From assembly GCA_965226795.1 (NCBI GenBank), contig CBDDDZ010000005.1, positions 1,504,001 to 1,568,000 on the forward strand: a stretch of 64,000 bases of DNA, written 5' to 3'. Shown here in pieces: positions 1-64,000 of this stretch. The stretch is from Candidatus Latescibacterota bacterium (GTDB lineage Bacteria > Latescibacterota > UBA2968 > GCA-2709665). A program made the translations under genes and the position numbers. The notes beneath the pieces were generated by a model that saw only the letters and a program-made list of their open reading frames with translations, ran no database searches and was not told the DNA's origin. The number at the start of each line of letters is the position of its first letter. Positions within the stretch are counted from its first letter, which is position 1.

Positions 1-2
1 CT

Positions 3-1109
3 GGTTTCTGGCCGGTTGTCATCGCGGCGACGGACGGCAGGGACACGACGGAACAGGCGTTCACCATCCGCGTCGTAAGACCCGGCGTTCTTCCCGCGAG
101 CCGACCGGACAGCGTTGCCTACGTTGGTGTAACGTGGCGGATGTATCTGGATATCAGCGACGGAATTCAGACCCAGATAGACGGTGGACCTGTTCTCGAA
201 GCCTCGGGCGAAACCCTGATGTGGCGCCCGCAGACGGGCGACGAAGGCCAACGGTTGATCACGGTTTCCATGAGTGGAAACGGTGTCGAAAGCCTGATCT
301 TGACATTCAGGATCACGGTCTGGCCTCGACCGCTGATCCGCGTCGATGAGATTCTGGTCGATCCGACCGCGGATGTAAACGGAGATGGAAATCTCGACCC
401 ATACGGAGACCAATTCATCGAATTGCTCAATGCCGCCGCTCACGGGGTGGATCTGGCCGGCTGGACGCTCGGTGACGACGACGGGGAACCGTTTACATTC
501 CCTCGAGGTACGATTTTGAAAGGTGGAGATCGATTGACCCTGTTCGGTGGTGGGCCGCACACGCGTGGGAATGGCCGGTTTTCCGCCGCCGGCAGGATCG
601 GGAACGGGCTGGCTGCCTCAGATCGGATCCTATTAATCGCACCGGGCGGACCGGACACGCTGGTCGATGTGCAATACGCCAACGGACAGGTTGGCGCGTC
701 TTTGGTGCCCGACCCGGAAAAACCGGGGGATTGGCTGCCTCACAACCAGGTTTCGAATCTGCCGTTTTCGCCGGGAATGGCGACACCTGTAGCGGATACC
801 GCATTACCTGACTCCTTGGAAAACTCTGCGAATGATCTTGAAGGCTATCCGGTTCACCCGTTTCCAAACCCATTCAATTTGCACACGACCATCGGGTTTC
901 GAAGCACCGGCGATCCGGCGGAATTTACGGTTTACAACATTCTCGGACAACCCGTACGCCGGTTTTCGGTTACAACGGGTGCGGGTTTTCATCAATTGGT
1001 GTGGGACGGACGCGACAATCTGGGGCGATCGGTGGGAACGGGCGTATATCTCATTCGTATTCGAATCGGATTTCGCGTCCGCACGATGCGAGTGGTTCTG
1101 GTAAGATGA
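3..1109 (+). CDS. 5'-truncated secreted protein: Ig-like region, lamin-tail domain and C-terminal FlgD-Ig/T9SS type A-like sorting domain
   Basis: The frame is open from base 3 (GFWPVVIAATDGRDTTEQAFTIRV...). LTD-like motifs 'EILVDP..DVNGDG..DQFIELLN..DLAGWTLGD'. C-terminal 'PNPFN..TIGF..VYNILGQPVR..WDGRDNLGRSVGTGVYLIRI'. Confidence 0.8.
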   Translation, partial: GFWPVVIAATDGRDTTEQAFTIRVVRPGVLPASRPDSVAYVGVTWRMYLDISDGIQTQIDGGPVLEASGETLMWRPQTGDEGQRLITVSMSGNGVESLILTFRITVWPRPLIRVDEILVDPTADVNGDGNLDPYGDQFIELLNAAAHGVDLAGWTLGDDDGEPFTFPRGTILKGGDRLTLFGGGPHTRGNGRFSAAGRIGNGLAASDRILLIAPGGPDTLVDVQYANGQVGASLVPDPEKPGDWLPHNQVSNLPFSPGMATPVADTALPDSLENSANDLEGYPVHPFPNPFNLHTTIGFRSTGDPAEFTVYNILGQPVRRFSVTTGAGFHQLVWDGRDNLGRSVGTGVYLIRIRIGFRVRTMRVVLVR

Positions 1110-1293
1110 CCTCGGGAAAGACCATCCGCAGCCGTCCAGGTCCAAAGATAATATGCCGCAGGTACCGGCGAGCTGAAAGCCCCGAATGAATGTGACAGGC
1201 TGCCTTCGTGCAGATGTGGAGAGATAATGCCGTTCATCGTCCGCAACATCATTGCGGCCGGAATGAAAAAAACGAGGAAAGGGGGTGGAATTC

Positions 1294-1554
1294 ATGGCAC
1301 AGCCCGAGATTACGTTCAGACACGGTTCCTGCAGCGCTTCCGTATTCGAGAACGAATATAACCGCGGCAAGGATAGTTTCAACGTCCGTACCGTTTCGTT
1401 TCAGAGAAGCTACCGGGACAAGCAAGGCGAGTGGCAGCGATCCAGCAGCCTGCGGGTGAACGATATCCCGAAGGCGATTCTGGTACTCAACAAGGCCTAC
1501 GAGTACTTGACCTCCAACGGTCACGCCGAAGCCGAAGAAGAAACCGAAAGCTGA
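1294..1554 (+). CDS. small conserved hypothetical protein with acidic tail, possibly nucleic-acid binding
   Basis: Purine-rich RBS (gaggaaagggg) upstream of ATG 1294; protein-like sequence 'TVSFQRSYRDKQGEWQRSSSL..DIPKA'; followed by a terminator. Confidence 0.75.
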   Translation: MAQPEITFRHGSCSASVFENEYNRGKDSFNVRTVSFQRSYRDKQGEWQRSSSLRVNDIPKAILVLNKAYEYLTSNGHAEAEEETES

Positions 1555-1577
1555 GTCAAATTTCACAGCAGATTGCG

Positions 1578-1617
1578 AAGAGGGATAGCCGGCATTTTTT
1601 CCGGGTGTCCCTCTTTT
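1578..1617 (+). terminator. probable intrinsic terminator
   Basis: aagagggatagccgg-catttttt-ccgggtgtccctctt stem followed by a T-rich tract. Confidence 0.6.
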
Positions 1618-1713
1618 GTATTACAACTGTTCTATTGTTGTTTCAAAAACGATTTATTTGTATCTTCCGGTGAGGTTAAATTGAACGGGTTATCGGGAAT
1701 GCGGAGCGTTCTT

Positions 1714-2634
1714 ATGGAAGATGCGCCAATCGATGTTGAACAATCTCTGCGCCGGCTCACAGGCGAATTGAAGAATTTTCAGGAGATCGCCAGGCATATC
1801 AAACCGCCGTCGGGCGAAATTCCCGAGTTGGAAGGAATCGACATCTACGGAGAAACCATTCCATTGGACGGAATGATCGGCGGCGATCATATAATATACG
1901 TCGATTTCAAAAAGCGGTACGATCTGGAGGCGCGTATACTGAAGGCGGAGAAAGAAGGCCGCCGCAGAGTAGCCGAAAACCTCAGGAGATGCCAGCGGAT
2001 GGCCGGAATCGCCCTCGTGGATGTGTCTGGTCACCAGATTACGGACGCGATGCTGGCCGGTATGCTGCACGAGGCATTCTTGCTCGGCGCCATCTATGAA
2101 CTGGATCAGTTCGGCACGATTACCGAGAAACTTTTCGAGAATTTGAATACCCGGATTTACAATTCTTCCAGCGTCAGCAAATTCCTGACGATGATATATG
2201 GTGAAATCAGCGAAGACGACACATTCAAGTTCCTCTCTGCCGCCCACCCCATGCCGATCGTGTTTTCCAATACGCAGGACCGGATAATGGACATAAGCGA
2301 GGATCTGTTTGTAAATTTCCCACCCATCGGTACCTTACCCTCACAGGAGGATATCGACCGACAGGCGATCCAGAGCGTGCTGGGCTTCAAGGAAAAATAC
2401 GAGATCAATGAGTGGTCGCTGATGGGGCCGGGCGACATTCTGTTGCTGTATACGGACGGGCTGACGGACCACCGCCGGGACGACGACGATTATTTCCCCG
2501 ATCGGCTCGAGAGTGCGCTGCGCCGGGCCAAAGGGCAGCCGGCCCAGGGGATTTTCGAGGCCGTAAAGGTGGATCTGCTCGACTTCGCCCAACCCATGGA
2601 CGATATCAGTCTTGTCGTTATAAAGAGGACTTAA
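1714..2634 (+). CDS. PP2C/SpoIIE-family Ser/Thr phosphatase (RsbU-like), stand-alone
   Basis: Motifs GGD, 'LVDVSGH', 'LYTDGL' and 'DDISLVVI'. Start codon uncertain. Confidence 0.85.
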   Translation: MEDAPIDVEQSLRRLTGELKNFQEIARHIKPPSGEIPELEGIDIYGETIPLDGMIGGDHIIYVDFKKRYDLEARILKAEKEGRRRVAENLRRCQRMAGIALVDVSGHQITDAMLAGMLHEAFLLGAIYELDQFGTITEKLFENLNTRIYNSSSVSKFLTMIYGEISEDDTFKFLSAAHPMPIVFSNTQDRIMDISEDLFVNFPPIGTLPSQEDIDRQAIQSVLGFKEKYEINEWSLMGPGDILLLYTDGLTDHRRDDDDYFPDRLESALRRAKGQPAQGIFEAVKVDLLDFAQPMDDISLVVIKRT

Positions 2635-2712
2635 AGGTATACGCACTGGACGCTGGCGGTTGAAAAGCTGGCCTCTATCCGAACTAGACGTCATTTCGCA
2701 GGAGGCAAGACC

Positions 2713-4122
2713 ATGAAGATGTTTGTCAATTCCCGCTGGATGGACAAAGACGAGAAAATCGAGGTACTGAACCCGTACGATGGCTCGGTAGTCGATACTG
2801 TACCCCGTGCCGACGGAAGGGACGTGCAGGCCGCCCTGGCGACAGCGGCCAGGGGCGCTGAGGTGATGGCGGCGATGCCGGCCCACGAACGATACCGCAT
2901 TCTGCATCGAGCCGCGGAGTTGATGGCGGAGCGCCAGGAGGATTTCGGGCAGACCATTTCAGCCGAAGAGGGGAAGGTCATTTCCGAGGGACGCGGGGAG
3001 GCTGCTCGAGCCGTTGATACGATGACGCTTTCGGCCGAAGAGGCGAAACGGCTTTATGGAGAAACTATCCCGCTGGACGGCGCAACCGGTGCCGAGGGCA
3101 AGTTCGGATTTACCGTTCGGGTGCCCTGTGGCGTTGTAGTTGCGATTACGCCCTTTAATTTTCCACTGAATCTGGTCTGTCACAAGGTAGGACCTGCTCT
3201 GGCGGCTGGAAATTCGGTTATCGTAAAGCCGGCCACAGACACGCCACTTTCCGCTATGAAATTGGTGGAGGTGCTTCTCGATGCGGGTGCACCGGCCGAA
3301 GCCGTGCAGTGCATCACGGGGCCGGGGCGCGAAATCGGAAACATGCTGTCGTCTGATTCAAGGGTGCGCAAGATCTCCTTCACGGGCAGCAGGGATGTGG
3401 GTGAACAAATTTGCAGAACAGCGGGGCTGAAAAAGGTAACAATGGAACTGGGGTCCAATTCTCCGTTAATTGTGATGCCCGATGCCGATCTGGAAAAAGT
3501 GGCTGCAGCTACGACCGCGACAGGGTTTGCAAATGCCGGGCAGGTTTGCATTTCGGCGCAACGTGTCATGGTGAACAAGGACGTGTATGAGGACTTCATT
3601 GACGTGCTCAAGCCTCAGGTGGAGGCCCTGAAAACCGGCAACCAACTGGATGAATCGGTGTCCATGGGCCCGATGATTCGCGAATCAGATGCGGAGCGGG
3701 TAAGCGCCTGGATACAGGAGGCGAGAGAGGGCGGCGCAAGGGTAATCGTGGGGGGTGAGCGGAAGGGAACATTACACGCACCGACGGTGGTGGCTGATGT
3801 CGATCCCAAGATGCGGATTTCGTGTGACGAACTCTTTGGTCCGGCAGTTGGATTGACCCGATTCGAAACAATCGATGAGGCCATTGCTTCGGCCAACGAC
3901 ACCAATTACGGTTTGTCAGCCGCGTTGTTCACCGAGAATCTGGACCACGCGATGCAATTCGTAAACAGGGTGCAGTCGGGCAATATTATGATTAATTGGG
4001 GTCCTCAATGGCGGGCAGACCTGATGCCTTACGGTGGACTGAAAGAAAGTGGGATGGGCAAGGAAGGGCCCAAATACGCGGTGGAGGAGATGACAGAGTT
4101 GAAGATGGTGGTTTTTCATTAG
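2713..4122 (+). CDS. aldehyde dehydrogenase family protein
   Basis: ITPFNFP, FTGS, MELGSN, GQVC(Cys), ELFGP, PYGGLKESG motifs; GGAGG RBS. Confidence 0.95.
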   Translation: MKMFVNSRWMDKDEKIEVLNPYDGSVVDTVPRADGRDVQAALATAARGAEVMAAMPAHERYRILHRAAELMAERQEDFGQTISAEEGKVISEGRGEAARAVDTMTLSAEEAKRLYGETIPLDGATGAEGKFGFTVRVPCGVVVAITPFNFPLNLVCHKVGPALAAGNSVIVKPATDTPLSAMKLVEVLLDAGAPAEAVQCITGPGREIGNMLSSDSRVRKISFTGSRDVGEQICRTAGLKKVTMELGSNSPLIVMPDADLEKVAAATTATGFANAGQVCISAQRVMVNKDVYEDFIDVLKPQVEALKTGNQLDESVSMGPMIRESDAERVSAWIQEAREGGARVIVGGERKGTLHAPTVVADVDPKMRISCDELFGPAVGLTRFETIDEAIASANDTNYGLSAALFTENLDHAMQFVNRVQSGNIMINWGPQWRADLMPYGGLKESGMGKEGPKYAVEEMTELKMVVFH

Positions 4123-4297
4123 GCACGAAGGGCGGGAACCCGCCGCACGAGGCGGATGGCGATGTCGCGGCCCCGTAAAGCACGCACCGCGAGTGACTCG
4201 CGATTGGTGCCCGCATTAAACGCGAAGGGCCGGTGTCCAGGGCCGACCCGGGCATGAAATTCGCGATTTCCTGATTCCTATCGTGGTATTGCGCATA

Positions 4298-4337
4298 AGC
4301 AAAAGCGGAGTGTCGTCGTTGGCACTCCGCTTTTGCT
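4298..4337. terminator. bidirectional intrinsic terminator between convergent genes
   Basis: Perfect 15-bp inverted repeat agcaaaagcggagtg...cactccgcttttgct with A/T tracts on both arms. Confidence 0.85.
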
Positions 4338-4436
4338 GTAAACCGTAGGATTTTTGAGGTTGGGATTCTACCACCTTTCTCGTCGAGTGGACCCCGTGGG
4401 CGACCGTACGCATTCCCGTTCCAGGCGCAGGTTTCT

Positions 4437-4766
4437 TTACTCATTTAGCAGTTCGGAATCGTTCTGATCGGTTGGATCGAGTGGCTGGTGAAGTGCTTTC
4501 TTTATGAGCACACCGGCTTTAAAGTAGCTTTTCTTCCGTGCGGGCACATAGACGATTTCTCCTGTCCGGGGGTTCCGTGCGGCAGGCTTGGGCTTGGTGT
4601 TTTTTACGCCCAATACGCCAAAGCCACGAATCTCAATTCGGTCGCCGGAAATCAGGCTCTCACGCATAGCCTCGAAAAGCGTGTCGACAACCTCGTAGGC
4701 GAGTTGCTTTTTGACGCCCAGGCGTTCAGAGATTTCGAGCGCCAGGTCCTTCTTGGTTGTTGTCAT
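4437..4766 (-). CDS. HU/integration host factor family DNA-binding protein
   Basis: 'TKKDLA..IS', 'RIEIRGFG', 'ARNPRTGE..VPA..FKAG'; GGAGGA RBS before the ATG at 4766. Confidence 0.93.
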   Translation of the reverse strand: MTTTKKDLALEISERLGVKKQLAYEVVDTLFEAMRESLISGDRIEIRGFGVLGVKNTKPKPAARNPRTGEIVYVPARKKSYFKAGVLIKKALHQPLDPTDQNDSELLNE

Positions 4767-5383
4767 TTTCTCCTCCCGTTTGGCTTGCTCGCTTGAGCCG
4801 AAACATAATATAGATCCAAAGTGTCGATTGCCGCAAGAAAAAATTTTACTAGAAGTTACACGAATTTTATCCAATCGGGATCTGGGATTCAAAGTCTGGA
4901 TCTTCTTGTAAATAATTGTTTTTAATATACTTGAAAGTCATTTTTCGTATTTTGTTGAATTTTAGACACTTACACGGATTGTCCCTTTGTGGATTCTCTG
5001 CCGGGGGCGCCACGCGGACACGGATTCCGGCCTAGGCCGCTACACGATGCGACCATCCGCAGACGGATTTTCCTGCGAATCTGGAGGCCGATGACCGCCC
5101 GGGGATTGCCTGGGCAACACCGTTTCGGCGAGTCCGATTTCAAATGGAAGGATTTATGGGAATGTGCATGTACACTAACGGAGTGGATCGACGACATATG
5201 GCGAACCGGGAAGCAGTCACTGCTGGAGCCGCGACTGCTCCGCCGGACCCGCCACGGGTGGGGAGGTGAATATCAGGCGATGGAACGGGATACGTTGGAG
5301 GATTTCAATGCCGTGACTTGAACCCATTCGTACCGAAGCGGGTTGTCGAGAGTGCGTCTGCAGGTTACGGTACGTACCGAAAC

Positions 5384-6598
5384 TCAATGGTGTCGTTGTT
5401 CGTGCAGGGCCTGTATGAGCCGGTCGACATGGTCAAATCCATTGCAAATGTGGGTAGATACCCGTATCCAGTGGGCGTCGCCGATTCTTTCCGTTGGCAC
5501 GGTGATCTGATAGCGCTCATACAGGTCGAGGTTTTCGAATCCCGTGAGGTGGAAAGCCGAGATTGAACCGGACATATCGGCCCTGGAGGGCGTGAGCAAC
5601 TCTGCCCCGCCTGCTGCCGCCATACCTTCCCGAAGATAGGCCGCCAGTGCCCGGCCTCTCTGCAGAATCCGATCTTTGCCAACCTGTTCCTGGAAATCGA
5701 CGGCTTCGCCTACGGCGGCAAAAGCGGCCTGATCACGGGTGCCCCAATTTTCGATACCCCACATAAACGGACGGTCGTTGATCCGCAGCATTCCTTCCCC
5801 ACCCCGTTTTGCGCCATCGCGGCTGTATCCCCAACTTACAATGACATGATCCAGCTGCTCTTGCACGTTTGGCGACGCGTAAAGGAAACCCGTACCCTTG
5901 GGCGCGCAGAGCCACTTGTGGCAATTGCCGCCGTAAAAGTCGCAGCTAAGGGCGTCCAGGTCCAGAGGGATCATGCCAGGGGCGTGTGCGCCGTCGACTG
6001 CAATCATCGCACCATGGTTGTGAGCGAGCCGGGCGAGCGCTCCGACTGGCGCAATCAAACCGGTGCGGGTGATGATATGACTGCAAAGGACCAGCCGAGT
6101 GCGACCCGTAAACTCGCTTTCAAACGCGGCCAGAATGGCTTCAGGATCGTCCGTCGCCAGGGGAAAGCGGGCGCGCTTCACCACAACCCCGTGCCGTCGT
6201 TCCGCCAGATGAAGGCAATGATCGATTGCGCCGTATTCATGGTCCGAGGCCAGGATTTCATCACCGGGACTCCAGGCCAGACCGTGCACCACCATATTGA
6301 TGGCTACGGTGACGTTGCAGGTGAATGCGATGTCCTCAGGTGGCGCGTTGATAAAAATGCCCAACCGGCGGCGGCCCTCGTCCACGGCGCCTGAATACCT
6401 CGCTCGATTCCGGATCGCGCTGCGTTCAACATCCTTCATTATTGCAGTCATTTTCTCGAATACCTGTGTGGGCTGCGCGCCTACGGATCCGGTGTTGAGG
6501 TAGACCTCATCGTCGGCGATCATGTATGCTTTTCGAATCGTCTGCCAATAGGCTTCCTCCTCTGCGGAAGTCGGCCAGGACACGTCAAGAAAGGTCAC
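5384..6598 (-). CDS. class V PLP aminotransferase (isopenicillin N epimerase/cysteine lyase-like)
   Basis: YLNTGSVG, DHEYGA, VDGAHAPG, NCHKWLCAPKGTG (PLP lysine), RVSTH; AGGAGGT RBS. Confidence 0.9.
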   Translation of the reverse strand: MTFLDVSWPTSAEEEAYWQTIRKAYMIADDEVYLNTGSVGAQPTQVFEKMTAIMKDVERSAIRNRARYSGAVDEGRRRLGIFINAPPEDIAFTCNVTVAINMVVHGLAWSPGDEILASDHEYGAIDHCLHLAERRHGVVVKRARFPLATDDPEAILAAFESEFTGRTRLVLCSHIITRTGLIAPVGALARLAHNHGAMIAVDGAHAPGMIPLDLDALSCDFYGGNCHKWLCAPKGTGFLYASPNVQEQLDHVIVSWGYSRDGAKRGGEGMLRINDRPFMWGIENWGTRDQAAFAAVGEAVDFQEQVGKDRILQRGRALAAYLREGMAAAGGAELLTPSRADMSGSISAFHLTGFENLDLYERYQITVPTERIGDAHWIRVSTHICNGFDHVDRLIQALHEQRHH

Positions 6599-6650
6599 GG
6601 ATACCTCCTGGAACGATGGCGAATGAGAATGAGCGGCTATGGCCAGTTAA

Positions 6651-6884
6651 TGTTCTGTCCTGGAAATAGATCGCCGAAATTCGGCCGTCGAGTCGCCCGG
6701 GTCGCAAAGCGCCTGGCTGAGACTGCCTGCGGAAGGTCGGCGAGCGGGTTTCGACAAGCTCGACGCAGGCAACGAACCCACTTCGACAAGTTTGCTTCGA
6801 CAGGCTCAGCACAGGCAGTGCAAGCAACGCAGCGACGCGGAATGAACCGGCGGATGAATGGCGACATATTTCCGGGACGGGATA
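6651..6884. repeat. ~230 bp non-coding inverted-repeat element (MITE/REPIN-like) with internal TTCGACA(A/G)G repeats
   Basis: gtcctggaaatagatcgcc (6657-6675) pairs with ggcgacatatttccgggac (6860-6878) at 16/19 and extends with G-U pairs; three TTCGACARG copies at about 6750, 6782 and 6796. Confidence 0.6.
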
Positions 6885-7199
6885 CTGGGGCCGCGATGAA
6901 GGGTGGCGTACTGGCTGACGCATAATTGTAAATTCCGGATCACCCGTTTACAAGCCTTTTGTGAGTGAAACAGGGACTTTCCAACGGAATGCGGGGAGCA
7001 GCGCCGGATCCAGTCGAGTCTTCCGAGCTTGCATCCGTGCCTTGACCGTCAACTATCCCTTGGACACATTGCAGCCGGCGCCACGAAAGTTGGCGTCAGA
7101 TCACGGTGTGGGATGGACATGCCCTGGCCGGGTTCCGTCCATAAATCGTTCGTTAAACTGGTTCGCACGGAATTTCAGCGCCATCCGGAGGAGGTTGCG

Positions 7200-8409
7200 G
7201 TGTCGAAGCGTCTGTCGAAGAACACTACTATGGGTCAACTGCACACGCAAGCCCGACAGCTTCTGGACGATATCAGAAGTGGAGATCCGTCCACGTGTAA
7301 GCGGATCGTTCGTCATCCGCACTATCTCTACAGGAATCTGAGCCCGAATGAGGTCAAAGGACTCGTGTTTACGCTGAGCGACGTCCGGCTCATCGTTGCC
7401 CGGGAATACAGGCACAAGACCTGGACAAATCTCGAGGAAACCGTCCGAAAGGTTCGACAACTGGAAACATCGTCCGTTCAGGAGGCGATTCTGCAGGATC
7501 GAATGGATGACCTCAGGACTACGCTTGTCGGCCATCGAAACCTGGTTCACGAACCCCTCTATTGGCTCACGCGCTGGAACCGGATTCCGACCGGTTCCCT
7601 ACTTTCGTTTGCACGTGAGAACGGATCGATCGCGTCGATGCAGGCGGTGGTTGAAGCTGGCGCGGATCCGACCGAGTTTCAGGATCAATTCTTCGGACTC
7701 TGTGAGAATCTGAATCTGGACGGAATGCGGCGTATGGTCGCTATTGGTCTGGATCCGAATCGGGCTGTCAATGATGGATGGAACTGTGATGTGCTCCATG
7801 GGTGCCTTCAGACGTACACCCGAAAGTCCGCCGATCATCTGCACGCCTGTATCAATCTGTTGATCGACGCAGGCGAGCGATTCGAAGATGGACCGGTGTG
7901 GGATCTGTTTCGGGCAAGAGGGACCGACTGGAACTGAGCACTGGCGAACGACAGGCATCTCGTGTATGAGAAATACGATTTCGACTATGGTAACCATCTG
8001 TCTCTCAGAGGGTCCACGCTCTTGCACCTGGCGGCGGAATACAACCTGTTCTGGGCGGTGGATCTCCTTCTCTATTATGGCGCTGACCTCGATGCCCGTG
8101 TCGATATTTGTGCTGACGGCGTGGGCGGGCATACTCCCATATATCATACGATTGCATCCAACGGGGAAGCATGTTTCGCCCTGTTCGAGTATCTCTTGAG
8201 CAAGGAACCCTACCTGAACGTGAAGGCATTCATTCAGGTGGACACGCAGCGGGGTGACTCACTCGCTTAGAAGCGGCGTGGTCCCTGTGTACGTAGGCAT
8301 CAGAGAGGTAACACCAATGGGGTACGCGCTTTGGTACGAGAAGGAACCGACCTACCGGAACGCACCTCGGGAAGTCAAACTGCTCAGGGACATCGGTGCG
8401 CCCGAGTGA
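7200..8409 (+). pseudogene. ankyrin-repeat protein pseudogene
   Basis: GGAGGAGG RBS and GTG 7200; N-terminal 'QARQLL..FTLSDVRLIVAREY..TW..L' module; ankyrin 'TLLHLAAEY..LLLYYGADLDA..GHTPIYH'; in-frame TGA 7935-7937; the C-terminus 'TPMGYA..EVKLLRDIGAPE*' is in another frame. Confidence 0.75.
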
Positions 8410-8651
8410 GAGCTTTTCATCGCCGACCTTCGTGTTTGTCCCATTCCGTGCCCCCCTCGGCATTGCAGGTGACGTGCATCGAGAGAGGTGCTTCCGGACA
8501 CGGTCTCCTCGCGCCGGTGAGTTTCTTGCGGCGAATTCCGTCCTGGCATCCGGCGGTGCTGGTTGAAATGCGACCTGCCGGACCGCACCGCGTTGAAGTC
8601 ATGGCGCGATATTTCGCGTGAGGTCGCCGGTTTTGGCCCTCGGTACCCGTC

Positions 8652-8680
8652 TTGACAGGGTGATTTATCTTGTCTATATT
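8652..8680 (+). promoter_or_regulatory. sigma70-type promoter of the fdh operon
   Basis: TTGACA-17 nt-TATATT about 85 nt upstream of the NuoEF-like start. Confidence 0.7.
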
Positions 8681-8763
8681 AAAATGCTTAGTACAACAAC
8701 GACGTGTTCCACCTGGAGGGGGGCAGGTTAGTTTCTGATCCACACGCATGGCGGGAGTGTGCA

Positions 8764-10425
8764 ATGGCGGGCCCTTCGGACGATGAACTGGTTCGACGCT
8801 GGAAAGACGAACCCGCACCGGTGCTGCCGTTGTTGCACGCGTTCCACGAACGGGATGGATATATCACTGATGAAGCCCTCCGGTCCATCTCGGTGGGCTT
8901 GAAAACACCGCTTGCAGATCTGTTTGGCACCGTAACGTTCTACCATCACCTTTCTCGCGAGCCCGGAGGCCTGAATAAATTCCGGGTGTGTACCGGCCCG
9001 ATATGCGCGCTTCGGGGCGCACAGGAATTGTGCGATGCCCTGAACGGCGTCCCAATGGCATGCGCGGGCAGGTGTGACGAACCGGTACCGGTAATTCAGA
9101 GCCATCGCGTACTCGTAGGCACGAATGCACAGTGCCTACAGGAAGTACCAACGCCACCGCCCGCGCTAAATCCAGACAACCTGGAGGAGTGTGTCTTCCG
9201 TCACATTCGCGCGCCGAACCGCGCGACCCTCGAAGGATATCGCGCGACCCACGGGTACGAAGGGTTGGAAAGAGCCACAATTAAAATGCGGCCCGTGGAG
9301 GTTATGGAACGGGTTACAGAGAGCGGGTTGACCGGCCGAGGCGGTGCCGGCTTCCCCACAGGTGCAAAATGGAAGGCGGTTGCAGAGGCCACCGGCGATC
9401 CGAAAACGGTTGTCTGCAACGCCGATGAGGGAGAACCGGGCTGCTTCAAGGATCGAGCCTTGATGGACTACGATCCGCACGCGGTGCTGGAGGGTATGGC
9501 CATCGCCGCGTTCGCAACGGGCGCCACACGAGGGTTCATTTATCTACGGTACGAATACCCGCAGACGCTGAGCATTCTGGAAAACGCCATTGAAGAAGCG
9601 GAGGCGGCCGGATTGCTTGGCGAAGGCATTATGGGGACGGACTTCGACTTTCGAATACATATTCGGCGCGGCGGAGGGGCGTATGTGTGCGGAGAAGAGG
9701 GGTCATTGCTGAACAGCCTGGAGGGCAGGCATCCGTTTCCCAGAAACCGACCGCCGTATCCCGTTACCCACGGATTTGAGGATCTGCCCACGGCGGTAAA
9801 CAATGTTGAAACGCTGGTTGCCGTACCCCAGATCCTCCGAAAGGGTGCGGACTGGTACCGGGATCTTGGGCTGAACGGTCAACCCGGCACCAAAGTAATC
9901 AGTGTGTCCGGCGATATCGCAAGGCCGGGGAATTACGAGGTCCCGTTCGGCTTGCGACTGAAAACACTGCTTTACGATTGGGGCGGCGGCCCCCTCGAGG
10001 GCCGGAACATCCAGGCGGTGACGATGGCGGGGTTGTCCGGCGGCTTTGTAGCGGGCGACGCATTCGAAGCCACTCTCGACGAACCCAGCCTCCGCAGCTA
10101 CGGCTCTTTTCTGGGCGCCGGGGGCATCATCGTATTTGACGATACCCGGGATATGGTTGAAGTTGCCCACGGCGCAATGGCCTTTTTTGCGGACGAGTCA
10201 TGCGGCAAGTGTTTTCCGTGCCGAATCGGCACGCGCCGGTTGGCCGAGAGGCTTAACGGCGCTGTCGGACCCGGTCAGGTCGGACCATGGCGGGCGGAGG
10301 TTCATGATATCGGCCAGACAATGATGGCGACCAGCGCGTGCGGCCTGGGCACGGCGGCGCCTCTGGTGACCGAGAGCCTGATGAAGTATTTTCCGAATCA
10401 GGTCGAAAGGCACGTCGAACGGTAA
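8764..10425 (+). CDS. NuoE-NuoF fused diaphorase subunit of NAD-dependent formate dehydrogenase
   Basis: N-terminal 2Fe-2S 'VCTGPIC..CAGRC'; GRGGAGFPTG, CNADEGEPG, YVCGEE and C-terminal CGKCFPC..C; GGGAG RBS. Confidence 0.9.
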   Translation: MAGPSDDELVRRWKDEPAPVLPLLHAFHERDGYITDEALRSISVGLKTPLADLFGTVTFYHHLSREPGGLNKFRVCTGPICALRGAQELCDALNGVPMACAGRCDEPVPVIQSHRVLVGTNAQCLQEVPTPPPALNPDNLEECVFRHIRAPNRATLEGYRATHGYEGLERATIKMRPVEVMERVTESGLTGRGGAGFPTGAKWKAVAEATGDPKTVVCNADEGEPGCFKDRALMDYDPHAVLEGMAIAAFATGATRGFIYLRYEYPQTLSILENAIEEAEAAGLLGEGIMGTDFDFRIHIRRGGGAYVCGEEGSLLNSLEGRHPFPRNRPPYPVTHGFEDLPTAVNNVETLVAVPQILRKGADWYRDLGLNGQPGTKVISVSGDIARPGNYEVPFGLRLKTLLYDWGGGPLEGRNIQAVTMAGLSGGFVAGDAFEATLDEPSLRSYGSFLGAGGIIVFDDTRDMVEVAHGAMAFFADESCGKCFPCRIGTRRLAERLNGAVGPGQVGPWRAEVHDIGQTMMATSACGLGTAAPLVTESLMKYFPNQVERHVER

Positions 10426-10480
10426 AGATCCGCGCCGGTGTGCGTGAGTCCCACTGACCCTATCTGGAAGGCGGGAAGTG

Positions 10481-13219
10481 ATGGTCACAGTTGAAAATGG
10501 AGCCAATACTGCCACGATGACTCTGGACAAGGAAACGGTAACGTTTTCCGAAGGCGAAACCGTTTTTGACGTGGCGCAAAAGCACTCCAAAGATGTGCCG
10601 ACGCTGTGTTACGACTCCCGGCTGAAACCCTTTGGAAGTTGCCGCCTCTGCGTGGTGGATGTGGAGGGTGCGCGAACCCCCCTGGCTTCATGCACCACGC
10701 CCGCGACACCGGGGATGGTCGTGCGTACGGAGACGGATGCGATACTGAGGTATCGAAAGGTGTTGCTGGAGATGGTGGCCTCCGAAAACCCCGTGATCGA
10801 CGTAGACCCCCTTAGTGGTTACGCCTCCCAGGAACTGGCAACTCTTGTAGATCGATACGGTGCGCGGACCGGCCGGTTCAAGGGAGCGCAGTCCGGACGC
10901 AGCAAGGTGGAGGACGACAATCCATTTCTTCTGCGTGATTATGACAAATGCATCTCTTGCTACCGTTGCGTCAGGGTATGTGCCGAGCAGGAGGGAGATG
11001 ATGCAATCAGCGTGATGAACCGCGGCTTCGAGACACAGATTGTAACCGAATTCGATGGTCTGCTGAAAGAGTCGTCATGTACGTTTTGCGGGCAGTGTAT
11101 TCAGACGTGCCCCACGGGTGCGCTTGCGGACAAGAAAGCGTTGCGGGCGTCCAGCGATCCGGGCGAAATTAAAAAAACGCGTACTATCTGCCCGTATTGC
11201 GGGGTGGGGTGTTCGGTGGACGTAATGATCAAAGGGGAGAAGATTGTGGGCATCCAGCCCGCGATGGACGGTCCCGCAAACCTGGGTGCGCTTTGTGTCA
11301 AGGGACAGTTTGCTTTCGACTTCGTACACCACCGTGATCGGCTGAAGATGCCGCTGGTGCGCGGAGGAGACGGCAGACTGCACGAAACGAGCTGGGAGGA
11401 GGCACTGGATCGCGCCGCGCAGGGTTTCAAGGATGCGCGGGCGGCGCATGGGAAGTACAGCGCGTACGGGGTGGCCTCCGGCCGTGCGCCTACCGAGGCT
11501 GCCTACCTGATGGGTAAATTCATCCGCGCCGGCTTCGGCACCAACTATATAGACAACTGCAGCCGTGCGTGACACGCCCCAACGGTTGCCGGTCTGGCAG
11601 CCACGGTCGGACGGGGCGCGATGTCGAATCCACTGGTCGATATGGAAAAGCCCGATGTGTTCTTCTGCATCGGGACGAATATGACCGAGTGCCATCCAGT
11701 GGCGGCCACGCGGCTAAAGAAAGCGATACGCAGGGGGGCAAAACTGATTGTCGCGGATCCCCGGCGCATCCCTCTGGCCGAGATGGCGGATCTGTATCTT
11801 CCGTTACGGGTGGGATCCGACGTTGCGCTCTTGCTTGCGATGGCCCACGTCATCGCAAGGGAAGGGTTGATCGACCGGGACTTTATCGAAAACCGGACGG
11901 TGAAGGCTGAGGACTTCCTGGAGCATGTGAAGGAGTATCCCCCGGAATGGGCCGAGAGAATCACGGGCGTGCCAGCGAAGGACATTGAACTGGCCGCCAT
12001 CTGGTACGGCATGGCCGATAGGGGTGCAATTTACTATACGCTGGGAATTACCGAGCATATCTGTGGCGTTGACAATGTTCAGAGCCTCTGTAATCTGGCC
12101 CTGATGACGGGAAACCTGGGGCGCGACGGTACGGGCATCAATCCGATGCGCGGCCAGAACAATATCCAGGGCGCAGGGGATTCGGGAGCTGTTCCGGATA
12201 AATTCCCAGGGTTCCAGCCGTGCGACGACCAGGAAAACGCGATAAAATTCTCACGCCTTTATGGCCGGCGTATCGACGCGGAAAAGGGTGTTACCAAGGT
12301 GGCGGCATTGAACCTGTGCGGCGACCGGATCCGCGCAATGATGATAGACGGCGAGAACACTGTTGTATCCGATCCGGACCGGGCGCATTGCACGCGGGCA
12401 TTGCAGAGCCTGGACCACCTGGTGGTGATCGATATTTTCTTGACCGAAACGGCTGAACTTGCCGACGTCGTGCTGCCGGCCACGGCTTGGGGGGAGACGG
12501 ACGGGACGTGCACGAATACCGAGCGGCGTGTCCAGCGCCTGCGCGCGGCGGTCCCGCCCCCTGGCGAGGCCCGTCCCGATTGGTGGATTGTAAGTGAGCT
12601 TGCGAAACGCATGGGAACGCCGGGATTCGGGTATGGTTCTGCGAAAGACGTGTTCAACGAGTTGTGCAGCGTGTCGCCCATATACGCAGGGCTGAATTGG
12701 GATCGAATCGAACACGGGCAGTATCATTGGCCGGTCCCGTACGGAGGCCATCCCGGCACGCCGATGTTGCACGAAGGCGAATTTTCAAACGGCCGGGGTA
12801 TTTTCACGAAGATTCGCTATCGCGATCCGGCGGAGACGGTCAGCGACGCCTTTCCGGTTTGGTTGACTACGGGTCGCAGATTGCAGGCCTACCATACTCG
12901 AACTCAGACAGGGCGGGCGACGGGGATGGACTGGCTTCTTTCCGAAGAGACGCTGGAAGTACATCCGGCGGACGTGTCGGCCTGGGGTCTGACCGACGGC
13001 GGCTTGTGCCGGATGTCGAGCGAACGAGGTTCCATTCGGATCAAGGTGAAGGCGACCCGGCAATCACCCCGTGGTACCGTGTTTGCCAGTTTTGGTTTCA
13101 ATGACGTTCCGGTGAATATCCTGACCGGTTCGGGCTACGATCCCATTACGGAGACAGCCGAATTAAAGGTTTGTCCGGTTCGTATTGAACCACTTGTACC
13201 AGAACGATATATACCCTAA
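10481..13219 (+). CDS. fdhF: selenocysteine-containing formate dehydrogenase alpha subunit with N-terminal Fe-S domains
   Basis: ORFs 10478-11572 and 11621-13219 are in one frame, joined by TGA 11570-11572 in 'NCSRA-U-HAPTVAGL', the FDH active-site position; CPYCGVGC and RGQNNIQG motifs; SECIS follows. Confidence 0.93.
11584..11602 (+). promoter_or_regulatory. bacterial SECIS element
   Basis: ggttgcc-ggtct-ggcagcc hairpin begins 11 nt after the in-frame UGA and resembles the E. coli fdhF SECIS. Confidence 0.85.
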
Positions 13220-13228
13220 GGATTAAAG

Positions 13229-14059
13229 TTGAATTCAGGCATTACACAGCGAGTCGTGTCGAGGGTGAATAACGGCTGTCCGGCGCGTTCGATTCAGGAC
13301 GATATCGCGATAGAAGAGCCCCTGGAAATCCGCGTGGCGGGGGATCCGGTGGCCGTCACCATGCGCTCTCCCGGAAATGACTCCCGGCTCGCCGTGGGTT
13401 TTCTGTTTTCGGAAGGGATTATCGCGTCTATCGAGGACATTGGGCGGGTATATCACTGCGGAAGGCCCGGGACAGAGGCATACGGTAATGCGATTGACGT
13501 GCTGCCCGCGCCCGGCCACAGTCTGGATATCGAGCGGGTTAGCGCCAGCCGGCGCGGCACGCTGACGACGTCTGCGTGTGGGGTATGTGGTCGACTGGGC
13601 ATAGCTGACCTGGTGGAGCGTTGTTCTGTTTTGCCGCCTGGACCGAAGATATCGGCGAAATTGCTATCTGATACGATTGAAAATATGACACGGATTCAGC
13701 CCACATTCACCCACACCGGCGGTGTGCACGCCGCCGCCGCGTTCGGCCTGGACGGCTGCGCGCTTGTATGCAGCGAAGATGTGGGCCGACACAATGCCGT
13801 GGACAAAACCGTCGGCGCACTGCTTTTCGACAGATTGGTGGGAGCGTCTCGGGGAGCCGTCGTACTGGCCGTCAGCGGCAGATCGAGCTTTGAAATCGTC
13901 CAGAAAGCGGCAGTCGCACGAATTCCTATTGTTGCAAGCGTCTCGGCCGCCAGTTCGCTGGCGGTCGATCTTGCAACCGATGTGGGTATTACTCTTGCGG
14001 GATTTGTTCGCCGGAAGGGCTTCAATCTGTACGCGCACCCTGAACGGATTGTGCCATAA
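13229..14059 (+). CDS. fdhD: formate dehydrogenase accessory sulfurtransferase
   Basis: EEPLEIR, TMRSPG, GFLFSEG, SACGVCG, TGGVHAA, EDVGRHNAVDK, SGRSSFEIVQK. Confidence 0.93.
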   Translation: MNSGITQRVVSRVNNGCPARSIQDDIAIEEPLEIRVAGDPVAVTMRSPGNDSRLAVGFLFSEGIIASIEDIGRVYHCGRPGTEAYGNAIDVLPAPGHSLDIERVSASRRGTLTTSACGVCGRLGIADLVERCSVLPPGPKISAKLLSDTIENMTRIQPTFTHTGGVHAAAAFGLDGCALVCSEDVGRHNAVDKTVGALLFDRLVGASRGAVVLAVSGRSSFEIVQKAAVARIPIVASVSAASSLAVDLATDVGITLAGFVRRKGFNLYAHPERIVP

Positions 14060-14069
14060 GGAGTGGACG

Positions 14070-14297
14070 ATGCCTATTTTTGAGTTTATCTGCGGCAGTT
14101 GCCGTCATCCCTTCGAGATGTTCATTCAGGGCTCCCAGGAACCGCGCTGCCCATCCTGTGGCAGCAGCGAACTTGAAAAACAACTTTCGGTTTTTGCCGT
14201 AAGTGGAGGTAGCGGCCAAACGGTGGATCCCGAACCCCTGGGGCCCTGCGGAACCTGCGGAGAACCCAGAGGTCCTGGCGCCTGTTCACTGAATTAG
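14070..14297 (+). CDS. FmdB-family zinc-ribbon protein
   Basis: MPIFEFICGSC..FE..CPSCGS..LEKQLS; AAGGAG RBS; Cys-rich tail. Confidence 0.85.
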   Translation: MPIFEFICGSCRHPFEMFIQGSQEPRCPSCGSSELEKQLSVFAVSGGSGQTVDPEPLGPCGTCGEPRGPGACSLN

Positions 14298-14303
14298 GCA
14301 TTG

Positions 14304-14336
14304 GATCCCGGTTGAAAACGCCGGGATCTTTTTTTT
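14304..14336 (+). terminator. intrinsic terminator ending the fdh operon
   Basis: gatcccgg...ccgggatc stem followed by T8. Confidence 0.88.
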
Positions 14337-14585
14337 GTACATGAATTGGGAATCCGAGCGAATTTTCCATTAATCCTGTCGGTTCCGCAGGTTGTTTCCT
14401 ACGTGAAGAATGTGAGATTTGCATTTGTGCAAATTTCCATTCCGACCTATCTTTGGCGGAGTTGGCTCCATAGCGCGTCGACCCCCGCGCCGGGCCACAT
14501 GCGCGGATTCAATTCGACGTTTTTGCCGAACCGGAACGGCCTTCGTCCGGCCTGCTGGCTGCCGGCCCGTTGGGGAGTATTCGAC

Positions 14586-16349
14586 ATGGGCGCCGTGTTC
14601 ACAAAAGCCTACCGCCGTATTCAACAATCGATTGCCGAGGATCGTTGTGTGATTCTGGATGGCGGCGTTGCCACGGAACTGGACCGGATGGGACTTCGGG
14701 ATCACGCCATCAGCGATCACACCCTCTGGGGCACCTGGGCATTGTACCATGAACCCTATTCGGTGCTGGATGTACACCGACGGTTTGTGGAGGTCGGCTG
14801 CGACGTAATTTCAACCAATACCTGGGGGATCCTGGAAGGTTCGGAGATAGGCGGGCGAGGGCTGGCGGCAGGTGCCGGAATATCGCATTGGATGGATGTG
14901 GCGCAACGCGGTATCACGTTGGCGCGCCGGGCAAATCAACAGGTGGGCAGGGAGGACGAATGCGCGGTGGCCTTCAGCGTAAATGGAGACATCGATACCT
15001 CTCAGCGGTTGGAACGATTACAGCTGCTTTCAAGGGTATTTGTAGACGATCCTCCCGATCTCATCTTGATGGAAACGATGTCAATTGTCCGCGAGGATCT
15101 CACGCTTCCTGCGGTCGAACTGATGATTCAGACAGGTATTCCGGTGTGGCTGAGCTTCCGGCGCTGCAGGCAGGGTCTGTGCGGGGTGCACGGGCAGCAC
15201 TGGGGGGGTCCCGAAGGAGATTATTTTGGCAGATTGGCTGCCCGTTTCGAACGAATGGAAATTGGGGCCCTTTTGATCAACTGTCTGCCGGTGGAGCACG
15301 TGTCCGGGATGATATCGTGGCTGAGGGATTTTACCGATCTTCCACTGGGCGTGTACCCGAACCTGGGGCGTTACCTGGACCCGGGTTGGAAATTCGACGA
15401 AACCGTGGGGCCGCGATGCTTTGCCGCGTTGGCCGAGGCCTGGCGCGAAGAGGGGGCGCAGATCGTCGGCGGGTGCTGTGGTGTCACGCCCGATCACATT
15501 GCTCAAGCCAGAGAGGCGCTGGCGTGTACCCGGGCGGGCCGTAAGCGAGTCCAGCCTCGTATATTAGCGGGGGGCGGAACCAATTGTGAAGATGGGGTCG
15601 TTCCGTGTCCATGGGTAGACGAGAACATGCGGTCGCTCTTTCCGCTGCCATTTCCTGAAATTGTGTGCGATCCGGGGGTGTTCGCTCCAACGCAGGGGAG
15701 CTTTTTGATCTGGAAGCATCTCTTTCGAACGGGCGCCGGCCAAGGCAAACGCTGCCTGGATGTCGGTTGCGGCACCGGAATCCTGTCCGTGCAACTCGCG
15801 TTGAACGGCGCTGCGCATGTCGTGGCAATCGATATCCAGAAAGAAGCCGTCGGCAATACGATGACGAACGCTTTTCGAAACGGCGTGGCAGATCGCATTT
15901 ACGGACGGGTTGCGGATCTCTATACCTTTGTACCGGAAGACAGGTATGACCTGGTCATCGGCAGTCTTTATCAGATGCCGGTGGATCCGATCCGGCAGAC
16001 AACCGGACACCGTACCGCCGATTTCTGGGGGAGGAATCTTCTCGATCACCTGATTGGGCTGCTGCCGCAGATGCTGGCCGACCACGGTGTCGCCTATCTG
16101 ATGCAGATTTCGGCTTTGAGTCAGATTCAAACGTCCGATCTGATTTCGGACTCGGGACTGGACGCGACGGTAATAGACTTCAGCTTTTTTCATTTCAGCC
16201 CGGTATTTGACGAAAATATCGATCAGATCCGGCGGGTCTCCGAGTTGTCCGATGCCTTTCACCTGAGTTTTGGTCAGGACAACGTGATGGTGATGTACCT
16301 GCTGGAACTAAAGTTCGGCGCAGGCAATCCTTTAGATAGTCCGGTTTGA
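14586..16349 (+). CDS. homocysteine S-methyltransferase domain fused to a class I SAM-dependent methyltransferase
   Basis: ILDGGVATEL, INC, GVYPN and GGCCG (Zn ligands), then LDVGCGTGILS motif I; GGGGAG RBS. Confidence 0.85.
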   Translation: MGAVFTKAYRRIQQSIAEDRCVILDGGVATELDRMGLRDHAISDHTLWGTWALYHEPYSVLDVHRRFVEVGCDVISTNTWGILEGSEIGGRGLAAGAGISHWMDVAQRGITLARRANQQVGREDECAVAFSVNGDIDTSQRLERLQLLSRVFVDDPPDLILMETMSIVREDLTLPAVELMIQTGIPVWLSFRRCRQGLCGVHGQHWGGPEGDYFGRLAARFERMEIGALLINCLPVEHVSGMISWLRDFTDLPLGVYPNLGRYLDPGWKFDETVGPRCFAALAEAWREEGAQIVGGCCGVTPDHIAQAREALACTRAGRKRVQPRILAGGGTNCEDGVVPCPWVDENMRSLFPLPFPEIVCDPGVFAPTQGSFLIWKHLFRTGAGQGKRCLDVGCGTGILSVQLALNGAAHVVAIDIQKEAVGNTMTNAFRNGVADRIYGRVADLYTFVPEDRYDLVIGSLYQMPVDPIRQTTGHRTADFWGRNLLDHLIGLLPQMLADHGVAYLMQISALSQIQTSDLISDSGLDATVIDFSFFHFSPVFDENIDQIRRVSELSDAFHLSFGQDNVMVMYLLELKFGAGNPLDSPV

Positions 16350-16483
16350 GCACATCGCGCCGTCCGATCCTCGACGTGAGTATAACCGGCTTCAGTGTCG
16401 ACGATCCGGGAAACGGTAGAGGCCCGCGCGTTTGAACGGTGGTCTCAGGCGGCATGGACACGGTATTCGCCCCGGAATGTCAA

Positions 16484-17303
16484 ATGGTCGATCAATTTCT
16501 GAAGGGACGGGCCGCGATCGTTACAGGAGGCGCCAGTGGACTCGGCAGTGCCATTGCATTGCGCGGGTGCGGACATCTGCATCATGTCCCTGAGCAGCCG
16601 CCGCGTGAAACGCGTGGACAGCGAGGTAAAATACTTCGAGGACGTCGACGAGATCGAGACAACACGGCAGGAAATCCAGGAATTGGGCGTGCGGTGCATC
16701 GGTCTGGACGGGGACGTCAGTTCGGAGGCGGACGTGGAGGACATGATCGGCCAGACCGTCAGGACCTTCGGCAGGTTGGATATTCTGGTAAACAACGCCG
16801 CGACAAACGTGATACATCCAATCCTCAACCACGACAACCACGCCTGGAGACGCGTGGTGGACGTCAATCTGTTCGGACCCTACCTGTGTACCCGGAACGC
16901 ACTGCCCCATATGATCGAAAACGGTTGGGGACGAATCGTCTCTATCGGTTCTACCAATTCCCACGTCGGGTCGTCCAGTTACAGTGCTTACGCGGCGTCC
17001 AAGCACGGGTTGTTGGGGTTCAACAGATCAATCGCACTGGAGGTGGCGGCCCACCACATTACGGCCAATACCGTCAGCCCGGCAACGATCGAGACACCGT
17101 CCGGTCAACTGCATTTGCTGCGGTGGGTGGAAGACCGGGGTCTTTCATGCGAAGCCATGAGAGAGGAGTTCATAAAATCCTATCCGCAGGGCAGATTCCT
17201 GCGCCCCGAGGAAATCGCCGATCTGGTAGTCTATCTGTGCCGGGAACAAGCGCAGGGAATCAACGGGGAAGATATCCGTGTTACAACGGGTGCGATGTAC
17301 TAG
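16484..17303 (+). pseudogene. SDR oxidoreductase, frameshifted near 16560
   Basis: TGGASGLG is in one frame; LVNNAA, YAASKHG and the C-terminus are in another. Confidence 0.8.
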
Positions 17304-17393
17304 ACCTTATGTATCGACGGACAAGCGTTCGGGGCCGCGGCGAATGTCCCCGAAACCACGCGATCGTGATCGTCGTGGCTGATGGAGGCATCA

Positions 17394-18176
17394 ATGGATC
17401 TGGGATTGAAAGGCCGTCGGGCGCTGGTGACAGGCGCGAGCAAGGGCATTGGCAGGGCAATTGCATTTGAACTGGCAACGGAAGGCGCCGATCTTGCAAT
17501 CTGCTCCCGCGGGTCGCGCGCTCTTGAGGATACGGCGGAAGCGCTTGAGGCGGCAACGGGCGTAAACGTCTTCGCAGCCACCGCAGATGTAACGGTCGAC
17601 AGGGAGGTCCGGGCGTTCATGGAGCAGGCCGCCGCCGCGCTGGGCGGGCTGGATATTCTCGTGAACAACGCCGGCAGTGCGCTTCCCGGAACCTTCGAAG
17701 AGGTGGACGAGGTTCGCTGGCGTGCGGATCTGGACGTGAAGCTGTTTGCCGCGATGCGATGCGCGCGTACCGCCCTGCCTTTTCTGAAACAGAGCCCGCA
17801 GGCGAGAATTATCAATATCAACTCGATCGTCGGACGTCAGATTGCGCCGGAATACATCGCCAACAGCACCGATCGGGCCGCCTGTCTGGCGTTCAGCAAA
17901 GGCCTTTCGGACAACCTGGCACAATACGGAATTCTCGTAAACAGTGTGAATCCCGGCAACGTGAAGAGCCAGGCCTGGGGCAGCACATTGGACTATTTCG
18001 CACCGGACGCGGAACTCGAGGACTATTATGCACAGGCAAGCCGGGAAACACCGCTGGGCAGGGTGGCGGAAGCAGATGAGATTGCGGCCGTGGTGACGTT
18101 TCTCGCAAGCAAACGGGCGAGCTATATAACCGGAGCCTCCATCGACGTGGACGGCGGATTGGTCAGGTACATTTAA
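17394..18176 (+). CDS. SDR oxidoreductase with atypical active site
   Basis: TGASKGIG, LVNNAG, ASYITG..VDGG; the YxxxK position reads NSTDR. Confidence 0.9.
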   Translation: MDLGLKGRRALVTGASKGIGRAIAFELATEGADLAICSRGSRALEDTAEALEAATGVNVFAATADVTVDREVRAFMEQAAAALGGLDILVNNAGSALPGTFEEVDEVRWRADLDVKLFAAMRCARTALPFLKQSPQARIININSIVGRQIAPEYIANSTDRAACLAFSKGLSDNLAQYGILVNSVNPGNVKSQAWGSTLDYFAPDAELEDYYAQASRETPLGRVAEADEIAAVVTFLASKRASYITGASIDVDGGLVRYI

Positions 18177-18389
18177 GCGGTGGACAGGCCGGGCTGGATC
18201 GAATCTGTGGGTCCAGGTTCGACGGCAAAAGATCCTCTGTTGCAGATATTGCGACAAATCGGACTTGACGTCGCGCTGTGTCGCCAGGCGCGCGAATGTA
18301 ACCTGTCACACGGGTTCATTCGGCAATGACGCACGCGTTCAGTCGTTCCGCTAAGTCGGCAAGATTTCCCGCACCGAAGGTAAATTGCA

Positions 18390-20647
18390 TTGTCCAATCC
18401 TCGTTTCGAAAAATTGTCGCCCGTACCCGGCCTGGGGCTGGAGGGCTATACCGACGAAGTAACCCTGCCGGCCGGAGCAGAGATCGGTTTCAAATTGGGT
18501 GGTCCTCCCGGCACGGCTGATGTGAACCTCGCGCGGCTGATTCACGGAGACCCAAATCCCGACGGACCGGGTTACAAGGAAGAACCTGTCTCATGGGGGC
18601 AGCCGGATCGGATTGACGTGCAAGATCAGGTTACGGATTATGGTTCATTCATTGAGATTCCGCACTCCGATACCCTGAATCCGGCGGGTGCGTTTACCGT
18701 GGCGCTCTGGTTTCTGCCAACTCTAGGTGGCGGCGGATGGCGCGCCCTGACGGTGAAGTGGGCGTGTCAAAACTTGAGCTACGGGATTTTTTTCGCCGGC
18801 GAGCGGTTTCTGACGGCTGCGGTGTCTCACGACGGCAAGACGGCACACTGGGCAACCGCCAGAGAGGCCATCCATGTCGGCAACTGGCAGTTCGTGGCGT
18901 TCTCGTACCAACCTGAATCAGGTAACATCTGTCTTTATCAGCAAATTGGGGATACCGCCGGGGTGGTCGAAACCCGATCGTCCTCCGACGCGCTGAGTTT
19001 TGCATCGAAAAACATCGAGAAGGGTCCGGTGTTCCCGGGCACCGCGCCGCTGCTGTTCGGCGCCTGCCCGGAACCCGACCGCGAAGGCATCCATTGGGCC
19101 CATTTTACGGGAAAAATCGCGCACCCCGTGCTTTTTGAAACTGCACTCGATCGCGAAGATATCCAGGCACTCGCGGGCGGACGGAATCCTTCAACACTGG
19201 GCCCACTGCTGGGATGCTGGCATCTTGGCCGCGAGGTGACGGGCGCCCGTGTCGTTGATCTGTCCGACAACGGGAATCACGGGCTTGCCTTAAACGCGCC
19301 GGGGCGTGCGGTTACTGGACCGTTCTGGACGGGGGAATGCCGTCCCGGCTCTATACGGATCAACCTGACGATTACAATGCGGTCTACCTGCACGAAGACG
19401 ATCTGGAAGATGCAGAATGGGCAACGTCTTTCGCGGTGGAAGTACCTCCCGACACCAGGCCCGGCATCTATACACTACGCGCCGAGACAGATGCTGAAAC
19501 ACTCTTCGTGCCGTTTATCGTGACATCCAGGACGCCGCGGTCGGAATTGGCATGCCAGATCCCCACGCTCACGTGGCAGGCGTACCGAAGCAACCGTGCC
19601 GCGTACAGCAATACCGAAGACGGTGTGCTGGATCGTACGATATGCACTTACGACGTGCATAGCGACGGGTCGACGGTTTACTATTACTCGCGCCTTCAGC
19701 CAACGCGCGGATGGAATCCCACTGCGGGATTTCAGAACTGGGGCGCGCACAATATTACCGCGAATCTCTACCTGATCGACTGGCTGGACGCGCTGGAGTT
19801 CAAATACGATGTCTTTGCGGACGAGGATCTGCATTGCGGGGGCACCGAGCTTCTTTCTAAATATCGATGTGTGATTCTGGGAAGCCACCCCGAATACCAC
19901 ACCGAAAACATGGTCGACAGCCTGGCGGCGTACGTGCGAAACGGGGGCCGTCTCGTCTATTTGAGCGGTAATGGCCTGTACTGGGTGATGTCCATCGACC
20001 CCCGGCGGCCCCATCTGCTTGAACTGCGCCGGGGAGGAGAGGGCGACTACGGACCCACGTACGAGCCGGTGCCCGGGGAATCGCAACACAGCACGACACT
20101 GGAACTCGGGGGATTATGGGCGAGGCGGGGACGCCCGCCCCGACGGACGGTCGGCGTTGAACATGCGTCCAACGCCTGGATGGAAGCGGAAGATAAAAGG
20201 GGCTTTCGGCGACTTCCGTCAAGCAGGGACGCCAGGTACGCGTGGGTTTTCGACGGTGTCGGAAATGACGAAGTTATCGGAGACTTCGGCCTGAACCTGG
20301 GCAGCGCTGCAGGCTTTGAAATGGACGCCGTGCAGGATTGGGCGTGGGACCGGCTCACGCCCGAACCCGTCGTACTCGCCCGGGCGGCCTGTCCCGGATT
20401 TATCCCCGCCCGACGTACGCACGTACCGCCTACGGCGGATCTGGCGATTATGGATTATCCCGGAGGCGGCGCGGTTTTTTCGGCAGGCTCCGTAACCTGG
20501 ACGGGCAGCCTCTCACACAACGGCTATACCAATAACGTCTCCTCCATCACCCGCAACGTAATTCGCCGATTTCTGGATACGCCGGCTGGCGGGACGGTAC
20601 TTGGAGACGCCGGCCTACCAACGCTGGTGAATACTTCTTCCAAATAA
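18390..20647 (+). pseudogene. N,N-dimethylformamidase large-subunit-like protein with LamG domain, frameshifted at the G-run 19331-19335
   Basis: 'RLIHGDPNPDGPG', LamG region, 'AVTGPFW' then in another frame 'LHEDDLEDAEW', 'PTLTWQAY', 'GSHPEY', 'YLSGNGLYW', 'VFSAGSVTWTGSL'. One added G joins the two ORFs. Confidence 0.8.
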
Positions 20648-20678
20648 ACAATTGCGGCACACCGGAGATCCCATTCAG

Positions 20679-21746
20679 ATGGACGCCGGAAAGTCGGTAT
20701 ATCCCCGAAGTCTGTTGCAGCGCCTCGACGAAGACGGCGTGATATGCGCTGAGGGGTATTTGTTCGAACTCGAACGCCGAGGGTATCTGCAGGCGGGCCC
20801 TTTCGTGCCGGAAGTCGTGCTTGAGCACCCGGAAGTCGTGGCCGGGTTGCATCGGGAATTCTGGCGCGCGGGTTCGGACGTGATTGAGGCGTTTACGTAC
20901 TACGCCCATCGAGAAAAGCTACGCATCATCGGCAAGGAACATCTTCTGGAACCCCTGCAGAAGAGTGCGCTGGGGATAGCGAAATCGGTCGCCGAATCGG
21001 TCGAAGGAGAACGCCCTCTGGTTGCAGGCAACATTTGCAATACCAACATCTGGGATCCGGAGGATCGGGCAACGGACGCGCAGGTTACGGCGATGTTCGA
21101 CGAACAGGTGGCGTGGGCGGCTGAGGCGGGAGTCGATTTCATGATCGCGGAGACGTTCTCCTTTTCCGGGGAGGCCGCACTGGCACTGGCATCTATCAAA
21201 CGGGCTGGAATAACGGCTGTGGTGACCTTTGCGCACCATCGGGAGGAAGGATTGAGGGACGGAGTCCTGCTGGATGAGGCCGCAAAACGTCTGGAGCAGG
21301 CCGGCGCGGATGTAGTCGGGGTAAATTGCACCAGAGGACCACAAACGATGCTGCCCGATGTGGAACGTATCCGGCGTGCCATATCCTGTCACGTGGCGGC
21401 ATTGCCGGTACCGTATCGCACGACGGAGGATCAACCGACGTTTCAATCACTTCGGGAGGCGGGCAATGAACCGTCGCCTGAGGGACGTTCGTTTCCGACA
21501 GCGTTGGATCCCTTTACCTGCCACAGGTATGAAATGGCCGCGTTTGCACGTCGGGCGTTCGATATGGGTGTCCGGTACCTCGGCGTCTGCTGCGGGTCCG
21601 GGCCTCATCACGTCAGATCAATTGCGGAAGCGTTGGGACGAATCCCGCCCGCCCGCCGTTACTCTCCGGACATGTCCAGGCACTACGCGCTGGGCAGCGA
21701 TTCCAGCCTCAAGGGCCACAATCGGGAATTTGTCGAAAAGCTGTGA
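20679..21746 (+). CDS. betaine-homocysteine S-methyltransferase-like protein
   Basis: 'AEGYLFELERRGYLQAGPFVPEVV', 'FTYYAH', GVNC and GVCCG Zn ligands. Confidence 0.85.
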   Translation: MDAGKSVYPRSLLQRLDEDGVICAEGYLFELERRGYLQAGPFVPEVVLEHPEVVAGLHREFWRAGSDVIEAFTYYAHREKLRIIGKEHLLEPLQKSALGIAKSVAESVEGERPLVAGNICNTNIWDPEDRATDAQVTAMFDEQVAWAAEAGVDFMIAETFSFSGEAALALASIKRAGITAVVTFAHHREEGLRDGVLLDEAAKRLEQAGADVVGVNCTRGPQTMLPDVERIRRAISCHVAALPVPYRTTEDQPTFQSLREAGNEPSPEGRSFPTALDPFTCHRYEMAAFARRAFDMGVRYLGVCCGSGPHHVRSIAEALGRIPPARRYSPDMSRHYALGSDSSLKGHNREFVEKL

Positions 21747-21900
21747 GATATCCCGTGGCCACTCCGTATCGGCAATAGTGTTTTTCCGCAGTCGGCCAGT
21801 GTCCCGGAGGGTGAAGGCGACCGGGTCGAAACTGGCGGCGAACCCACCGGCGGGACAAGAATCAACTTGATTTTGGAATCGACCCGGAGCGTTCACGTCG

Positions 21901-23502
21901 ATGCGATCCTGCGCGCTGGCTATCGCGGAAACTATACAGGAAGAAGGGGTCCGGTACGTATTCGGTCATCCGGGCGGCGAGGTCGTGGATCTGATCGATG
22001 CGCTGGAGAACACGGGAATCCGATTCGTGCTGACCGGCCACGAGGCCGCCGCCGCCTTTATGGCCAGCGCGATCGGGCGCCTGACGGGGATTCCCGGCGT
22101 CTGCCTGGAGACGCTGGGGCCGGGCGCCTGCAATCTGGTTCTGGGGGTCGGCGCCGCTTACCTCGACAGGGATCCGATGCTGGCTATATCAGCGCGAAGC
22201 CCGGCGTCGCGGACGAGAGTGAGCCAGAAACAGAATCTGTCTCTCAACGAATTGTTCCACCCGATCTGTAAATGGTCCGTCGCGCTGGAAAAGACCGGCG
22301 TCGAAGCGACGGTGCGGTCCGCCTTGATGCGTGCGTCGGCGCCTCCGGCTGGTCCGGTATACCTCACGATACCGAATGATGTCGCTGTGGCCGATGCGGC
22401 GCCCGGCCCGGCCGAGTCTCCGTCCACCCCGTTTCTCGCGTGCAACGGGGACCTTGAAGCGATAACAAGGGCACTGAACCGGGCCGAACGGCCTGTTGGC
22501 ATTGTGGGCGTCGCGTTGAATGCCCGGCTGGATTTCGCCGCAGTGCGTCGATTTTTTGCACAATCGCAAATTCCCTACGTTGTTCTTCCACAGGCAAAGG
22601 GCATTCCGGATGAGTTTGGCCCGGGGTATCTGGGCACGGTGGCGTCGGCCGCGGGAGACGCAGTTCTTGTGAATATGATCGAGCGAAGCGATTGTCTGTT
22701 AGGCGTGGGTTTCGAACCCGTGGAGTCGGCCCAGGACTGGCATCTTCGCCAACCAGTCTACTCCCTGGCCAATTCCTCTATTGCCTTTGGCGACTTTGAA
22801 CCGGTTTCGGAGTGTGTGGGCGACGTCACATCCCTGCTCGATCGGCTGCTGGAAGGATATAGCGGGGGCGCACGCTGGACCACGGCCGAAATCCGCGGCG
22901 CACAGGATGCCGTCGCGGTTACGATCTGTCCTGAAGCGGACGCCAGCGCCAATGGTCTATCTCCTTACCATTTAATGTGTGAATTGTACGATACCCTGCC
23001 AGGGGAGACCATACTTTCAGTCGACGTCGGCGCCCACAAGATGCTGATTTCGCAGGTCTGGCTGGCCCGTTCGCCGGGAACGTTTCTGACGTCAAACGGC
23101 CTTTCCGCGATGGGCTACGGCCTGCCGTCTGCGATGGCGGCGGCGCTGGTCCGGCCCGGCCGGCCGGTGGTGGGCGTATTTGGGGACGCCGGTTTTTCCA
23201 TGATGGTTCAGGAACTGGAAACGGCACGCAGGTTGGGCCTGCATCCATTGCTCGTGGTGCTCTGCGACCGGTCTCTGACAATTGTAAAAGTCGCACAAGC
23301 CATGCGTAATATCCCGCAACGGGGCGTAGCGTTGCAAACGGTGGATTGGGCAAAGGTCGCCGATGGGTTCGGTGCAAGGGGAGTGACTGTGACCACCCTG
23401 CGTGGAGTGCGGAGGGTGGTGGAGGAGTGGCTGGCAAATCCCCAGTTGACGGTAGTGGCTGCGCGGGTGGACGAGAAATTATACACAGCGCTGGAATATT
23501 GA
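21901..23502 (+). CDS. ThDP-dependent enzyme (acetolactate synthase large-subunit-like)
   Basis: FGHPGG, HEAAAAFMA, TLGPGA, MGYGLP and a GDAG ThDP motif. Confidence 0.88.
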   Translation: MRSCALAIAETIQEEGVRYVFGHPGGEVVDLIDALENTGIRFVLTGHEAAAAFMASAIGRLTGIPGVCLETLGPGACNLVLGVGAAYLDRDPMLAISARSPASRTRVSQKQNLSLNELFHPICKWSVALEKTGVEATVRSALMRASAPPAGPVYLTIPNDVAVADAAPGPAESPSTPFLACNGDLEAITRALNRAERPVGIVGVALNARLDFAAVRRFFAQSQIPYVVLPQAKGIPDEFGPGYLGTVASAAGDAVLVNMIERSDCLLGVGFEPVESAQDWHLRQPVYSLANSSIAFGDFEPVSECVGDVTSLLDRLLEGYSGGARWTTAEIRGAQDAVAVTICPEADASANGLSPYHLMCELYDTLPGETILSVDVGAHKMLISQVWLARSPGTFLTSNGLSAMGYGLPSAMAAALVRPGRPVVGVFGDAGFSMMVQELETARRLGLHPLLVVLCDRSLTIVKVAQAMRNIPQRGVALQTVDWAKVADGFGARGVTVTTLRGVRRVVEEWLANPQLTVVAARVDEKLYTALEY

Positions 23503-23556
23503 GATTCCGAAGCGTTCCGCCGCCGTAACGACCGGGATGTGAATGTCAGGAAACAC

Positions 23557-24894
23557 ATGAGTTTACCGGAACACGTGGAATATCTGATCATCGGCGCAGG
23601 TGTGCACGGTCTGAGCACGGGTTACCACCTGGCGCGTGAGTTGAAAAGGCGGCGTCGGGGAGGCGGGTCTGACGTGCTGGTTGTGGACAAGACGGGGGTG
23701 GCAGCGGGCGCTTCCGGCATTGCCTGCGGCGTGATCCGTAACAACTATTACCAACCGGCCATGCGCGAACTGATGGCACACAGCGTCGATATATGGGAGA
23801 CCGACCCGGAGGCATTCAGCTATCACCCCGTCGGCTATATGCAGATCAGCCCCGAGTCCATGCACGACGACGTTGCAAGCATCGCTCAAGAGCAGGGTGA
23901 GATCGGTTACGAATCCGAATTTATCGAAGGAGAAGCAGACTGCATGAAATATATGCGGGGTCTGTTTCACGACTGGCAGGCGAAGGGAATCACATCCGTT
24001 CTTCACGAAAAAAGAGGGGGATATGCCAACAACCGTACGTCCATGATGGGCCTGGCGGCCAAGGCCAGGAGCGAAGGCGTCGGGATTCTGGAAGGCGTTT
24101 CGGTGACCGGATTTCGGTACGATGACGGGGCAATATCGGCGGTGGAAACGGGTCGCGGCGTGATCCGGGTAGACGAGGTTGTTATTGCCGTGGGGCCGTG
24201 GGCGAAGTTGCTCTGGGATATGTTGAACCTGCCCGCGTCGATGAGCATCAAGGGTTCGGATGGCGCCATGCATCACGACATTCCCATGTGGAGCTACTGG
24301 TGTTTGCAGGAAGGGACGCTGGGCGTGGATCCCAACTATCTCAAAACCAACGACGGCAGGATGCCCCCCGTAATTCATCTGGACACGGACGCGCCACTGT
24401 ATTCGGACGTCGACGGTTCGCTGATTACGGATCGCCTGTGGGGTATATACTACAAACCCGATTTCCACTTTGGGGGCGTGCAGGGAGGGGCAATGCCCTA
24501 CCGGGTGGAAAGACCGCCGGACGAAGTTGCGGTGGACCCCTATGGTCCGGAATCTCTCGATTTCATCGTTGGTGACCAATTCGCGCACCAGTGGTGTTCC
24601 GCGCTGGCATTCTGTCATAAGCGGTTTGAAGGAAAGTCTCCACTCTTCAAGAAAGAGCCATCCGGTGGCATCGGCGCGTTTACACCCGATCGTTTCCCGG
24701 TGTTCGACCGGTTTCACAAGAATTGTTACCTCATTGCAGATTCCAACCACGGGTACAAGATGATTGGCGTGGGGAAGCTGGTGGCGGAGGAACTCCTGGG
24801 CGAACGCTCCCGTGTCCTGGAGCCGTTCCGTTTTTCACGTTTTGTTGAGGGCATGCTGCACCCGGTATCCAGCAGCCCGTTTCCATGGAGCTGA
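23557..24894 (+). CDS. mgdA: FAD-dependent oxidoreductase, N-methylglutamate dehydrogenase subunit A-like
   Basis: IIGAGVHGLST, GASGIACGVIRNNY.QPAM, DSNHGYKM and C-terminal SPFPWS match my recollection of MgdA (sarcosine oxidase beta-like). Confidence 0.72.
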   Translation: MSLPEHVEYLIIGAGVHGLSTGYHLARELKRRRRGGGSDVLVVDKTGVAAGASGIACGVIRNNYYQPAMRELMAHSVDIWETDPEAFSYHPVGYMQISPESMHDDVASIAQEQGEIGYESEFIEGEADCMKYMRGLFHDWQAKGITSVLHEKRGGYANNRTSMMGLAAKARSEGVGILEGVSVTGFRYDDGAISAVETGRGVIRVDEVVIAVGPWAKLLWDMLNLPASMSIKGSDGAMHHDIPMWSYWCLQEGTLGVDPNYLKTNDGRMPPVIHLDTDAPLYSDVDGSLITDRLWGIYYKPDFHFGGVQGGAMPYRVERPPDEVAVDPYGPESLDFIVGDQFAHQWCSALAFCHKRFEGKSPLFKKEPSGGIGAFTPDRFPVFDRFHKNCYLIADSNHGYKMIGVGKLVAEELLGERSRVLEPFRFSRFVEGMLHPVSSSPFPWS

Positions 24895-25075
24895 GGCTCG
24901 AACGCAAGCGTCTGGGCACCATGATGCCAGGACCGTCCATAGAGCGCTGACGAGTTTATCCGGCCCAGTGATGTCGGAGTACCAGCCGCTTTGTCGAGAC
25001 CCGGTTCCTGCATTTCGCGGCTGCGAAATGGAAATCAATAGGGCAGCTCCCTACACACAGTGAGAGAGTGCATCG

Positions 25076-26323
25076 ATGCAATATCCCGACGTCCGGCGAC
25101 GCATGCGGATTCGGCACACGGATTGGGGAGACGCTGTACGTATCGACCTCAATCAACTCGGCGCACGGTTGCCGTCGCGTGGAATGCAGGGCGCGACATG
25201 GTCGGAAACAAACAGTGAGGCATTGCGGGACGAATGGTCGGAATCCCAGAACGAGGCGCTTTGCGACACGTTGACGGAGGTCGCCGCCGGATTGGGCGGA
25301 AGCTTCGATTCGTTTGCCGAGTGGACGGTTTTGCACAACAAGCGGTACGACGGCACCCACATGCGCGATGTGCGGCGAGCGCGGTTCAGCAGGGGGTACC
25401 GCGCGGCGATCACGACGCTCGGCTGGGCGCATCCGAAGACGGGACTTTCCACGTGTATTCAGGCTGTGGGTTATGTGCCGAAACCCCGCGCGATGTTCGA
25501 GCAGGCCTCGTGGAGGCCGGAATCACTGTACGATACCGAGTTTATGGCGCTTGCGCCTGCCGTGGTGACAAGATTCGGAGGTGGTCGGCAGATCCACTTG
25601 TCGGGCGTCGTCGCGTGGGACGACGCGATAAATCCGCTATTCGAAGGACAGCCGGAACGTCAGATTTCGCACGTGTTCGACCTCATCCAGAACGTATTCC
25701 ACGAGGCCGGCGGATCGCTGACGGACGTTGTGCGTCTCCGTCCGTTCGCTCACTCCACGAGGATTGCGCAACTCATCCGGACGGAGGTCAGCCGCCGCTG
25801 GGCGGACCATCCGCGGCCCGTGGTGATGATGTCGGACAGCCGGCGCTTCGGCGACCCGCCCAGCCTGTATGCGGAAATACAGGTCATGGGGGTCATGCCG
25901 GACAGCCATTGTGAAGTGCGCCACTCGGAAATGGAACTTCCTGCAGGAATTACGGATGAGGGCCTCACCCGTATTCGCTGCAGCCGGGCTCGAGATTGGG
26001 AACTGATCCACGTGGGCGAACTGCGCGCGCGCCCGGGCGCGGGTCCGAACCAGGAAGCCGAGCAGGTCACCGAACAGATGGCAGCGGTCCTTGACCGGGC
26101 GTCGCTCACGCGGAGCGATATCTGTTTGACATTTGCCTATGTCAGTTCACCGGAAACTGCCGCAGCGTTCTCGGAAGCCGTGTCCCAGGCGGTGCCGGTG
26201 GACACTGTGCACGTGTTGCCCTGTCCGACAATGCCTGAACTGGAGGGTCGCCGAATCAAGGTGGAGATGACGGCCAGAAAATGCCTGGTGCCGGTCTCGA
26301 AGACGGTTTCCGGGGGTCCATGA
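25076..26323 (+). CDS. multi-domain Rid (YjgF/YER057c/UK114)-like protein
   Basis: 'IHLSGVVA..QISHVF..EAGGSLTDVVRL..YAEIQ' plus a second degenerate unit ending 'IKVEMTA'. Confidence 0.6.
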   Translation: MQYPDVRRRMRIRHTDWGDAVRIDLNQLGARLPSRGMQGATWSETNSEALRDEWSESQNEALCDTLTEVAAGLGGSFDSFAEWTVLHNKRYDGTHMRDVRRARFSRGYRAAITTLGWAHPKTGLSTCIQAVGYVPKPRAMFEQASWRPESLYDTEFMALAPAVVTRFGGGRQIHLSGVVAWDDAINPLFEGQPERQISHVFDLIQNVFHEAGGSLTDVVRLRPFAHSTRIAQLIRTEVSRRWADHPRPVVMMSDSRRFGDPPSLYAEIQVMGVMPDSHCEVRHSEMELPAGITDEGLTRIRCSRARDWELIHVGELRARPGAGPNQEAEQVTEQMAAVLDRASLTRSDICLTFAYVSSPETAAAFSEAVSQAVPVDTVHVLPCPTMPELEGRRIKVEMTARKCLVPVSKTVSGGP

Positions 26324-26440
26324 CGGTATCGGTTGCAAAGGGGCGTTTTTGTCGAGAACCATCCTGGAACGATCTACGCCACTGACCGGTCTAATGCATA
26401 GAGTGCTGCATATCTCCTGTACCCATATTAGGGGCTGGAA

Positions 26441-27331
26441 ATGCGTATTACCGCGACGGGTTTAACGAAAATCTATCAAAAGGGGACCGCGCCTGCGCTG
26501 GACAACGTGGATCTGGAAATCGGACAGGTTACATTCGGGCTCCTGGGACCGAACGGTGCCGGAAAAACCACGCTCATCAAAATTCTTTCAACCCAAATGG
26601 CGCCAACAGCCGGCCAGGTAAGAATCGGTGCATGGGATCTGCAGCGCAACCGTTCCGAAGTGCGCCGGAGGTTGGGTTATCTTCCTCAGCACTTCGGGGC
26701 GTATCCGCAACTGACGGCGTGGGAGTTTCTGGATTATATGGACCGGCTCGCTGCCGGGCGCCGTCGGAGCGGGAGAAGGGCGCGGGTGCGGGATGCTTTG
26801 GATAACGTGGGGCTCTACGATGCGCGGAACCGTCGGACCGGCACGTTTTCCGGGGGAATGATGCGGCGGCTCGGCATTGCGCAGGCCATTGTGGGTGATC
26901 CTGCAATCCTGATTGTGGACGAGCCCACCGTGGGCCTCGATCCGGAAGAACGCATCCGTTTTCGGGGGATCCTCGCCCGGATGAGCCGGGATCGGGCTAT
27001 CTTGATTTCCACCCATATTGTTGGCGATATTTCGAGTACCTGCGATGATCTGGCCGTGCTGAATGCCGGACGGATCGTTTACAGGGGCTCGCCCGCGACG
27101 TTGGTTGCTCGCGCGAATGGCAAGACCTGGCGCGTACAGGCGGACGACGCCGGTTTCGAAAAGATCTCCAGAAGTTTTCTGGTTGTGACGGTCGCCGTGG
27201 ACGGTGGCCGGATGGATCTTCGGATCGTGGGCGATGGCCAACCACCCGGCAACGCGGAACCGGTTTCACCGAATCTCGAAGATGCGTATGTCTATTTTAT
27301 GGGTATGGAAAATCTGGAAAGGGCGGCGTGA
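26441..27331 (+). CDS. ABC transporter ATP-binding protein (ABC-2 type)
   Basis: GPNGAGKT, LPQ, FSGGM, IVDEPT, STH. Confidence 0.95.
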   Translation: MRITATGLTKIYQKGTAPALDNVDLEIGQVTFGLLGPNGAGKTTLIKILSTQMAPTAGQVRIGAWDLQRNRSEVRRRLGYLPQHFGAYPQLTAWEFLDYMDRLAAGRRRSGRRARVRDALDNVGLYDARNRRTGTFSGGMMRRLGIAQAIVGDPAILIVDEPTVGLDPEERIRFRGILARMSRDRAILISTHIVGDISSTCDDLAVLNAGRIVYRGSPATLVARANGKTWRVQADDAGFEKISRSFLVVTVAVDGGRMDLRIVGDGQPPGNAEPVSPNLEDAYVYFMGMENLERAA

Positions 27332-27343
27332 GTGGCATTGAAC

Positions 27344-30300
27344 ATGGATACGGCTTTCACCATATTTTCGGTCGCCAGATACGAACGCAAATTGCTGATG
27401 CGGACGATCAGATTTCGCATTCTGGGTGGTATTGGCGTGCTTATCCCCGTCGTTCTGGGGGTGGGACTGGCGATCGCGGAAGCCAGAGGCGTTGAATTCG
27501 AGTCTGTCAGCGGAATCGGCGCCTATATGCCCTTTTATGTCTACAGTTTCCTGCAGACCGTCGTGATCGCGTTTATTGTGGGGGATTTCCGCGCCGCGGA
27601 TGAGCGCGCCGGGATCTATGAGGTGGTTGCAGCCCGGCCGCTGTCAACGGCCGAATTGGTCATGGGCAAATACCTGGGTGTTCTGGGCGCACTGACCACA
27701 CTCAGCCTGGTTGTGCTCGTGCTCAGCCTGGGCGTACACGCAGCCAAAATCAGCATTACCGGCGCGCCGTTTACCATTCGGCCCTACCTTGCGTACTGGC
27801 TGCTGCTGAACCTGCCCGGGCTTGTTTACATGTCCGCGCTTACGTTTTTCCTTGGGGCGGTGTTGCGCCGACAGGCTGCAGTGACCGTGCTCGTTGTCGC
27901 GTATGTCGTGATTGTGCTCTTGTTCCTGGGGCGCAGATATGGCGGCATTTTCGATTTCGGCGCATTCTTCGCACCCGTGTTCTATTCGGATATGCTCGGT
28001 CTTGGCGATATCCGACGGGTGGTGGAGATCCGGTTCTTCTACATGATGCTTGCCCTGTTTTTCTTCGGTCTGTCAATCGACCGGTATCCGCGTCTGCCAC
28101 AATCACGCCCCTGGCGCAGGTTTGGCCGATGTCTGACCGCCGCCGGTCTCGTCGCCGCGCTGGCCCTGTACGTGTATATGGAAAGTCGGGACTCTGCCGA
28201 CCTCGAATACAGGATGGCGCAGTTGGAAATCCAGGAAAGATATGCCGATTGGCCTGCCGTGGAAGTTACGCATTACACGCTCGACCTGGATCTGGCAGCA
28301 GACCGGACACCCCTACGGGGCAGGGCGGTTCTGAACGTCTTGAACCCTCATCCCGTGCGGCTGGATACCCTCGTTTTCAGTCTCAACCCGGGATTGAAAT
28401 TGCGGTCTGTAAGCGCAAAGCAGGCAACGGACGTTGCTGTCAACTGGCGTCGCGAATACGCTACCGTGCAGGTCGCGCGACCACTTCAACCCGATAGTCT
28501 GGCGACACTCGTGTTTGTGTACGACGGATCGATTGACCTCAGCGGATTCGATCTCAGGCGACATCCTGATACAAGACGCTTGCAGAAGAGGCGCGCCGGG
28601 CCGGGGAGAAAGGGTGATCTTACCGCCTGGATTCGCCGCAATTCCGTTTTCCTGCCGCCACGCAGCAGGTGGTATCCCTCACCGGGCGTGGACTACGGGC
28701 ATCGGGATGGCAGACCCGTTTCCTTCGCCACTGCAGATCTCAATATTTCTCTTCCCGCCGGGCTGGAAGTTGTGACCCAGGGTGTACCGGTTAACCGGGA
28801 GCCAACGGGAAGACGTGAGATTCATACATGGAAAGTGGAGCGCCCTGTACCTGTTTTTTCACTCAACGCTGGCGTCTATCGTGTCTATCAGGCCGAAATC
28901 CACGACATCGAATGTGCTATCTACGTGCATCCGTCCCATGCAAAACAGGTCACCTTCTTCGAAGACGCCAGGGACGACGCCCTCAATACACTTGGCGAAA
29001 TTCTGGATAGTGTTGAACAGGAAACCAGCCTGGCCTACCCTTACGAGCGTCTATCTGTGGTGGAGGTGCCATTCCAGGTGCAATGGTATTACGACGGATG
29101 GGAGGAAGCAGGAGGATTGGTGCAGCCAGGTGTGCTGATGCTGGAAGAGGATGTCCTGATGCGGTTGAGGCTGGGACAGCGGCTGAAGTGGATGCAGCGA
29201 CGGCAACGGCAAAACGACGATCCTGCGAGAATCAAGCGCGATTTGCTGGTCAGCACGATCCTTAACACGTTTCTCGCGAGCGAATCGTCTCAGAGTGGGA
29301 TATACCGGAGTCCTGTTGCGCAACTCTGGTCGTTCAACAAAGGATTCGAAGGCGAACACTATTCGCTGTTAAAGCGCGGTATGCCAATCTATATGCAGAA
29401 ACATCTCGGTACCAATCTGCAACAGACGTTCTACTCGCGACGTGGGCGGTTTCGGGGGCGGTTCAGGCGCGACAGGGGCGGGAGTGGCGTCTCCTGGGAT
29501 ACGTTAACGGCCATGATGCGGCAGCGTTCCTTCGCGGAACTGGACCCGAATGCAGATGCGGAACTCTACCGGGCAGTCGTCGATGCCAAGGGCGCGTCCC
29601 TGTTCGGCATGATGCAGGCTGTGGTGGGAGACGATGCATTCAGAGATGTAATAAGCGGATTCGAGGAGGCGAATCGACACATCGGAGTCGACTTCGCTTC
29701 GTTTGAGAGGGCGGCTGTCGGCGATTCCTCGGGTGGGGTGAACGGACCCGACCTGAATCGCCTGGTCCGAGACTGGCTGCACAATACCCATGTGCCGGGG
29801 TACACACTGACACGGGCAAAAGCATATAAAGTCGACGACGGGTGGGGGATGATGACGTATCAGATCATCGTGCGGATCCGGAACGGGGAGCCCGGGCGCG
29901 GGTTCGTTCAGATTCGAGCGTTGGGCACCGAGGACGAGGCGGTAAAAGGAGTCGAGATAGAGGGCGGGCAGGAAGTCGAGGTGGGGTTGATCCTTTGGGA
30001 GCGGCCCTCTAGGATAAGTATCGAGCCTTTTTTTGCACGCAACCGCCGCATCCTGATGGCGCCGCTGCGCATACCCGAGCAGCCGATGGACGGATCCGCC
30101 ACGACTTACGTGAGGGAGGTTTCCCCGGATGAGACCGGATTGACCGAAATAATCGTGGACAACGATGACGAAGGCTTCGAGATGCCGGTCCGCAGGGTGC
30201 GCCGTTATCTTCGACCGCAGTTGAAGGGCGACAACTGGCAGGAACGCCAGTTGCCGTTTTCTTTCGGACGGTATGAGAACAATTTCCGTTGGAAGAAACC

Positions 30301-30718
30301 TGGCGACGGCGCGCAACCGGCCGTTTGGACCGCCCGTTTGCCCCACAGCGGGGATTACGACGTCTACTATTATTTCCTTTCTCCCAGGTTCTCGAAGCGT
30401 CTGCGTATGGCATCGGAATTCAATCTGGCCGTCTGCCACGGTGGCCAGGTGGATACGCTGACGGTGGAAGCACACGAACTGAAGGCGGGCTGGAACGTCC
30501 TGGGACGTTACCGGTTCGAGGGTGGGGAATTGGCCCGTGTCGAATTGTCCGACCGTGCCAACGGCCGGCTGTACGCCGACGCGGTGCGCTGGAGGTACGT
30601 AGACCCTGACCATCCGGAGGACGTATACGAAGAGGAACTTCCCACCTGGAACTTCGGCGGCGGCGGCCGCAGGGGTGACCGGGGAGGGCGTGGACAAAGC
30701 CGCGGAGGACGATGGTAA
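27344..30718 (+). CDS. ABC-2 permease fused to an M1-aminopeptidase-like ectodomain (no HExxH) and a golvesin-like C-terminal domain
   Basis: N-terminal TM helices 'ARPLS..LVMGKYLG'; M1-like 'YPYERLSVVEVP', 'KGASLF', 'DWL'; C-terminal 'IIVDNDDEGF..GDYDVY..GWNVLGRY.F..YADAVRW'. Confidence 0.75.
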   Translation: MDTAFTIFSVARYERKLLMRTIRFRILGGIGVLIPVVLGVGLAIAEARGVEFESVSGIGAYMPFYVYSFLQTVVIAFIVGDFRAADERAGIYEVVAARPLSTAELVMGKYLGVLGALTTLSLVVLVLSLGVHAAKISITGAPFTIRPYLAYWLLLNLPGLVYMSALTFFLGAVLRRQAAVTVLVVAYVVIVLLFLGRRYGGIFDFGAFFAPVFYSDMLGLGDIRRVVEIRFFYMMLALFFFGLSIDRYPRLPQSRPWRRFGRCLTAAGLVAALALYVYMESRDSADLEYRMAQLEIQERYADWPAVEVTHYTLDLDLAADRTPLRGRAVLNVLNPHPVRLDTLVFSLNPGLKLRSVSAKQATDVAVNWRREYATVQVARPLQPDSLATLVFVYDGSIDLSGFDLRRHPDTRRLQKRRAGPGRKGDLTAWIRRNSVFLPPRSRWYPSPGVDYGHRDGRPVSFATADLNISLPAGLEVVTQGVPVNREPTGRREIHTWKVERPVPVFSLNAGVYRVYQAEIHDIECAIYVHPSHAKQVTFFEDARDDALNTLGEILDSVEQETSLAYPYERLSVVEVPFQVQWYYDGWEEAGGLVQPGVLMLEEDVLMRLRLGQRLKWMQRRQRQNDDPARIKRDLLVSTILNTFLASESSQSGIYRSPVAQLWSFNKGFEGEHYSLLKRGMPIYMQKHLGTNLQQTFYSRRGRFRGRFRRDRGGSGVSWDTLTAMMRQRSFAELDPNADAELYRAVVDAKGASLFGMMQAVVGDDAFRDVISGFEEANRHIGVDFASFERAAVGDSSGGVNGPDLNRLVRDWLHNTHVPGYTLTRAKAYKVDDGWGMMTYQIIVRIRNGEPGRGFVQIRALGTEDEAVKGVEIEGGQEVEVGLILWERPSRISIEPFFARNRRILMAPLRIPEQPMDGSATTYVREVSPDETGLTEIIVDNDDEGFEMPVRRVRRYLRPQLKGDNWQERQLPFSFGRYENNFRWKKPGDGAQPAVWTARLPHSGDYDVYYYFLSPRFSKRLRMASEFNLAVCHGGQVDTLTVEAHELKAGWNVLGRYRFEGGELARVELSDRANGRLYADAVRWRYVDPDHPEDVYEEELPTWNFGGGGRRGDRGGRGQSRGGRW

Positions 30719-30762
30719 TTAATTGTGTAACAACGATATATATCCTTTTAGTGAGGTATATT

Positions 30763-31842
30763 TTGAATCGACGACGCTCTGAATTCTATATGCTATTCAT
30801 CGGTATTTCTACGCTATCAGGCTGCGGCGGGCAAACCGAACAGCGGACCGTCGATCTGACCGTCCCCGTTACGGTTCAGGCGGTGCGGCTGGACACCATG
30901 GAAGCGACGGTGGGGGCCACGGGGACGCTCCGGTCCTCTAAAGAGGCTCGAATTCAAACCGAGGTCGAAGGTATTCTTCGATTTGTCGCACGGGACGGCG
31001 GGGAAAGGCCGGCGGAGGGTATGCGGGTTACCCGAAACCAGGAAATCGCCCGTCTGGTGAACAGGGAACTTGAAGTGAATGCCCGCGTTGAATCCCGGGC
31101 GCTTGCTAAGTCCGCTGCGAAGCGAACGCTTCGTGAACAAGAGGTACTGGTTGAACGCAAGCTGGGTACGGAGAGAGATCTTGACGAAGCACGCCGCGCA
31201 CTTGCCGAGGCCGAATCAAATTATGAAGACGCCCTCGTTCAGATCGCCAAGACGACGATTCGTACACCAATCGCCGGCTTTCTAACAGGATTGGCCGACA
31301 TTACCGACGGTACACTCGTGGAAGCCCGTACGACCATTGCGACAGTGATGGATTACAGCCGCGTGCTCGTCGAACTCAAGATACCAAATGCCTATATTTC
31401 GTCGGTTTCGCCGGGGCAGATTGTGCGTATGGAGAACTATGCGTTGCCCAACCGACTGTTTAGGGGGACCATCAAGGTGGTGGATCCGGCCATTGATCCG
31501 ACGACACGTACGTTCCGGGTGGTGGGGGCCGTGAAGAATCCGGACCTGATGTTGCGGCCGGGAATGTTCGTGAAAGCGGAGATTGTCACGGAGTCACACG
31601 AAAACGTGGTGGTGATCCCGCGCCGCTTTGTGCTGACCCGTCAGAATCGCAAGGTGGTGTTCGTCGAAGAGGAGGGGAGGGCACAGATGCGCAACGTGGA
31701 ATTTGGGCTGGAGGGGTCGGAGCAGGTCGAGATTCTGGAAGGGCTTGAACCGGGCGAGCGCCTCATTACAAGCAACTATGAAACCCTGCGGCCGCGTACG
31801 CGCGTGCGGGTAACCGGCGAGGGAGTGCCGGGGCAGCGATGA
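30763..31842 (+). CDS. RND periplasmic adaptor (MFP) lipoprotein
   Basis: GAGGT RBS with TTG start; lipobox LSGC; IRTPIAG, IDPTTRTF, LRPGMF, GLEPGE. Confidence 0.9.
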   Translation: MNRRRSEFYMLFIGISTLSGCGGQTEQRTVDLTVPVTVQAVRLDTMEATVGATGTLRSSKEARIQTEVEGILRFVARDGGERPAEGMRVTRNQEIARLVNRELEVNARVESRALAKSAAKRTLREQEVLVERKLGTERDLDEARRALAEAESNYEDALVQIAKTTIRTPIAGFLTGLADITDGTLVEARTTIATVMDYSRVLVELKIPNAYISSVSPGQIVRMENYALPNRLFRGTIKVVDPAIDPTTRTFRVVGAVKNPDLMLRPGMFVKAEIVTESHENVVVIPRRFVLTRQNRKVVFVEEEGRAQMRNVEFGLEGSEQVEILEGLEPGERLITSNYETLRPRTRVRVTGEGVPGQR

Positions 31843-32035
31843 ACACATGGGGCGAGTGTCCGTTGTTCTAAGGACCCGTACCGACACGAAAGATCCCATC
31901 CGCGCGGAAGATCCGGATTCCATCGCCACAAATGCCCCTACTGCGCGTACCGCGATGGATTCAGCGACGGTTACAGGAAGGCGCAAGCGCAGCTGAGGGG
32001 CGCGTCACTCACATAATCACCCGAGCAAGTAGGCT

Positions 32036-32256
32036 ATGGCAACAGTTCAATACGATGTGCTGAAGTGCCTGCAAAAAGCAGCAAATGTCGAATCTCTGGC
32101 GATCCAAGAGGGCCCTTCGGTCAAAGAGATGGCCGACCTCCTCCATCTGGATACGGATCAGATCCGCGGCGCGATCGGGGGCTCCGGGCAAAAGGATATG
32201 ACATCCGAAACCATCCCCGGCGCAGCGGCCATTTTGTATTATTTGGCTATCCGTGA
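32036..32256 (+). pseudogene. small winged-HTH (BirA/HTH_11-like) protein, frameshifted at the G-run 32177-32181
   Basis: 'SVKEMADLLHLDTDQIRGAI' continues as 'LRAKGYDIRN..HFVL' in another frame; one added G joins them. Confidence 0.5.
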
Positions 32257-32642
32257 TCTCCGGATCCCAACTCAACGTGGATGCTGAACCAGGTGAAAGA
32301 CTGACCGCGAGCGTTGAGTTCTAAAGATTTCATTTCGCCCGCTGCCAGGTCGACACGAGGGGTGGGCCCGAGTTCGACGCCGTTCGACAGATGGATCTCA
32401 ACCCGGACCTGGGAGACTTTGGCGTTTGTGGTATTCCTGACCGTGCCGGCGAACACCTTACGGTCACTGTCATATCTGGCGACCAGTTCGACGCCGCTGC
32501 GAACCTCTTTGGCGGTCTCTGAGATATTATACCTCTTGCCTGATTCGCCCGCCTCGGCGGGTTCCGTAGGACCTGCCGAACATGCACCAACTGCAACGAC
32601 GAACACTGCCACAGCATAACAGCAAAAAGCCTGAATCGACAT
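32247..32642 (-). CDS. small lipoprotein with an Ig-like (FxLYD-like) domain
   Basis: AGGAGGAAGGAG RBS; hydrophobic signal ending VGAC; 'GTVRNTT..VRVEIHL..LAAGE'. Confidence 0.7.
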   Translation of the reverse strand: MSIQAFCCYAVAVFVVAVGACSAGPTEPAEAGESGKRYNISETAKEVRSGVELVARYDSDRKVFAGTVRNTTNAKVSQVRVEIHLSNGVELGPTPRVDLAAGEMKSLELNARGQSFTWFSIHVELGSGDHG

Positions 32643-32767
32643 CTGAAACTCCTTCCTCCTTACGTTTGAGATAACTGCGCAGATTCACACATTCTCAACG
32701 TCCCTGACGGTCAAAGGTTGCCGCCTTTTAGCTTAATTGATAGTTCCCCTTTCAAAGGGCTGATACG

Positions 32768-35700
32768 ATGTCTTTGCCCGAATTCTCAACAAAATACCCG
32801 GTGACGGTTGCCATGGCCACACTGGCGGTAGCGCTCCTGGGTTGGATCTCACTGGAACGGCTGGACGTAGACCTGTTGCCCGACCTGCATTCTCCCGTGA
32901 TTACGGTCGACCTGCGTTTTCCGGGCAAGACTCCAAGGGAGATGGAAGAGCGTTATGCGCAGCGTCTCGAAGGGGATATCGGTACCGTTCGCCACGTCAA
33001 ACGGGTACATTCAGTGTCCCGCTCCGGTCAAGCCGTGGTGATCGCGGAATTTGAATGGGATGCGGATATGGATTTCGCCTTGCTCGACGTGCAAAAGAAA
33101 GTGGGGCGGTACGCAGCGGATCCCGATATCACGAGTCTGGACGTTACGCAGGAAGACCCTCAGGCGCTGCCGGTGATGCGCCTGGCCGTGTCCGGAGCGG
33201 ATTGGCAGGATCCGGACGAACTGCTGGGCAGTGTGGAAACGATAATCAGGCCGAAACTTGAAGGGTTCTCCGGGGTGGCTTCAGTAGAAATCGAAGGAGG
33301 GGCGGAAAAGGAGATCCATGTTACGCTGGATTCCTATCTTCTGCAAGCCTTTGGCGTCAATTCCGAGACGGTCGTCTCGCGAATTCGGGAGGCGAATTCG
33401 GATGTCTCCGGAGGGACGTTGAAGGACGGGCAACGATCCTATCTGGTCAAGGGTATGGGACGTCTGAACGATTTGAAGGACGTGAACAACCTGGTTGTCG
33501 GTGAGAGCAGAGGCGGAACCGCGAACGGCCAGGAAGATGCACCGGCCGAGCGGGTGCCCGTCATGGTTGGCGATGTGGGTACCGTGGCACTCCGATATAA
33601 GGAGAGGGAGACAATCGTGCGCCTAGACGGTGTGGAGTGCGTCGGTCTTTCAATCTATAAAGAAGCGGGCGCGAATACTTCGTCGGTGGTCAACGGGGTT
33701 CTTCAAGAACTGGGAAGTCTGGAGGCCGACCTGGCGGGCATTCGCTTTACAGTGGTGGAGAACCAGGCGCGCTTTGTGGAAAGCGCGGTAAACGAAGTGG
33801 AAGAGGCGGCCATTCTCGGCGCGTTGCTGGCCGTGGGCGTGCTGTTGGCTGTGCTCCGGCAGTGGACAGCCACACTGGTGATCGGTCTTGCCATTCCGAT
33901 TTCCGTGCTGGCCACCTTCACGCTGATGTATTTCCAGGGGTTGACGTTGAATGTGATGACCCTGGGCGGGTTGGCGCTGGGCGCCGGCATGTTGGTTGAC
34001 AACGCGATTGTCGTGATCGAAAACATCTACCGGCACCTGGAACGGGGAGAAACAGCCGCCGAAGCCTCCGTTAAAGGTGCGAGCGAGGTCGGGGTCGCCA
34101 TTCTGGCTTCCACGCTCACTACGGTGTCGGTGTTTCTGCCGATCGTCTATCTTCATGGGCTGGCCGGCGAACTCTTCAAGGAGCAGGCTTGGACGGTAGC
34201 GTTTTCGCTGATTTCGTCTCTTGTGGTGGCCATGACCATCGTCCCGATGTTGACCGCCCGGCTCTTTGGCCGGTATCGTCGCCGATCCGCGAGAGTCGCC
34301 GGGTCGGTCGCGTTCAACCGCTTTCTGAGTGGATCACTCAACTACAAGGGCCGTACGATGGCAGTGCTTTTCGCGTGTCTTCTGGCCGCCTTCTACATGG
34401 CCCGGTCCATCCATACTTCCTTTATCCCCAGGGAAGACGAGGGTGTACTTCACGTGGACCTCGCGTTGCCGGAGGGCACAAGGCTCGAGTCAACGGACAG
34501 GGTGGCGAGACGCGTTGCCGCAATCACACAGGCAGTCGCCGGACAGGAAGCCCGGCACATCTACCTTCGCGTGGGAAACGATCCTAACCGGCTGACGGCA
34601 GTGGGAGAACCCACCGGCCCGAACAGGGCGGAGTTGACGGTGGTGCTGACGCAGCGAACGGACCGGCGCAGTGTCTCCGAACTCACCGCCGCGCTGGATA
34701 CCGCCATTCGCGAGGTGCCGGATATTAAGGCTAACTATCGACTTCAAAAGGCTGCATTAGAAGGAATTATCCGAGGAAATGCTGCGCCGGTTCAGGTCGA
34801 GGTCAGCGGAGAGAACCTGGAATTACTCCGGGAACTGACGGCAGATCTGAAACGGCGCATGGAAGCGTTACCCACAGTGTATAACGTGCGAACCAGCTTC
34901 CAGGATGGTCAGCCCGAAGTGGACGTGGTGTTGCGGCCGGATATCACGGCGGCGTTTGGCCTTACCTCACAGAACCTCGTGCGCGAACTCGAGCGCAGGC
35001 TGGCAGGCGAGGAAGCCGGGGAACTCTCCAAAGACCAGCGTGCGCGAACCATCCGGGTGCGTTTCGAAGATGTGGATTTTCGCGAGTTGAAACACACCAG
35101 AATTGACGGCCCCGACGGGGCAATGCTCACGCTGGGAGATCTCGCCGACTTGAGGGTGGTCCAGGGGCCGCGGGAGATATTGCGCGACGGGCAGCGTCGG
35201 GTGGGCAGGGTATCCGCTTATCTGACCGAAGGTGTGGTGCTGGGCCAGGCGGCAACGCAGATCAGACAGGCGGTGGGACAGATGGCCATTCCACACGGAT
35301 ATCGGGTGACCGTTACAGGCGAGGAACGGGAACGGGCCGAGTCATTTGGCGGCCTTCAATTCGCCCTCATACTGTCGGTTGTGCTCGTCTATATGGTAAT
35401 GGCATCGCTTTTCGAGTCCTTGCTCCATCCGTTTACGGTAATGCTTTCGGTGCCGCTGGCCGGCATTGGCGTGGTGTTCGCATTCTGGAGCCTTGGAGAG
35501 GCGTTTGGCATTATGGCATTTATCGGGGTGATCATGCTGGGCGGAATCGCCGTGAACGACGCCATCATTCTGGTGGATCGCATCAACCAGTTGCGGCACG
35601 ATACGGGCGACTTGAGACAGGCGGTTCTTCAGGGGGCACAGGATAGGCTGCGGCCGATCCTGATGACCAGCGCCACAACCATCCTTGCACTGTTGCCCAT

Positions 35701-35851
35701 GGCGGTGGGGGTCGGCGAGGGCGCCCGTTTACGGGCACCGATGGCTGTGGCGGTTATCGGCGGGTTGGTGACCTCCACACTGATGACTCTGGTGGTGATT
35801 CCCGTCGTTTACGAATTGATCGAACGGCTTAGAATCAGGAGGGCGTCGTGA
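32768..35851 (+). CDS. AcrB/AcrD/AcrF-family RND permease
   Basis: PVTV..LLP, GMLVDNAIVVIENI, FESLLHP, RLRPILMT. Confidence 0.95.
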   Translation: MSLPEFSTKYPVTVAMATLAVALLGWISLERLDVDLLPDLHSPVITVDLRFPGKTPREMEERYAQRLEGDIGTVRHVKRVHSVSRSGQAVVIAEFEWDADMDFALLDVQKKVGRYAADPDITSLDVTQEDPQALPVMRLAVSGADWQDPDELLGSVETIIRPKLEGFSGVASVEIEGGAEKEIHVTLDSYLLQAFGVNSETVVSRIREANSDVSGGTLKDGQRSYLVKGMGRLNDLKDVNNLVVGESRGGTANGQEDAPAERVPVMVGDVGTVALRYKERETIVRLDGVECVGLSIYKEAGANTSSVVNGVLQELGSLEADLAGIRFTVVENQARFVESAVNEVEEAAILGALLAVGVLLAVLRQWTATLVIGLAIPISVLATFTLMYFQGLTLNVMTLGGLALGAGMLVDNAIVVIENIYRHLERGETAAEASVKGASEVGVAILASTLTTVSVFLPIVYLHGLAGELFKEQAWTVAFSLISSLVVAMTIVPMLTARLFGRYRRRSARVAGSVAFNRFLSGSLNYKGRTMAVLFACLLAAFYMARSIHTSFIPREDEGVLHVDLALPEGTRLESTDRVARRVAAITQAVAGQEARHIYLRVGNDPNRLTAVGEPTGPNRAELTVVLTQRTDRRSVSELTAALDTAIREVPDIKANYRLQKAALEGIIRGNAAPVQVEVSGENLELLRELTADLKRRMEALPTVYNVRTSFQDGQPEVDVVLRPDITAAFGLTSQNLVRELERRLAGEEAGELSKDQRARTIRVRFEDVDFRELKHTRIDGPDGAMLTLGDLADLRVVQGPREILRDGQRRVGRVSAYLTEGVVLGQAATQIRQAVGQMAIPHGYRVTVTGEERERAESFGGLQFALILSVVLVYMVMASLFESLLHPFTVMLSVPLAGIGVVFAFWSLGEAFGIMAFIGVIMLGGIAVNDAIILVDRINQLRHDTGDLRQAVLQGAQDRLRPILMTSATTILALLPMAVGVGEGARLRAPMAVAVIGGLVTSTLMTLVVIPVVYELIERLRIRRAS

Positions 35852-38800
35852 TTCTCCCCGACCTTGCGGTCAGGCGGCCGGTGACGACGTCCATGTTCTT
35901 CGCTGCATTCGCCATATTGGGCGTCGTGTCGTGGACCCGGCTTCCGGTACAGCTCTTTCCGGAGCTGATTTTCCCGGAAGTTTTCGTCACACTCTCGCTG
36001 CAGGGTGCCTCTCCGGAACAGATCGAAAGGGATCTGGTAATTCCCGCCGAAGGGGAGATCGGCAAGCTGGACGGGGTCCAGGAGATGGAGTCATTCGCTA
36101 TGGCCAATAGGGGTGGTATCAGAATAGCCTATGCTCCGGACGTGGATATGAAATTCGCCCTGCTTCAGCTACAAAGCAACCTGAACAGATTGCAGCCAAC
36201 GCTGCCCGAACGTACGCAAACCGATGTACGAAGATTCGATTCGGCAGATCTGAGCAGCAGCATCATGGAACTCCACGTGCTTGCCGATTGGGATCTGAAC
36301 CAGCTCCGGGAGTTCACGGAGGAAAACATCCGCCCCGAATTGGAGTCTGTCGACGGTGTTGTGGATGTATCGGTTATGGGTGGGCGGCGCAGCGCCGTGG
36401 AAATCGTTCTGGATCCGTTTCTGCTGGAAGCGCACGGCCTTTCGACCGGAGAGGTACGAGGACGCCTGAATAGTTATAATCAGCGACGGGAGTATCTGGG
36501 CCGCGTATACGACGGGAATCGGGCCTACTCGGTGAGCATTCAGGGACAGTTTACGGACCTGCGACAGATTCGGAATCTGGTGTTAAACGCGGAGGGCACA
36601 CTCCGACTGGGCGACGTTTCGCGGGTGGGATACGGACTTCAGGAACAGGCCGACCGCCACCGAGTCAATGGCAAACCTTCGGTGGGGGTGCGAATCCAGA
36701 AGGACGACGAAGCGAACCTGATCGAAGTGGCCACCGCGGTAGAAGCGGCCATTGGACAGCTGAATCGCAATTTCAAGAGCGACGGCGTGGAACTGGGCGT
36801 GAGTTCGTCTCAGGCGGATCTGATGACCGGGGCGCTTTCGACCCTGAAACAGGCGGCCATAATTGGTGCTGTCCTCGGCATGATCGTGCTCTTTCTGTTT
36901 CTTCGGAACCTTCGTTTTGTCTCGGTCCTCCTGCTCGCCATTCCGGTTTCTCTCCTGATGACCTTCAATCTGATGTACCTGGGAGGGTTATCCGTCAACG
37001 TGCTGTCTCTTTGCGGCCTGGCCCTCGCAATGGGAATGCTTGCGGACAACGGCATTGTGGTGATGGAGAATATCTTCAAGCATTACGAGCGTGGAAAATC
37101 GCCCGCCCAGGCGGCGCGGGACGGGGCGGCCGAGGTTGGTCGTGCGGTGGTCGCGGCAACCGCAACCACGGTAACGGCTTTCTTGCCCGTTCTATTTATC
37201 GAAAGCGACGCGCGGGATCTGCTGCGTGAGCTCGCATTGTCCATGGCGTTTCCGCTAATGGCCTCACTGCTGGTAGCGCTGACGCTCGTTCCTGCCCTTG
37301 CCGTCCGGGCGTTGAGCCGCGAGGTCCGACAACCGCCTGACGTCCGCGGCTTGCTGGAACAGTATACACTACTGTTGAAGGCCGCTCTACGGCATCGCGC
37401 ATCGGTTGCCCTGACCGTAGGGTGCGCCCTCGTGCTGACACTCGTCGTGGCCTTCTTCTATCTGCTCCAGCAACAGGTGCGGAGAGAGGAGACGCGATTT
37501 ACGGTTTACGTGAACCTGCCGGACGGGGCCACGCTGGATGCCACCGACGAGGTCGTGAAGCAGGTGGAAGAATCTGTGCGGGACGTGCCCGGCCTGGATC
37601 GGTTTACGACGTCGGTGCAGGAGGCCGAAGCCAATGTTACTGTCCTGTTGAGAAAGCGTTCTGACCGGCCCGGCGACATCTCGCTGGATGAAATAAAGGA
37701 ACAACTCGACGAAAAAATGCAGAACGTGCAGGGAGGTGTGGTAGGATACGAACCCAGGCCTCGGGCGGGAAGGGGCGGGCGCGGGCAGGGGATAGGACAG
37801 CGTCGGAGGCGCAGCTCCGGCGGATTCGATCTGACAGGGGCAACGCCGAACGAGCAGGCCGTGGTTCGAGGTTACGATTTTACGATACTGACGATGATTG
37901 CCAACGACTTGGTGTACCGCCTTGAGGAACTCGAAGAGGTGGATGCCAACAGCGTACGCGCTGACGCCGAACGGAGTTCGCCTGAGGTTCAGGTGATTCC
38001 CGATGCGGCGTCCCTGTTCGACCGGCGGCTTGGGGCGAGGGAGGTCCTGGCCGCCCTGGGAGACACGCGTTGGGACGGATTCCGCTCCACCGTACCGTTT
38101 CTGCTGCCCGACGCAACCGAGATACCTATCGAAGTGCGGACGTTTGAAGAGGAGGACCGGGACCGTTACGGGCTGGCTGAATTAAAACGCTCCCGTGTTC
38201 TCAACCAGGACGGTCAGTACGTGTCTCTGGACGAAGTTGCGCGGGTTCGAACGGACGAGGGCAGGAGCAGCCTGTTGAGGACCGACCAGGCCCGCCGGAT
38301 CGTGGTTTCCTACCGGTTTCCGTCGGAAATTCTGGATTCACAACCGCGGTTGGATATTGCGAGACGGGTCGTGAGGACGACACTGCAGGATATGGTGCTG
38401 CCGGAGGGCTATTCGATTGAAAACATTGAGGCGCACGAGGAGACGATTTACTATTGGATGATCGGAATTGCCGCGGTGCTCATCTACATGATTCTGGCCT
38501 CGCTGTTTGAATCTTTCGCCTCTCCGATAATCATTCTATGTACGCTGCCGCCTGCGGCCATCGGCTCGTGTTGGGCGCTGATGATGTCGGGCACGGGCCT
38601 GAGCCAGCAGGAAGGGCCCATGGCGCTGCTGGGCTTTGTTGTCCTTTTGGGTATTGCCGTGAATAACGGGATTATCCTGATAGATGCGGTCGGCGTGCTC
38701 AGGTCCCGATTCGGATTTCGCCGGGAACGCGCAGTTTTGACGGCGGCAAGGTCCCGTGTGCGACCCATATTGATGACGACGGCCACAACGCTTCTGGGTG

Positions 38801-40560
38801 TTCTTCCGCTCGCGCTGGAATTCGGTGGTGATTTCGAAATCTGGCCGCCGTTCGCAATTACCGTTCTCGGTGGATTGTCTGTTTCCATGGTGTCCACATT
38901 GATCCTGATTCCGGTGGTTTACATGGGGCTGGATCAGATCGGAACATGGCTGGCTGACCTGGGCATTGTCGGCGTCGTGCTCTCCCTGCTGGCTACCGTA
39001 GCGGCTGGCTATGGTGTATATACCCGGTATGAAAGTGTTTTCTGGGCCGCGCTGTCGATATTGCCCATCTGGGGCGGGTTCTTGACTGCGGTGTGGATCG
39101 TACTGAAGGTCCATCGCGCTCGGGTCGCCGTCCGCCGCGCGTCGAGCGCCGTATTTTCCATTCAGCTGAGGAACCTGACCAAAATCTACGGCGCATCCGG
39201 GAGTTTTGGCCGGGAATGGGCGCGCAACGAACGTCGGAAAGGGCGGTTGATGAAAACAGGGCTGGATCCGCAGGACCGCAAGCCGGTTCGTGATGCGCTC
39301 TTATGGAAGCTGCCGTTGCTCGCACTGCTGATGTTTTTCACGACCTATTTCGAGGACGAAATCTGGATCTATCTGCACGGATTGGCACTGGCATTTATGC
39401 TTGGCCACATGGGTCGATGTTTCGGCGACCTCTGGCGGGAACATCTGTCGTCGCCGGCCGAACGTATCGGAGAAATTCTGTACAAAGTCGTTTTGCCACT
39501 GGGATTTATGGCTTATGTGCACTTGCAGCTGAATTTGCTTTCCGTCACCATTGCTACTTTCGGCTTGTGGGCCGCCTATCGACTGGCACGATGGCTCGCC
39601 GACAGGGTGCGAGCGGGCGTGGTAACCCCCGATGAACTATTCGGACGTTTTGTACGGGCGCGTAGATGGTTTTATCGGATGGCATCGGCCATACCCCTCG
39701 TCGGTGTTCCCCAGCCTGAATTTCGGGCGCTGGCGGGCGTCAACCTGGAAATCGGCAGAGGAATGTTCGGTCTTCTGGGACCCAATGGCGCCGGTAAGAC
39801 CACGTTGATGCGTATTCTTTGTCGGGTCCTCGAGCCCAGCTACGGGTCGATCCTTTTCGACGGTCGAAACATCCTGCGGAAAGGTTCGATCCACGGCCTG
39901 ATCGGGTATCTTCCGCAGCACTTCGGCAACTACGGACACCTCTCCGCGCACGAATTCCTGGAATACCGGGCGCTGCTCGAAGGCTTTAAGGACCGTAAGA
40001 CTCGCGAGTCACGGGTGATCGAATCCCTGGAACAGGTAAATCTGATCGAACGCATGGAAGATCCCATCGGGTCGTTCTCAGGGGGAATGAAGCAGCGCCT
40101 TGGTATCGCGCAGACCCTGCTGCACACCCCGCAAGTCGTGGTTGTGGATGAGCCCACAGCAGGGCTCGATCCACTGGAGCGTATCCGGTTTCGTAATCTG
40201 CTCGCCCGGTTGAGCCAGGATCGGATCGTCATTTTCTCCACGCACATCGTGGAAGATATCTCTGGAAGCTGCAATCGACTGGCGGTACTGGATCAGGGGC
40301 GTCTTCTTTATACCGGAACGCCGGGGGAGATGAGAAATCAGGCGGAGGGACGGGTGTGGGATGCGATGGTTTCGGAACAGCGCTTTTCCGAGTTGGAAGA
40401 AAAACTGAAGCTCGTATCGCACCAGCGGACGTCAGACGGGGTCAAAATGCGATTCCTGTCTGAACGTCCACCGGTTGGGTTCGGCGCACAAAGCGTGGAT
40501 CCAACCCTGGAAGACGCGTATCTGTACCTACTCGGTGCAGGAAAGGACAAGACGTGCTGA
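35848..40560 (+). CDS. AcrB-family RND permease fused to extra TM helices and a C-terminal ABC ATPase
   Basis: RND motifs GMLADNGIVVMENI and RVRPILMT, then GPNGAGKT, LPQ, FSGGMKQR, VVDEPT and STH in one 1570-aa frame. Confidence 0.92.
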   Translation: MILPDLAVRRPVTTSMFFAAFAILGVVSWTRLPVQLFPELIFPEVFVTLSLQGASPEQIERDLVIPAEGEIGKLDGVQEMESFAMANRGGIRIAYAPDVDMKFALLQLQSNLNRLQPTLPERTQTDVRRFDSADLSSSIMELHVLADWDLNQLREFTEENIRPELESVDGVVDVSVMGGRRSAVEIVLDPFLLEAHGLSTGEVRGRLNSYNQRREYLGRVYDGNRAYSVSIQGQFTDLRQIRNLVLNAEGTLRLGDVSRVGYGLQEQADRHRVNGKPSVGVRIQKDDEANLIEVATAVEAAIGQLNRNFKSDGVELGVSSSQADLMTGALSTLKQAAIIGAVLGMIVLFLFLRNLRFVSVLLLAIPVSLLMTFNLMYLGGLSVNVLSLCGLALAMGMLADNGIVVMENIFKHYERGKSPAQAARDGAAEVGRAVVAATATTVTAFLPVLFIESDARDLLRELALSMAFPLMASLLVALTLVPALAVRALSREVRQPPDVRGLLEQYTLLLKAALRHRASVALTVGCALVLTLVVAFFYLLQQQVRREETRFTVYVNLPDGATLDATDEVVKQVEESVRDVPGLDRFTTSVQEAEANVTVLLRKRSDRPGDISLDEIKEQLDEKMQNVQGGVVGYEPRPRAGRGGRGQGIGQRRRRSSGGFDLTGATPNEQAVVRGYDFTILTMIANDLVYRLEELEEVDANSVRADAERSSPEVQVIPDAASLFDRRLGAREVLAALGDTRWDGFRSTVPFLLPDATEIPIEVRTFEEEDRDRYGLAELKRSRVLNQDGQYVSLDEVARVRTDEGRSSLLRTDQARRIVVSYRFPSEILDSQPRLDIARRVVRTTLQDMVLPEGYSIENIEAHEETIYYWMIGIAAVLIYMILASLFESFASPIIILCTLPPAAIGSCWALMMSGTGLSQQEGPMALLGFVVLLGIAVNNGIILIDAVGVLRSRFGFRRERAVLTAARSRVRPILMTTATTLLGVLPLALEFGGDFEIWPPFAITVLGGLSVSMVSTLILIPVVYMGLDQIGTWLADLGIVGVVLSLLATVAAGYGVYTRYESVFWAALSILPIWGGFLTAVWIVLKVHRARVAVRRASSAVFSIQLRNLTKIYGASGSFGREWARNERRKGRLMKTGLDPQDRKPVRDALLWKLPLLALLMFFTTYFEDEIWIYLHGLALAFMLGHMGRCFGDLWREHLSSPAERIGEILYKVVLPLGFMAYVHLQLNLLSVTIATFGLWAAYRLARWLADRVRAGVVTPDELFGRFVRARRWFYRMASAIPLVGVPQPEFRALAGVNLEIGRGMFGLLGPNGAGKTTLMRILCRVLEPSYGSILFDGRNILRKGSIHGLIGYLPQHFGNYGHLSAHEFLEYRALLEGFKDRKTRESRVIESLEQVNLIERMEDPIGSFSGGMKQRLGIAQTLLHTPQVVVVDEPTAGLDPLERIRFRNLLARLSQDRIVIFSTHIVEDISGSCNRLAVLDQGRLLYTGTPGEMRNQAEGRVWDAMVSEQRFSELEEKLKLVSHQRTSDGVKMRFLSERPPVGFGAQSVDPTLEDAYLYLLGAGKDKTC

Positions 40561-41276
40561 ACTGGCGGGAATTGCTGCTGGCCACGTGGCGGCTCTATCG
40601 GCTTAGCTGCAGGATCATATTTCATAGGAAATTGATGTTCATGGCCATTGGCGTTTTTGCATATTACGCAGCCATGTATGCATTTGCAGTCTGGCGCCCC
40701 GACGAAGGATTCGGCGTATCGCGGGCGCTCAATGTTCTGGTTGAAATTCCTGGTATCGCACTGGCCATTTATCTGACGATGGATCTCGTTGCAGCCGAAC
40801 GAGATAGAAATACACTGGAGACGTTGTTCAGTACAGCCTCATCCCACTATAAGATATGGGCGATCCGGATGGTCGGGGTTTATGTGGTGTTGGCGGGAAC
40901 CCTGATGGGAATGACGGTTGTCGCCTATTTTGTTTTCGCGGAATTGCCGGTCTTCAGGGGTGGGCTGAATGCCATTCTGCCGGCGTGTTTTGCCGCAGGC
41001 CTCACTTTTTATTTTTCCGTTCTCTGTCGAAGCGGAAATGCGGCCGCGATGCTCGCTACGGGAGTGATGGGCCTGACTCTGTTCATCTCGGAATCCATGC
41101 CCGACTCACCCTTCGCGCTTTTTCTGAGTACGTTTGATCCCCCGGTGGGAATGGAAGACACCCTGTGGGGCGACCAGGTGCTTCTGAATCGCCTGGCTGT
41201 ACTATTGCTGTCGGGCCTGCTGCTTTTTATGGGCCTCCGCAAGATGGAAGCCAGGGAGCGATTGGTATCTTCGTAG
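40554..41276 (+). CDS. ABC-2 type permease
   Basis: About 6 TM segments; 'ERDRNTLETLFS' loop; overlaps the stop codon of the upstream gene. Confidence 0.75.
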   Translation: MLNWRELLLATWRLYRLSCRIIFHRKLMFMAIGVFAYYAAMYAFAVWRPDEGFGVSRALNVLVEIPGIALAIYLTMDLVAAERDRNTLETLFSTASSHYKIWAIRMVGVYVVLAGTLMGMTVVAYFVFAELPVFRGGLNAILPACFAAGLTFYFSVLCRSGNAAAMLATGVMGLTLFISESMPDSPFALFLSTFDPPVGMEDTLWGDQVLLNRLAVLLLSGLLLFMGLRKMEARERLVSS

Positions 41277-41381
41277 CGGTGTGTGATCCCGCTCCGGATG
41301 AACCCATTGCGCTCCTCTTCAGGTTGGACACCTCACCAACAAGGGGTGCGAGATTCCGGCCGGAATTCTCGCCCGCCCATC

Positions 41382-42524
41382 CTATTCTTTGCGAACATCC
41401 AGCCGGATCTTACGGGGTTCTACGTTTACGACCGTGAGGTCCGTCCCGTGTTTTATCGACTCGACGCCGACCTCGAAGGTTCTTCGTCCGAACCTGACGT
41501 AGGCCGCATCGATCGCGAGTCGAAAGTCGTTCACAGGCGCCAGCAGAAGGGCGCGTCGCGGCCCCTTCACGGTTACGTTTGCAACGCCCGGTCTGACGCC
41601 CTCCAGTTTATAGCCACGTGGTAGATTCTCCACTTCGACCTCCACCTCGTACGTTGTTTCCTGGACCGCCGCACCCGGTACCAAAAACACCCATGCGCCG
41701 AACGCCAGCGCGAAGGAGAGCAGCCCTTCAGCGAAATGCCTCGCCAGCCAGCCCCGACCGGTCCTCGGCGCGCTGGCGATCACGTGCTGCGCATGCTCCT
41801 GTAGCCTGGCGAGCAGTTCGTCTGGATCGTCTATAATCTCCAGTCGACCCTGCCGCGCGACCGCGATGGTGCCGCGCTCCTCGGAGACCACAAGGCACAG
41901 GGCGTCGCTACGCTCGGCCAGCCCCAGTGCCGCAGCGTGGCGTGTGCCGCCCGGCCCGAGTTCTCCTCGGTTGTCCGAAAGCGGCAGATATACGGCGAAT
42001 CGTTCCAGCCTGTTTTCCCTCATAACCAGAGCCCCGTCGTGGCCGGCCGACGTCGTGGCGAACAGGCTGTCGATAAGTTCCTCGCTGATGGTCGCCTGCA
42101 GTACGATTCCGCCTTGCAGAAGCCGATCCAGCGGCTCGCGTCCGGGCAGAACCACCAGGGCGCCCCGCCGCTTTTCCGCCAACTGATGCATCGCCCGGAC
42201 CAGCACCGCCAGACTCCCGCCGCGGGGTCCCGATACCCTTCTGCCCAGGCCGAGTGCGGCAATCCGCTCAAAAAGGCGTCGGAGGTCGTCCTGAAAGACA
42301 ACAACAAGCAGCACAACCAGGACCGCAAAAAATCCCTGGAAGATCCACGCCGTCAGTTGCAGTTCGAATTGCCGCGCCAGCAGATAGAAGGCGCCCAGAA
42401 AGGCCAGCCCGATGAGCGCCATTCGGGCGTGCATCTTCCGAGTCCAGGCCAACAGGCCCCAGAACAGAACACTCACGACCGCTATGTCCACAAAATCGGT
42501 AAATGCAATCTCGAGTAGCGTCAT
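41382..42524 (-). CDS. cdaA: membrane-bound diadenylate cyclase with a C-terminal YbbR/CdaR-like domain
   Basis: Three N-terminal TMs, 'VVFQDDLRR', HDGA, GTRHAAALGL, VSEERG; the C-terminal 'VENLP..P..ANVTVKGPR' is YbbR-like. Confidence 0.85.
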   Translation of the reverse strand: MTLLEIAFTDFVDIAVVSVLFWGLLAWTRKMHARMALIGLAFLGAFYLLARQFELQLTAWIFQGFFAVLVVLLVVVFQDDLRRLFERIAALGLGRRVSGPRGGSLAVLVRAMHQLAEKRRGALVVLPGREPLDRLLQGGIVLQATISEELIDSLFATTSAGHDGALVMRENRLERFAVYLPLSDNRGELGPGGTRHAAALGLAERSDALCLVVSEERGTIAVARQGRLEIIDDPDELLARLQEHAQHVIASAPRTGRGWLARHFAEGLLSFALAFGAWVFLVPGAAVQETTYEVEVEVENLPRGYKLEGVRPGVANVTVKGPRRALLLAPVNDFRLAIDAAYVRFGRRTFEVGVESIKHGTDLTVVNVEPRKIRLDVRKE

Positions 42525-42839
42525 ATCCGTAGGTTTCCCGGCTGCCGGATTCAGTTGTTGGAGGGGGCGAGCGTGCCCAACGATGCGGGTATGCCTGCAG
42601 ACCCGAAATATGGGCAATCTTTCACATTTCGTCAAGACCGCACCGGATCATCCCCGCCGGGCCGGTGAACGCCGATCGGGGTCCCGGGCGGCCGGATTAA
42701 AGACCCTCTAGGGCGGTTCCGCGGATCTCGTCTTTCGTTTGGCCAGTCCTGGGAAAATGCCTATATTTAATATCATTCAGGGACAACCGTAAATGGACAT
42801 CTGTTTATCTGACGCTGTTTTTGGACGGAGGAGAGCGAT

Positions 42840-43520
42840 ATGCAGGGTACGCGGGGACGATTGACCAGGCGGGAACTCAGGCAGGACGAGTTTGTGAACA
42901 GGATACTGGCTGCATGGGCTTATGTGGAGGAGAACTATATCCGGGTGCTTGCCGCTGGAGGAGGGGTGATGGTCCTTGTCCTGCTTGGTGTGTTTGTAAT
43001 GAACAGGATGGACGCCCAGGCCAGAGAGGCGGTGGAAGCGGAGGGGCGGGTCCGGGTATTGTTGCTCCAGGGGCAGGTTGACGATGCCATTATGGAAGCG
43101 GAACGCATAGCGGAAGCCTATAGCGGCGATGCAGCGGCGGGCCGGGCGCTTCAGCTGGCAGGCGGCCTTTATTTCGAAACGGGGCGCCACGCGGAGGCAC
43201 AGGCTGCATTTGAAAAATACCTGCAGGAGTTCAATGCAACGGGTCCCACGGGGTACAGCGCCTGGTCCGGTGTGGCCGCGGCGATGGAAGAACAGGGCGA
43301 TCCCGCAGGTTCGGCAGCCAGATACCAGGCGTTCGCCGATGAGTTCAAAGACTCGCCGTTTGCGCCCAATGCGCTCAAGGAGGCGGCCCGCTGTTATAGA
43401 GTTTCGGGAGACACCGATCAGGCCAGGATTCTGCTGCAGCGCATTCTGGACAAGTACTCCAAGAGCCCGGTTGTGCGGAGCGCAGAGGAGGAACTCGAGG
43501 AGATGGGTGGCATCGGATGA
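42840..43520 (+). CDS. membrane-anchored TPR protein (YfgM-like)
   Basis: 'LTRRELRQDEF', a single TM and TPR-like helices; GGAGGAG RBS. Confidence 0.8.
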   Translation: MQGTRGRLTRRELRQDEFVNRILAAWAYVEENYIRVLAAGGGVMVLVLLGVFVMNRMDAQAREAVEAEGRVRVLLLQGQVDDAIMEAERIAEAYSGDAAAGRALQLAGGLYFETGRHAEAQAAFEKYLQEFNATGPTGYSAWSGVAAAMEEQGDPAGSAARYQAFADEFKDSPFAPNALKEAARCYRVSGDTDQARILLQRILDKYSKSPVVRSAEEELEEMGGIG

Positions 43521-46500
43521 ACGATCCCAATCTCATAATGACTCGTTTACGCAAATTCCACCCGACCAACCTGGCCGACGATATCCTGCTGGTGGTTCCG
43601 GACGACATGCTCGAGCATTCAACCGTTGTCCGCGTCCGTGAAGCGGTAGGGGACGTGGGGCGCCTGCCGGAAACGATCCTGCAGAGGGATTTCCGGCAGG
43701 CGATGTTCCGGGAAAGACACGTCATTGCCTGCGGAAATCTGGCAAATAACCGGGCGATTCAACGTTTATATACAGCCCGGTGCTGTTTTGTGGATACCTT
43801 TTTTCCGGGCGCGAATGGCTATCTGATCAAATCGATTTCGGATCCGTTCGGGTACGGCCGGAATTGTATTGTCGCAGGCGCCAGCACACAGGAAGGGCTG
43901 GAGGCGGCCCTGGTCGTCGTCAGGGACATCGTCGTCGCCAGTAGCGGCAGCCTGGATCGAGTTCACGCCGCGTCTTTCGATCAAAACCTGCCGCGGTTTC
44001 CGGATGCCTCCGAGATGGACCGGATGGTTCGGGGCGACCTGGAGATCTGGGGATCGGGGTGGTCGGCTTCGCCCTTTCGGGGCGGCGGGCTGCTGTCCTA
44101 TCTCTGGCACTATTACCTGACAGATCATCCGGTCTGGGCGCGAGCGGCGGTGGATATCCTGAAAGGATCGATAGAACCGTGGCGCGCGGAGTGCCGTGCG
44201 CACCCGGAGGCATACCACTGTTTTTTCAACCTGCACCTCCACATCCATCTATGGGACCTGGTGGAAGACAGCCCGCTGTTTTCCCCTGAAGACCGCCTGG
44301 GGGCGGTCGCCATGTTTGACGAGTTGTTGAGACATCTCATGGAACTCTCCTACGTCTCTGAGGAAGTGAATCCGCCCGGTGACATTCGGCAGAATCACAC
44401 GACCTTTATCGGGTTGAACCTGGCCGTGGGCGGCGATTATATGATCAGGCGGTACGGTATCGGCGAATTTCAGCGGGCGAACGATATCGCAAAGCGCATA
44501 TTTGAAGGTCAGATGGATTGTTATAAGCCCGATGACGATGGGGGAGTGGGGTATACCTGGCATGTGCCTCAGGAAACCCTCTCTTATTTTCTGTATCGAG
44601 GGGAGGACTGTTATATTGCCAAGGGCCACGTGTCGGACCTGTGTAAATTGGCGGTGGTGACGACCGACAATATGCGCAGCGAGTGCGGTTACGGCGATAC
44701 GTCCGGATACGCCCGCTTTTCCACCAACGGATGGGAAGCGCGCCTGTGGCCGTTGATGGTTTCGACCTGGCATCACCCGAACCCCGAACACCTCTGGACG
44801 TTGAACTGGCTGGGCCAGGGAAAACGTCCTCCGCTGGATCGGGCGCTGCACGGTCTTTATTCGGCGATTAACTACGTCGACGACGGCTTCGCGCTGGAAG
44901 GGTACCAGCCGCAAGCACCCCGCGAACTGCTTGGCATCTGCGCAATGGATATGCCCGAGGCCGTGCTGGACTGGGTCCGCAAACACGTCCCGCGGGCCCA
45001 TCATCCGGATGGGGGCAAACGGTATTTCGATAAATTGTCCCTCAGGCGGAACTTCGAGCCCGGAGGCGAATACCTGTTGCTGGAAGGACTCGGCACGACC
45101 TGCCATGGACACGAAGATACCAATGCGATCGTACGACTTACGTGGAACAACAGGGCGTGGCTGGCGGATGGGGATTACATCCGCGCGGCGCCCAGGTTTC
45201 ACAATTCCGTCGTGGTCATGCGCGACGGCGACGGCGTTCTTGAATCGCCGGGAGACGGCGTGGTCATTCCGCCGCTGGCGTCCCTGAACATCAGTAACGA
45301 CGGTGCGGAATTCGCATTGGTCCGCACGGAGGCCGCGGGTTACAACGGTGTGGATTGGCAACGGGATATTTTCTGGCGCAAGGGACGGTATATGGTGGTT
45401 ATGGACCGGCTACGCTGTTATGAAGCCGGGGACTATCACCTGCAGTGTTTGTGGCGGATGGTAGGGGATCCGGAACTCGAAGCGAACGGGATTCACATCC
45501 GGCAGGAAGGAGAAGGGTTTCATATTCGTAACGCTGACGGTTCCGCGCAGGAGATCGTCCCGGATCCGCACGTCAAGAGTCGCTGGGGGACCTATCCATT
45601 TGCAGAGGGTACGCTTTCCGTGCTGCATCAGCGAAAAGGGTGTACGCTCGATGCCGGAATGTCGTTTACCTTTATGAATCTGCTCACCCCTGACACAGAC
45701 ATTCATATGGAGCGGGTCGGTCCCGATGCGGTGAAAGTGACGGACGCAGACGAAGTCACGTTGTTGGGCGCGGGAACCCTGGAACTGGATGATCTCCAGC
45801 TTGCTGGGCGCATGTTTGCGTGCCTGGCCCGGGACGGTCGGGTGGTTGTACAGGGCATCGAACGGCTGGCTGGACGGGCGGTTGAAAGCCTTGAACAGGT
45901 CCTGGATCGTCCGGAGCTTTCGGCGGGGATCCGGTCCGCTCGAGAAGCGCTGGCGGTGAGGCCACCGTCGATCCGTCCCTCGGTTTCAGGCGGTCTGACG
46001 CAACGATGGCGCCGGGAATTCCCCGCCGGCATCCGGGATATCTCCGTCTCAGGAGACGGCAGATTGCTTCTGGCGAACGGCGGGGAGGTTGCGTGCCTGG
46101 TTGCGGCGACCGGCGAGACGGTCTGGTCTAGACCCGTTGGCGTGGAAGGTGGCGCCAGCCGGGTACATGCATCGGACATCGACGGAGACGGGAATTCGGA
46201 AGCCCTGTTGGGAACCGAGGACTCGCAACTTATTGTACTGGAAGGAGATTCCGGTGAGGATCGGTGGCGCCGCGGGTTGGTGAATATGTCGAGTCGCGGC
46301 TCGAGGGTGTCGGGTCTCGCCGTTGCGGATCTGGAGGGCAATGGCGACCTGAGCGTGCTTGCCGGTACCGAAGGATGGTTTGTCAATGCGTTTGGGCGGG
46401 ATGGCACCCCCAAATGGGCCGAATGGTTTCGGTATCACGCCATAACCGCGCTGAAAGTGGAGGACACGGACGGAGATGGAAGGGCCGAGATTCTGGTCGG

Positions 46501-47059
46501 TACGGAATATTATACGCCGCTAACGGTACACAATTATGACGGGTCGTTTCGCTGGTCCACGTTCGAACAGGTCGGATCGCATGGTAACGCCACAACGCCC
46601 AGGCGCGGCATCTGCCTGAAACATATGACTCTGTGCGACCTGGATCGCGACGGTATTCTGGAAATCGTGTACGGTACGGAGGACGGCTGGCTTTACGCCG
46701 TCAAACCGAAAGACGGCGCCGAAGTCTGGCATACCAATCTTGTGGGGGAGATTACCGGGCTTGTCGTCCTGGAGGATGTTTTGATTGCGGCGTGCGAATA
46801 CGGCGCGCTCTACGGGTTCGATTTTGAAGGCAATCTGATCTGGCGTCGCCATGAAGCGCAATGGATTCACACGCTCGCTGAATCCCGCGGCGTTATCGCC
46901 GCCGCGGCGAACCGGCGGGAAATCCGAACGTACGACGCAGAGGGACGTTGTCAGGGTTTGTTGGAAATGCCCGCGAACATCACGTCGCTCGTCGCGGGGG
47001 ACCATGGATTTCTCTGTGCCACCGGACGCCATTTGTCCGCGCTGGATGTTTCTATATGA
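43517..47059 (+). CDS. large protein with heparinase II/III-like region and C-terminal FG-GAP/PQQ-like beta-propeller
   Basis: 'QNH', 'HGHEDTN', 'FHNSVVV', then DIDGDG, DLEGNG, DTDGDG and DLDRDG repeats. Confidence 0.65.
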   Translation: MNDPNLIMTRLRKFHPTNLADDILLVVPDDMLEHSTVVRVREAVGDVGRLPETILQRDFRQAMFRERHVIACGNLANNRAIQRLYTARCCFVDTFFPGANGYLIKSISDPFGYGRNCIVAGASTQEGLEAALVVVRDIVVASSGSLDRVHAASFDQNLPRFPDASEMDRMVRGDLEIWGSGWSASPFRGGGLLSYLWHYYLTDHPVWARAAVDILKGSIEPWRAECRAHPEAYHCFFNLHLHIHLWDLVEDSPLFSPEDRLGAVAMFDELLRHLMELSYVSEEVNPPGDIRQNHTTFIGLNLAVGGDYMIRRYGIGEFQRANDIAKRIFEGQMDCYKPDDDGGVGYTWHVPQETLSYFLYRGEDCYIAKGHVSDLCKLAVVTTDNMRSECGYGDTSGYARFSTNGWEARLWPLMVSTWHHPNPEHLWTLNWLGQGKRPPLDRALHGLYSAINYVDDGFALEGYQPQAPRELLGICAMDMPEAVLDWVRKHVPRAHHPDGGKRYFDKLSLRRNFEPGGEYLLLEGLGTTCHGHEDTNAIVRLTWNNRAWLADGDYIRAAPRFHNSVVVMRDGDGVLESPGDGVVIPPLASLNISNDGAEFALVRTEAAGYNGVDWQRDIFWRKGRYMVVMDRLRCYEAGDYHLQCLWRMVGDPELEANGIHIRQEGEGFHIRNADGSAQEIVPDPHVKSRWGTYPFAEGTLSVLHQRKGCTLDAGMSFTFMNLLTPDTDIHMERVGPDAVKVTDADEVTLLGAGTLELDDLQLAGRMFACLARDGRVVVQGIERLAGRAVESLEQVLDRPELSAGIRSAREALAVRPPSIRPSVSGGLTQRWRREFPAGIRDISVSGDGRLLLANGGEVACLVAATGETVWSRPVGVEGGASRVHASDIDGDGNSEALLGTEDSQLIVLEGDSGEDRWRRGLVNMSSRGSRVSGLAVADLEGNGDLSVLAGTEGWFVNAFGRDGTPKWAEWFRYHAITALKVEDTDGDGRAEILVGTEYYTPLTVHNYDGSFRWSTFEQVGSHGNATTPRRGICLKHMTLCDLDRDGILEIVYGTEDGWLYAVKPKDGAEVWHTNLVGEITGLVVLEDVLIAACEYGALYGFDFEGNLIWRRHEAQWIHTLAESRGVIAAAANRREIRTYDAEGRCQGLLEMPANITSLVAGDHGFLCATGRHLSALDVSI

Positions 47060-47153
47060 AAACACAGCAAGCTCCAGGACAACGGTTTAGCGATTGATAT
47101 CCAAGCGATACTAGAGCCTCACGTGAGGCGATAGAAAGGTAGGTGAATCTGGG

Positions 47154-47182
47154 AAAGCCGCCTTAACGAGAGGCGGCTTTTA
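47154..47182. terminator. intrinsic terminator
   Basis: aaagccgcct-taacgag-aggcggcttt perfect 10-bp stem followed by T. Confidence 0.75.
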
Positions 47183-47582
47183 TGATGCTCAAGAGTGCAT
47201 ACGTGAACAAATGAGTATAATTCACATTGACAGACCGTGACGATTTATTAATATTGTTACCACGCACGCAGTGTGTACAGCAGCAGGCGGTCTGGTTTCA
47301 GTGTCGGCCGCGACGGACGTCGTTGAGAATTCCCGATCATGTGGAATTGGGGAGCGTCCAGAATGGAAAGCCCGGATACAGGCTCAAAGCGGCGCACATC
47401 CCCTGAAACGACTTTGACGGCAAAAGAATAACGGGTATTACAAAAAAATCGCACGCGGAAAGGGCACTGGCGTCTGCACCGGGATTGAATGGCCAAACCA
47501 ACTGGGGCAGACTAAATGCAACCTGTCAAGAAAGGGTAGCGAAATGCGAGTAGGGGAGTAAGGTCCGTACTCACCAGGCTAG

Positions 47583-49148
47583 GAGCCTGTCGGAGTACGT
47601 GTGGTTAAAGAGTTGAATACAGTGTCGATAGGCGGAATGAGCGGTGGATGGAGCGTCAAGGCGAGTTGCGGTGTCGTCCTATGCGGGATTGGGCAGCCAG
47701 TTCAGCCTGTCGAGCTTCAAGAGGTTGTGCGTAATGCAGATGAGGTTCCATTCTGCGGTAACTTTTTTAAGACCTCTGAAGGTGAAGCGGTCGAGGCGGC
47801 GAAGTTGTTTGATCTGTCCGAACACGGGTTCAACGATATGCTTTCTCTTTGCGTAGGTGCATCGACCCTTGATTGTACGTAGCTTTCTGGCCATTCTTTC
47901 CTTGGGCGTTGCGTTTTTGGGTATGCGGCCACGTGGAGACTTGGGGATGGGGTCTGTGTGCTTGTGTTTTTGGGTGGCGATGTAAGTATCGATGCCTTCG
48001 GGGAGACGCTCGATCTGGTGTTGACTGTAGTATCCTGAATCCGCGGTAAGACATTTTGGGTTTTGGCCCGTATGGGTCTTGATCCGCTGTACCATGGATA
48101 CCGTCTGATTTTTGTCGTTGGCGGTCCTGGGTGACGTCGGCTGCAAGGATGATCTGTGCCTTCTCATCAACGGCGGCCTGGCAGTTGTAGGCTTGCACGA
48201 AGGTGCCGCCGGAAACCATAATGCGGGAGTCCGGGTCGGTGAAGTTGCGCTGTCGTTTTGCTTCGGGTTCTTTGGAAGGCGGTTTTGGCTTCTTGCCGGG
48301 GCGCTTGCGATGCTTACGCTTCTTCAATTTGTCTTCGTATGTGGCCTGTTTGTCCGCATACTCAGCCTGTGCTTCGGCTTCTAACTCGGCCATCGCCGCA
48401 CGGATCTTTTCCAGACGCCCTTTCCCGAACGCCCAGCCTTCGGCGGGTTCGTCGCCGCGATTGCCCTTGCCATACAGCGCATCTTCAGCAGCGTCCGTCG
48501 CTTCGGCCTGCGCCAGAAGCCGCTTGACCTCCGCCTCGAGTTCCGACGCCTTCTTCTTCATACGTCCGTAGCTCATCGCTTTGTGCTTCGAGGCGTTCGC
48601 TTTCACTTTGGTACCATCCAGCGCCACGTGCCCAAGTTTTACCAGACCCCCCTTCTGGCAAAGCCCAAGCACCTGTGTGAACATCCCTGACAGGGCGTCA
48701 AGATGCCGTTGACGAAACGCGGATATCGTATCGTGATCAGGATGCTGATCCAATCCCAGCACGCGGAACGCGACAGAGTCATACGTCGCCTGCCTGCTGC
48801 AGGCAGGCAGGCTCTATCTTCCGCGAACTCGTGGATGCCTTCACAGTATGCATATAGCAGCAGACCCACCATCATTCTCGGTTCGTAGGGCGGCTGTCCA
48901 CCCTTCGACCCGTCATACGACCCATATATCGACGACAGATCCAGTTCGCCAACGATGTCCAAAATGAAATACGCCTTATGGTCTTTCGGTAGCCACTCCC
49001 GAAGGTCCGGAGGCAACAGCATCAATTGGTCTGGATGATAATCACGAAAACGCGTCGGAGTGTCCATTACGACCTCAAATTTAGGATGCCTGGTGGCGAC
49101 ACTCCTATTATAAGAAATTTTCATCCAATAGGGTACTCCGACAGACTT
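47583..49148 (-). mobile_element. IS1182-family insertion sequence with frameshifted transposase
   Basis: 16-bp terminal IRs gagcctgtcggagtac / gtactccgacagactt (14/16), each flanked by CTAG; transposase motifs 'LLPPDLREWLP', 'ALDGTKVKANASKHK', 'TDPDSRIM', 'ADSGY', 'VEPVFGQIK' lie in three frames. Confidence 0.92.
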
Positions 49149-49152
49149 CTAG

Positions 49153-50680
49153 CCTGAAAAGTTCACAAAAAAGGTAGTTTCCTTACCCAAGTTCGTATTA
49201 TAGTGGTTACGCAAATAACCATAACACAATGAGGAGGCAACTACCGGAGTTCAAGATACACATCACAGGGTGTCTTTCGCAAGTCTTTCTGGTGCCGGTA
49301 GAAGCCACCTTCGACGGAGGCATCCGACCAGCGACAGCGGGGTGATGCTGCTTCGTGAGGTGGAGGCCAGAACCGGGATTTTGCATAGGATGGTTGCGGC
49401 GCTCACGGATCGTCGACATCAAAGTTACGTACATCATCAGATGATGGATCTGGTCAAACAACGTGTGTTTCAGATGGCCTGTGGATATGAGGACGCGAAC
49501 GATTGCAATACGTTGCGCGAGGATCCCGGCTTCAAGGCGGCCTGTGATCGGTTGCCGCTTTCCGGTGCGGATCTGGCCAGTCAACCCACGATGAGTCGGT
49601 TCGAGAACCGGATCAGCAGAACCGATTTGTATCGGATCGCCAAGGCCTTTGCGGATGTGTTTGTCGCCTCGTATGAGGAACCGCCCGAAGCCATTCTGTT
49701 GGATATCGATGACACGGAAGACAAGGTGTATGGGTCTCAACAGTTGTCGTTGTTCAATGCGATGGCTATTGCTACCAGCCCCTGCATATCTATGAAGGCC
49801 AGACGGGCGATCACGACGGTCTTGCGTCCTGGCAGGCGGCCCACGGGTAAAGAGATCGTCACCATTCTCAAACGGGTGATCGCCTAAATCCTGTTGCGCG
49901 GCGATGCTCATTTTTCGTGTCCGGAATGCACGCGTTGTGTGAAGACCTCCTCGGACAAAACGGCAACGACTGCTGCGCTCGGCACAGTCCTTTAGACCAG
50001 GCCAAAACGCTGTATGCCGCTTCGGGAAAACCCGTGCGCCTTTATCGCTGTTGTCAGGCGAAAACCTGGGCTTGTCCACAACGCATCATCTGCAAGGCGG
50101 AAGTATATCCGATTCGTGGTCACCATAAAGCGCGCCCAACCGTCATTCATCTACAAAACCGCCTATTGCGCACGCGGCAGGATGGAAAACTTCATGAATC
50201 ACAAGATTCCGATCCACCTCTTGTCACATCTTCCAGGCCAATCACTTCCGTCTCTTTCTCCACAGCGCCGCCTATGTCCTGATGACGCCTTGGCACAAAC
50301 CGGGTTGCGCGGCACGAAGTGGACGAACGCACAGTTCAATACCCTGCAAAAGGAGTCGCCGGGCCGTTTGTGAGTTGAAAACAAAAATCAGGTTCCATCT
50401 GCCAACCGACCTTTATCGCAAGATCCTCTACAACCTGGCAACGTGTGTTCCAAAATCGTCGAGCTGACCGCGCCTTCACGTTTGGACCGACACGACCAAC
50501 AGCCACGGAGACGTCTGTGCTCTTGACAGGAATTCAGAGCAAGCTGACGCCACGGAGCAAACGTGCTGCCAGCAGGCGCCGCCGACACGGCCTGGACAGA
50601 TCCGTCTCAGCCCGTGCTCTTTCGGTCTCACTCGGAAGCTCTTTCTGCTTCCTCATACTGCATTCCGTGACGGAAGCTAG
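49153..50680 (+). mobile_element. heavily decayed IS1380-family element
   Basis: 'FDGG..TSDSGVMLLREVE', 'GYEDANDCNTLREDP', 'LASQPTMSRFEN', 'LDIDDT', 'YCARGRMEN'; many indels; ends approximate. Confidence 0.8.
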
Positions 50681-51089
50681 TTAAAGCCGAAAGGGTGTGA
50701 GGGCAACGTCGGAGTATATCAACAAGCCTGACCGACCGCCAGCTTGCCGAAGGAGCGATGGGAATTTCGGCTTTGGGACGCCTTGATTATCGAAAACCGC
50801 ACAGTTTACGACGCCCAATAGGCCAAAGAGGCAACTGCCTGCAGATTTGCGGTTAAACCAAGAGGAAGATAAGCCGTCTCGTTTTGCGCGGCGGCCTGTT
50901 TACATGAAGGGAAGGAGGCCTCGGCGCCACGCGATGCGCGCCGTACCCGAATTCTGACTTTCGTTGTGCTTATTGCATTGGATGACACAGGACCTTCCGA
51001 GAAAAAATCCATTTCAGGAAGAGCGAGAGGCTCGGAAGGCCTTGAAGAATTCGGCGCCACGCGTAGTTTTGCGCGCCGTACCCGAAACG

Positions 51090-51299
51090 ATGGTAAAATC
51101 AAATTGGTACAATACGCTTAAAGAAGCCCTCACGGCTGAACAACGCCAAGTGCTACGAGTGATCATCGTAAAGGTTGGAGAGTCCTATTATTGGGCAAGC
51201 CGAGACAACCGAGAACTGATTTACAATAAGAGCGGATTATTTCACAATTTCACTGACGCCCAAGTCGGAGCAGTGGTAAAGGTGTTTGTCCCGAGTTAA
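51090..51299 (+). CDS. hypothetical protein or gene fragment
   Basis: Protein-like 69-aa frame 'IIVKVGESYYWASRDNREL'; no family recognised. Confidence 0.35.
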   Translation: MVKSNWYNTLKEALTAEQRQVLRVIIVKVGESYYWASRDNRELIYNKSGLFHNFTDAQVGAVVKVFVPS

Positions 51300-51912
51300 C
51301 ATCCCGTAGATGGCTTTGATGGATATAACCCCTCGTATTATGACAAGGGATCGAACCGGGTGCAGTTTTTCGAATGCATCTCAATCGGACTCACGACTTA
51401 CACCTATTGGGGTACGGCTTCTGAGTTTAATCCTTGACGAAGTGCGTGGTGTAAAATCAAAATACCACGATAAAAATTACATCAAGTTCATGGGGAATTC
51501 CCACGACAAAACGAAAATTACGGGACAAGATTGCGGCTGGTATGTACGTATCCGTTTATGGTGAGAAATGCAAGAGGAGCAGGGCAGGGGACGCGAAGTC
51601 TGCAGTCAAGGAACTCTAAGTGATTGCTGAAGAGTTTATCGAGGCTCGGCGGGAGCACGACACCCAAATCGCCAAAAAACCAACGGCCGGCGAATACGTG
51701 GCTAAACCGATAGGTAGATAAGCCGCAGGGAAATCGCATTCGGTGCGGGCGCGTGTCAAGCCTTGTCGATATTTCCCAAGTTGGCAAAATTGAGGCGACA
51801 AGCGGGCAAGCGGTCACACGCATCAGGGGAGAAATCGCGTTCAAGAGGAATGTGCAAAATGCGAGTACAAAAACGAAGAGAATTAGCTGACATTTTCCGG
51901 GACGAACTGGAT

Positions 51913-52679
51913 ATGGAGAAATCACCACCCAAGCCGCCCTCGGGTTCGGTTTTGTGGAGGTATATGAACTTCGATAAATACATCCACATGTTGATTAATG
52001 GTGGTGTTTTCTTTCCTTTTGTCCATAAATTGGGGGATCCATTCGAGGGAAGCCTGCCGCGCAAGACATTGCAACGGGCGCTCAAATGGCTGGGCGGTCC
52101 GCAAGGGGTTGAGGTCTTCGACAAAAACATAAGAACGCAGTATGTCGTTTACTGCTGGCACGAAATGGAACACGAATCGGAAGCCATGTGGCGTCTCTAT
52201 GCCGGGAGCGGCCCGGGAGTAGCAATCAGAACCAACTTTGAGTCCTTGATAAAGACCATCTTTCAAGGCGTTAAATCCGAAGCCGCAGATTTTTATGGAA
52301 GAGTAGAATACGTAGACTACGAACCACCGATATTCCGATGCTAAGCACAATTCCGGTGTTTTGCAAGAGGAAATCATTTTCTCATGAGCGTGAAGTTCGG
52401 ATTGCCCGAATTGCGAAGAGAGAGCCAGACCGCTCAGGAGTGGTCTATAGCGTGGATTTGGACGAACTTGTCCATGAGGTGGTTCTATCACCTTTCGCGG
52501 AGGACTGGACACTTGAGGTCGTCAACGCAGTCACGAGGAAATTCAAAGAATCATTAGTGAAAAAAGTCAGACCCTCAGAAATAGAAAAACGAACAACCTT
52601 AGATGAGCTTCTTGAAGGATCGCGGGAACCCCAGCCGAAGGTTAGTCTGGCCGATATCTTAGCCAGATCCGTGTCGTGA
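51913..52679 (+). pseudogene. DUF2971-like protein, frameshifted near 52323
   Basis: 'LWRYMNFDKY..DPFEG..CWH..ESEAMWRLY..GVAIRT..VEY' continues in another frame as 'KRKSFSHEREVR..VVLSP'. Confidence 0.75.
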
Positions 52680-53001
52680 AGGCTTGAGAATTGACGACAA
52701 AGACCGTCCAGAAAATAAAAAGTGCGTTTTCGGTCGCTTTGCAGCCGATCCCCGATATATGCCAAGGACGTTGAACCGTTAGACCGCGCCTCGTGGGAGT
52801 TGTCTAAGTGGATAGAGAACTGCTATCACGGTAGCGCTATTCGGCGACCCGCGTACAACTGTTGCTGACCGCGCCGATCGTCCAAGACATTGCTTAGGGA
52901 TTTTGCGAATACGGGGCGAGTGAGGCCCTTGACAGGATTGACAATTGTGATTTCTTTTTATTGAAGATGCGTCGCGAGCCTTCTGGAACGAACCAACTAA
53001 A

Positions 53002-53029
53002 AACCGGTATAAGATATATTATGTAAACT
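53002..53029 (+). other. dif site (XerC/XerD recombination site)
   Basis: AACCGGTATAA-GATATA-TTATGTAAACT has the 11-6-11 layout; the right arm matches the B. subtilis dif right arm as I recall it; intergenic; gene strands converge here. Confidence 0.8.
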
Positions 53030-53073
53030 TGAAGCTGGAGCACGGGCTTGTTTGCATGTTTTCTCCGGTATTT

Positions 53074-53742
53074 CTATTTGAAGGGCTCATCCTGCTTGTA
53101 TGTCTCCTGCAATATGGTTAATTCGGTTTTCAGACGCCCTATTTCCCGGTTTTTCGCCGCCAGGTCCTCTTTGAATGCTTCGCAGCTGTTTTCGAGTATC
53201 CTGTTTTTCTTTCTCAGGTGATTCCGTTCTTCTCCGAGCCGGTTCAGTTCTTTTCTGAGCCAATGCGCCGTTAAAGCCGCCTCTTCCCGGGTTTTATCCG
53301 CAGCACGGAGGTTTTCGCGCAAACCCTCGACGTCATCCTTGTATTTTCGCGCTTCCGTCCATCCGGATGCCGACGACCCTTCGAGTTGGGTCTGGCGTTC
53401 GCTAAGTGCCCGAAGTTCGGCCGAGCGTTCAGCCAGTGTCTGCTCAACGGCGTCCAGTTTTCCGACACGCTGCTGCAACCGGTCGTAGTCGTCCCGATGA
53501 AGCTGCACCAGGGACTCGTTTTCGAGTCGTTCCAATCTTTCTGGTTCTATAATTTTTCCATATTTCTTCCTATAAATTTCCAATATATTTTCTCTAGGAA
53601 TTCTCCACGCGCCATTCCACTTCTTGGCTTTCAGAAATTCTCGATCTATGTAGTTTCGGATCGTTTTCGTTGTCACTTTGAGTAAATGTGCCGCTTGATC
53701 GATGGTTAGGTGCTGTAACTGGGAATCTCCGGAGTCGGACAT
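53074..53742 (-). CDS. helix-turn-helix (HTH_17/MerR-like) protein with a long coiled coil
   Basis: 'LTIDQAAHLLKVTTKTIRNYI..LKAKK..WRI' followed by heptad-rich helices; GGAGG RBS. Confidence 0.85.
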   Translation of the reverse strand: MSDSGDSQLQHLTIDQAAHLLKVTTKTIRNYIDREFLKAKKWNGAWRIPRENILEIYRKKYGKIIEPERLERLENESLVQLHRDDYDRLQQRVGKLDAVEQTLAERSAELRALSERQTQLEGSSASGWTEARKYKDDVEGLRENLRAADKTREEAALTAHWLRKELNRLGEERNHLRKKNRILENSCEAFKEDLAAKNREIGRLKTELTILQETYKQDEPFK

Positions 53743-53856
53743 AATCCCTCCATTGCATAATTATTCTATTTTTTTTCAAGAATTATTATAAGGAATTTCA
53801 TCCCGGAATTCAAGAACGATTATCAGGTTGGATTCGCCCCCGGAAGGAAAATTCCA

Positions 53857-54966
53857 ATGAAAAAAGAAGGCTTGAAACGCACCCCGCTCCACGCACAGCA
53901 TGTCGCACTCAACGCGAAAATGGTGGAATTCGGAGGTTGGGAGATGCCGGTCCAATATTCCGGGATCGTTACGGAACATCGAGCAGTGCGAACGGCCGCA
54001 GGGCTGTTCGACGTCAGCCACATGGGGCAGATCCAGGTCTCGGGAGCCGGGGCCAGGGATTTTCTGCAATATCTGGCGGCCAACGACATCGAGACGCTGG
54101 AAATGGGCAGATGCCAATATTCCTTTCTCCTGAACGAACGCGGCGGCACGATTGACGACATGATGGTCTACCGGACCGACGCGGATAACTACGTTCTCGT
54201 AGTCAACGCGTCCAATGCGGAAAAAGACTGGGCCCACGTGCTCTCCACGGGGGCCGGCCGAAAAGCAATGCATCTGGATTACAAAAGCGGCGACTGTGCC
54301 CTGCTGGCATTCCAGGGTCCCGCAGCCGCCGGAATCCTGTCGGATCTGACATCCGACGATGTCACGGCGCTTCGATTCCACGACGTGCGTCCTTTTGCCG
54401 TTGCAGGCCTGCCGGTAGTGGTCGCTGCGTCGGGCTATACCGGTGAAAACGGCTTTGAGATATTCGTGCGGTCGGGCGAGGTGGAAATGTTGTGGCGCGT
54501 GATCCTGGACGCAGGTAATCATGCGGGAGCGGTACCGGTTGGTCTGGGGGCCCGGGATACGCTCCGGCTGGAGGCTTCGCTCGCCCTGTACGGGCACGAA
54601 CTGGATGAGAATACGTCCCCGTTGGATGCGAATCTGGGTTTTGCCGTCGCGAAGACCGGATCGTATATCGGTTCCGACGCGATCCGCGAACAGATGGCGC
54701 GTGGCGTCAACAAGAAATTGGTCATGCTGGAAATGATCGACCGTGGGATCCCACGCCAAGGTTACGAGATTCACCGTTCGGACGGCACGACCGCAGGCGT
54801 CGTCACCAGCGGGTCGGTCTCGCCCTGGTCCGGCAAGATCATCGCCATGGGTTTCGTAAACCCGGAGCTTGTCAGGCCTGGCCAGGAGCTGCTTGTATCC
54901 GTCCGGAACCGGCGGCTTCGAGCAAAGGTGGTTCGCCGGCCGTACTACCGTCGTCCGGGCAGTTAG
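53857..54966 (+). CDS. gcvT: glycine cleavage system aminomethyltransferase T
   Basis: KRTPL, FGGWEMPVQY, LFDVSHMG, GYTGE.GFE, GLGARDTLRLEA. Confidence 0.95.
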   Translation: MKKEGLKRTPLHAQHVALNAKMVEFGGWEMPVQYSGIVTEHRAVRTAAGLFDVSHMGQIQVSGAGARDFLQYLAANDIETLEMGRCQYSFLLNERGGTIDDMMVYRTDADNYVLVVNASNAEKDWAHVLSTGAGRKAMHLDYKSGDCALLAFQGPAAAGILSDLTSDDVTALRFHDVRPFAVAGLPVVVAASGYTGENGFEIFVRSGEVEMLWRVILDAGNHAGAVPVGLGARDTLRLEASLALYGHELDENTSPLDANLGFAVAKTGSYIGSDAIREQMARGVNKKLVMLEMIDRGIPRQGYEIHRSDGTTAGVVTSGSVSPWSGKIIAMGFVNPELVRPGQELLVSVRNRRLRAKVVRRPYYRRPGS

Positions 54967-55096
54967 TATCCTCCCCCCTACCCCCTTTGTGCCAGCCGGT
55001 TTCGATTTCCTCATCTTCGACCTTGTCTGCCCGCACGCGCAACCGATTCCATGCAAGAACGAACCCGGAATCATTGAACGACTCCGGGTTGCTGGT

Positions 55097-57550
55097 TTAT
55101 GCCACTATATTGACCAGGCGATTGGGAACGACAATCACCTTTCTGGGGACCTTGCCCGCCAGATGGCTCCTCACATTCGGCTGCTCCAGCGCCAGTCTCC
55201 TGACGTCGTCGCCTTCTGCATCCACCTCCACCTGAAACCGGGCGCGGACCTTGCCGTTGACCTGTACGGGCATCTGAATGGTTGCCGGCCGCGCAAGTTC
55301 CTCGTCACACTCGGGCCAGGCCTGTTCGTGAACGCTGTAGTTTGCGCCGATGCGTTCCCACAATTCTTCCGACAAATGCGGCGTAAAGGGCGCGATTAAC
55401 AGGCACAGCGAACGGATTGCGTCTTTCCACGCGTCCGATTCGGCGATTGCCTCGGTTTTTGCTTTTCCGAGGCGGTTGACGAAGGTCATGAGAGCGGCGA
55501 TGGCGGTGTTGAAGTCGAATGACTCCAGATCCGCCGAGACCTTCTTGATCGCCTGGTGGGTCATCCTCTTCAATTCCGTCGTCTCCCCTATCCCCGGTGG
55601 TTCGCCCGTCGCCGACGCCGGCTCCACGATAAGCGACCAGACCCGGTTCAGAAATCGGGGTACGCCTTCCATGCTCGCCGAGTTCCAGGGCCCGCCCTGA
55701 ACCCAACGGCTGATAAACATCAGATACGCCCGAACGCTGTCAACGCCGTGCGCGTCGATGAGATCGTCCGGATTCACCACGTTTCCCCGGGACTTGCTCA
55801 TTTTCTCGGAATCCTCGCCGAGTATGATTCCCTGGTTGAACAGCCGGACCATGGGTTCGACTTCATCGGTGTCGATCAGCTTCATGTCCCGCATCGCCAT
55901 CGTGAAGAAACGGGTGTAGAGCAGATGCATCGTCGCGTGTTCTATGCCGCCCGTATACTGATCCACCGGCAGCCAGTACGCCCCTTCGTCCGGATCGAAC
56001 GGGCCGGCACCGTAACAAGGACTGAGATACCGGTACTGATACCAGGAAGAACACATGAACGTATCCATCGTATCGGTTTCTCTCAACGCATCCCCGTGAC
56101 ATTCCGGGCAGGTCGTATGCAGGAATCCTTCGTGACGTTTCAGAGGAGATTCGCCCGTAGGCAGAAACTCCGCGTCGTCGGGCAGCGTCACAGGAAGATC
56201 CCGCTCCGGGACGGGCACCACGCCGCAGTCGGCGCAGTAGATGATCGGTATGGGACAACCCCAATACCGCTGACGCGAAATCAGCCAGTCGTGCAACCGA
56301 TAGTTTACCTGCCGCTCTCCGATTCCCCGATCTTCCAGATCGTCAGCCACCGCATTCCTCGCGGCATCGGACGGCATTCCGCTGAATCGGTCGGAATTGA
56401 CCAGAGTGCCTTCTCCTTCGTATGGACGCTCAAGGGGGCGACCATCCCAGTCGGGAGGCGAAATTACCGTTGAAACGGTCAATCCGTACCGTTTCGCAAA
56501 CCCGAAATCCCTTTCGTCGTGTCCGGGCACGGCCATGATCGCGCCGGTTCCGTACGTTGTCAGTACATAATCGGCGATAAAGATCGGAACCTCAGCGTCG
56601 TTCATGGGGTTTATTGCATACGCGCCAGTAAAAACACCATCCCTGTCCTTGTCCAACGACAACCGATCGATTTCGGATCGCCGGCCGGTTTTTTCGCGGT
56701 ACGACGCGACTTCTGCCGCCCGGGCCTGCGTTGTAAGCGTATCGACAAGATGATGCTCCGGCGCAAGTACAGCGAACGTTACGCCGAAGATCGTATCCGC
56801 GCGCGTGGTGAAAACCCGGAGCGATTCCCCCGTTCCCTTCACGCTCATTTCAAACGTCACCCCTTCGCTTCGGCCGATCCAGTTGGTCTGCATCGTTTCG
56901 ACCCGGTCGGGCCAGTCCAGGCCCGAAAAATTCAGCAGCGAATCCGCATATTTCGTTATCCGGAACAACCACTGATCCAGGTCTTTTTTGACAACGGGTG
57001 TATTGCAACGCTCGCAGTGGCGGTCGTCTCCCCACACCTGCTCTCTTGCAATCGTGGTATTGCAGCGGGGACACCAGTCCACCGGGGCCTTTTTCCGATA
57101 AGCCAACCCGTGGCGATAAAACTGCAGGAAAAGCCACTGCGTCCACTTGTAGTATTCAGGTTCGCACGTGATGATCTCTCTGTCCCAGTCGAACATGGCG
57201 CCCATTCTTTTCAGGTGTCGCCGCATTCTTTCCACGTTGTCCATAGTCCATTTGACCGGATGAATTCCCCTTTCGATGGCAGCATTCTCCGCCGGCAGCC
57301 CAAACGCATCAAAACCAATCGGGAACAGGACGTTGTATCCTTTCATCCGCATCCATCTGGCGCGTGCATCGGAAGGCGCCATTGCATACCAGTGTCCGAT
57401 ATGCAGGTCTCCCGAGGTATACGGCAACATCGTCAGCGCGTAGTGCTTGGGTTCGCCTTCCTTGACGGCGCTCCTGTAGAGCCCCGTCTCCTCCCAGTGT
57501 GTGCGCCATTTGGATTCGATCGAAGCAAAATCATATCCACTCTCAGCCAT
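55097..57550 (-). CDS. leuS: leucine--tRNA ligase
   Basis: MLPYTSGDLHIGH, FGLPAENAA, ISRQRYWG, KMSKS, QVNGKVR. Confidence 0.97.
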   Translation of the reverse strand: MAESGYDFASIESKWRTHWEETGLYRSAVKEGEPKHYALTMLPYTSGDLHIGHWYAMAPSDARARWMRMKGYNVLFPIGFDAFGLPAENAAIERGIHPVKWTMDNVERMRRHLKRMGAMFDWDREIITCEPEYYKWTQWLFLQFYRHGLAYRKKAPVDWCPRCNTTIAREQVWGDDRHCERCNTPVVKKDLDQWLFRITKYADSLLNFSGLDWPDRVETMQTNWIGRSEGVTFEMSVKGTGESLRVFTTRADTIFGVTFAVLAPEHHLVDTLTTQARAAEVASYREKTGRRSEIDRLSLDKDRDGVFTGAYAINPMNDAEVPIFIADYVLTTYGTGAIMAVPGHDERDFGFAKRYGLTVSTVISPPDWDGRPLERPYEGEGTLVNSDRFSGMPSDAARNAVADDLEDRGIGERQVNYRLHDWLISRQRYWGCPIPIIYCADCGVVPVPERDLPVTLPDDAEFLPTGESPLKRHEGFLHTTCPECHGDALRETDTMDTFMCSSWYQYRYLSPCYGAGPFDPDEGAYWLPVDQYTGGIEHATMHLLYTRFFTMAMRDMKLIDTDEVEPMVRLFNQGIILGEDSEKMSKSRGNVVNPDDLIDAHGVDSVRAYLMFISRWVQGGPWNSASMEGVPRFLNRVWSLIVEPASATGEPPGIGETTELKRMTHQAIKKVSADLESFDFNTAIAALMTFVNRLGKAKTEAIAESDAWKDAIRSLCLLIAPFTPHLSEELWERIGANYSVHEQAWPECDEELARPATIQMPVQVNGKVRARFQVEVDAEGDDVRRLALEQPNVRSHLAGKVPRKVIVVPNRLVNIVA

Positions 57551-57574
57551 CTGACGGCTCCCTATTCTCACATT

Positions 57575-58870
57575 TTATGGGTAAAGCCGCTGCAGCATCC
57601 GGGGAAACGGAATGGTTTCCCGTACATGCCGCAACCCGCAGATCCACGCCACGGTCCGTTCAATGCCCAGCCCGAAACCGGCGTGTGGAACGGATCCGTA
57701 GCGCCTCAGGTCCAGGTACCATTGGAAGGGAGTCTCGTCAAGTCCGTGTTCGGCGATTTTCCGCCGCAATTCCTCCAGGTTGTCCTCACGTTGCCCGCCC
57801 CCGATGATTTCTCCGTATCCTTCAGACGCCAGCATATCCATACACAGCGCCAGCCGACCATCGTCCGGATCCCCTTTCATGTAAAAGGCTTTGCACGCCG
57901 CGGGATACCGGTGCACCAAAACCGGACGATCGAACTGTTCGGCCAGCACGGTTTCTTCGTCGCCGCCGAAATCATCGCCCCACGCATGGGATATGCCGTT
58001 CTGGTTCAAAAGGCCCACCGCTTCACTATATGAGATTCTGGGGAACGGTTTCTTCACGCGCTCGAGTGGCTCGAGATCCCGTTGCAGTAGCTCCAGTTCC
58101 TTCCGGCGTCTTTCCAGGACCTGCTGAACCACCGTGCTGACGAAGTCTTCCGCCAGATCCATGTCGCCATTCAGATCCAGGTAAGCGACCTCCGGTTCGA
58201 CCATCCAGAATTCGGCAAGGTGGCGACGGGTTTTCGATTTCTCCGCCCTGAACGTCGGCCCGAAACAGTAGACCTTGCCGAAGGCCATGGCGCTGGCCTC
58301 CAGATACAGTTGACCGCTCTGGGTCAGGTATGCCTGATCGTCAAAGTAGTCGGTCTGAAAAAGTGTCGTCGTACCCTCGCAGGAGGATGGTGTAAAGATC
58401 GGCGAATCCGTCAGTACGAACTCTCGTTCGTCGAAATAACTCCTGCACGCCCGGATGACTTCGCTTCGCACACGCAAGATGGCGTGCTGACGGGAAGAAC
58501 GCAGCCAGAGATGACGATGATCCATCAAAAAGGCGGTCCCGTGCGCCTTTGGCGTAATGGGATAGGGTTCCGATGCCTGGACCACCTCGATATCGGAAAC
58601 GCCAACCTCAAAACCCAGAGGCGAGCGTCTGTCCTCGCGCACATCCCCCCATACGCGCAGGGACGACTCCTGAGTCAGGCTGCCTGAGCGCTCGAACAGG
58701 TCGGACGACACGTCCCCCTTGAACACAACACATTGCACCACACCGGTTCCGTCCCTCAGTTGCAGAAAGTGCAGCTTTCCGCTGGAGCGTTTGTTGTGCA
58801 ACCAGCCCTGAAGCAGGACATCACGTCCTTCGTACTCCGCGATCTTTGAAATCGAAATGGGTATGGCCAT
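57575..58870 (-). CDS. asnS: asparagine--tRNA ligase
   Basis: [47 protein letters not shown]. Confidence 0.95.
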
Positions 58871-59062
58871 CGTATTCCTCCCCGGGTCACGCAGTCGATG
58901 CGTCCGAAGACCCCAGTGCGACGGTCCGACGGATCCGAAGCGCCCCGGATATGGATTCGGTGGTTCGCGATATGCAGTTCCTTTTCCCTACTGTGCAAAA
59001 CCAAAAAAGACGATCGGGAAGTTGCCGATCGCCTTCTGCCGTCCCCTGGCTGACCACGCGGA

Positions 59063-61201
59063 TCAGCGCCGGTTGGGCCTTCGCGGACCTCGCGATTGGC
59101 GCGGCGGCGGTTCGACGTACCCCGGAGGGGGTTCGAAGGTCGCCTTGCGACTAAGTCGAATCTTGCCCTGGTCGTCGATCGCAATCACCTTGACGTCCAC
59201 CTTATCCCTTTCGGACAGCACGTCTTCGACCTTGTTCACCCGGCTGTAATCCAACTCGGATATGTGACAGAGCCCCTCTTTTCCGGGGAGAATCTCGATA
59301 AAGGCACCGAATTCCATTAGACGCTTGACCGTGCCATTGTACACCCGGCCCACTTCCGCATCTTCCACCAGCGCCTTGATCCTCTCCATAGCTTCTTCCC
59401 CGGCTGCGGCATCGACCGAACTGACGGTAATCAGTCCATCGTCTTCCACCGCCACAGTGGCGCCCGTCTCTTCAATACTGCGAATGGTCTTGCCGCCCGG
59501 GCCGATAACCGTGCCGATCTTGGCCGGATCGATATAAAGGGAAAGAATACGCGGCGCGTACGGAGACAACTCCGGCCTCGGGCGGACAATCGCTTCGTTC
59601 ATTTTGTCCAGAATGTGGTCCAGTGCTCCCCGGGCGCGTCCAAAGGCCTCCTGCATAATCTCAAAACTGATACCCTTGATCTTGATGTCCAGCTGGATCG
59701 ATGTCAATCCCTCGGCCGTCCCCGCGATCTTCAGATCCATATCGCCGAGATGGTCTTCCTCGCCCAAAATGTCGGTCAGCAGCGCCCAACTGGAACCGTC
59801 CTCCCCCATCACCAGCCCTACACCCGCGCCCGCAACCGCCGTCTTAACGGGAACACCTGCATCCATCAGGGCGAGCGATCCGCCGCACACCGTGGCCATA
59901 GACGACGAACTGTTGGATTCCAGGATCTCGGAAACCACCCGAATCGTATAGGGAAAATGCTTTTCTTTGGGTATGACGGGAACCAGCGCCTTTTCTGCAA
60001 GGACTCCGTGGCCGATTTCCCGCCGCCCGGGGGCCCCGATCCGGCGGGTTTCCCCAACGCTGTACGACGGAAAGTTGTAGTCCAGCATGAAACTCTTATA
60101 GGACATTCCCTCGAGATCGTCCACCATGCGGGTATCCAGCTTGCTGCCCAGCGTGGCCACGCATAGCGCCTGGGTCTGCCCCCTCGTAAACATGGCCGAC
60201 CCGTGTACGCGCGGCAATGGCCCGAGTTCAATTTCAATCGGCCGCACTTCGTCCAGGGCCCTTCCGTCGATCCTCCGGTCCTCCTCCAGAATCATCCGGC
60301 GCATTTCCGCCTTGACAATCGCTCCGATCTCCGCGGCGATTTCCGCGCGCGATTCCGGAAACCTCTCTTCCAGGGCCGCCTGTGTATCCTCTTCAATTCC
60401 GGCAATGACGTTCGCCCGGTCTTCTTTCTCAGACAACCGGTTCGCCTCTCGGATGCGCAGAGCCACCAGTGCCCTCACGGCTTCTTCAAGCGCTTCATCG
60501 GGTTCGGATTCAACAACCTCCCGCTTTGGTTTGCCGCACCGGGCCACCAGGTCTTCCTGCATTTCCACCAGCCTGGCGATGGCATCCTGACCCGCCCGCA
60601 GGGCTCCCAACACGTCGGCGTCCGGCGCCTCGTGGCATACGCCCTCAACGGAGATAATCGATTCTTTGTTTCCGGACACGATGATGTTGATGTCGCTTTC
60701 GTCCAGTTGTTCATAGGTTGGATTGATCACGTACTCGCCGTTTATCCGTCCCACCTTCACCGCGCCGATCGGCCCGTCGAACGGAATGTCGGAGACACAG
60801 ACAGCTGCCGATGCGCCGTTCATCGCCAGCACGGCAGGGTCGTTTTCTTCATCGAACGAAAGTATGGTTACCAGAACCTGCGTTTCCACGTTCCGTATCA
60901 GGAACAAAGGCCGAATCTGGTGGTCGATCAACCTGGCACTCACCTTTTCCGTTGTGGAAGGCGCGCTTTCCCGCTTGAAAAAGTTCCCGGGTATTCTGCC
61001 GCTCGCGTAGAATTTCTCTCGATAGTCCACTGTCAGTGGAAAGAAATCCAAATCGGATTCTCTGGTATCCGCCACCGTAGCCACCAGCACCACGGTTTCA
61101 CCATACTGCATCCATACGGCGCCATGGGCCTGCTTGGCCACGCGTCCGTGTTCAATTGATAACGTCCGTCCGTCCAGTTCCATTTCAAATTTTTCTGCCA
61201 T
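59063..61201 (-). CDS. pnp: polyribonucleotide nucleotidyltransferase
   Basis: FFPLTVDYRE, RIDGR, RREIGHG, EDHLGDMD, KH and S1 domains. Confidence 0.97.
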   Translation of the reverse strand: MAEKFEMELDGRTLSIEHGRVAKQAHGAVWMQYGETVVLVATVADTRESDLDFFPLTVDYREKFYASGRIPGNFFKRESAPSTTEKVSARLIDHQIRPLFLIRNVETQVLVTILSFDEENDPAVLAMNGASAAVCVSDIPFDGPIGAVKVGRINGEYVINPTYEQLDESDINIIVSGNKESIISVEGVCHEAPDADVLGALRAGQDAIARLVEMQEDLVARCGKPKREVVESEPDEALEEAVRALVALRIREANRLSEKEDRANVIAGIEEDTQAALEERFPESRAEIAAEIGAIVKAEMRRMILEEDRRIDGRALDEVRPIEIELGPLPRVHGSAMFTRGQTQALCVATLGSKLDTRMVDDLEGMSYKSFMLDYNFPSYSVGETRRIGAPGRREIGHGVLAEKALVPVIPKEKHFPYTIRVVSEILESNSSSSMATVCGGSLALMDAGVPVKTAVAGAGVGLVMGEDGSSWALLTDILGEEDHLGDMDLKIAGTAEGLTSIQLDIKIKGISFEIMQEAFGRARGALDHILDKMNEAIVRPRPELSPYAPRILSLYIDPAKIGTVIGPGGKTIRSIEETGATVAVEDDGLITVSSVDAAAGEEAMERIKALVEDAEVGRVYNGTVKRLMEFGAFIEILPGKEGLCHISELDYSRVNKVEDVLSERDKVDVKVIAIDDQGKIRLSRKATFEPPPGYVEPPPRQSRGPRRPNRR

Positions 61202-61276
61202 CCACCCCTTCTCCTGAAAAAAAATGAACGTACCTCCAGCCTGTAGCCGCTAATTCGGGTAATTCGCTGCAGACAT

Positions 61277-61546
61277 TCAACCACGTATTCCGAGTTTGCC
61301 AATCAATGCACGATATCCGGCCAGGTCACGGCGCTGCATATACTTCAGGAAACGCCGGCGCTGGCCTACCAGTTTGAGCAGCCCGCGGCGCGAGTGGTGA
61401 TCTTTCATATGCCGCCGGGCGTGTTCGGTCAACATCCTTATCCGCTCCGTCAACAGTGCGATCTGCACTTCAACGGATCCGGTATCCTGGGCGGCTCGAC
61501 CGAAGGAATCCACCAATTCGCCTTTCTTTTCTTTTGCTAAACCCAA
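61277..61546 (-). CDS. rpsO: 30S ribosomal protein S15 (TTG start)
   Basis: [40 protein letters not shown]. Confidence 0.97.
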
Positions 61547-62493
61547 TGCTTTACCTCCATGTGATGGAACAACTCCTGTCCCAAAATGTCCCGGGCTCGC
61601 TGCCCGTCTCTGTGAATTTGCGAAATCAACGCTTCTGAATTCCGAAACCGGCGTTCGCCGCGCAGGCGATCCACCAGTTCCAGCGATATCCGGCGTCCGT
61701 AAAGATCCCCGTTGAAATCCAGCAGGTGGGCCTCCAACATCCTGTGCTTTCCGTTAAAGGTAGGACGTACGCCGAGGTTTATTACGGCTGCGTAGTGTTC
61801 AGGCACAAACGCTCTGGCCGCGTACACCCCATCTGGCGGCAACAGCTTCATGGAATCGTCCGGCACAATATTGGCGGTTGGATAACCCAGTTGCCGCCCG
61901 CGGCCATCGCCAGGCGTCACACTGCCTGAAACGGGATATCCGCCTCCCAGCATCTCACGGGCTTCGTCAATTTTCCCCTTTCGCACCAGCTCCCGAAGCC
62001 GGCTGCTGCTTACCGGGCAATCTCCGACCATCACTGGCGACACAATCGAAACCTCGAAACCGAACCGATCGCCAAGCGCCCGCATGGTTTCTGGGTCGCC
62101 GCTTCGGCCTTTGCCGAATCCGTGATCGTAACCCAGCACCACAACCTTCGCGTCCAGATACTCCACCAAATAGGTCGATACAAATGCCTCGGGACCTAAC
62201 ATCTGTACCTGCCGGGTAAATGGAATGACCGCCAATACGTCGAGCCCGGCATCTTCAAGCCGCCTGCGCTTCTCGTCCATGGATGTCAGAACGACCGGCG
62301 GGTCGTCAGGATGGATAACGGCCCGTGGATGCGGATCGAAGGTGACGGCAACGGCGGTGCCGGACCGCGCCCGGGCCATTGCGACAACGACTTCGATTAC
62401 GGCCCGATGCCCACGGTGGACACCGTCGAATGTGCCGACCGTGACCACCGCGCTAGATAAGTCGAGCGTCTGCTCTAACGTTCGCGTCTGCAT
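61537..62493 (-). CDS. ribF: bifunctional riboflavin kinase/FAD synthetase
   Basis: [37 protein letters not shown]. Confidence 0.95.
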
Positions 62494-62498
62494 CCGTT

Positions 62499-63407
62499 TC
62501 AACCTTTTGGTTGGCTCAGCACCCGTACGGGCTTCAAGCTCCCGTCTTCGGCCCTCCAACGCCCGATGCCGAGCAACACCCCCTCGGGATATAGCGCCCG
62601 TACGAGCCGGCCCGACTCGAGGGCGTTTCCGTCCTCTACATTGGCGACGGCATTGCCGTGAACAAAACAACCTGCCTGAGCGGCGTTCAAGTTGAGACGT
62701 GGCAGGTCGCGCAATAACCGGTTCGGGTCCATGAGGTACGGCTGCAGTTCCACCTCCGACCCGACCGATTCGAGCCGTGAAAGGGTAACGCACTGATCGA
62801 CACGAACGGGTCCGGCAGCCATGCGCCTGAGGCCGGCCAGATATGCGCCACAACCCAGCTCCCGGCCGATATCGTCGGCCAAGGTGCGGATATATGTACC
62901 CTTTGAACAGGAGATCGTCAGGTGTAAATCGGGTGGCGCAAAGTTTTCAATATCGATTCCGAAGATGCGCACATGGGACGGTCGTCGGGTGACTTCCGCG
63001 CCCTTCCGCGCCAGTTTGTACAATCGACTGCCATCTACCTTTCGGGCTGAAAACATCGGCGGAATCTGCTCAATTTCGCCAACAAAGGAAGCCACCGCGC
63101 GACGGACAACCGACGACTCGGCGGGTACGCGGTCGGACCGCGCCACAACTTCCCCTTCCGCGTCCAGAGTACTTGTACGAATTCCGAGCCGGATATGGGC
63201 GGAATACGTCTTGTCGTGGTTTGCAAGATAGGAACTGAGTCGGGTCGCCTTGCCGAGGCACAACACCAGAACTCCGGTCGCGAGCGGGTCCAGAGTGCCC
63301 GTATGCCCCACTTTCCGAATGTCCAGCCGTCGTCGAACGCGGTCGATCACATCGTGAGACGTCAGTTCCAGAGGCTTGTCGATGGGCAACACGCCAGTGA
63401 CGTTGAT
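62499..63407 (-). CDS. truB: tRNA pseudouridine(55) synthase (start codon uncertain)
   Basis: IDKP..TSHD, GHTGTLDPLATGVL, QIPPMFSA, CSKGTYIRTL. Confidence 0.95.
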   Translation of the reverse strand: MNVTGVLPIDKPLELTSHDVIDRVRRRLDIRKVGHTGTLDPLATGVLVLCLGKATRLSSYLANHDKTYSAHIRLGIRTSTLDAEGEVVARSDRVPAESSVVRRAVASFVGEIEQIPPMFSARKVDGSRLYKLARKGAEVTRRPSHVRIFGIDIENFAPPDLHLTISCSKGTYIRTLADDIGRELGCGAYLAGLRRMAAGPVRVDQCVTLSRLESVGSEVELQPYLMDPNRLLRDLPRLNLNAAQAGCFVHGNAVANVEDGNALESGRLVRALYPEGVLLGIGRWRAEDGSLKPVRVLSQPKG

Positions 63408-63422
63408 CCTGGCCTCCCCATT

Positions 63423-63758
63423 CTACGGCTTCAAGTCATCCAGCAGCTTATCGATCCTGCTGGCGTGCTCCAACGTCTGATCCAGCTTGAACTCCAGTTC
63501 CGGCACGTGTCTCAGCCGGATACGCCCGCCGAGTTCCTTACGGAGAAACGGCATCGCGCGCTGCAGGGTCTTCAGGCTCTCGTCGCGAATCTGCCCCTCA
63601 CCCATCACGCTAACGTATACCCGCGCGAATTTCAGATCCCGTGTCACCCGCACGTCCATGACGGTGACGTAACCCAGACGAGGATCCTTCACGTGACGGT
63701 GGATCAAGTCACTCAGTTCTTCCTGAATCTGCCGTCCAACGCTCTCGGCGCGCCACAT
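63423..63758 (-). CDS. rbfA: ribosome-binding factor A
   Basis: KDPRL..VTV..V..DLKFARVY, LRHVPELEF; its ATG overlaps the upstream TGA. Confidence 0.95.
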   Translation of the reverse strand: MWRAESVGRQIQEELSDLIHRHVKDPRLGYVTVMDVRVTRDLKFARVYVSVMGEGQIRDESLKTLQRAMPFLRKELGGRIRLRHVPELEFKLDQTLEHASRIDKLLDDLKP

Positions 63759-64000
63759 CACATCATTTCCAGAGAATACTCTATGAGCTCCACACGATGG
63801 TCCCGTTGCACCTGGTCCACGACTTTGGAAAGTACGCGATTGACGTAACGCGATTCGTTCGCCACCATGGCCACGCCAACCTCAGCCTTCTGCCAGAGTT
63901 CGTTATGGCCGACCTCCGAAACGGATACGTTGTATTTCGCCCGTATCCGTTGCTGAAGACTCTCCAGAACGCGGCGTTTCCCTTTTAACGAACCGCTCTC
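63758..64000 (-). CDS. DUF503 (YlxP) family protein, 5'-truncated; not in the ORF track
   Basis: Minus-strand frame 'SLKGKRRVL..RAKYNVSVSEV..ELWQKAEVGVA' in the usual position upstream of rbfA. Confidence 0.88.
   Translation of the reverse strand, partial: ESGSLKGKRRVLESLQQRIRAKYNVSVSEVGHNELWQKAEVGVAMVANESRYVNRVLSKVVDQVQRDHRVELIEYSLEMM

Follow-up and report, generated by a model that had tools for sequence, protein, structure and literature searches.

An RND permease-ABC ATPase fusion within a conserved six-gene cluster: a candidate combined ABC-RND exporter

Background

ABC and RND exporters are regarded as alternative engines on the same adaptor-TolC duct. RND pumps draw their cargo from the periplasm or the outer leaflet, and the step before that has to be carried out by other transporters. 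In the case of the mycobacterial lipid PDIM, one locus encodes an ABC-2 heterodimer (DrrABC) and a protein of the RND superfamily (MmpL7), both of which are needed for the export of this one lipid. DrrABC and MmpL7 differ from the cluster described here in that they are unfused, in that MmpL7 is not an HAE1-type RND, and in having no known adaptor, TolC, or pseudo-peptidase.

Among the HAE1-type RND pumps, MdtABC-TolC of Escherichia coli contains an MdtBC heterotrimer of B2C composition, according to the accessible parts of the sources (PMC4338810, PMC8277102). The YbhFSR-YbhG system is described in the accessible parts of PMC8277102 and PMC13739795 as having, equally to the present cluster, two different permease subunits and an adaptor, whereas it has no RND subunit and its ATPases are fused to each other and not to a pump. 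A fusion of an ABC-2 permease with an M1 peptidase is represented by the Myxococcus protein Q1D520 (TC 3.A.1.145; 1200 aa, 13 TM; accessible part of PMC3924187). In WzmWzt, the connection between strands beta1 and beta2 of the ATPase is a membrane gate helix, which moves by about 8 Å upon ATP binding (accessible part of PMC6379404). No description of an RND-ABC fusion was found in the open-access literature, TCDB lying outside that search, and the accessible part of PMC1810536 yielded no passage on DrrABC/MmpL7.

Organization of the locus

The window, i.e., the whole stretch of DNA analysed, comprises 64,000 nucleotides from a Candidatus Latescibacterota bacterium. At 26441..41276 the first-pass annotation had placed six co-oriented genes, all of which were confirmed as ORFs of the plus strand and are here called A to F (Table 1). 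The earlier count of two ATPases, two ABC-2 permeases, and two RND subunits stands, domains having been called with Pfam and NCBIfam profiles. The genes adjoin or overlap as described, with the exception of C and D, which are 925 bp apart. The 131-aa ORF within this spacer found no match in 183 fetched loci or elsewhere in the same genome; it is a local insertion outside the system. A promoter and terminator scan returned 7 and 13 sites, the same level as in shuffled sequence. Contigs of RNA libraries span the cluster (30/30 bins in X1 and X2, 29 in X5) at a depth close to that of the flanks; such contigs cannot demonstrate transcription, and X10 may represent the source DNA.

Table 1. Features of the cluster (positions within the window)
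Feature	Position	Strand	Details or basis
A: free ABC ATPase (DrrA/NosF-like)	26441-27331	+	296 aa; BT_0295 orthologue; PF00005 8e-31
B: ABC-2 permease with periplasmic ectodomain	27332-30718	+	1128 aa
B ectodomain, first part: M1 aminopeptidase domains I-III, HExxH/E zinc ligands missing	28229..30046	+	model and profiles
B ectodomain, second part: beta-sandwich of the Golvesin_C / xanthan-lyase C-terminal type	30233..30589	+	PF25275 3.6e-15; 6f2p 940-1039, E 6.4e-12
C: periplasmic adaptor (MFP), predicted lipoprotein	30712-31842	+	376 aa; TIGR01730
Lipoprotein-like 131-aa ORF in C-D spacer	32247..32642	-	weak FxLYD match below cut-off
D: RND permease 1 (12 TM)	32768-35851	+	1027 aa; BT_0299 orthologue; PF00873 7e-226
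E: RND permease 2-ABC ATPase fusion	35848-40560	+	1570 aa; 18 predicted TM; BT_0300+BT_0301 orthologue
E TM13-14: two extra predicted helices between RND TM12 and ATPase	38956..39105	+	hydropathy of alignment, loop charge bias, model helices
E ATPase first beta-strand, ending in A-loop Tyr1114	39157..39189	+	superposition on LptB; motif search
E beta1-beta2 insertion, about 175 aa	39190..39717	+	basic helix, four predicted membrane helices, basic amphipathic helices
E ATPase remainder: Walker A, Q-loop, signature, Walker B, D-loop, H-loop intact	39718..40560	+	
F: second ABC-2 permease (about 6 TM)	40554-41276	+	240 aa; BT_0302 orthologue

Conservation and gene order

The six-gene set, whose conservation had been named as a check, proved to be kept as a unit, rearranged loci included. 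B-C-D-E-F is held by all 20 chosen loci and A adjoins in 18 of them; each of the two other genomes carries an A-like gene elsewhere. Bacteroidales and further lineages share the order A-B-(TolC)-C-D-E-F. Among the rearranged loci, L001 reads C-A-F-D-B-E, and L111 and L119 are divergent; the operon is split or inverted in L086, L087, L111, and L119. In 168 genomes of the phylum, for which the lists of E linker and F were matched by hand and among which related genomes are not independent, the E linker was found in 82 and F in 81, both in 79 and neither in 84. In the Bacteroidota sample, the E linker and B occur in the same 4 of 401 genomes. Among 34 metagenome loci, namely those with at least 8.5 kb 3' of B (about half of them gut Bacteroidales and many near-identical), 31 show TolC-C-D-E and 2 show C-D-E-F, the remaining one being divergent. 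A contig scan with the full E alignment retrieved mostly ordinary ABC ATPases and RNDs, 2 of 80 loci (L001, L003) holding the system. Among the loci with examined flanks, the neighbouring genes differed from locus to locus and gave no clue to a substrate.

Concerning the outer-membrane channel, the earlier observation that a TolC-like gene is missing from the window was borne out: six genes for outer-membrane factors exist in the same genome, none of them in the window. TolC is part of the operon at 12 of the 20 loci, lying between B and C in 8 and after F in 4 (PF02321 was confirmed for the TolC genes of L089 and L170). It is thus usually found within the operon and absent from it in the source clade. 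One outer-membrane factor of the genome (C5:487927-489366), which adjoins another RND, is 46-49% identical to the type situated after F.

The fusion protein E

A single open reading frame encodes both the ACR_tran (residues 5-1027) and the ABC_tran (1297-1438) domain of E. Both PF00873 and PF00005, for which a joint search had been proposed, are present in all 120 E homologues listed, and the region from the end of the RND part to the ATPase is free of internal stops in 36 of 40 related genomes (one is interrupted by a contig end), so that an assembly artefact or read-through is ruled out as the source of the fusion. Among 149 cluster representatives, those longer than 1500 aa all measure 1550-1597 aa.

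While the fusion itself stands as first described, the two parts are not plainly joined end to end, as two additional predicted helices stand before the ATPase and a further four are contained within it. These four membrane helices are predicted to follow directly after the adenine-stacking Tyr1114, and the ATPase is predicted to be cytoplasmic, the topology having been derived from alignment hydropathy and loop charge bias. Residues 108-503 of the E model superpose on LptB 2-227 with 220 aligned positions and an rmsd of 2.0. The A-loop Tyr motif is found in 117 of 126 alignment rows, and its spacing to Walker A amounts to 197 aa in E versus 24 in A. The blocks of the insert reach a pLDDT of 85-97 in a larger model. 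A profile of insert and linker gave only chance matches in the PDB (E 3 or above), the ESM Atlas returned only short generic ABC fragments, and no free ATPase bearing the insert was found, the 6 shorter matches being mostly fragment-like. It is unusual for an ABC ATPase to carry a membrane domain at its A-loop.

In WzmWzt/TarGH, as far as the accessible part of PMC6379404 goes, a basic element likewise lies between beta1 and beta2, next to the adenine-stacking Tyr and at the membrane face; that gate is one short helix, whereas the insert of E has about 175 aa and four predicted membrane helices and is found on only one of the two ATPases. The E model also places a helix between beta1 and beta2, and the likeness to the gate helix appears to be one of position only. 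Sequence relatives of the Wzt/TarH type are not among the best matches listed for E or for the linker profile.

All 126 E rows contain Walker A, LPQ, and STH as well as [FYL]SGGM, and Walker A, signature, Walker B, and H-loop are present in each of the 20 A ORFs examined. A quick tree assigns the A and E ATPases to the same subfamily, in which they form mirror subtrees. Among the matches listed, the solved ATPases closest to E are those of TM1403, NosF, and the ABCA types. The cluster has the parts of an ABC-2 (type V) exporter: each of its two ATPases possesses Walker A/B, Q-loop, signature, D- and H-loops, and there are two ABC-2 membrane domains, that of B being recognized weakly and that of F through its family. 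When E 1033-1510 was modelled in complex with F and B 1-262, without controls, the scores were 0.22 and 0.26 (mark 0.32), a result that counts neither way.

Permeases B and F and adaptor C

B has 7 predicted TM at about residues 26-283, and its AlphaFold2 model attains a pLDDT of 86.0 and a pTM of 0.84. Its permease part matches PF12698 (ABC2_membrane_3) at 1.9e-5, under the cut-off; further profile matches are to Golvesin_C and, weakly, Peptidase_M1. The ectodomain of about 850 aa noticed earlier is retained, and is now read as a zinc-less M1-aminopeptidase fold plus Golvesin_C. Residues 302-904 of the model align with ERAP1 (Z 23.2, rmsd 4.4, 472 aligned), profile matches of this part are to M1 enzymes, and the Golvesin_C beta-sandwich occupies the place of the helical domain IV of M1. 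The HExxH-x18-E zinc site of active M1 aminopeptidases is absent: HELAH pairs with RDLLV and the Glu of the third ligand with Arg (hhalign 98.6%), and among B homologues HExxH was found in 1 of 120 and 0 of 59, the sole instance at an unrelated position. The domain has lost the zinc site and is predicted to have no peptidase activity, and since this site is lacking, the peptide processing considered in the first-pass annotation is unlikely in the enzymatic sense. A supposed Glu-to-Gln change in the GAMEN motif, which might have hinted at N-blocked ligands, was discarded, as GGMEN falls on GWEEA in the hhalign alignment and the Glu varies among lineages.

F itself has no Pfam or NCBIfam match; 12 of 22 of its orthologues match ABC2_membrane_2 (PF12679), and both permeases retain conserved motifs. 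Compared with TC 3.A.1.145, as described in the accessible part of PMC3924187, B equally joins an ABC-2 membrane domain to a C-terminal M1 fold, and F together with B (about 6 TM plus 7 TM and M1) would reproduce the 13-TM plan. The cluster differs from that family, which has 13 TM in a single chain and a zinc-dependent peptidase, in that the permease is spread over two genes (B having 7 TM and no HExxH), in the missing zinc site, in the added Golvesin_C, and in the tie to an RND pump.

C matches the RND adaptor profile TIGR01730 with 187 bits (cut-off 94.9), and a lipobox-like motif occurs, under a loose pattern, in 53 of 59 C ORFs.

RND subunits D and E

Both RND subunits are full-length with 12 TM and two periplasmic loops, PF00873 covering residues 5-1018 in D, which has 12 hydrophobic segments. 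The closest solved relative of D is MdtB (9lyq, E 4e-103). Like the cluster, MdtABC-TolC has one adaptor and two RND paralogues, and it works with an outer-membrane factor, as the cluster would, whereas MdtB and MdtC lack an ATPase and ABC genes are missing, according to the accessible parts of PMC4338810 and PMC8277102. The polar residues differ as well, MdtB having DD in TM4 and KN in TM10, D having DN and ND. Of the AcrB/MdtB-type relay, the first Asp, the Arg, and the Thr are kept in D and E (D411 of TM4, R960, and T967 in D), while Asn replaces the second Asp and the Lys. Of the alignment rows, 127 of 132 for E and 20 of 23 for D show DN in TM4, N[ND] in TM10, and R,T; stand-alone RNDs likewise have DN/NN/RT most often (8/20), a control that rules out decay of one RND subunit. 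Since many stand-alone RNDs of the clade share the altered relay, it excludes membership in the AcrB subfamily but not proton coupling; as D and E lack the second Asp and the Lys of the AcrB type, this coupling is assumed by analogy with their relatives.

The orthologous cluster of Bacteroides thetaiotaomicron

The orthologue of the cluster in B. thetaiotaomicron is BT_0295–0302, E being divided into BT_0300 and BT_0301 in the annotation of the type strain. Best matches in the Bacteroidales sample are at 67-71%. Annotations in Bacteroides are misleading, B being called 'xanthan lyase' and 'NatA' also being used within the cluster. A is transcribed from a separate start site, with a predicted terminator behind the gene, and the RNA baseMean of A is 422 versus 11-71 for the downstream genes. 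Bile raised C (log2 2.8, padj 0.009) but not A (log2 -0.5, not significant), so the parts of the cluster are not strictly co-regulated. The earlier statement that no functional study exists holds for the whole cluster, but not for its RND part: BT0297-0300 was deleted as an ordinary RND pump, and bile-dependent biofilm persisted (PMC11078008). In the RB-TnSeq paper PMC8121099, cluster genes are unnamed in the text and supplements examined.

Mode of action

A physical tether of the ABC and RND parts through E is very probable. Two ATPases and two ABC-2 permeases fit one heterodimeric ABC transporter, the second ATPase of which is borne by an RND subunit; to this extent the tethering proposed in the first-pass annotation is supported, the hand-over of cargo being less probable. 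With an RND subunit fused to an ABC ATPase and the rest of an ABC transporter alongside, pump types that are normally separate likely constitute one export machine.

The reading we tentatively prefer, at somewhat less than even confidence, is that the cluster encodes a single exporter working in two stages: ATP would power the first, from which an amphiphilic cargo would pass to an RND–TolC pump driven by protons. The ABC transporter would be composed of the ATPases A and E (terminal domain) and the permeases B and F, and the RND pump of D and E, which would use the proton gradient together with adaptor C and a TolC channel. D and E would form a mixed trimer; with the composition D2E, each trimer would bear a single ABC unit, and the retention of two RND genes would be accounted for. 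The ABC unit may lift an amphiphilic, peptide-like or lipid-linked cargo from the cytoplasmic leaflet, while the inserted E helices would form an enlarged gate, shifting when ATP binds; the dead peptidase cavity of B would retain the cargo in the periplasm, and the RND pump would receive it from there and expel it via C and TolC. Points that weigh against this reading are the lack of a substrate clue in the examined flanks, the positional nature of the gate-helix likeness, the closeness of the E ATPase to NosF, the altered RND relay, the incomplete co-regulation in B. thetaiotaomicron, and the persistence of bile-dependent biofilm after deletion of BT0297-0300. That both energy currencies are coupled, ATP binding moving the insert helices, loading the cargo, and timing the RND stroke, with the dead aminopeptidase as hand-over chamber, seems rather doubtful.

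Alternatively, the ABC unit might move no cargo, B sensing a periplasmic ligand (e.g., a peptide) and the ATP cycle switching on or helping the RND pump by a signal that travels through the inserted helices and TM13-14. The ABC system of NosF, which is among the closest solved ATPases in the matches listed, acts as a motor and is not known as a translocator; the insert begins right after the adenine-stacking Tyr, two membrane helices would provide a direct mechanical path from beta1 to RND TM12, and the ligand-binding-like domain of B lies on the periplasmic side, as expected of a sensor. We nevertheless consider such a regulatory role unlikely, as the cluster keeps two complete permeases whose motifs are conserved and the polar residues of the RND subunits are the same as in stand-alone RNDs, giving no sign of ATP replacing protons. 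Improbable, in our estimate, is that the RND pump and the ABC unit, the latter being a relative of TC 3.A.1.145 that is split and without catalytic activity, serve different molecules, the fusion merely fixing stoichiometry or location. The partly separate transcription of A in B. thetaiotaomicron, the split or inverted operons, and the stand-alone ABC-2::M1 fusion of Myxococcus (accessible part of PMC3924187) would suit this division of labour; however, B or F without E was met in 2 genomes only (F only in both, the single-protein E query possibly missing divergent copies), and the six-helix linker with its invariant residues exceeds the needs of a tether. Very improbable is an RND trimer driven directly by the E ATPase paired with A, with B and F as accessories, to which the covalent RND-ATPase link and the common subfamily of the A and E ATPases would conform, but not the two co-inherited ABC-2 permeases, for which the cluster has no other ATPase, nor the permease-contacting Q-loop, invariant in E (126/126).

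Conclusions

Judged by the open-access literature, the novelty of the cluster is in the combination, its component families being already known. This conserved ABC-RND cluster reaches the gut bacterium Bacteroides thetaiotaomicron, and its presence in a culturable organism makes the system testable now. A covalent ABC-RND unit, if true, would unite both steps of export in one machine, and their hand-over would be visible in one structure.

Organization of the gene cluster

Family scans place A among the ABC ATPases and C among the RND adaptors; D scores as a complete RND permease, and E as a second one that continues in frame into an ABC ATPase, so that the fusion reported in the first-pass annotation is borne out. 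At its N-terminal start, B (an ABC-2 permease with an ectodomain) exhibits a weak ABC-2 match, and ABC2_membrane_2 is matched in 12 of 22 orthologues of F, the second ABC-2 permease. Among named homologues, the nearest carry the label Latescibacterota or Gemmatimonadota. The genes had been described as six co-oriented, mostly abutting ones; this holds at the junctions A-B, B-C, D-E and E-F, which abut or overlap, except that C and D are separated by a spacer of 925 bp with an ORF on the opposite strand. The C-D gap measures -26 to 318 bp in 21 related loci, and the spacer ORF was found in none of 183 fetched loci. Beside this ORF, 162 bp of the spacer (32047-32208) are missing in a related strain (sequencing runs X1/X2).

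Features of the window and of one divergent locus
Feature	Position	Strand	Remarks
Dimethylformamidase-beta-like, homocysteine S-methyltransferase, TPP enzyme, FAD oxidoreductase, RidA-like	19337-26323	+	co-oriented, upstream of cluster
Six-gene cluster A-F	26441-41276	+	ORF calls
131-aa lipoprotein-like ORF, C-D spacer	32247-32642	-	weak FxLYD match
Diadenylate cyclase CdaA, weak YbbR-like C-terminal match in same ORF	41382-42635	-	family scans
1180-aa protein, C-terminal FG-GAP/PQQ propeller, N-terminal 800 residues without assignment	43517-47059	+	family scan
Two overlapping ORFs in different frames	47679-48762	-	transposase-like in two pieces by eye
Divergent E, 1437 aa	L001:10001-14314		rearranged operon; RND polar residues altered (DS/NS)

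Concerning the neighbouring genes, those upstream possibly serve methylamine or betaine catabolism and lie beside the operon in close kin only; the propeller protein comes after a TPR protein. No recurring substrate clue was found among neighbours in the loci whose flanks were read.

The RND-ABC fusion protein

The fusion is genuine and ancient. A homologue search with residues 1030-1330 of E, Walker A included, gave 937 matches among 8000 scored candidates, and the proposed check for proteins carrying both PF00873 and PF00005 found the two in all of the best 120 of these 937. Named sources include Latescibacterota, Gemmatimonadota, Acidobacteriota, KSB1, Calditrichota and Fidelibacterota, and the region is free of stops in 36 of 40 related genomes. 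A linker profile retrieves 149 clusters at 50% identity, of which those above 1500 aa all measure 1550-1597 aa. A search for shorter linker proteins returned six matches, situated on short contigs or showing signs of frameshift, and one representative of 526 aa falls into a cluster with a protein of 1567 aa; in this search and among the clusters inspected, which took in a minority of the shorter ones, a free form of the insert-bearing ATPase was not found.

After TM12 of the RND part, E continues with two hydrophobic helices and a short strand ending K-I-Y1114, then with around 175 residues containing four hydrophobic helices, and finally with the remaining ATPase, such that the distance from the tyrosine to Walker A is 197 residues, as against 24 in the free ATPase A. 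In an AlphaFold2 model of E 996-1570 (126 sequences, pLDDT 92.4, pTM 0.80), model residues 108-503 superpose on LptB (chain 2-227; 220 aligned, rmsd 2.0, Z 26.7), and other listed ATPases likewise start at 105-110. Since the superposition starts at around 108, the strand before the insert is taken to belong to the ATPase as its first strand, and from this model the four helices are predicted to be an insertion within the beta1-beta2 loop of the ATPase. The long loops of E carry 4-10 Lys/Arg on the predicted inside and 0-1 on the predicted outside, which fits the topology and thus predicts a cytoplasmic ATPase. Its catalytic motifs are kept in all 126 rows, save spelling variants of Walker B and the D-loop. 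In the divergent E of locus L001, the insert at the same position is around 45 aa long and lacks membrane helices. In WzmWzt, a gate helix occupies the beta1-beta2 loop at the membrane; it packs on the permease and shifts about 8 A upon ATP binding (PMC6379404). The likeness to E concerns the position of the insert only, and no sequence match was found among the listed hits of the linker profile.

The ectodomain of B

The model of B (93 sequences, pLDDT 86.0) exhibits seven membrane helices, domains I-III of an M1 aminopeptidase (match to ERAP1: Z 23.2, rmsd 4.4, 472 aligned) and lastly a Golvesin_C sandwich. As judged from sequence, the zinc motif has been lost: of the homologues of B, 1 of 120 in one set and 0 of 59 in another carry HExxH, the single case at an unrelated position, and HELAH of an intact M1 protein aligns to RDLLV. 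Among catalogued protein types, TC 3.A.1.145 comes nearest, a 13-TM ABC-2 domain joined to a zinc-dependent M1 peptidase (PMC3924187); B and F together would resemble a split, dead version of it. At L157:1-11228, three B-type permease-pseudopeptidase genes surround a single A gene, B being multiplied perhaps for different ligands.

Conservation and gene order

The cluster genes travel together. Of 168 genomes of the window's phylum, 82 contain the E linker and 81 contain F; 79 have both, 84 have neither and five have just one of them, the three with E alone being fragmented and 84-86% complete. In a Bacteroidota sample (n = 401), the E linker and B occur in the same four genomes, a figure limited by the query, because a closer query gave 54 positives out of 401 in an order-level Bacteroidales sample. 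The supposed conservation of the six-gene set is supported by the 20 genomes that were fetched out of the 82 positive ones in the phylum, picked for diversity and long contigs: B-C-D-E-F is present in all 20 (D in two pieces in one, L092), with A in front in 18. TolC lies between B and C in eight and an outer-membrane factor after F in four; none was found nearby in the remaining eight. Of 79 metagenome loci, 34 have 8.5 kb or more of sequence past B (31 TolC-C-D-E, 2 C-D-E-F, 1 divergent), and A lies in front of B in 40 of the 43 with room; many gut loci are near-identical and not independent. Rearranged loci retain member genes (C-A-F-D-B-E in L001; E-D-C back to back with A-B in L111/L119), and the ATPases of A and E form mirror subtrees (quick tree, 72 rows).

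The genome of the window contains six outer-membrane-factor genes, one of which, 46-49% identical to the after-F type of loci L089-L092, is by sequence the best candidate partner of the cluster. An RND permease of 1333 aa, around 300 residues longer than usual (G000:C5:489782-493783), is situated between an adaptor and this candidate gene.

Counterpart in Bacteroides thetaiotaomicron

Protein names assign the gut loci L159/L170 to Bacteroides thetaiotaomicron or B. faecis, and L182 to Parabacteroides. Upstream of A, L170 agrees in 51/51 bases with the sequence at the start site of BT_0295 (ABC ATPase, 894 nt), and the sequence at an internal BT_0301 start site agrees with the E insert in 50/51 (PMC7366714); the cluster therefore corresponds to BT_0295-BT_0302. 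VPI-5482 is annotated with the ATPase end of E as a gene of its own (BT_0301, 1512 nt), and the interval between the BT_0295 and BT_0301 landmarks departs from that in L170 by a length not divisible by three; thus E is probably interrupted in this reference, through mutation or sequencing error. The locus tag BT_RS01475 is absent from one RNA-seq table, and E of L170 runs in one frame through Walker A.

Lopes et al. count BT0297-0300 as one of seven RND clusters induced by bile. Their deletions included this cluster, and of the deleted clusters only the loss of BT3337-3339 removed biofilm (PMC11078008). In the bile data of that study, BT0298 is the only gene of BT0297-0300 to pass padj 0.05, and BT0300 is assigned a value equal to that in the BT0302 row. 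Furthermore, BT0299 is down 2.9-fold with iron depletion (PMC10434189), and a mouse-gut screen in E. coli showed early selection of BT_0297 (PMC4380924). The accessible text of these B. thetaiotaomicron papers mentions neither the fusion nor the ABC genes as part of a pump. An integrase-YjbH-YjbH-lipoprotein locus (L170:1477-8826; BT0290-0294 by gene order) has the operon 269 bp downstream; BT0292-94 are phase-variable and up under phage pressure (bioRxiv 10.1101/521070).

Possible mode of action

A description of an RND-ABC fusion was not found in the open-access literature searched; DrrABC/MmpL7 constitutes an analogue of the pairing of ABC and RND. The simplest reading is a physical ABC-RND unit, given that two ATPases plus two ABC-2 permeases amount to a single transporter, of which one ATPase is joined covalently to an RND subunit. 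If D and E assembled like MdtB2C (PMC4338810), the resulting D2E trimer would accommodate a single ABC unit.

We tentatively favour a relay, in which the ABC unit, the dead peptidase cavity and the RND-adaptor-TolC part act in turn on one cargo. It is conceivable, if less probable, that the ABC unit is a sensor-motor instead. Against tight coupling speaks that A in B. thetaiotaomicron possesses its own start site and a predicted terminator and is not co-induced by bile. Separate jobs of the ABC and RND parts are considered rather unlikely. Concerning the polar residues of the RND subunits, D has D411-N412 in TM4, N930-D931 in TM10, R960 and T967, and the pattern DN/NN/RT is found in E in 121 of 132 rows, and in 8 of 20 stand-alone RNDs (from the window's genome and from loci partly chosen on the DN pattern). 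In this comparison, some rows of which were shortened by a length limit, there was no sign of decay relative to stand-alone RNDs; proton coupling of the D/E pump is assumed from relatives. An RND part driven directly by ATP appears very improbable. In the favoured relay, the ABC unit would carry an amphiphilic cargo over the inner membrane, the dead peptidase cavity of B would keep it, and the RND-adaptor-TolC part would throw it out.

Follow-up and report, generated by a model that had tools for sequence, protein, structure and literature searches.

An ABC ATPase fused to an RND subunit and split between its first two strands by predicted membrane helices

A 1570-residue protein encoded by a single open reading frame (35848-40560, + strand) of a Candidatus Latescibacterota genome joins an AcrB-type RND subunit to an ABC ATPase whose first β-strand is set apart from the rest of the domain by a segment that is predicted to contain four membrane helices. 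The split in the ATPase is real and conserved and is confirmed here as an observation. Our preferred interpretation, to which we assign a probability of roughly 0.55, is that of a tethered relay in which the helices of the loop likely hold a complete ABC transporter against an RND trimer. Positions refer throughout to the window, that is, the whole 64,000-nucleotide stretch of DNA that was analysed. Neither the parts nor the insertion site is new, whereas membrane helices at this site and a covalent link between RND and ABC proteins are apparently undescribed; no papers on an RND-ABC fusion or on a membrane insert within an ATPase domain were found among the titles and abstract openings of a mainly open-licence literature, and databases already list the fusion under an automatic two-domain name.

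The RND family model PF00873 covers residues 5-1027 of the protein (E = 5.5e-183, 610.8 bits) and the ABC domain is matched at residues 1297-1438, with a PF00005 score of 94.6 bits versus a cut-off of 25; DrrA and GldA models give the highest scores for this ATPase. Its N-terminal boundary is placed at residue 1297 by Pfam ABC_tran and at residue 1291 by NCBIfam drrA; for the stand-alone paralogue at 26441 models such as GldA cover residue 1 onward. The segments IQLRNLTKIYG (39160-39192, aa 1105-1115) and RALAGVNLEIG (39724-39756, aa 1293-1303), corresponding to strands β1 and β2, lie in the same open frame and are separated by 177 residues, in good agreement with the distance of about 175 codons quoted in the initial annotation of this DNA. 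That annotation had described the two elements as adjacent in the paralogue, which the ORF translation bears out (an ordinary short loop joins them), and the catalytic motifs of the fused ATPase as intact, as is indeed the case from a motif scan and the translation: Walker A, Q-loop, signature, Walker B with its catalytic Glu and H-loop are all found, with a D-loop that reads GLDP. In a set of 163 proteins with long inserts (see below) the signature is retained in 160, the D-loop in 159 and the H-loop in 159, and the Asp-Glu-Pro pattern of Walker B is matched in only 143. The adenine-stacking aromatic site of such ATPases is termed the A-loop. Features and coordinates are collected in Table 1.

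Table 1. Features of the fusion gene and of its operon within the window
Feature	Position	Strand	Evidence or remark
Stand-alone ABC ATPase NBD1, 296 aa, short β1-β2 loop	26441..27331	+	44% identical to fused ATPase
Large permease, 1128 aa: one ABC-2-like membrane domain, M1-aminopeptidase-like domain, Golvesin_C	27332..30718	+	
Periplasmic adaptor (MFP), 376 aa	30712..31842	+	TIGR01730 E 4e-55, above cut-off
Unfused RND subunit RND1, 1027 aa	32768..35851	+	PF00873 E 7e-226
RND domain of fusion protein, aa 1-1027	35848..38928	+	PF00873; top PDB sequence match MdtB 9lyq
Extra predicted membrane hairpin TM13-TM14, aa 1028-1097, after RND domain	38929..39138	+	Model helices H3-36, H39-72; hydropathy 1.6-1.8
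ATPase strand β1, ending in A-loop tyrosine Y1114	39160..39189	+	Conservation; in superpositions E79-89 takes the place of the first strand in intact ATPases
Insert of 178 aa (aa 1115-1292), running from a basic helix through two hairpins predicted to be in the membrane to a basic return helix	39190..39723	+	
Remaining ABC ATPase: β2, Walker A, Q-loop, signature, Walker B, D-loop, H-loop, C-terminal domain	39724..40560	+	DrrA/GldA-like
Small permease, 240 aa, ABC-2-like, predicted partner of fused ATPase	40554..41276	+	

A search with residues 1030-1330 recovered 937 relatives among 7993 scored candidates, the best 120 of which are nearly all fusions of RND and ABC domains. In an alignment of 118 rows (A1), drawn by a query that included the β1 strand, a strict β1 motif is located 150-300 residues before Walker A in 117 rows and within 15-60 residues of it in none, so that the alignment of homologues suggested in the initial annotation establishes the split arrangement as a conserved one. 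K1112 is invariant in these rows and Y1114 is conserved to at least 90%. Chance occurrence of the motif is ruled out, since it is found 0 times in the 110,755 residues of the RND parts of the same proteins. Because the query contained the strand, the census was repeated in a manner that is blind to the insert, with the stand-alone ATPase as query. The best 120 of its 1607 matches comprise 57 RND-fused proteins, 58 tandem ATPases and 5 others; the 57 fusions divide into 54 with a long insert (3 of these assignments made by eye), 2 with a medium and 1 with a short insert, and none of the 57 has an ordinary short β1-β2 loop.

The fusion is matched in 84 of the 168 genomes of the phylum. Frameshift, read-through and misassembly are ruled out by the stop-free single frame in all phylum matches and by a contig from a public run, possibly the source of the same DNA, that spans 38500-41300 unbroken with 3 differences and no gaps. 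A profile of the insert module matches 107 clusters among 1.84 billion representatives, and no stand-alone ATPase with a membrane insert is found among them; 102 of the 107 are covered to at least 70% by known fusions and the remaining 5 are apparently fragments, either short or frameshifted. Two RND-less proteins from the blind census start within RND TM12. Contigs in RNA libraries overlap parts of the fusion gene, an overlap that is by itself no sign of transcription, and scans for promoters and terminators gave results at chance level.

The initial annotation had proposed AlphaFold as a means of asking whether IQLRNLTKIY completes the β-sheet of the nucleotide-binding domain (NBD), and an AlphaFold2 model of residues 1026-1570, calculated with 118 sequences (pLDDT 92, pTM 0.81), does place the strand in the sheet. 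Strands are formed by model residues 79-89 and 267-278, along with six long helices, and in structural superpositions every one of the 50 rows shown has its first aligned position at model residue 76-80, opposite the N-terminal residues of the solved ATPase; LptB (6b89_B) superposes with Z 26.7, 220 of 226 residues aligned and rmsd 2.0, and FtsE (8hd0_A) with Z 26.7, 211 of 218 residues aligned and rmsd 1.8. In a second model, of residues 1026-1307 and with the ATPase core left out (pLDDT 93.7, pTM 0.67), β1 and β2 are the sole strands and therefore pair with each other. The models predict that β1 completes the N-terminal antiparallel sheet of the ATPase, including the A-loop aromatic residue, and a domain with β1 back in its sheet would be a normal ATPase in both ATP binding and hydrolysis. 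A mutual-information test for β1-β2 contacts was uninformative. Neither of the two outcomes named at the outset as counter-evidence is seen, as the strand is inside the NBD in the model and the insert is hydrophobic.

The several hydrophobic segments that had been noticed in the intervening stretch amount to four hydrophobic helices with a positive-inside pattern. Over the 118 rows the mean hydropathy of the four segments is 1.35-2.06, close to the values of TM13-14, and the loops predicted to be cytoplasmic carry on average 15.9, 6.2 and 10.4 Lys and Arg residues, the short turns 0.7, 0.1 and 1.2, with segment boundaries in both cases that we have drawn ourselves. A simple window counter applied to 163 long-insert proteins gives 4-5 segments in only 108, three in 46 and fewer in 9. 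The model helices of the insert (aa 1144-1164, 1171-1196, 1202-1228 and 1231-1255) are 21-27 residues long and are linked by short turns that are poor in Lys and Arg. We predict that all four cross the membrane and that the basic loops are cytoplasmic; an even number of crossings means that both strands stay on the cytoplasmic side. One might imagine instead that the helices lie on the surface of the inner membrane, or dip into it without crossing, like an enlarged version of the gate helix discussed below, as their hydrophobic cores are short (13-16 residues with our boundaries), short-insert relatives make use of long basic linkers of a surface type, and the model assigns no membrane position. 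The lengths of the model helices, the nature of the turns that join them and a hydropathy like that of TM13-14 all argue otherwise, and we consider a surface location to be very unlikely.

For the insert of the window's protein there is no Pfam family, and a Pfam scan of 14 inserts returned just four weak single-member matches. A PDB sequence search with the insert gave no match, the ESM Atlas gave no usable match to the insert module and Foldseek none to the membrane module at E <= 0.001. Internal duplication as the origin of the three hairpins is hinted at only by weak profile matches (probability 70%, 71% and 13%), and no homology was detected between the short inserts and the final part of the long one (profile probability 2-4%).

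The size of the insert varies. One of the fetched loci, L013, encodes a 1437-residue fusion with a soluble insert, and a search with this protein recovered its relatives. From a set of 238 proteins, with 3 set aside and 5 unparsed, the 230 remaining fusions fall into classes with short (22-28 aa; 25 proteins), medium (42-58 aa; 42 proteins, one assigned after correction by eye) and long inserts (168-261 aa; 163 proteins). Short and medium inserts are soluble, giving 67 fusions without membrane helices in the loop, and the extra hairpin TM13-14 accompanies the long insert. Among stand-alone ATPases of the fetched loci the β1-β2 loop is minimal in 61 of the 84 for which the strand was found (it was not found in 14); those of L047 and L077 have a loop of 22 residues, the size of a gate helix. 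In a quick tree of ATPases (36 long, 14 medium and 14 short) the fused domains form one group, with support of 96, without resolution of the long class, and a FastTree tree of the RNDs rooted on RND1 has the long class (99) as sister to short plus medium (99). The simplest reading of these sequences is that there was one fusion and subsequently a single gain of the membrane module; the alternative history, in which the membrane helices were lost once, is also admissible. By their source labels, fusions occur in Bacteroidota, Acidobacteriota, Gemmatimonadota, KSB1, Calditrichota, Omnitrophota and Sumerlaeota in addition to half of the 168 genomes of the phylum. A divergent long-insert subgroup (P0186, P0189, P0193, P0203, P0236 and P0238), some members of which are labelled Acidobacteriota, has a long branch and an altered region before Walker A, and in a different type of fusion, P0358 (973 aa), a related ordinary ATPase is fused N-terminally to a permease-like region.

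In the initial annotation the inserted helices were taken to anchor the NBD to the membrane. The insertion of membrane helices into a loop of the NBD stands, with the crossing predicted, but anchoring is unlikely to be its purpose because the ATPase already hangs on the membrane domain of the RND subunit and because the sister fusions do without such helices. Their absence from the sister fusions also means that the helices are not essential to the system, and the soluble inserts of these lineages suggest that the helices elaborate a loop that hosts the gate helix of Wzt and the regulatory insertion of CFTR as well. It is then natural to ask whether the insert could be no more than a passive tether or an aid to assembly, the RND and ABC parts being co-located yet working independently and the helices only stabilizing the join. 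The insert is, no doubt, less conserved than the ATPase core (top-residue frequencies of 0.27-0.57 versus 0.73) and it is replaced by soluble loops of 22-58 residues in the 67 fusions mentioned above. However, the loop is enlarged in every RND-fused ATPase that we examined, as opposed to the minimal loop of most stand-alone enzymes, several residues of the insert are nearly invariant (W1124, W1153, W1173, G1266, Y1276 and P1283), and the long-insert form is one old clade, so that we regard a purely passive role as quite unlikely. The β1-β2 loop of an ATPase, which may be just a few residues long, can evidently reach lengths of 25, 45 or, with membrane helices, ~180 residues while the catalytic motifs are kept, and the three natural sizes provide ready controls for studies of structure and function.

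The topology had been called unusual, which is only partly so: the insertion site is already known from Wzt and CFTR, and it is the predicted membrane helices at this site that are new. In WzmWzt, as described in the excerpted text of PMC6379404, the loop that joins strands 1 and 2 is built as a gate helix; it sits on the membrane surface near the permease interface and shifts by ~8 Å on ATP binding. Like Wzt and TarH, which the excerpt of PMC8386196 places among type V transporters, the fused ATPase has its extension between β1 and β2, directly after the adenine-stacking tyrosine, as judged from our model and from the portion of PMC6379404 cited above. It differs from Wzt, with its short soluble helix, in having 168-261 residues, four predicted membrane helices and an ATPase that is fused to an RND subunit. 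The sequence match of the fusion to 6m96 and 6amx is limited to query residues 266-308, past the insert. A loop that is at the membrane surface and that moves by ~8 Å is one for which growth into the membrane would be geometrically plausible. The regulatory insertion of CFTR NBD1 (residues 404-435) is also between strands 1 and 2, and CFTR severed at this insertion still works with its ATP dependence kept (excerpt of PMC2217481), which argues that β1 tolerates separation from the core. In this case the insertion is ~30 residues in length, flexible and soluble, and it belongs to a eukaryotic channel of type IV.

The RND part of the fusion provides no sign of ATP having replaced protons. The TM4 Asp and the Arg of the TM11 RxRP motif, for which we take R971 to be the AcrB number, are retained in 64 of 64 aligned fused RNDs. 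When AcrB positions are mapped by way of MdtB and MtrD-type alignments the RND of the fusion keeps D400 and the TM11 Arg, and has Asn at the positions of D408 and K940, as do all 36 aligned long-insert proteins. The AcrB-type relay used in this comparison consists of D407, D408, K940 and R971, of which D408 and K940 are from the excerpted text of PMC10924465. The same Asn residues are found in the unfused partner RND1 (23 of 23) and in several unfused RNDs of this genome, so that a lost proton relay as a mark of ATP drive is ruled out. The RND2 subunits of the medium-insert version of the system (L013:6533-10846 and L122:1861-8567), in which the gene order is rearranged, have a different TM10 pattern, Pro-Asn-Ser, with His for Asp. 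Scores for the NCBIfam equivalogs of MdtB and MdtC are far below cut-off (374.5 vs 1774 and 338.4 vs 1584).

These results bear on a reading in which the fused ATPase drives or gates the RND directly, with ATP binding at the A-loop pulling on the helices so as to switch the RND, and with the permeases acting as regulators or sensors. Its appeal lies in the connectivity, β1 being joined to the last helices of the RND on one side and to the insert on the other, in the ~8 Å movement of the Wzt loop at the same site upon ATP binding (excerpt of PMC6379404) and in the two Asn substitutions. We nevertheless judge it unlikely, since the substitutions are shared with unfused RNDs and are no mark of lost proton coupling, CFTR keeps its ATP dependence after removal of most of an insertion at the same site (excerpt of PMC2217481), and the gene is accompanied by a second ATPase and by two ABC-2-like permeases.

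The latter genes form an operon in the order ATPase, large permease, adaptor, RND1, RND2::ATPase and small permease. All six genes, in identical order, are found in 17 of 20 fetched phylum loci, with two of the exceptions cut short and the third, L109, having no adjacent stand-alone ATPase. The small permease is present in 81 of the 168 genomes; all 81 belong to the 84 genomes in which the fusion occurs and none to the other 84 (lists compared by eye), and the three fusion genomes that do not have it are fragmented assemblies, 84-86% complete. The large permease was not found in 5 of 5 tested genomes without the fusion. This co-occurrence is due in part to gene adjacency, and kin genomes are not independent of each other. 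In a medium-insert genome (G168) the order is adaptor, ATPase, small permease, RND1, large permease, fusion and TolC, where adaptor and small permease were identified by eye.

Pfam matches to the large permease include two that are below cut-off, ABC2_membrane_3 (E 1.9e-5) and Peptidase_M1 (E 0.009), along with Golvesin_C (E 3.6e-15). The HExxH motif is found in the M1-like domain of 0 of 20 operon homologues and, judging from sequence, this domain and Golvesin_C are probably a non-catalytic periplasmic binding module. Pfam gives no match to the small permease, for which a weak profile match to the membrane domain of the large permease (probability 64%, 168 columns) and a weak match to the first repeat of a permease from locus L017 (probability 18%) are obtained. 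In the unfused relatives L017 and L019 one ordinary ATPase lies beside a permease that has two repeats in one polypeptide, an arrangement that would be expected were the operon's permeases the two halves of one transporter; in L017 the two repeats are followed by an M1 domain with HExxH, and the large permease of the operon has one repeat and is HExxH-free. These systems resemble the present one in having a related permease with a periplasmic domain of the M1 type and, in L019, an ATPase of the same clade. They differ in that they have one ordinary ATPase, one two-repeat permease and no RND in the fetched loci. No paper on a stand-alone ATPase with such a two-repeat permease/M1-aminopeptidase fusion was found in the literature searched.

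The window's operon has no TolC gene, and six OEP genes are located elsewhere in the genome. A gap of 1.4-1.8 kb precedes the adaptor in nine phylum loci and in the Bacteroidales locus L015, and the gene in it belongs to the TolC family in the three that were scanned; a TolC-family gene is confirmed in these three long-insert loci and in the medium-insert locus L013. The operon is without a TolC-type gene in L093-L099 and L109 (loci from the family and order of this genome plus two class-level loci), and a gene of TolC size is present in the more distant kin L100-L108, L110 and L015.

We propose that the tethered relay would function in the following manner. β1 and the A-loop tyrosine rejoin the sheet of the ATPase, a step that is shown in sequence and predicted in structure. 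The fused ATPase would then pair with NBD1 and both would dock on the small and large permeases, giving a heterotetrameric transporter similar to type V, as the operon and the co-occurrence of its genes suggest. By analogy with MdtB2C, RND1 and the fused RND2 would assemble as a heterotrimer, joined by the adaptor and by a channel of the TolC type, gene adjacency being what is known in the present case; with a single fused subunit in each trimer, every pump would carry one ABC unit. Finally, the ABC unit may move substrate across the inner membrane or extract it from there and pass it to the RND, which would use protons to expel it. The six added helices, from TM13-14 and the insert, would form a spacer within the membrane at the permease interface, where the gate helix of Wzt is located, and may relay the ATP-driven movement of the loop to the pump. 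A stronger version, which we hold only tentatively and at slightly less than even odds, is a seven-component exporter that covalently unites an ABC transporter powered by ATP with an RND-adaptor-TolC pump powered by protons and in which a six-helix module rooted in the A-loop couples the ATP cycle. Were this so, the coupling would be to substrate hand-over or to the RND cycle and this would be the first instance of a pump complex that draws on both energy sources.

Elements of the tethered relay are known separately. In MdtABC-TolC (excerpt of PMC4462101) two distinct RND subunits are likewise encoded side by side with an adaptor, and MdtB is the top PDB match to our RND domain; that system differs in having neither an ATPase fusion nor ABC permeases. 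As in MacAB-TolC and other ABC-driven tripartite pumps (excerpt of PMC8277102), an ATP motor, an adaptor and a TolC-type channel occur together, although there the ABC protein is the sole inner-membrane pump, in place of an RND pair and an ABC set that are covalently linked. RND and ABC proteins have been treated as separate classes of inner-membrane motor, and the fusion makes the notion of two motors in series a testable one.

Several further features of the window were noted. In an unsystematic look through the list of ORFs of the window, the operon has no genes for polysaccharide biosynthesis on either side. A 131-residue ORF on the - strand (32247-32642), between adaptor and RND1, has a lipoprotein-like start and no Pfam match, and in the closest fetched relative there is just a 237-base gap at its position. 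Several overlapping transposase-like ORF pieces, their translations read by eye, are found at 47679-50373. Converging on the end of the operon is a gene for a diadenylate cyclase, CdaA, with a YbbR-like domain (41382-42635, - strand), which is kept in the same-genus locus L093.
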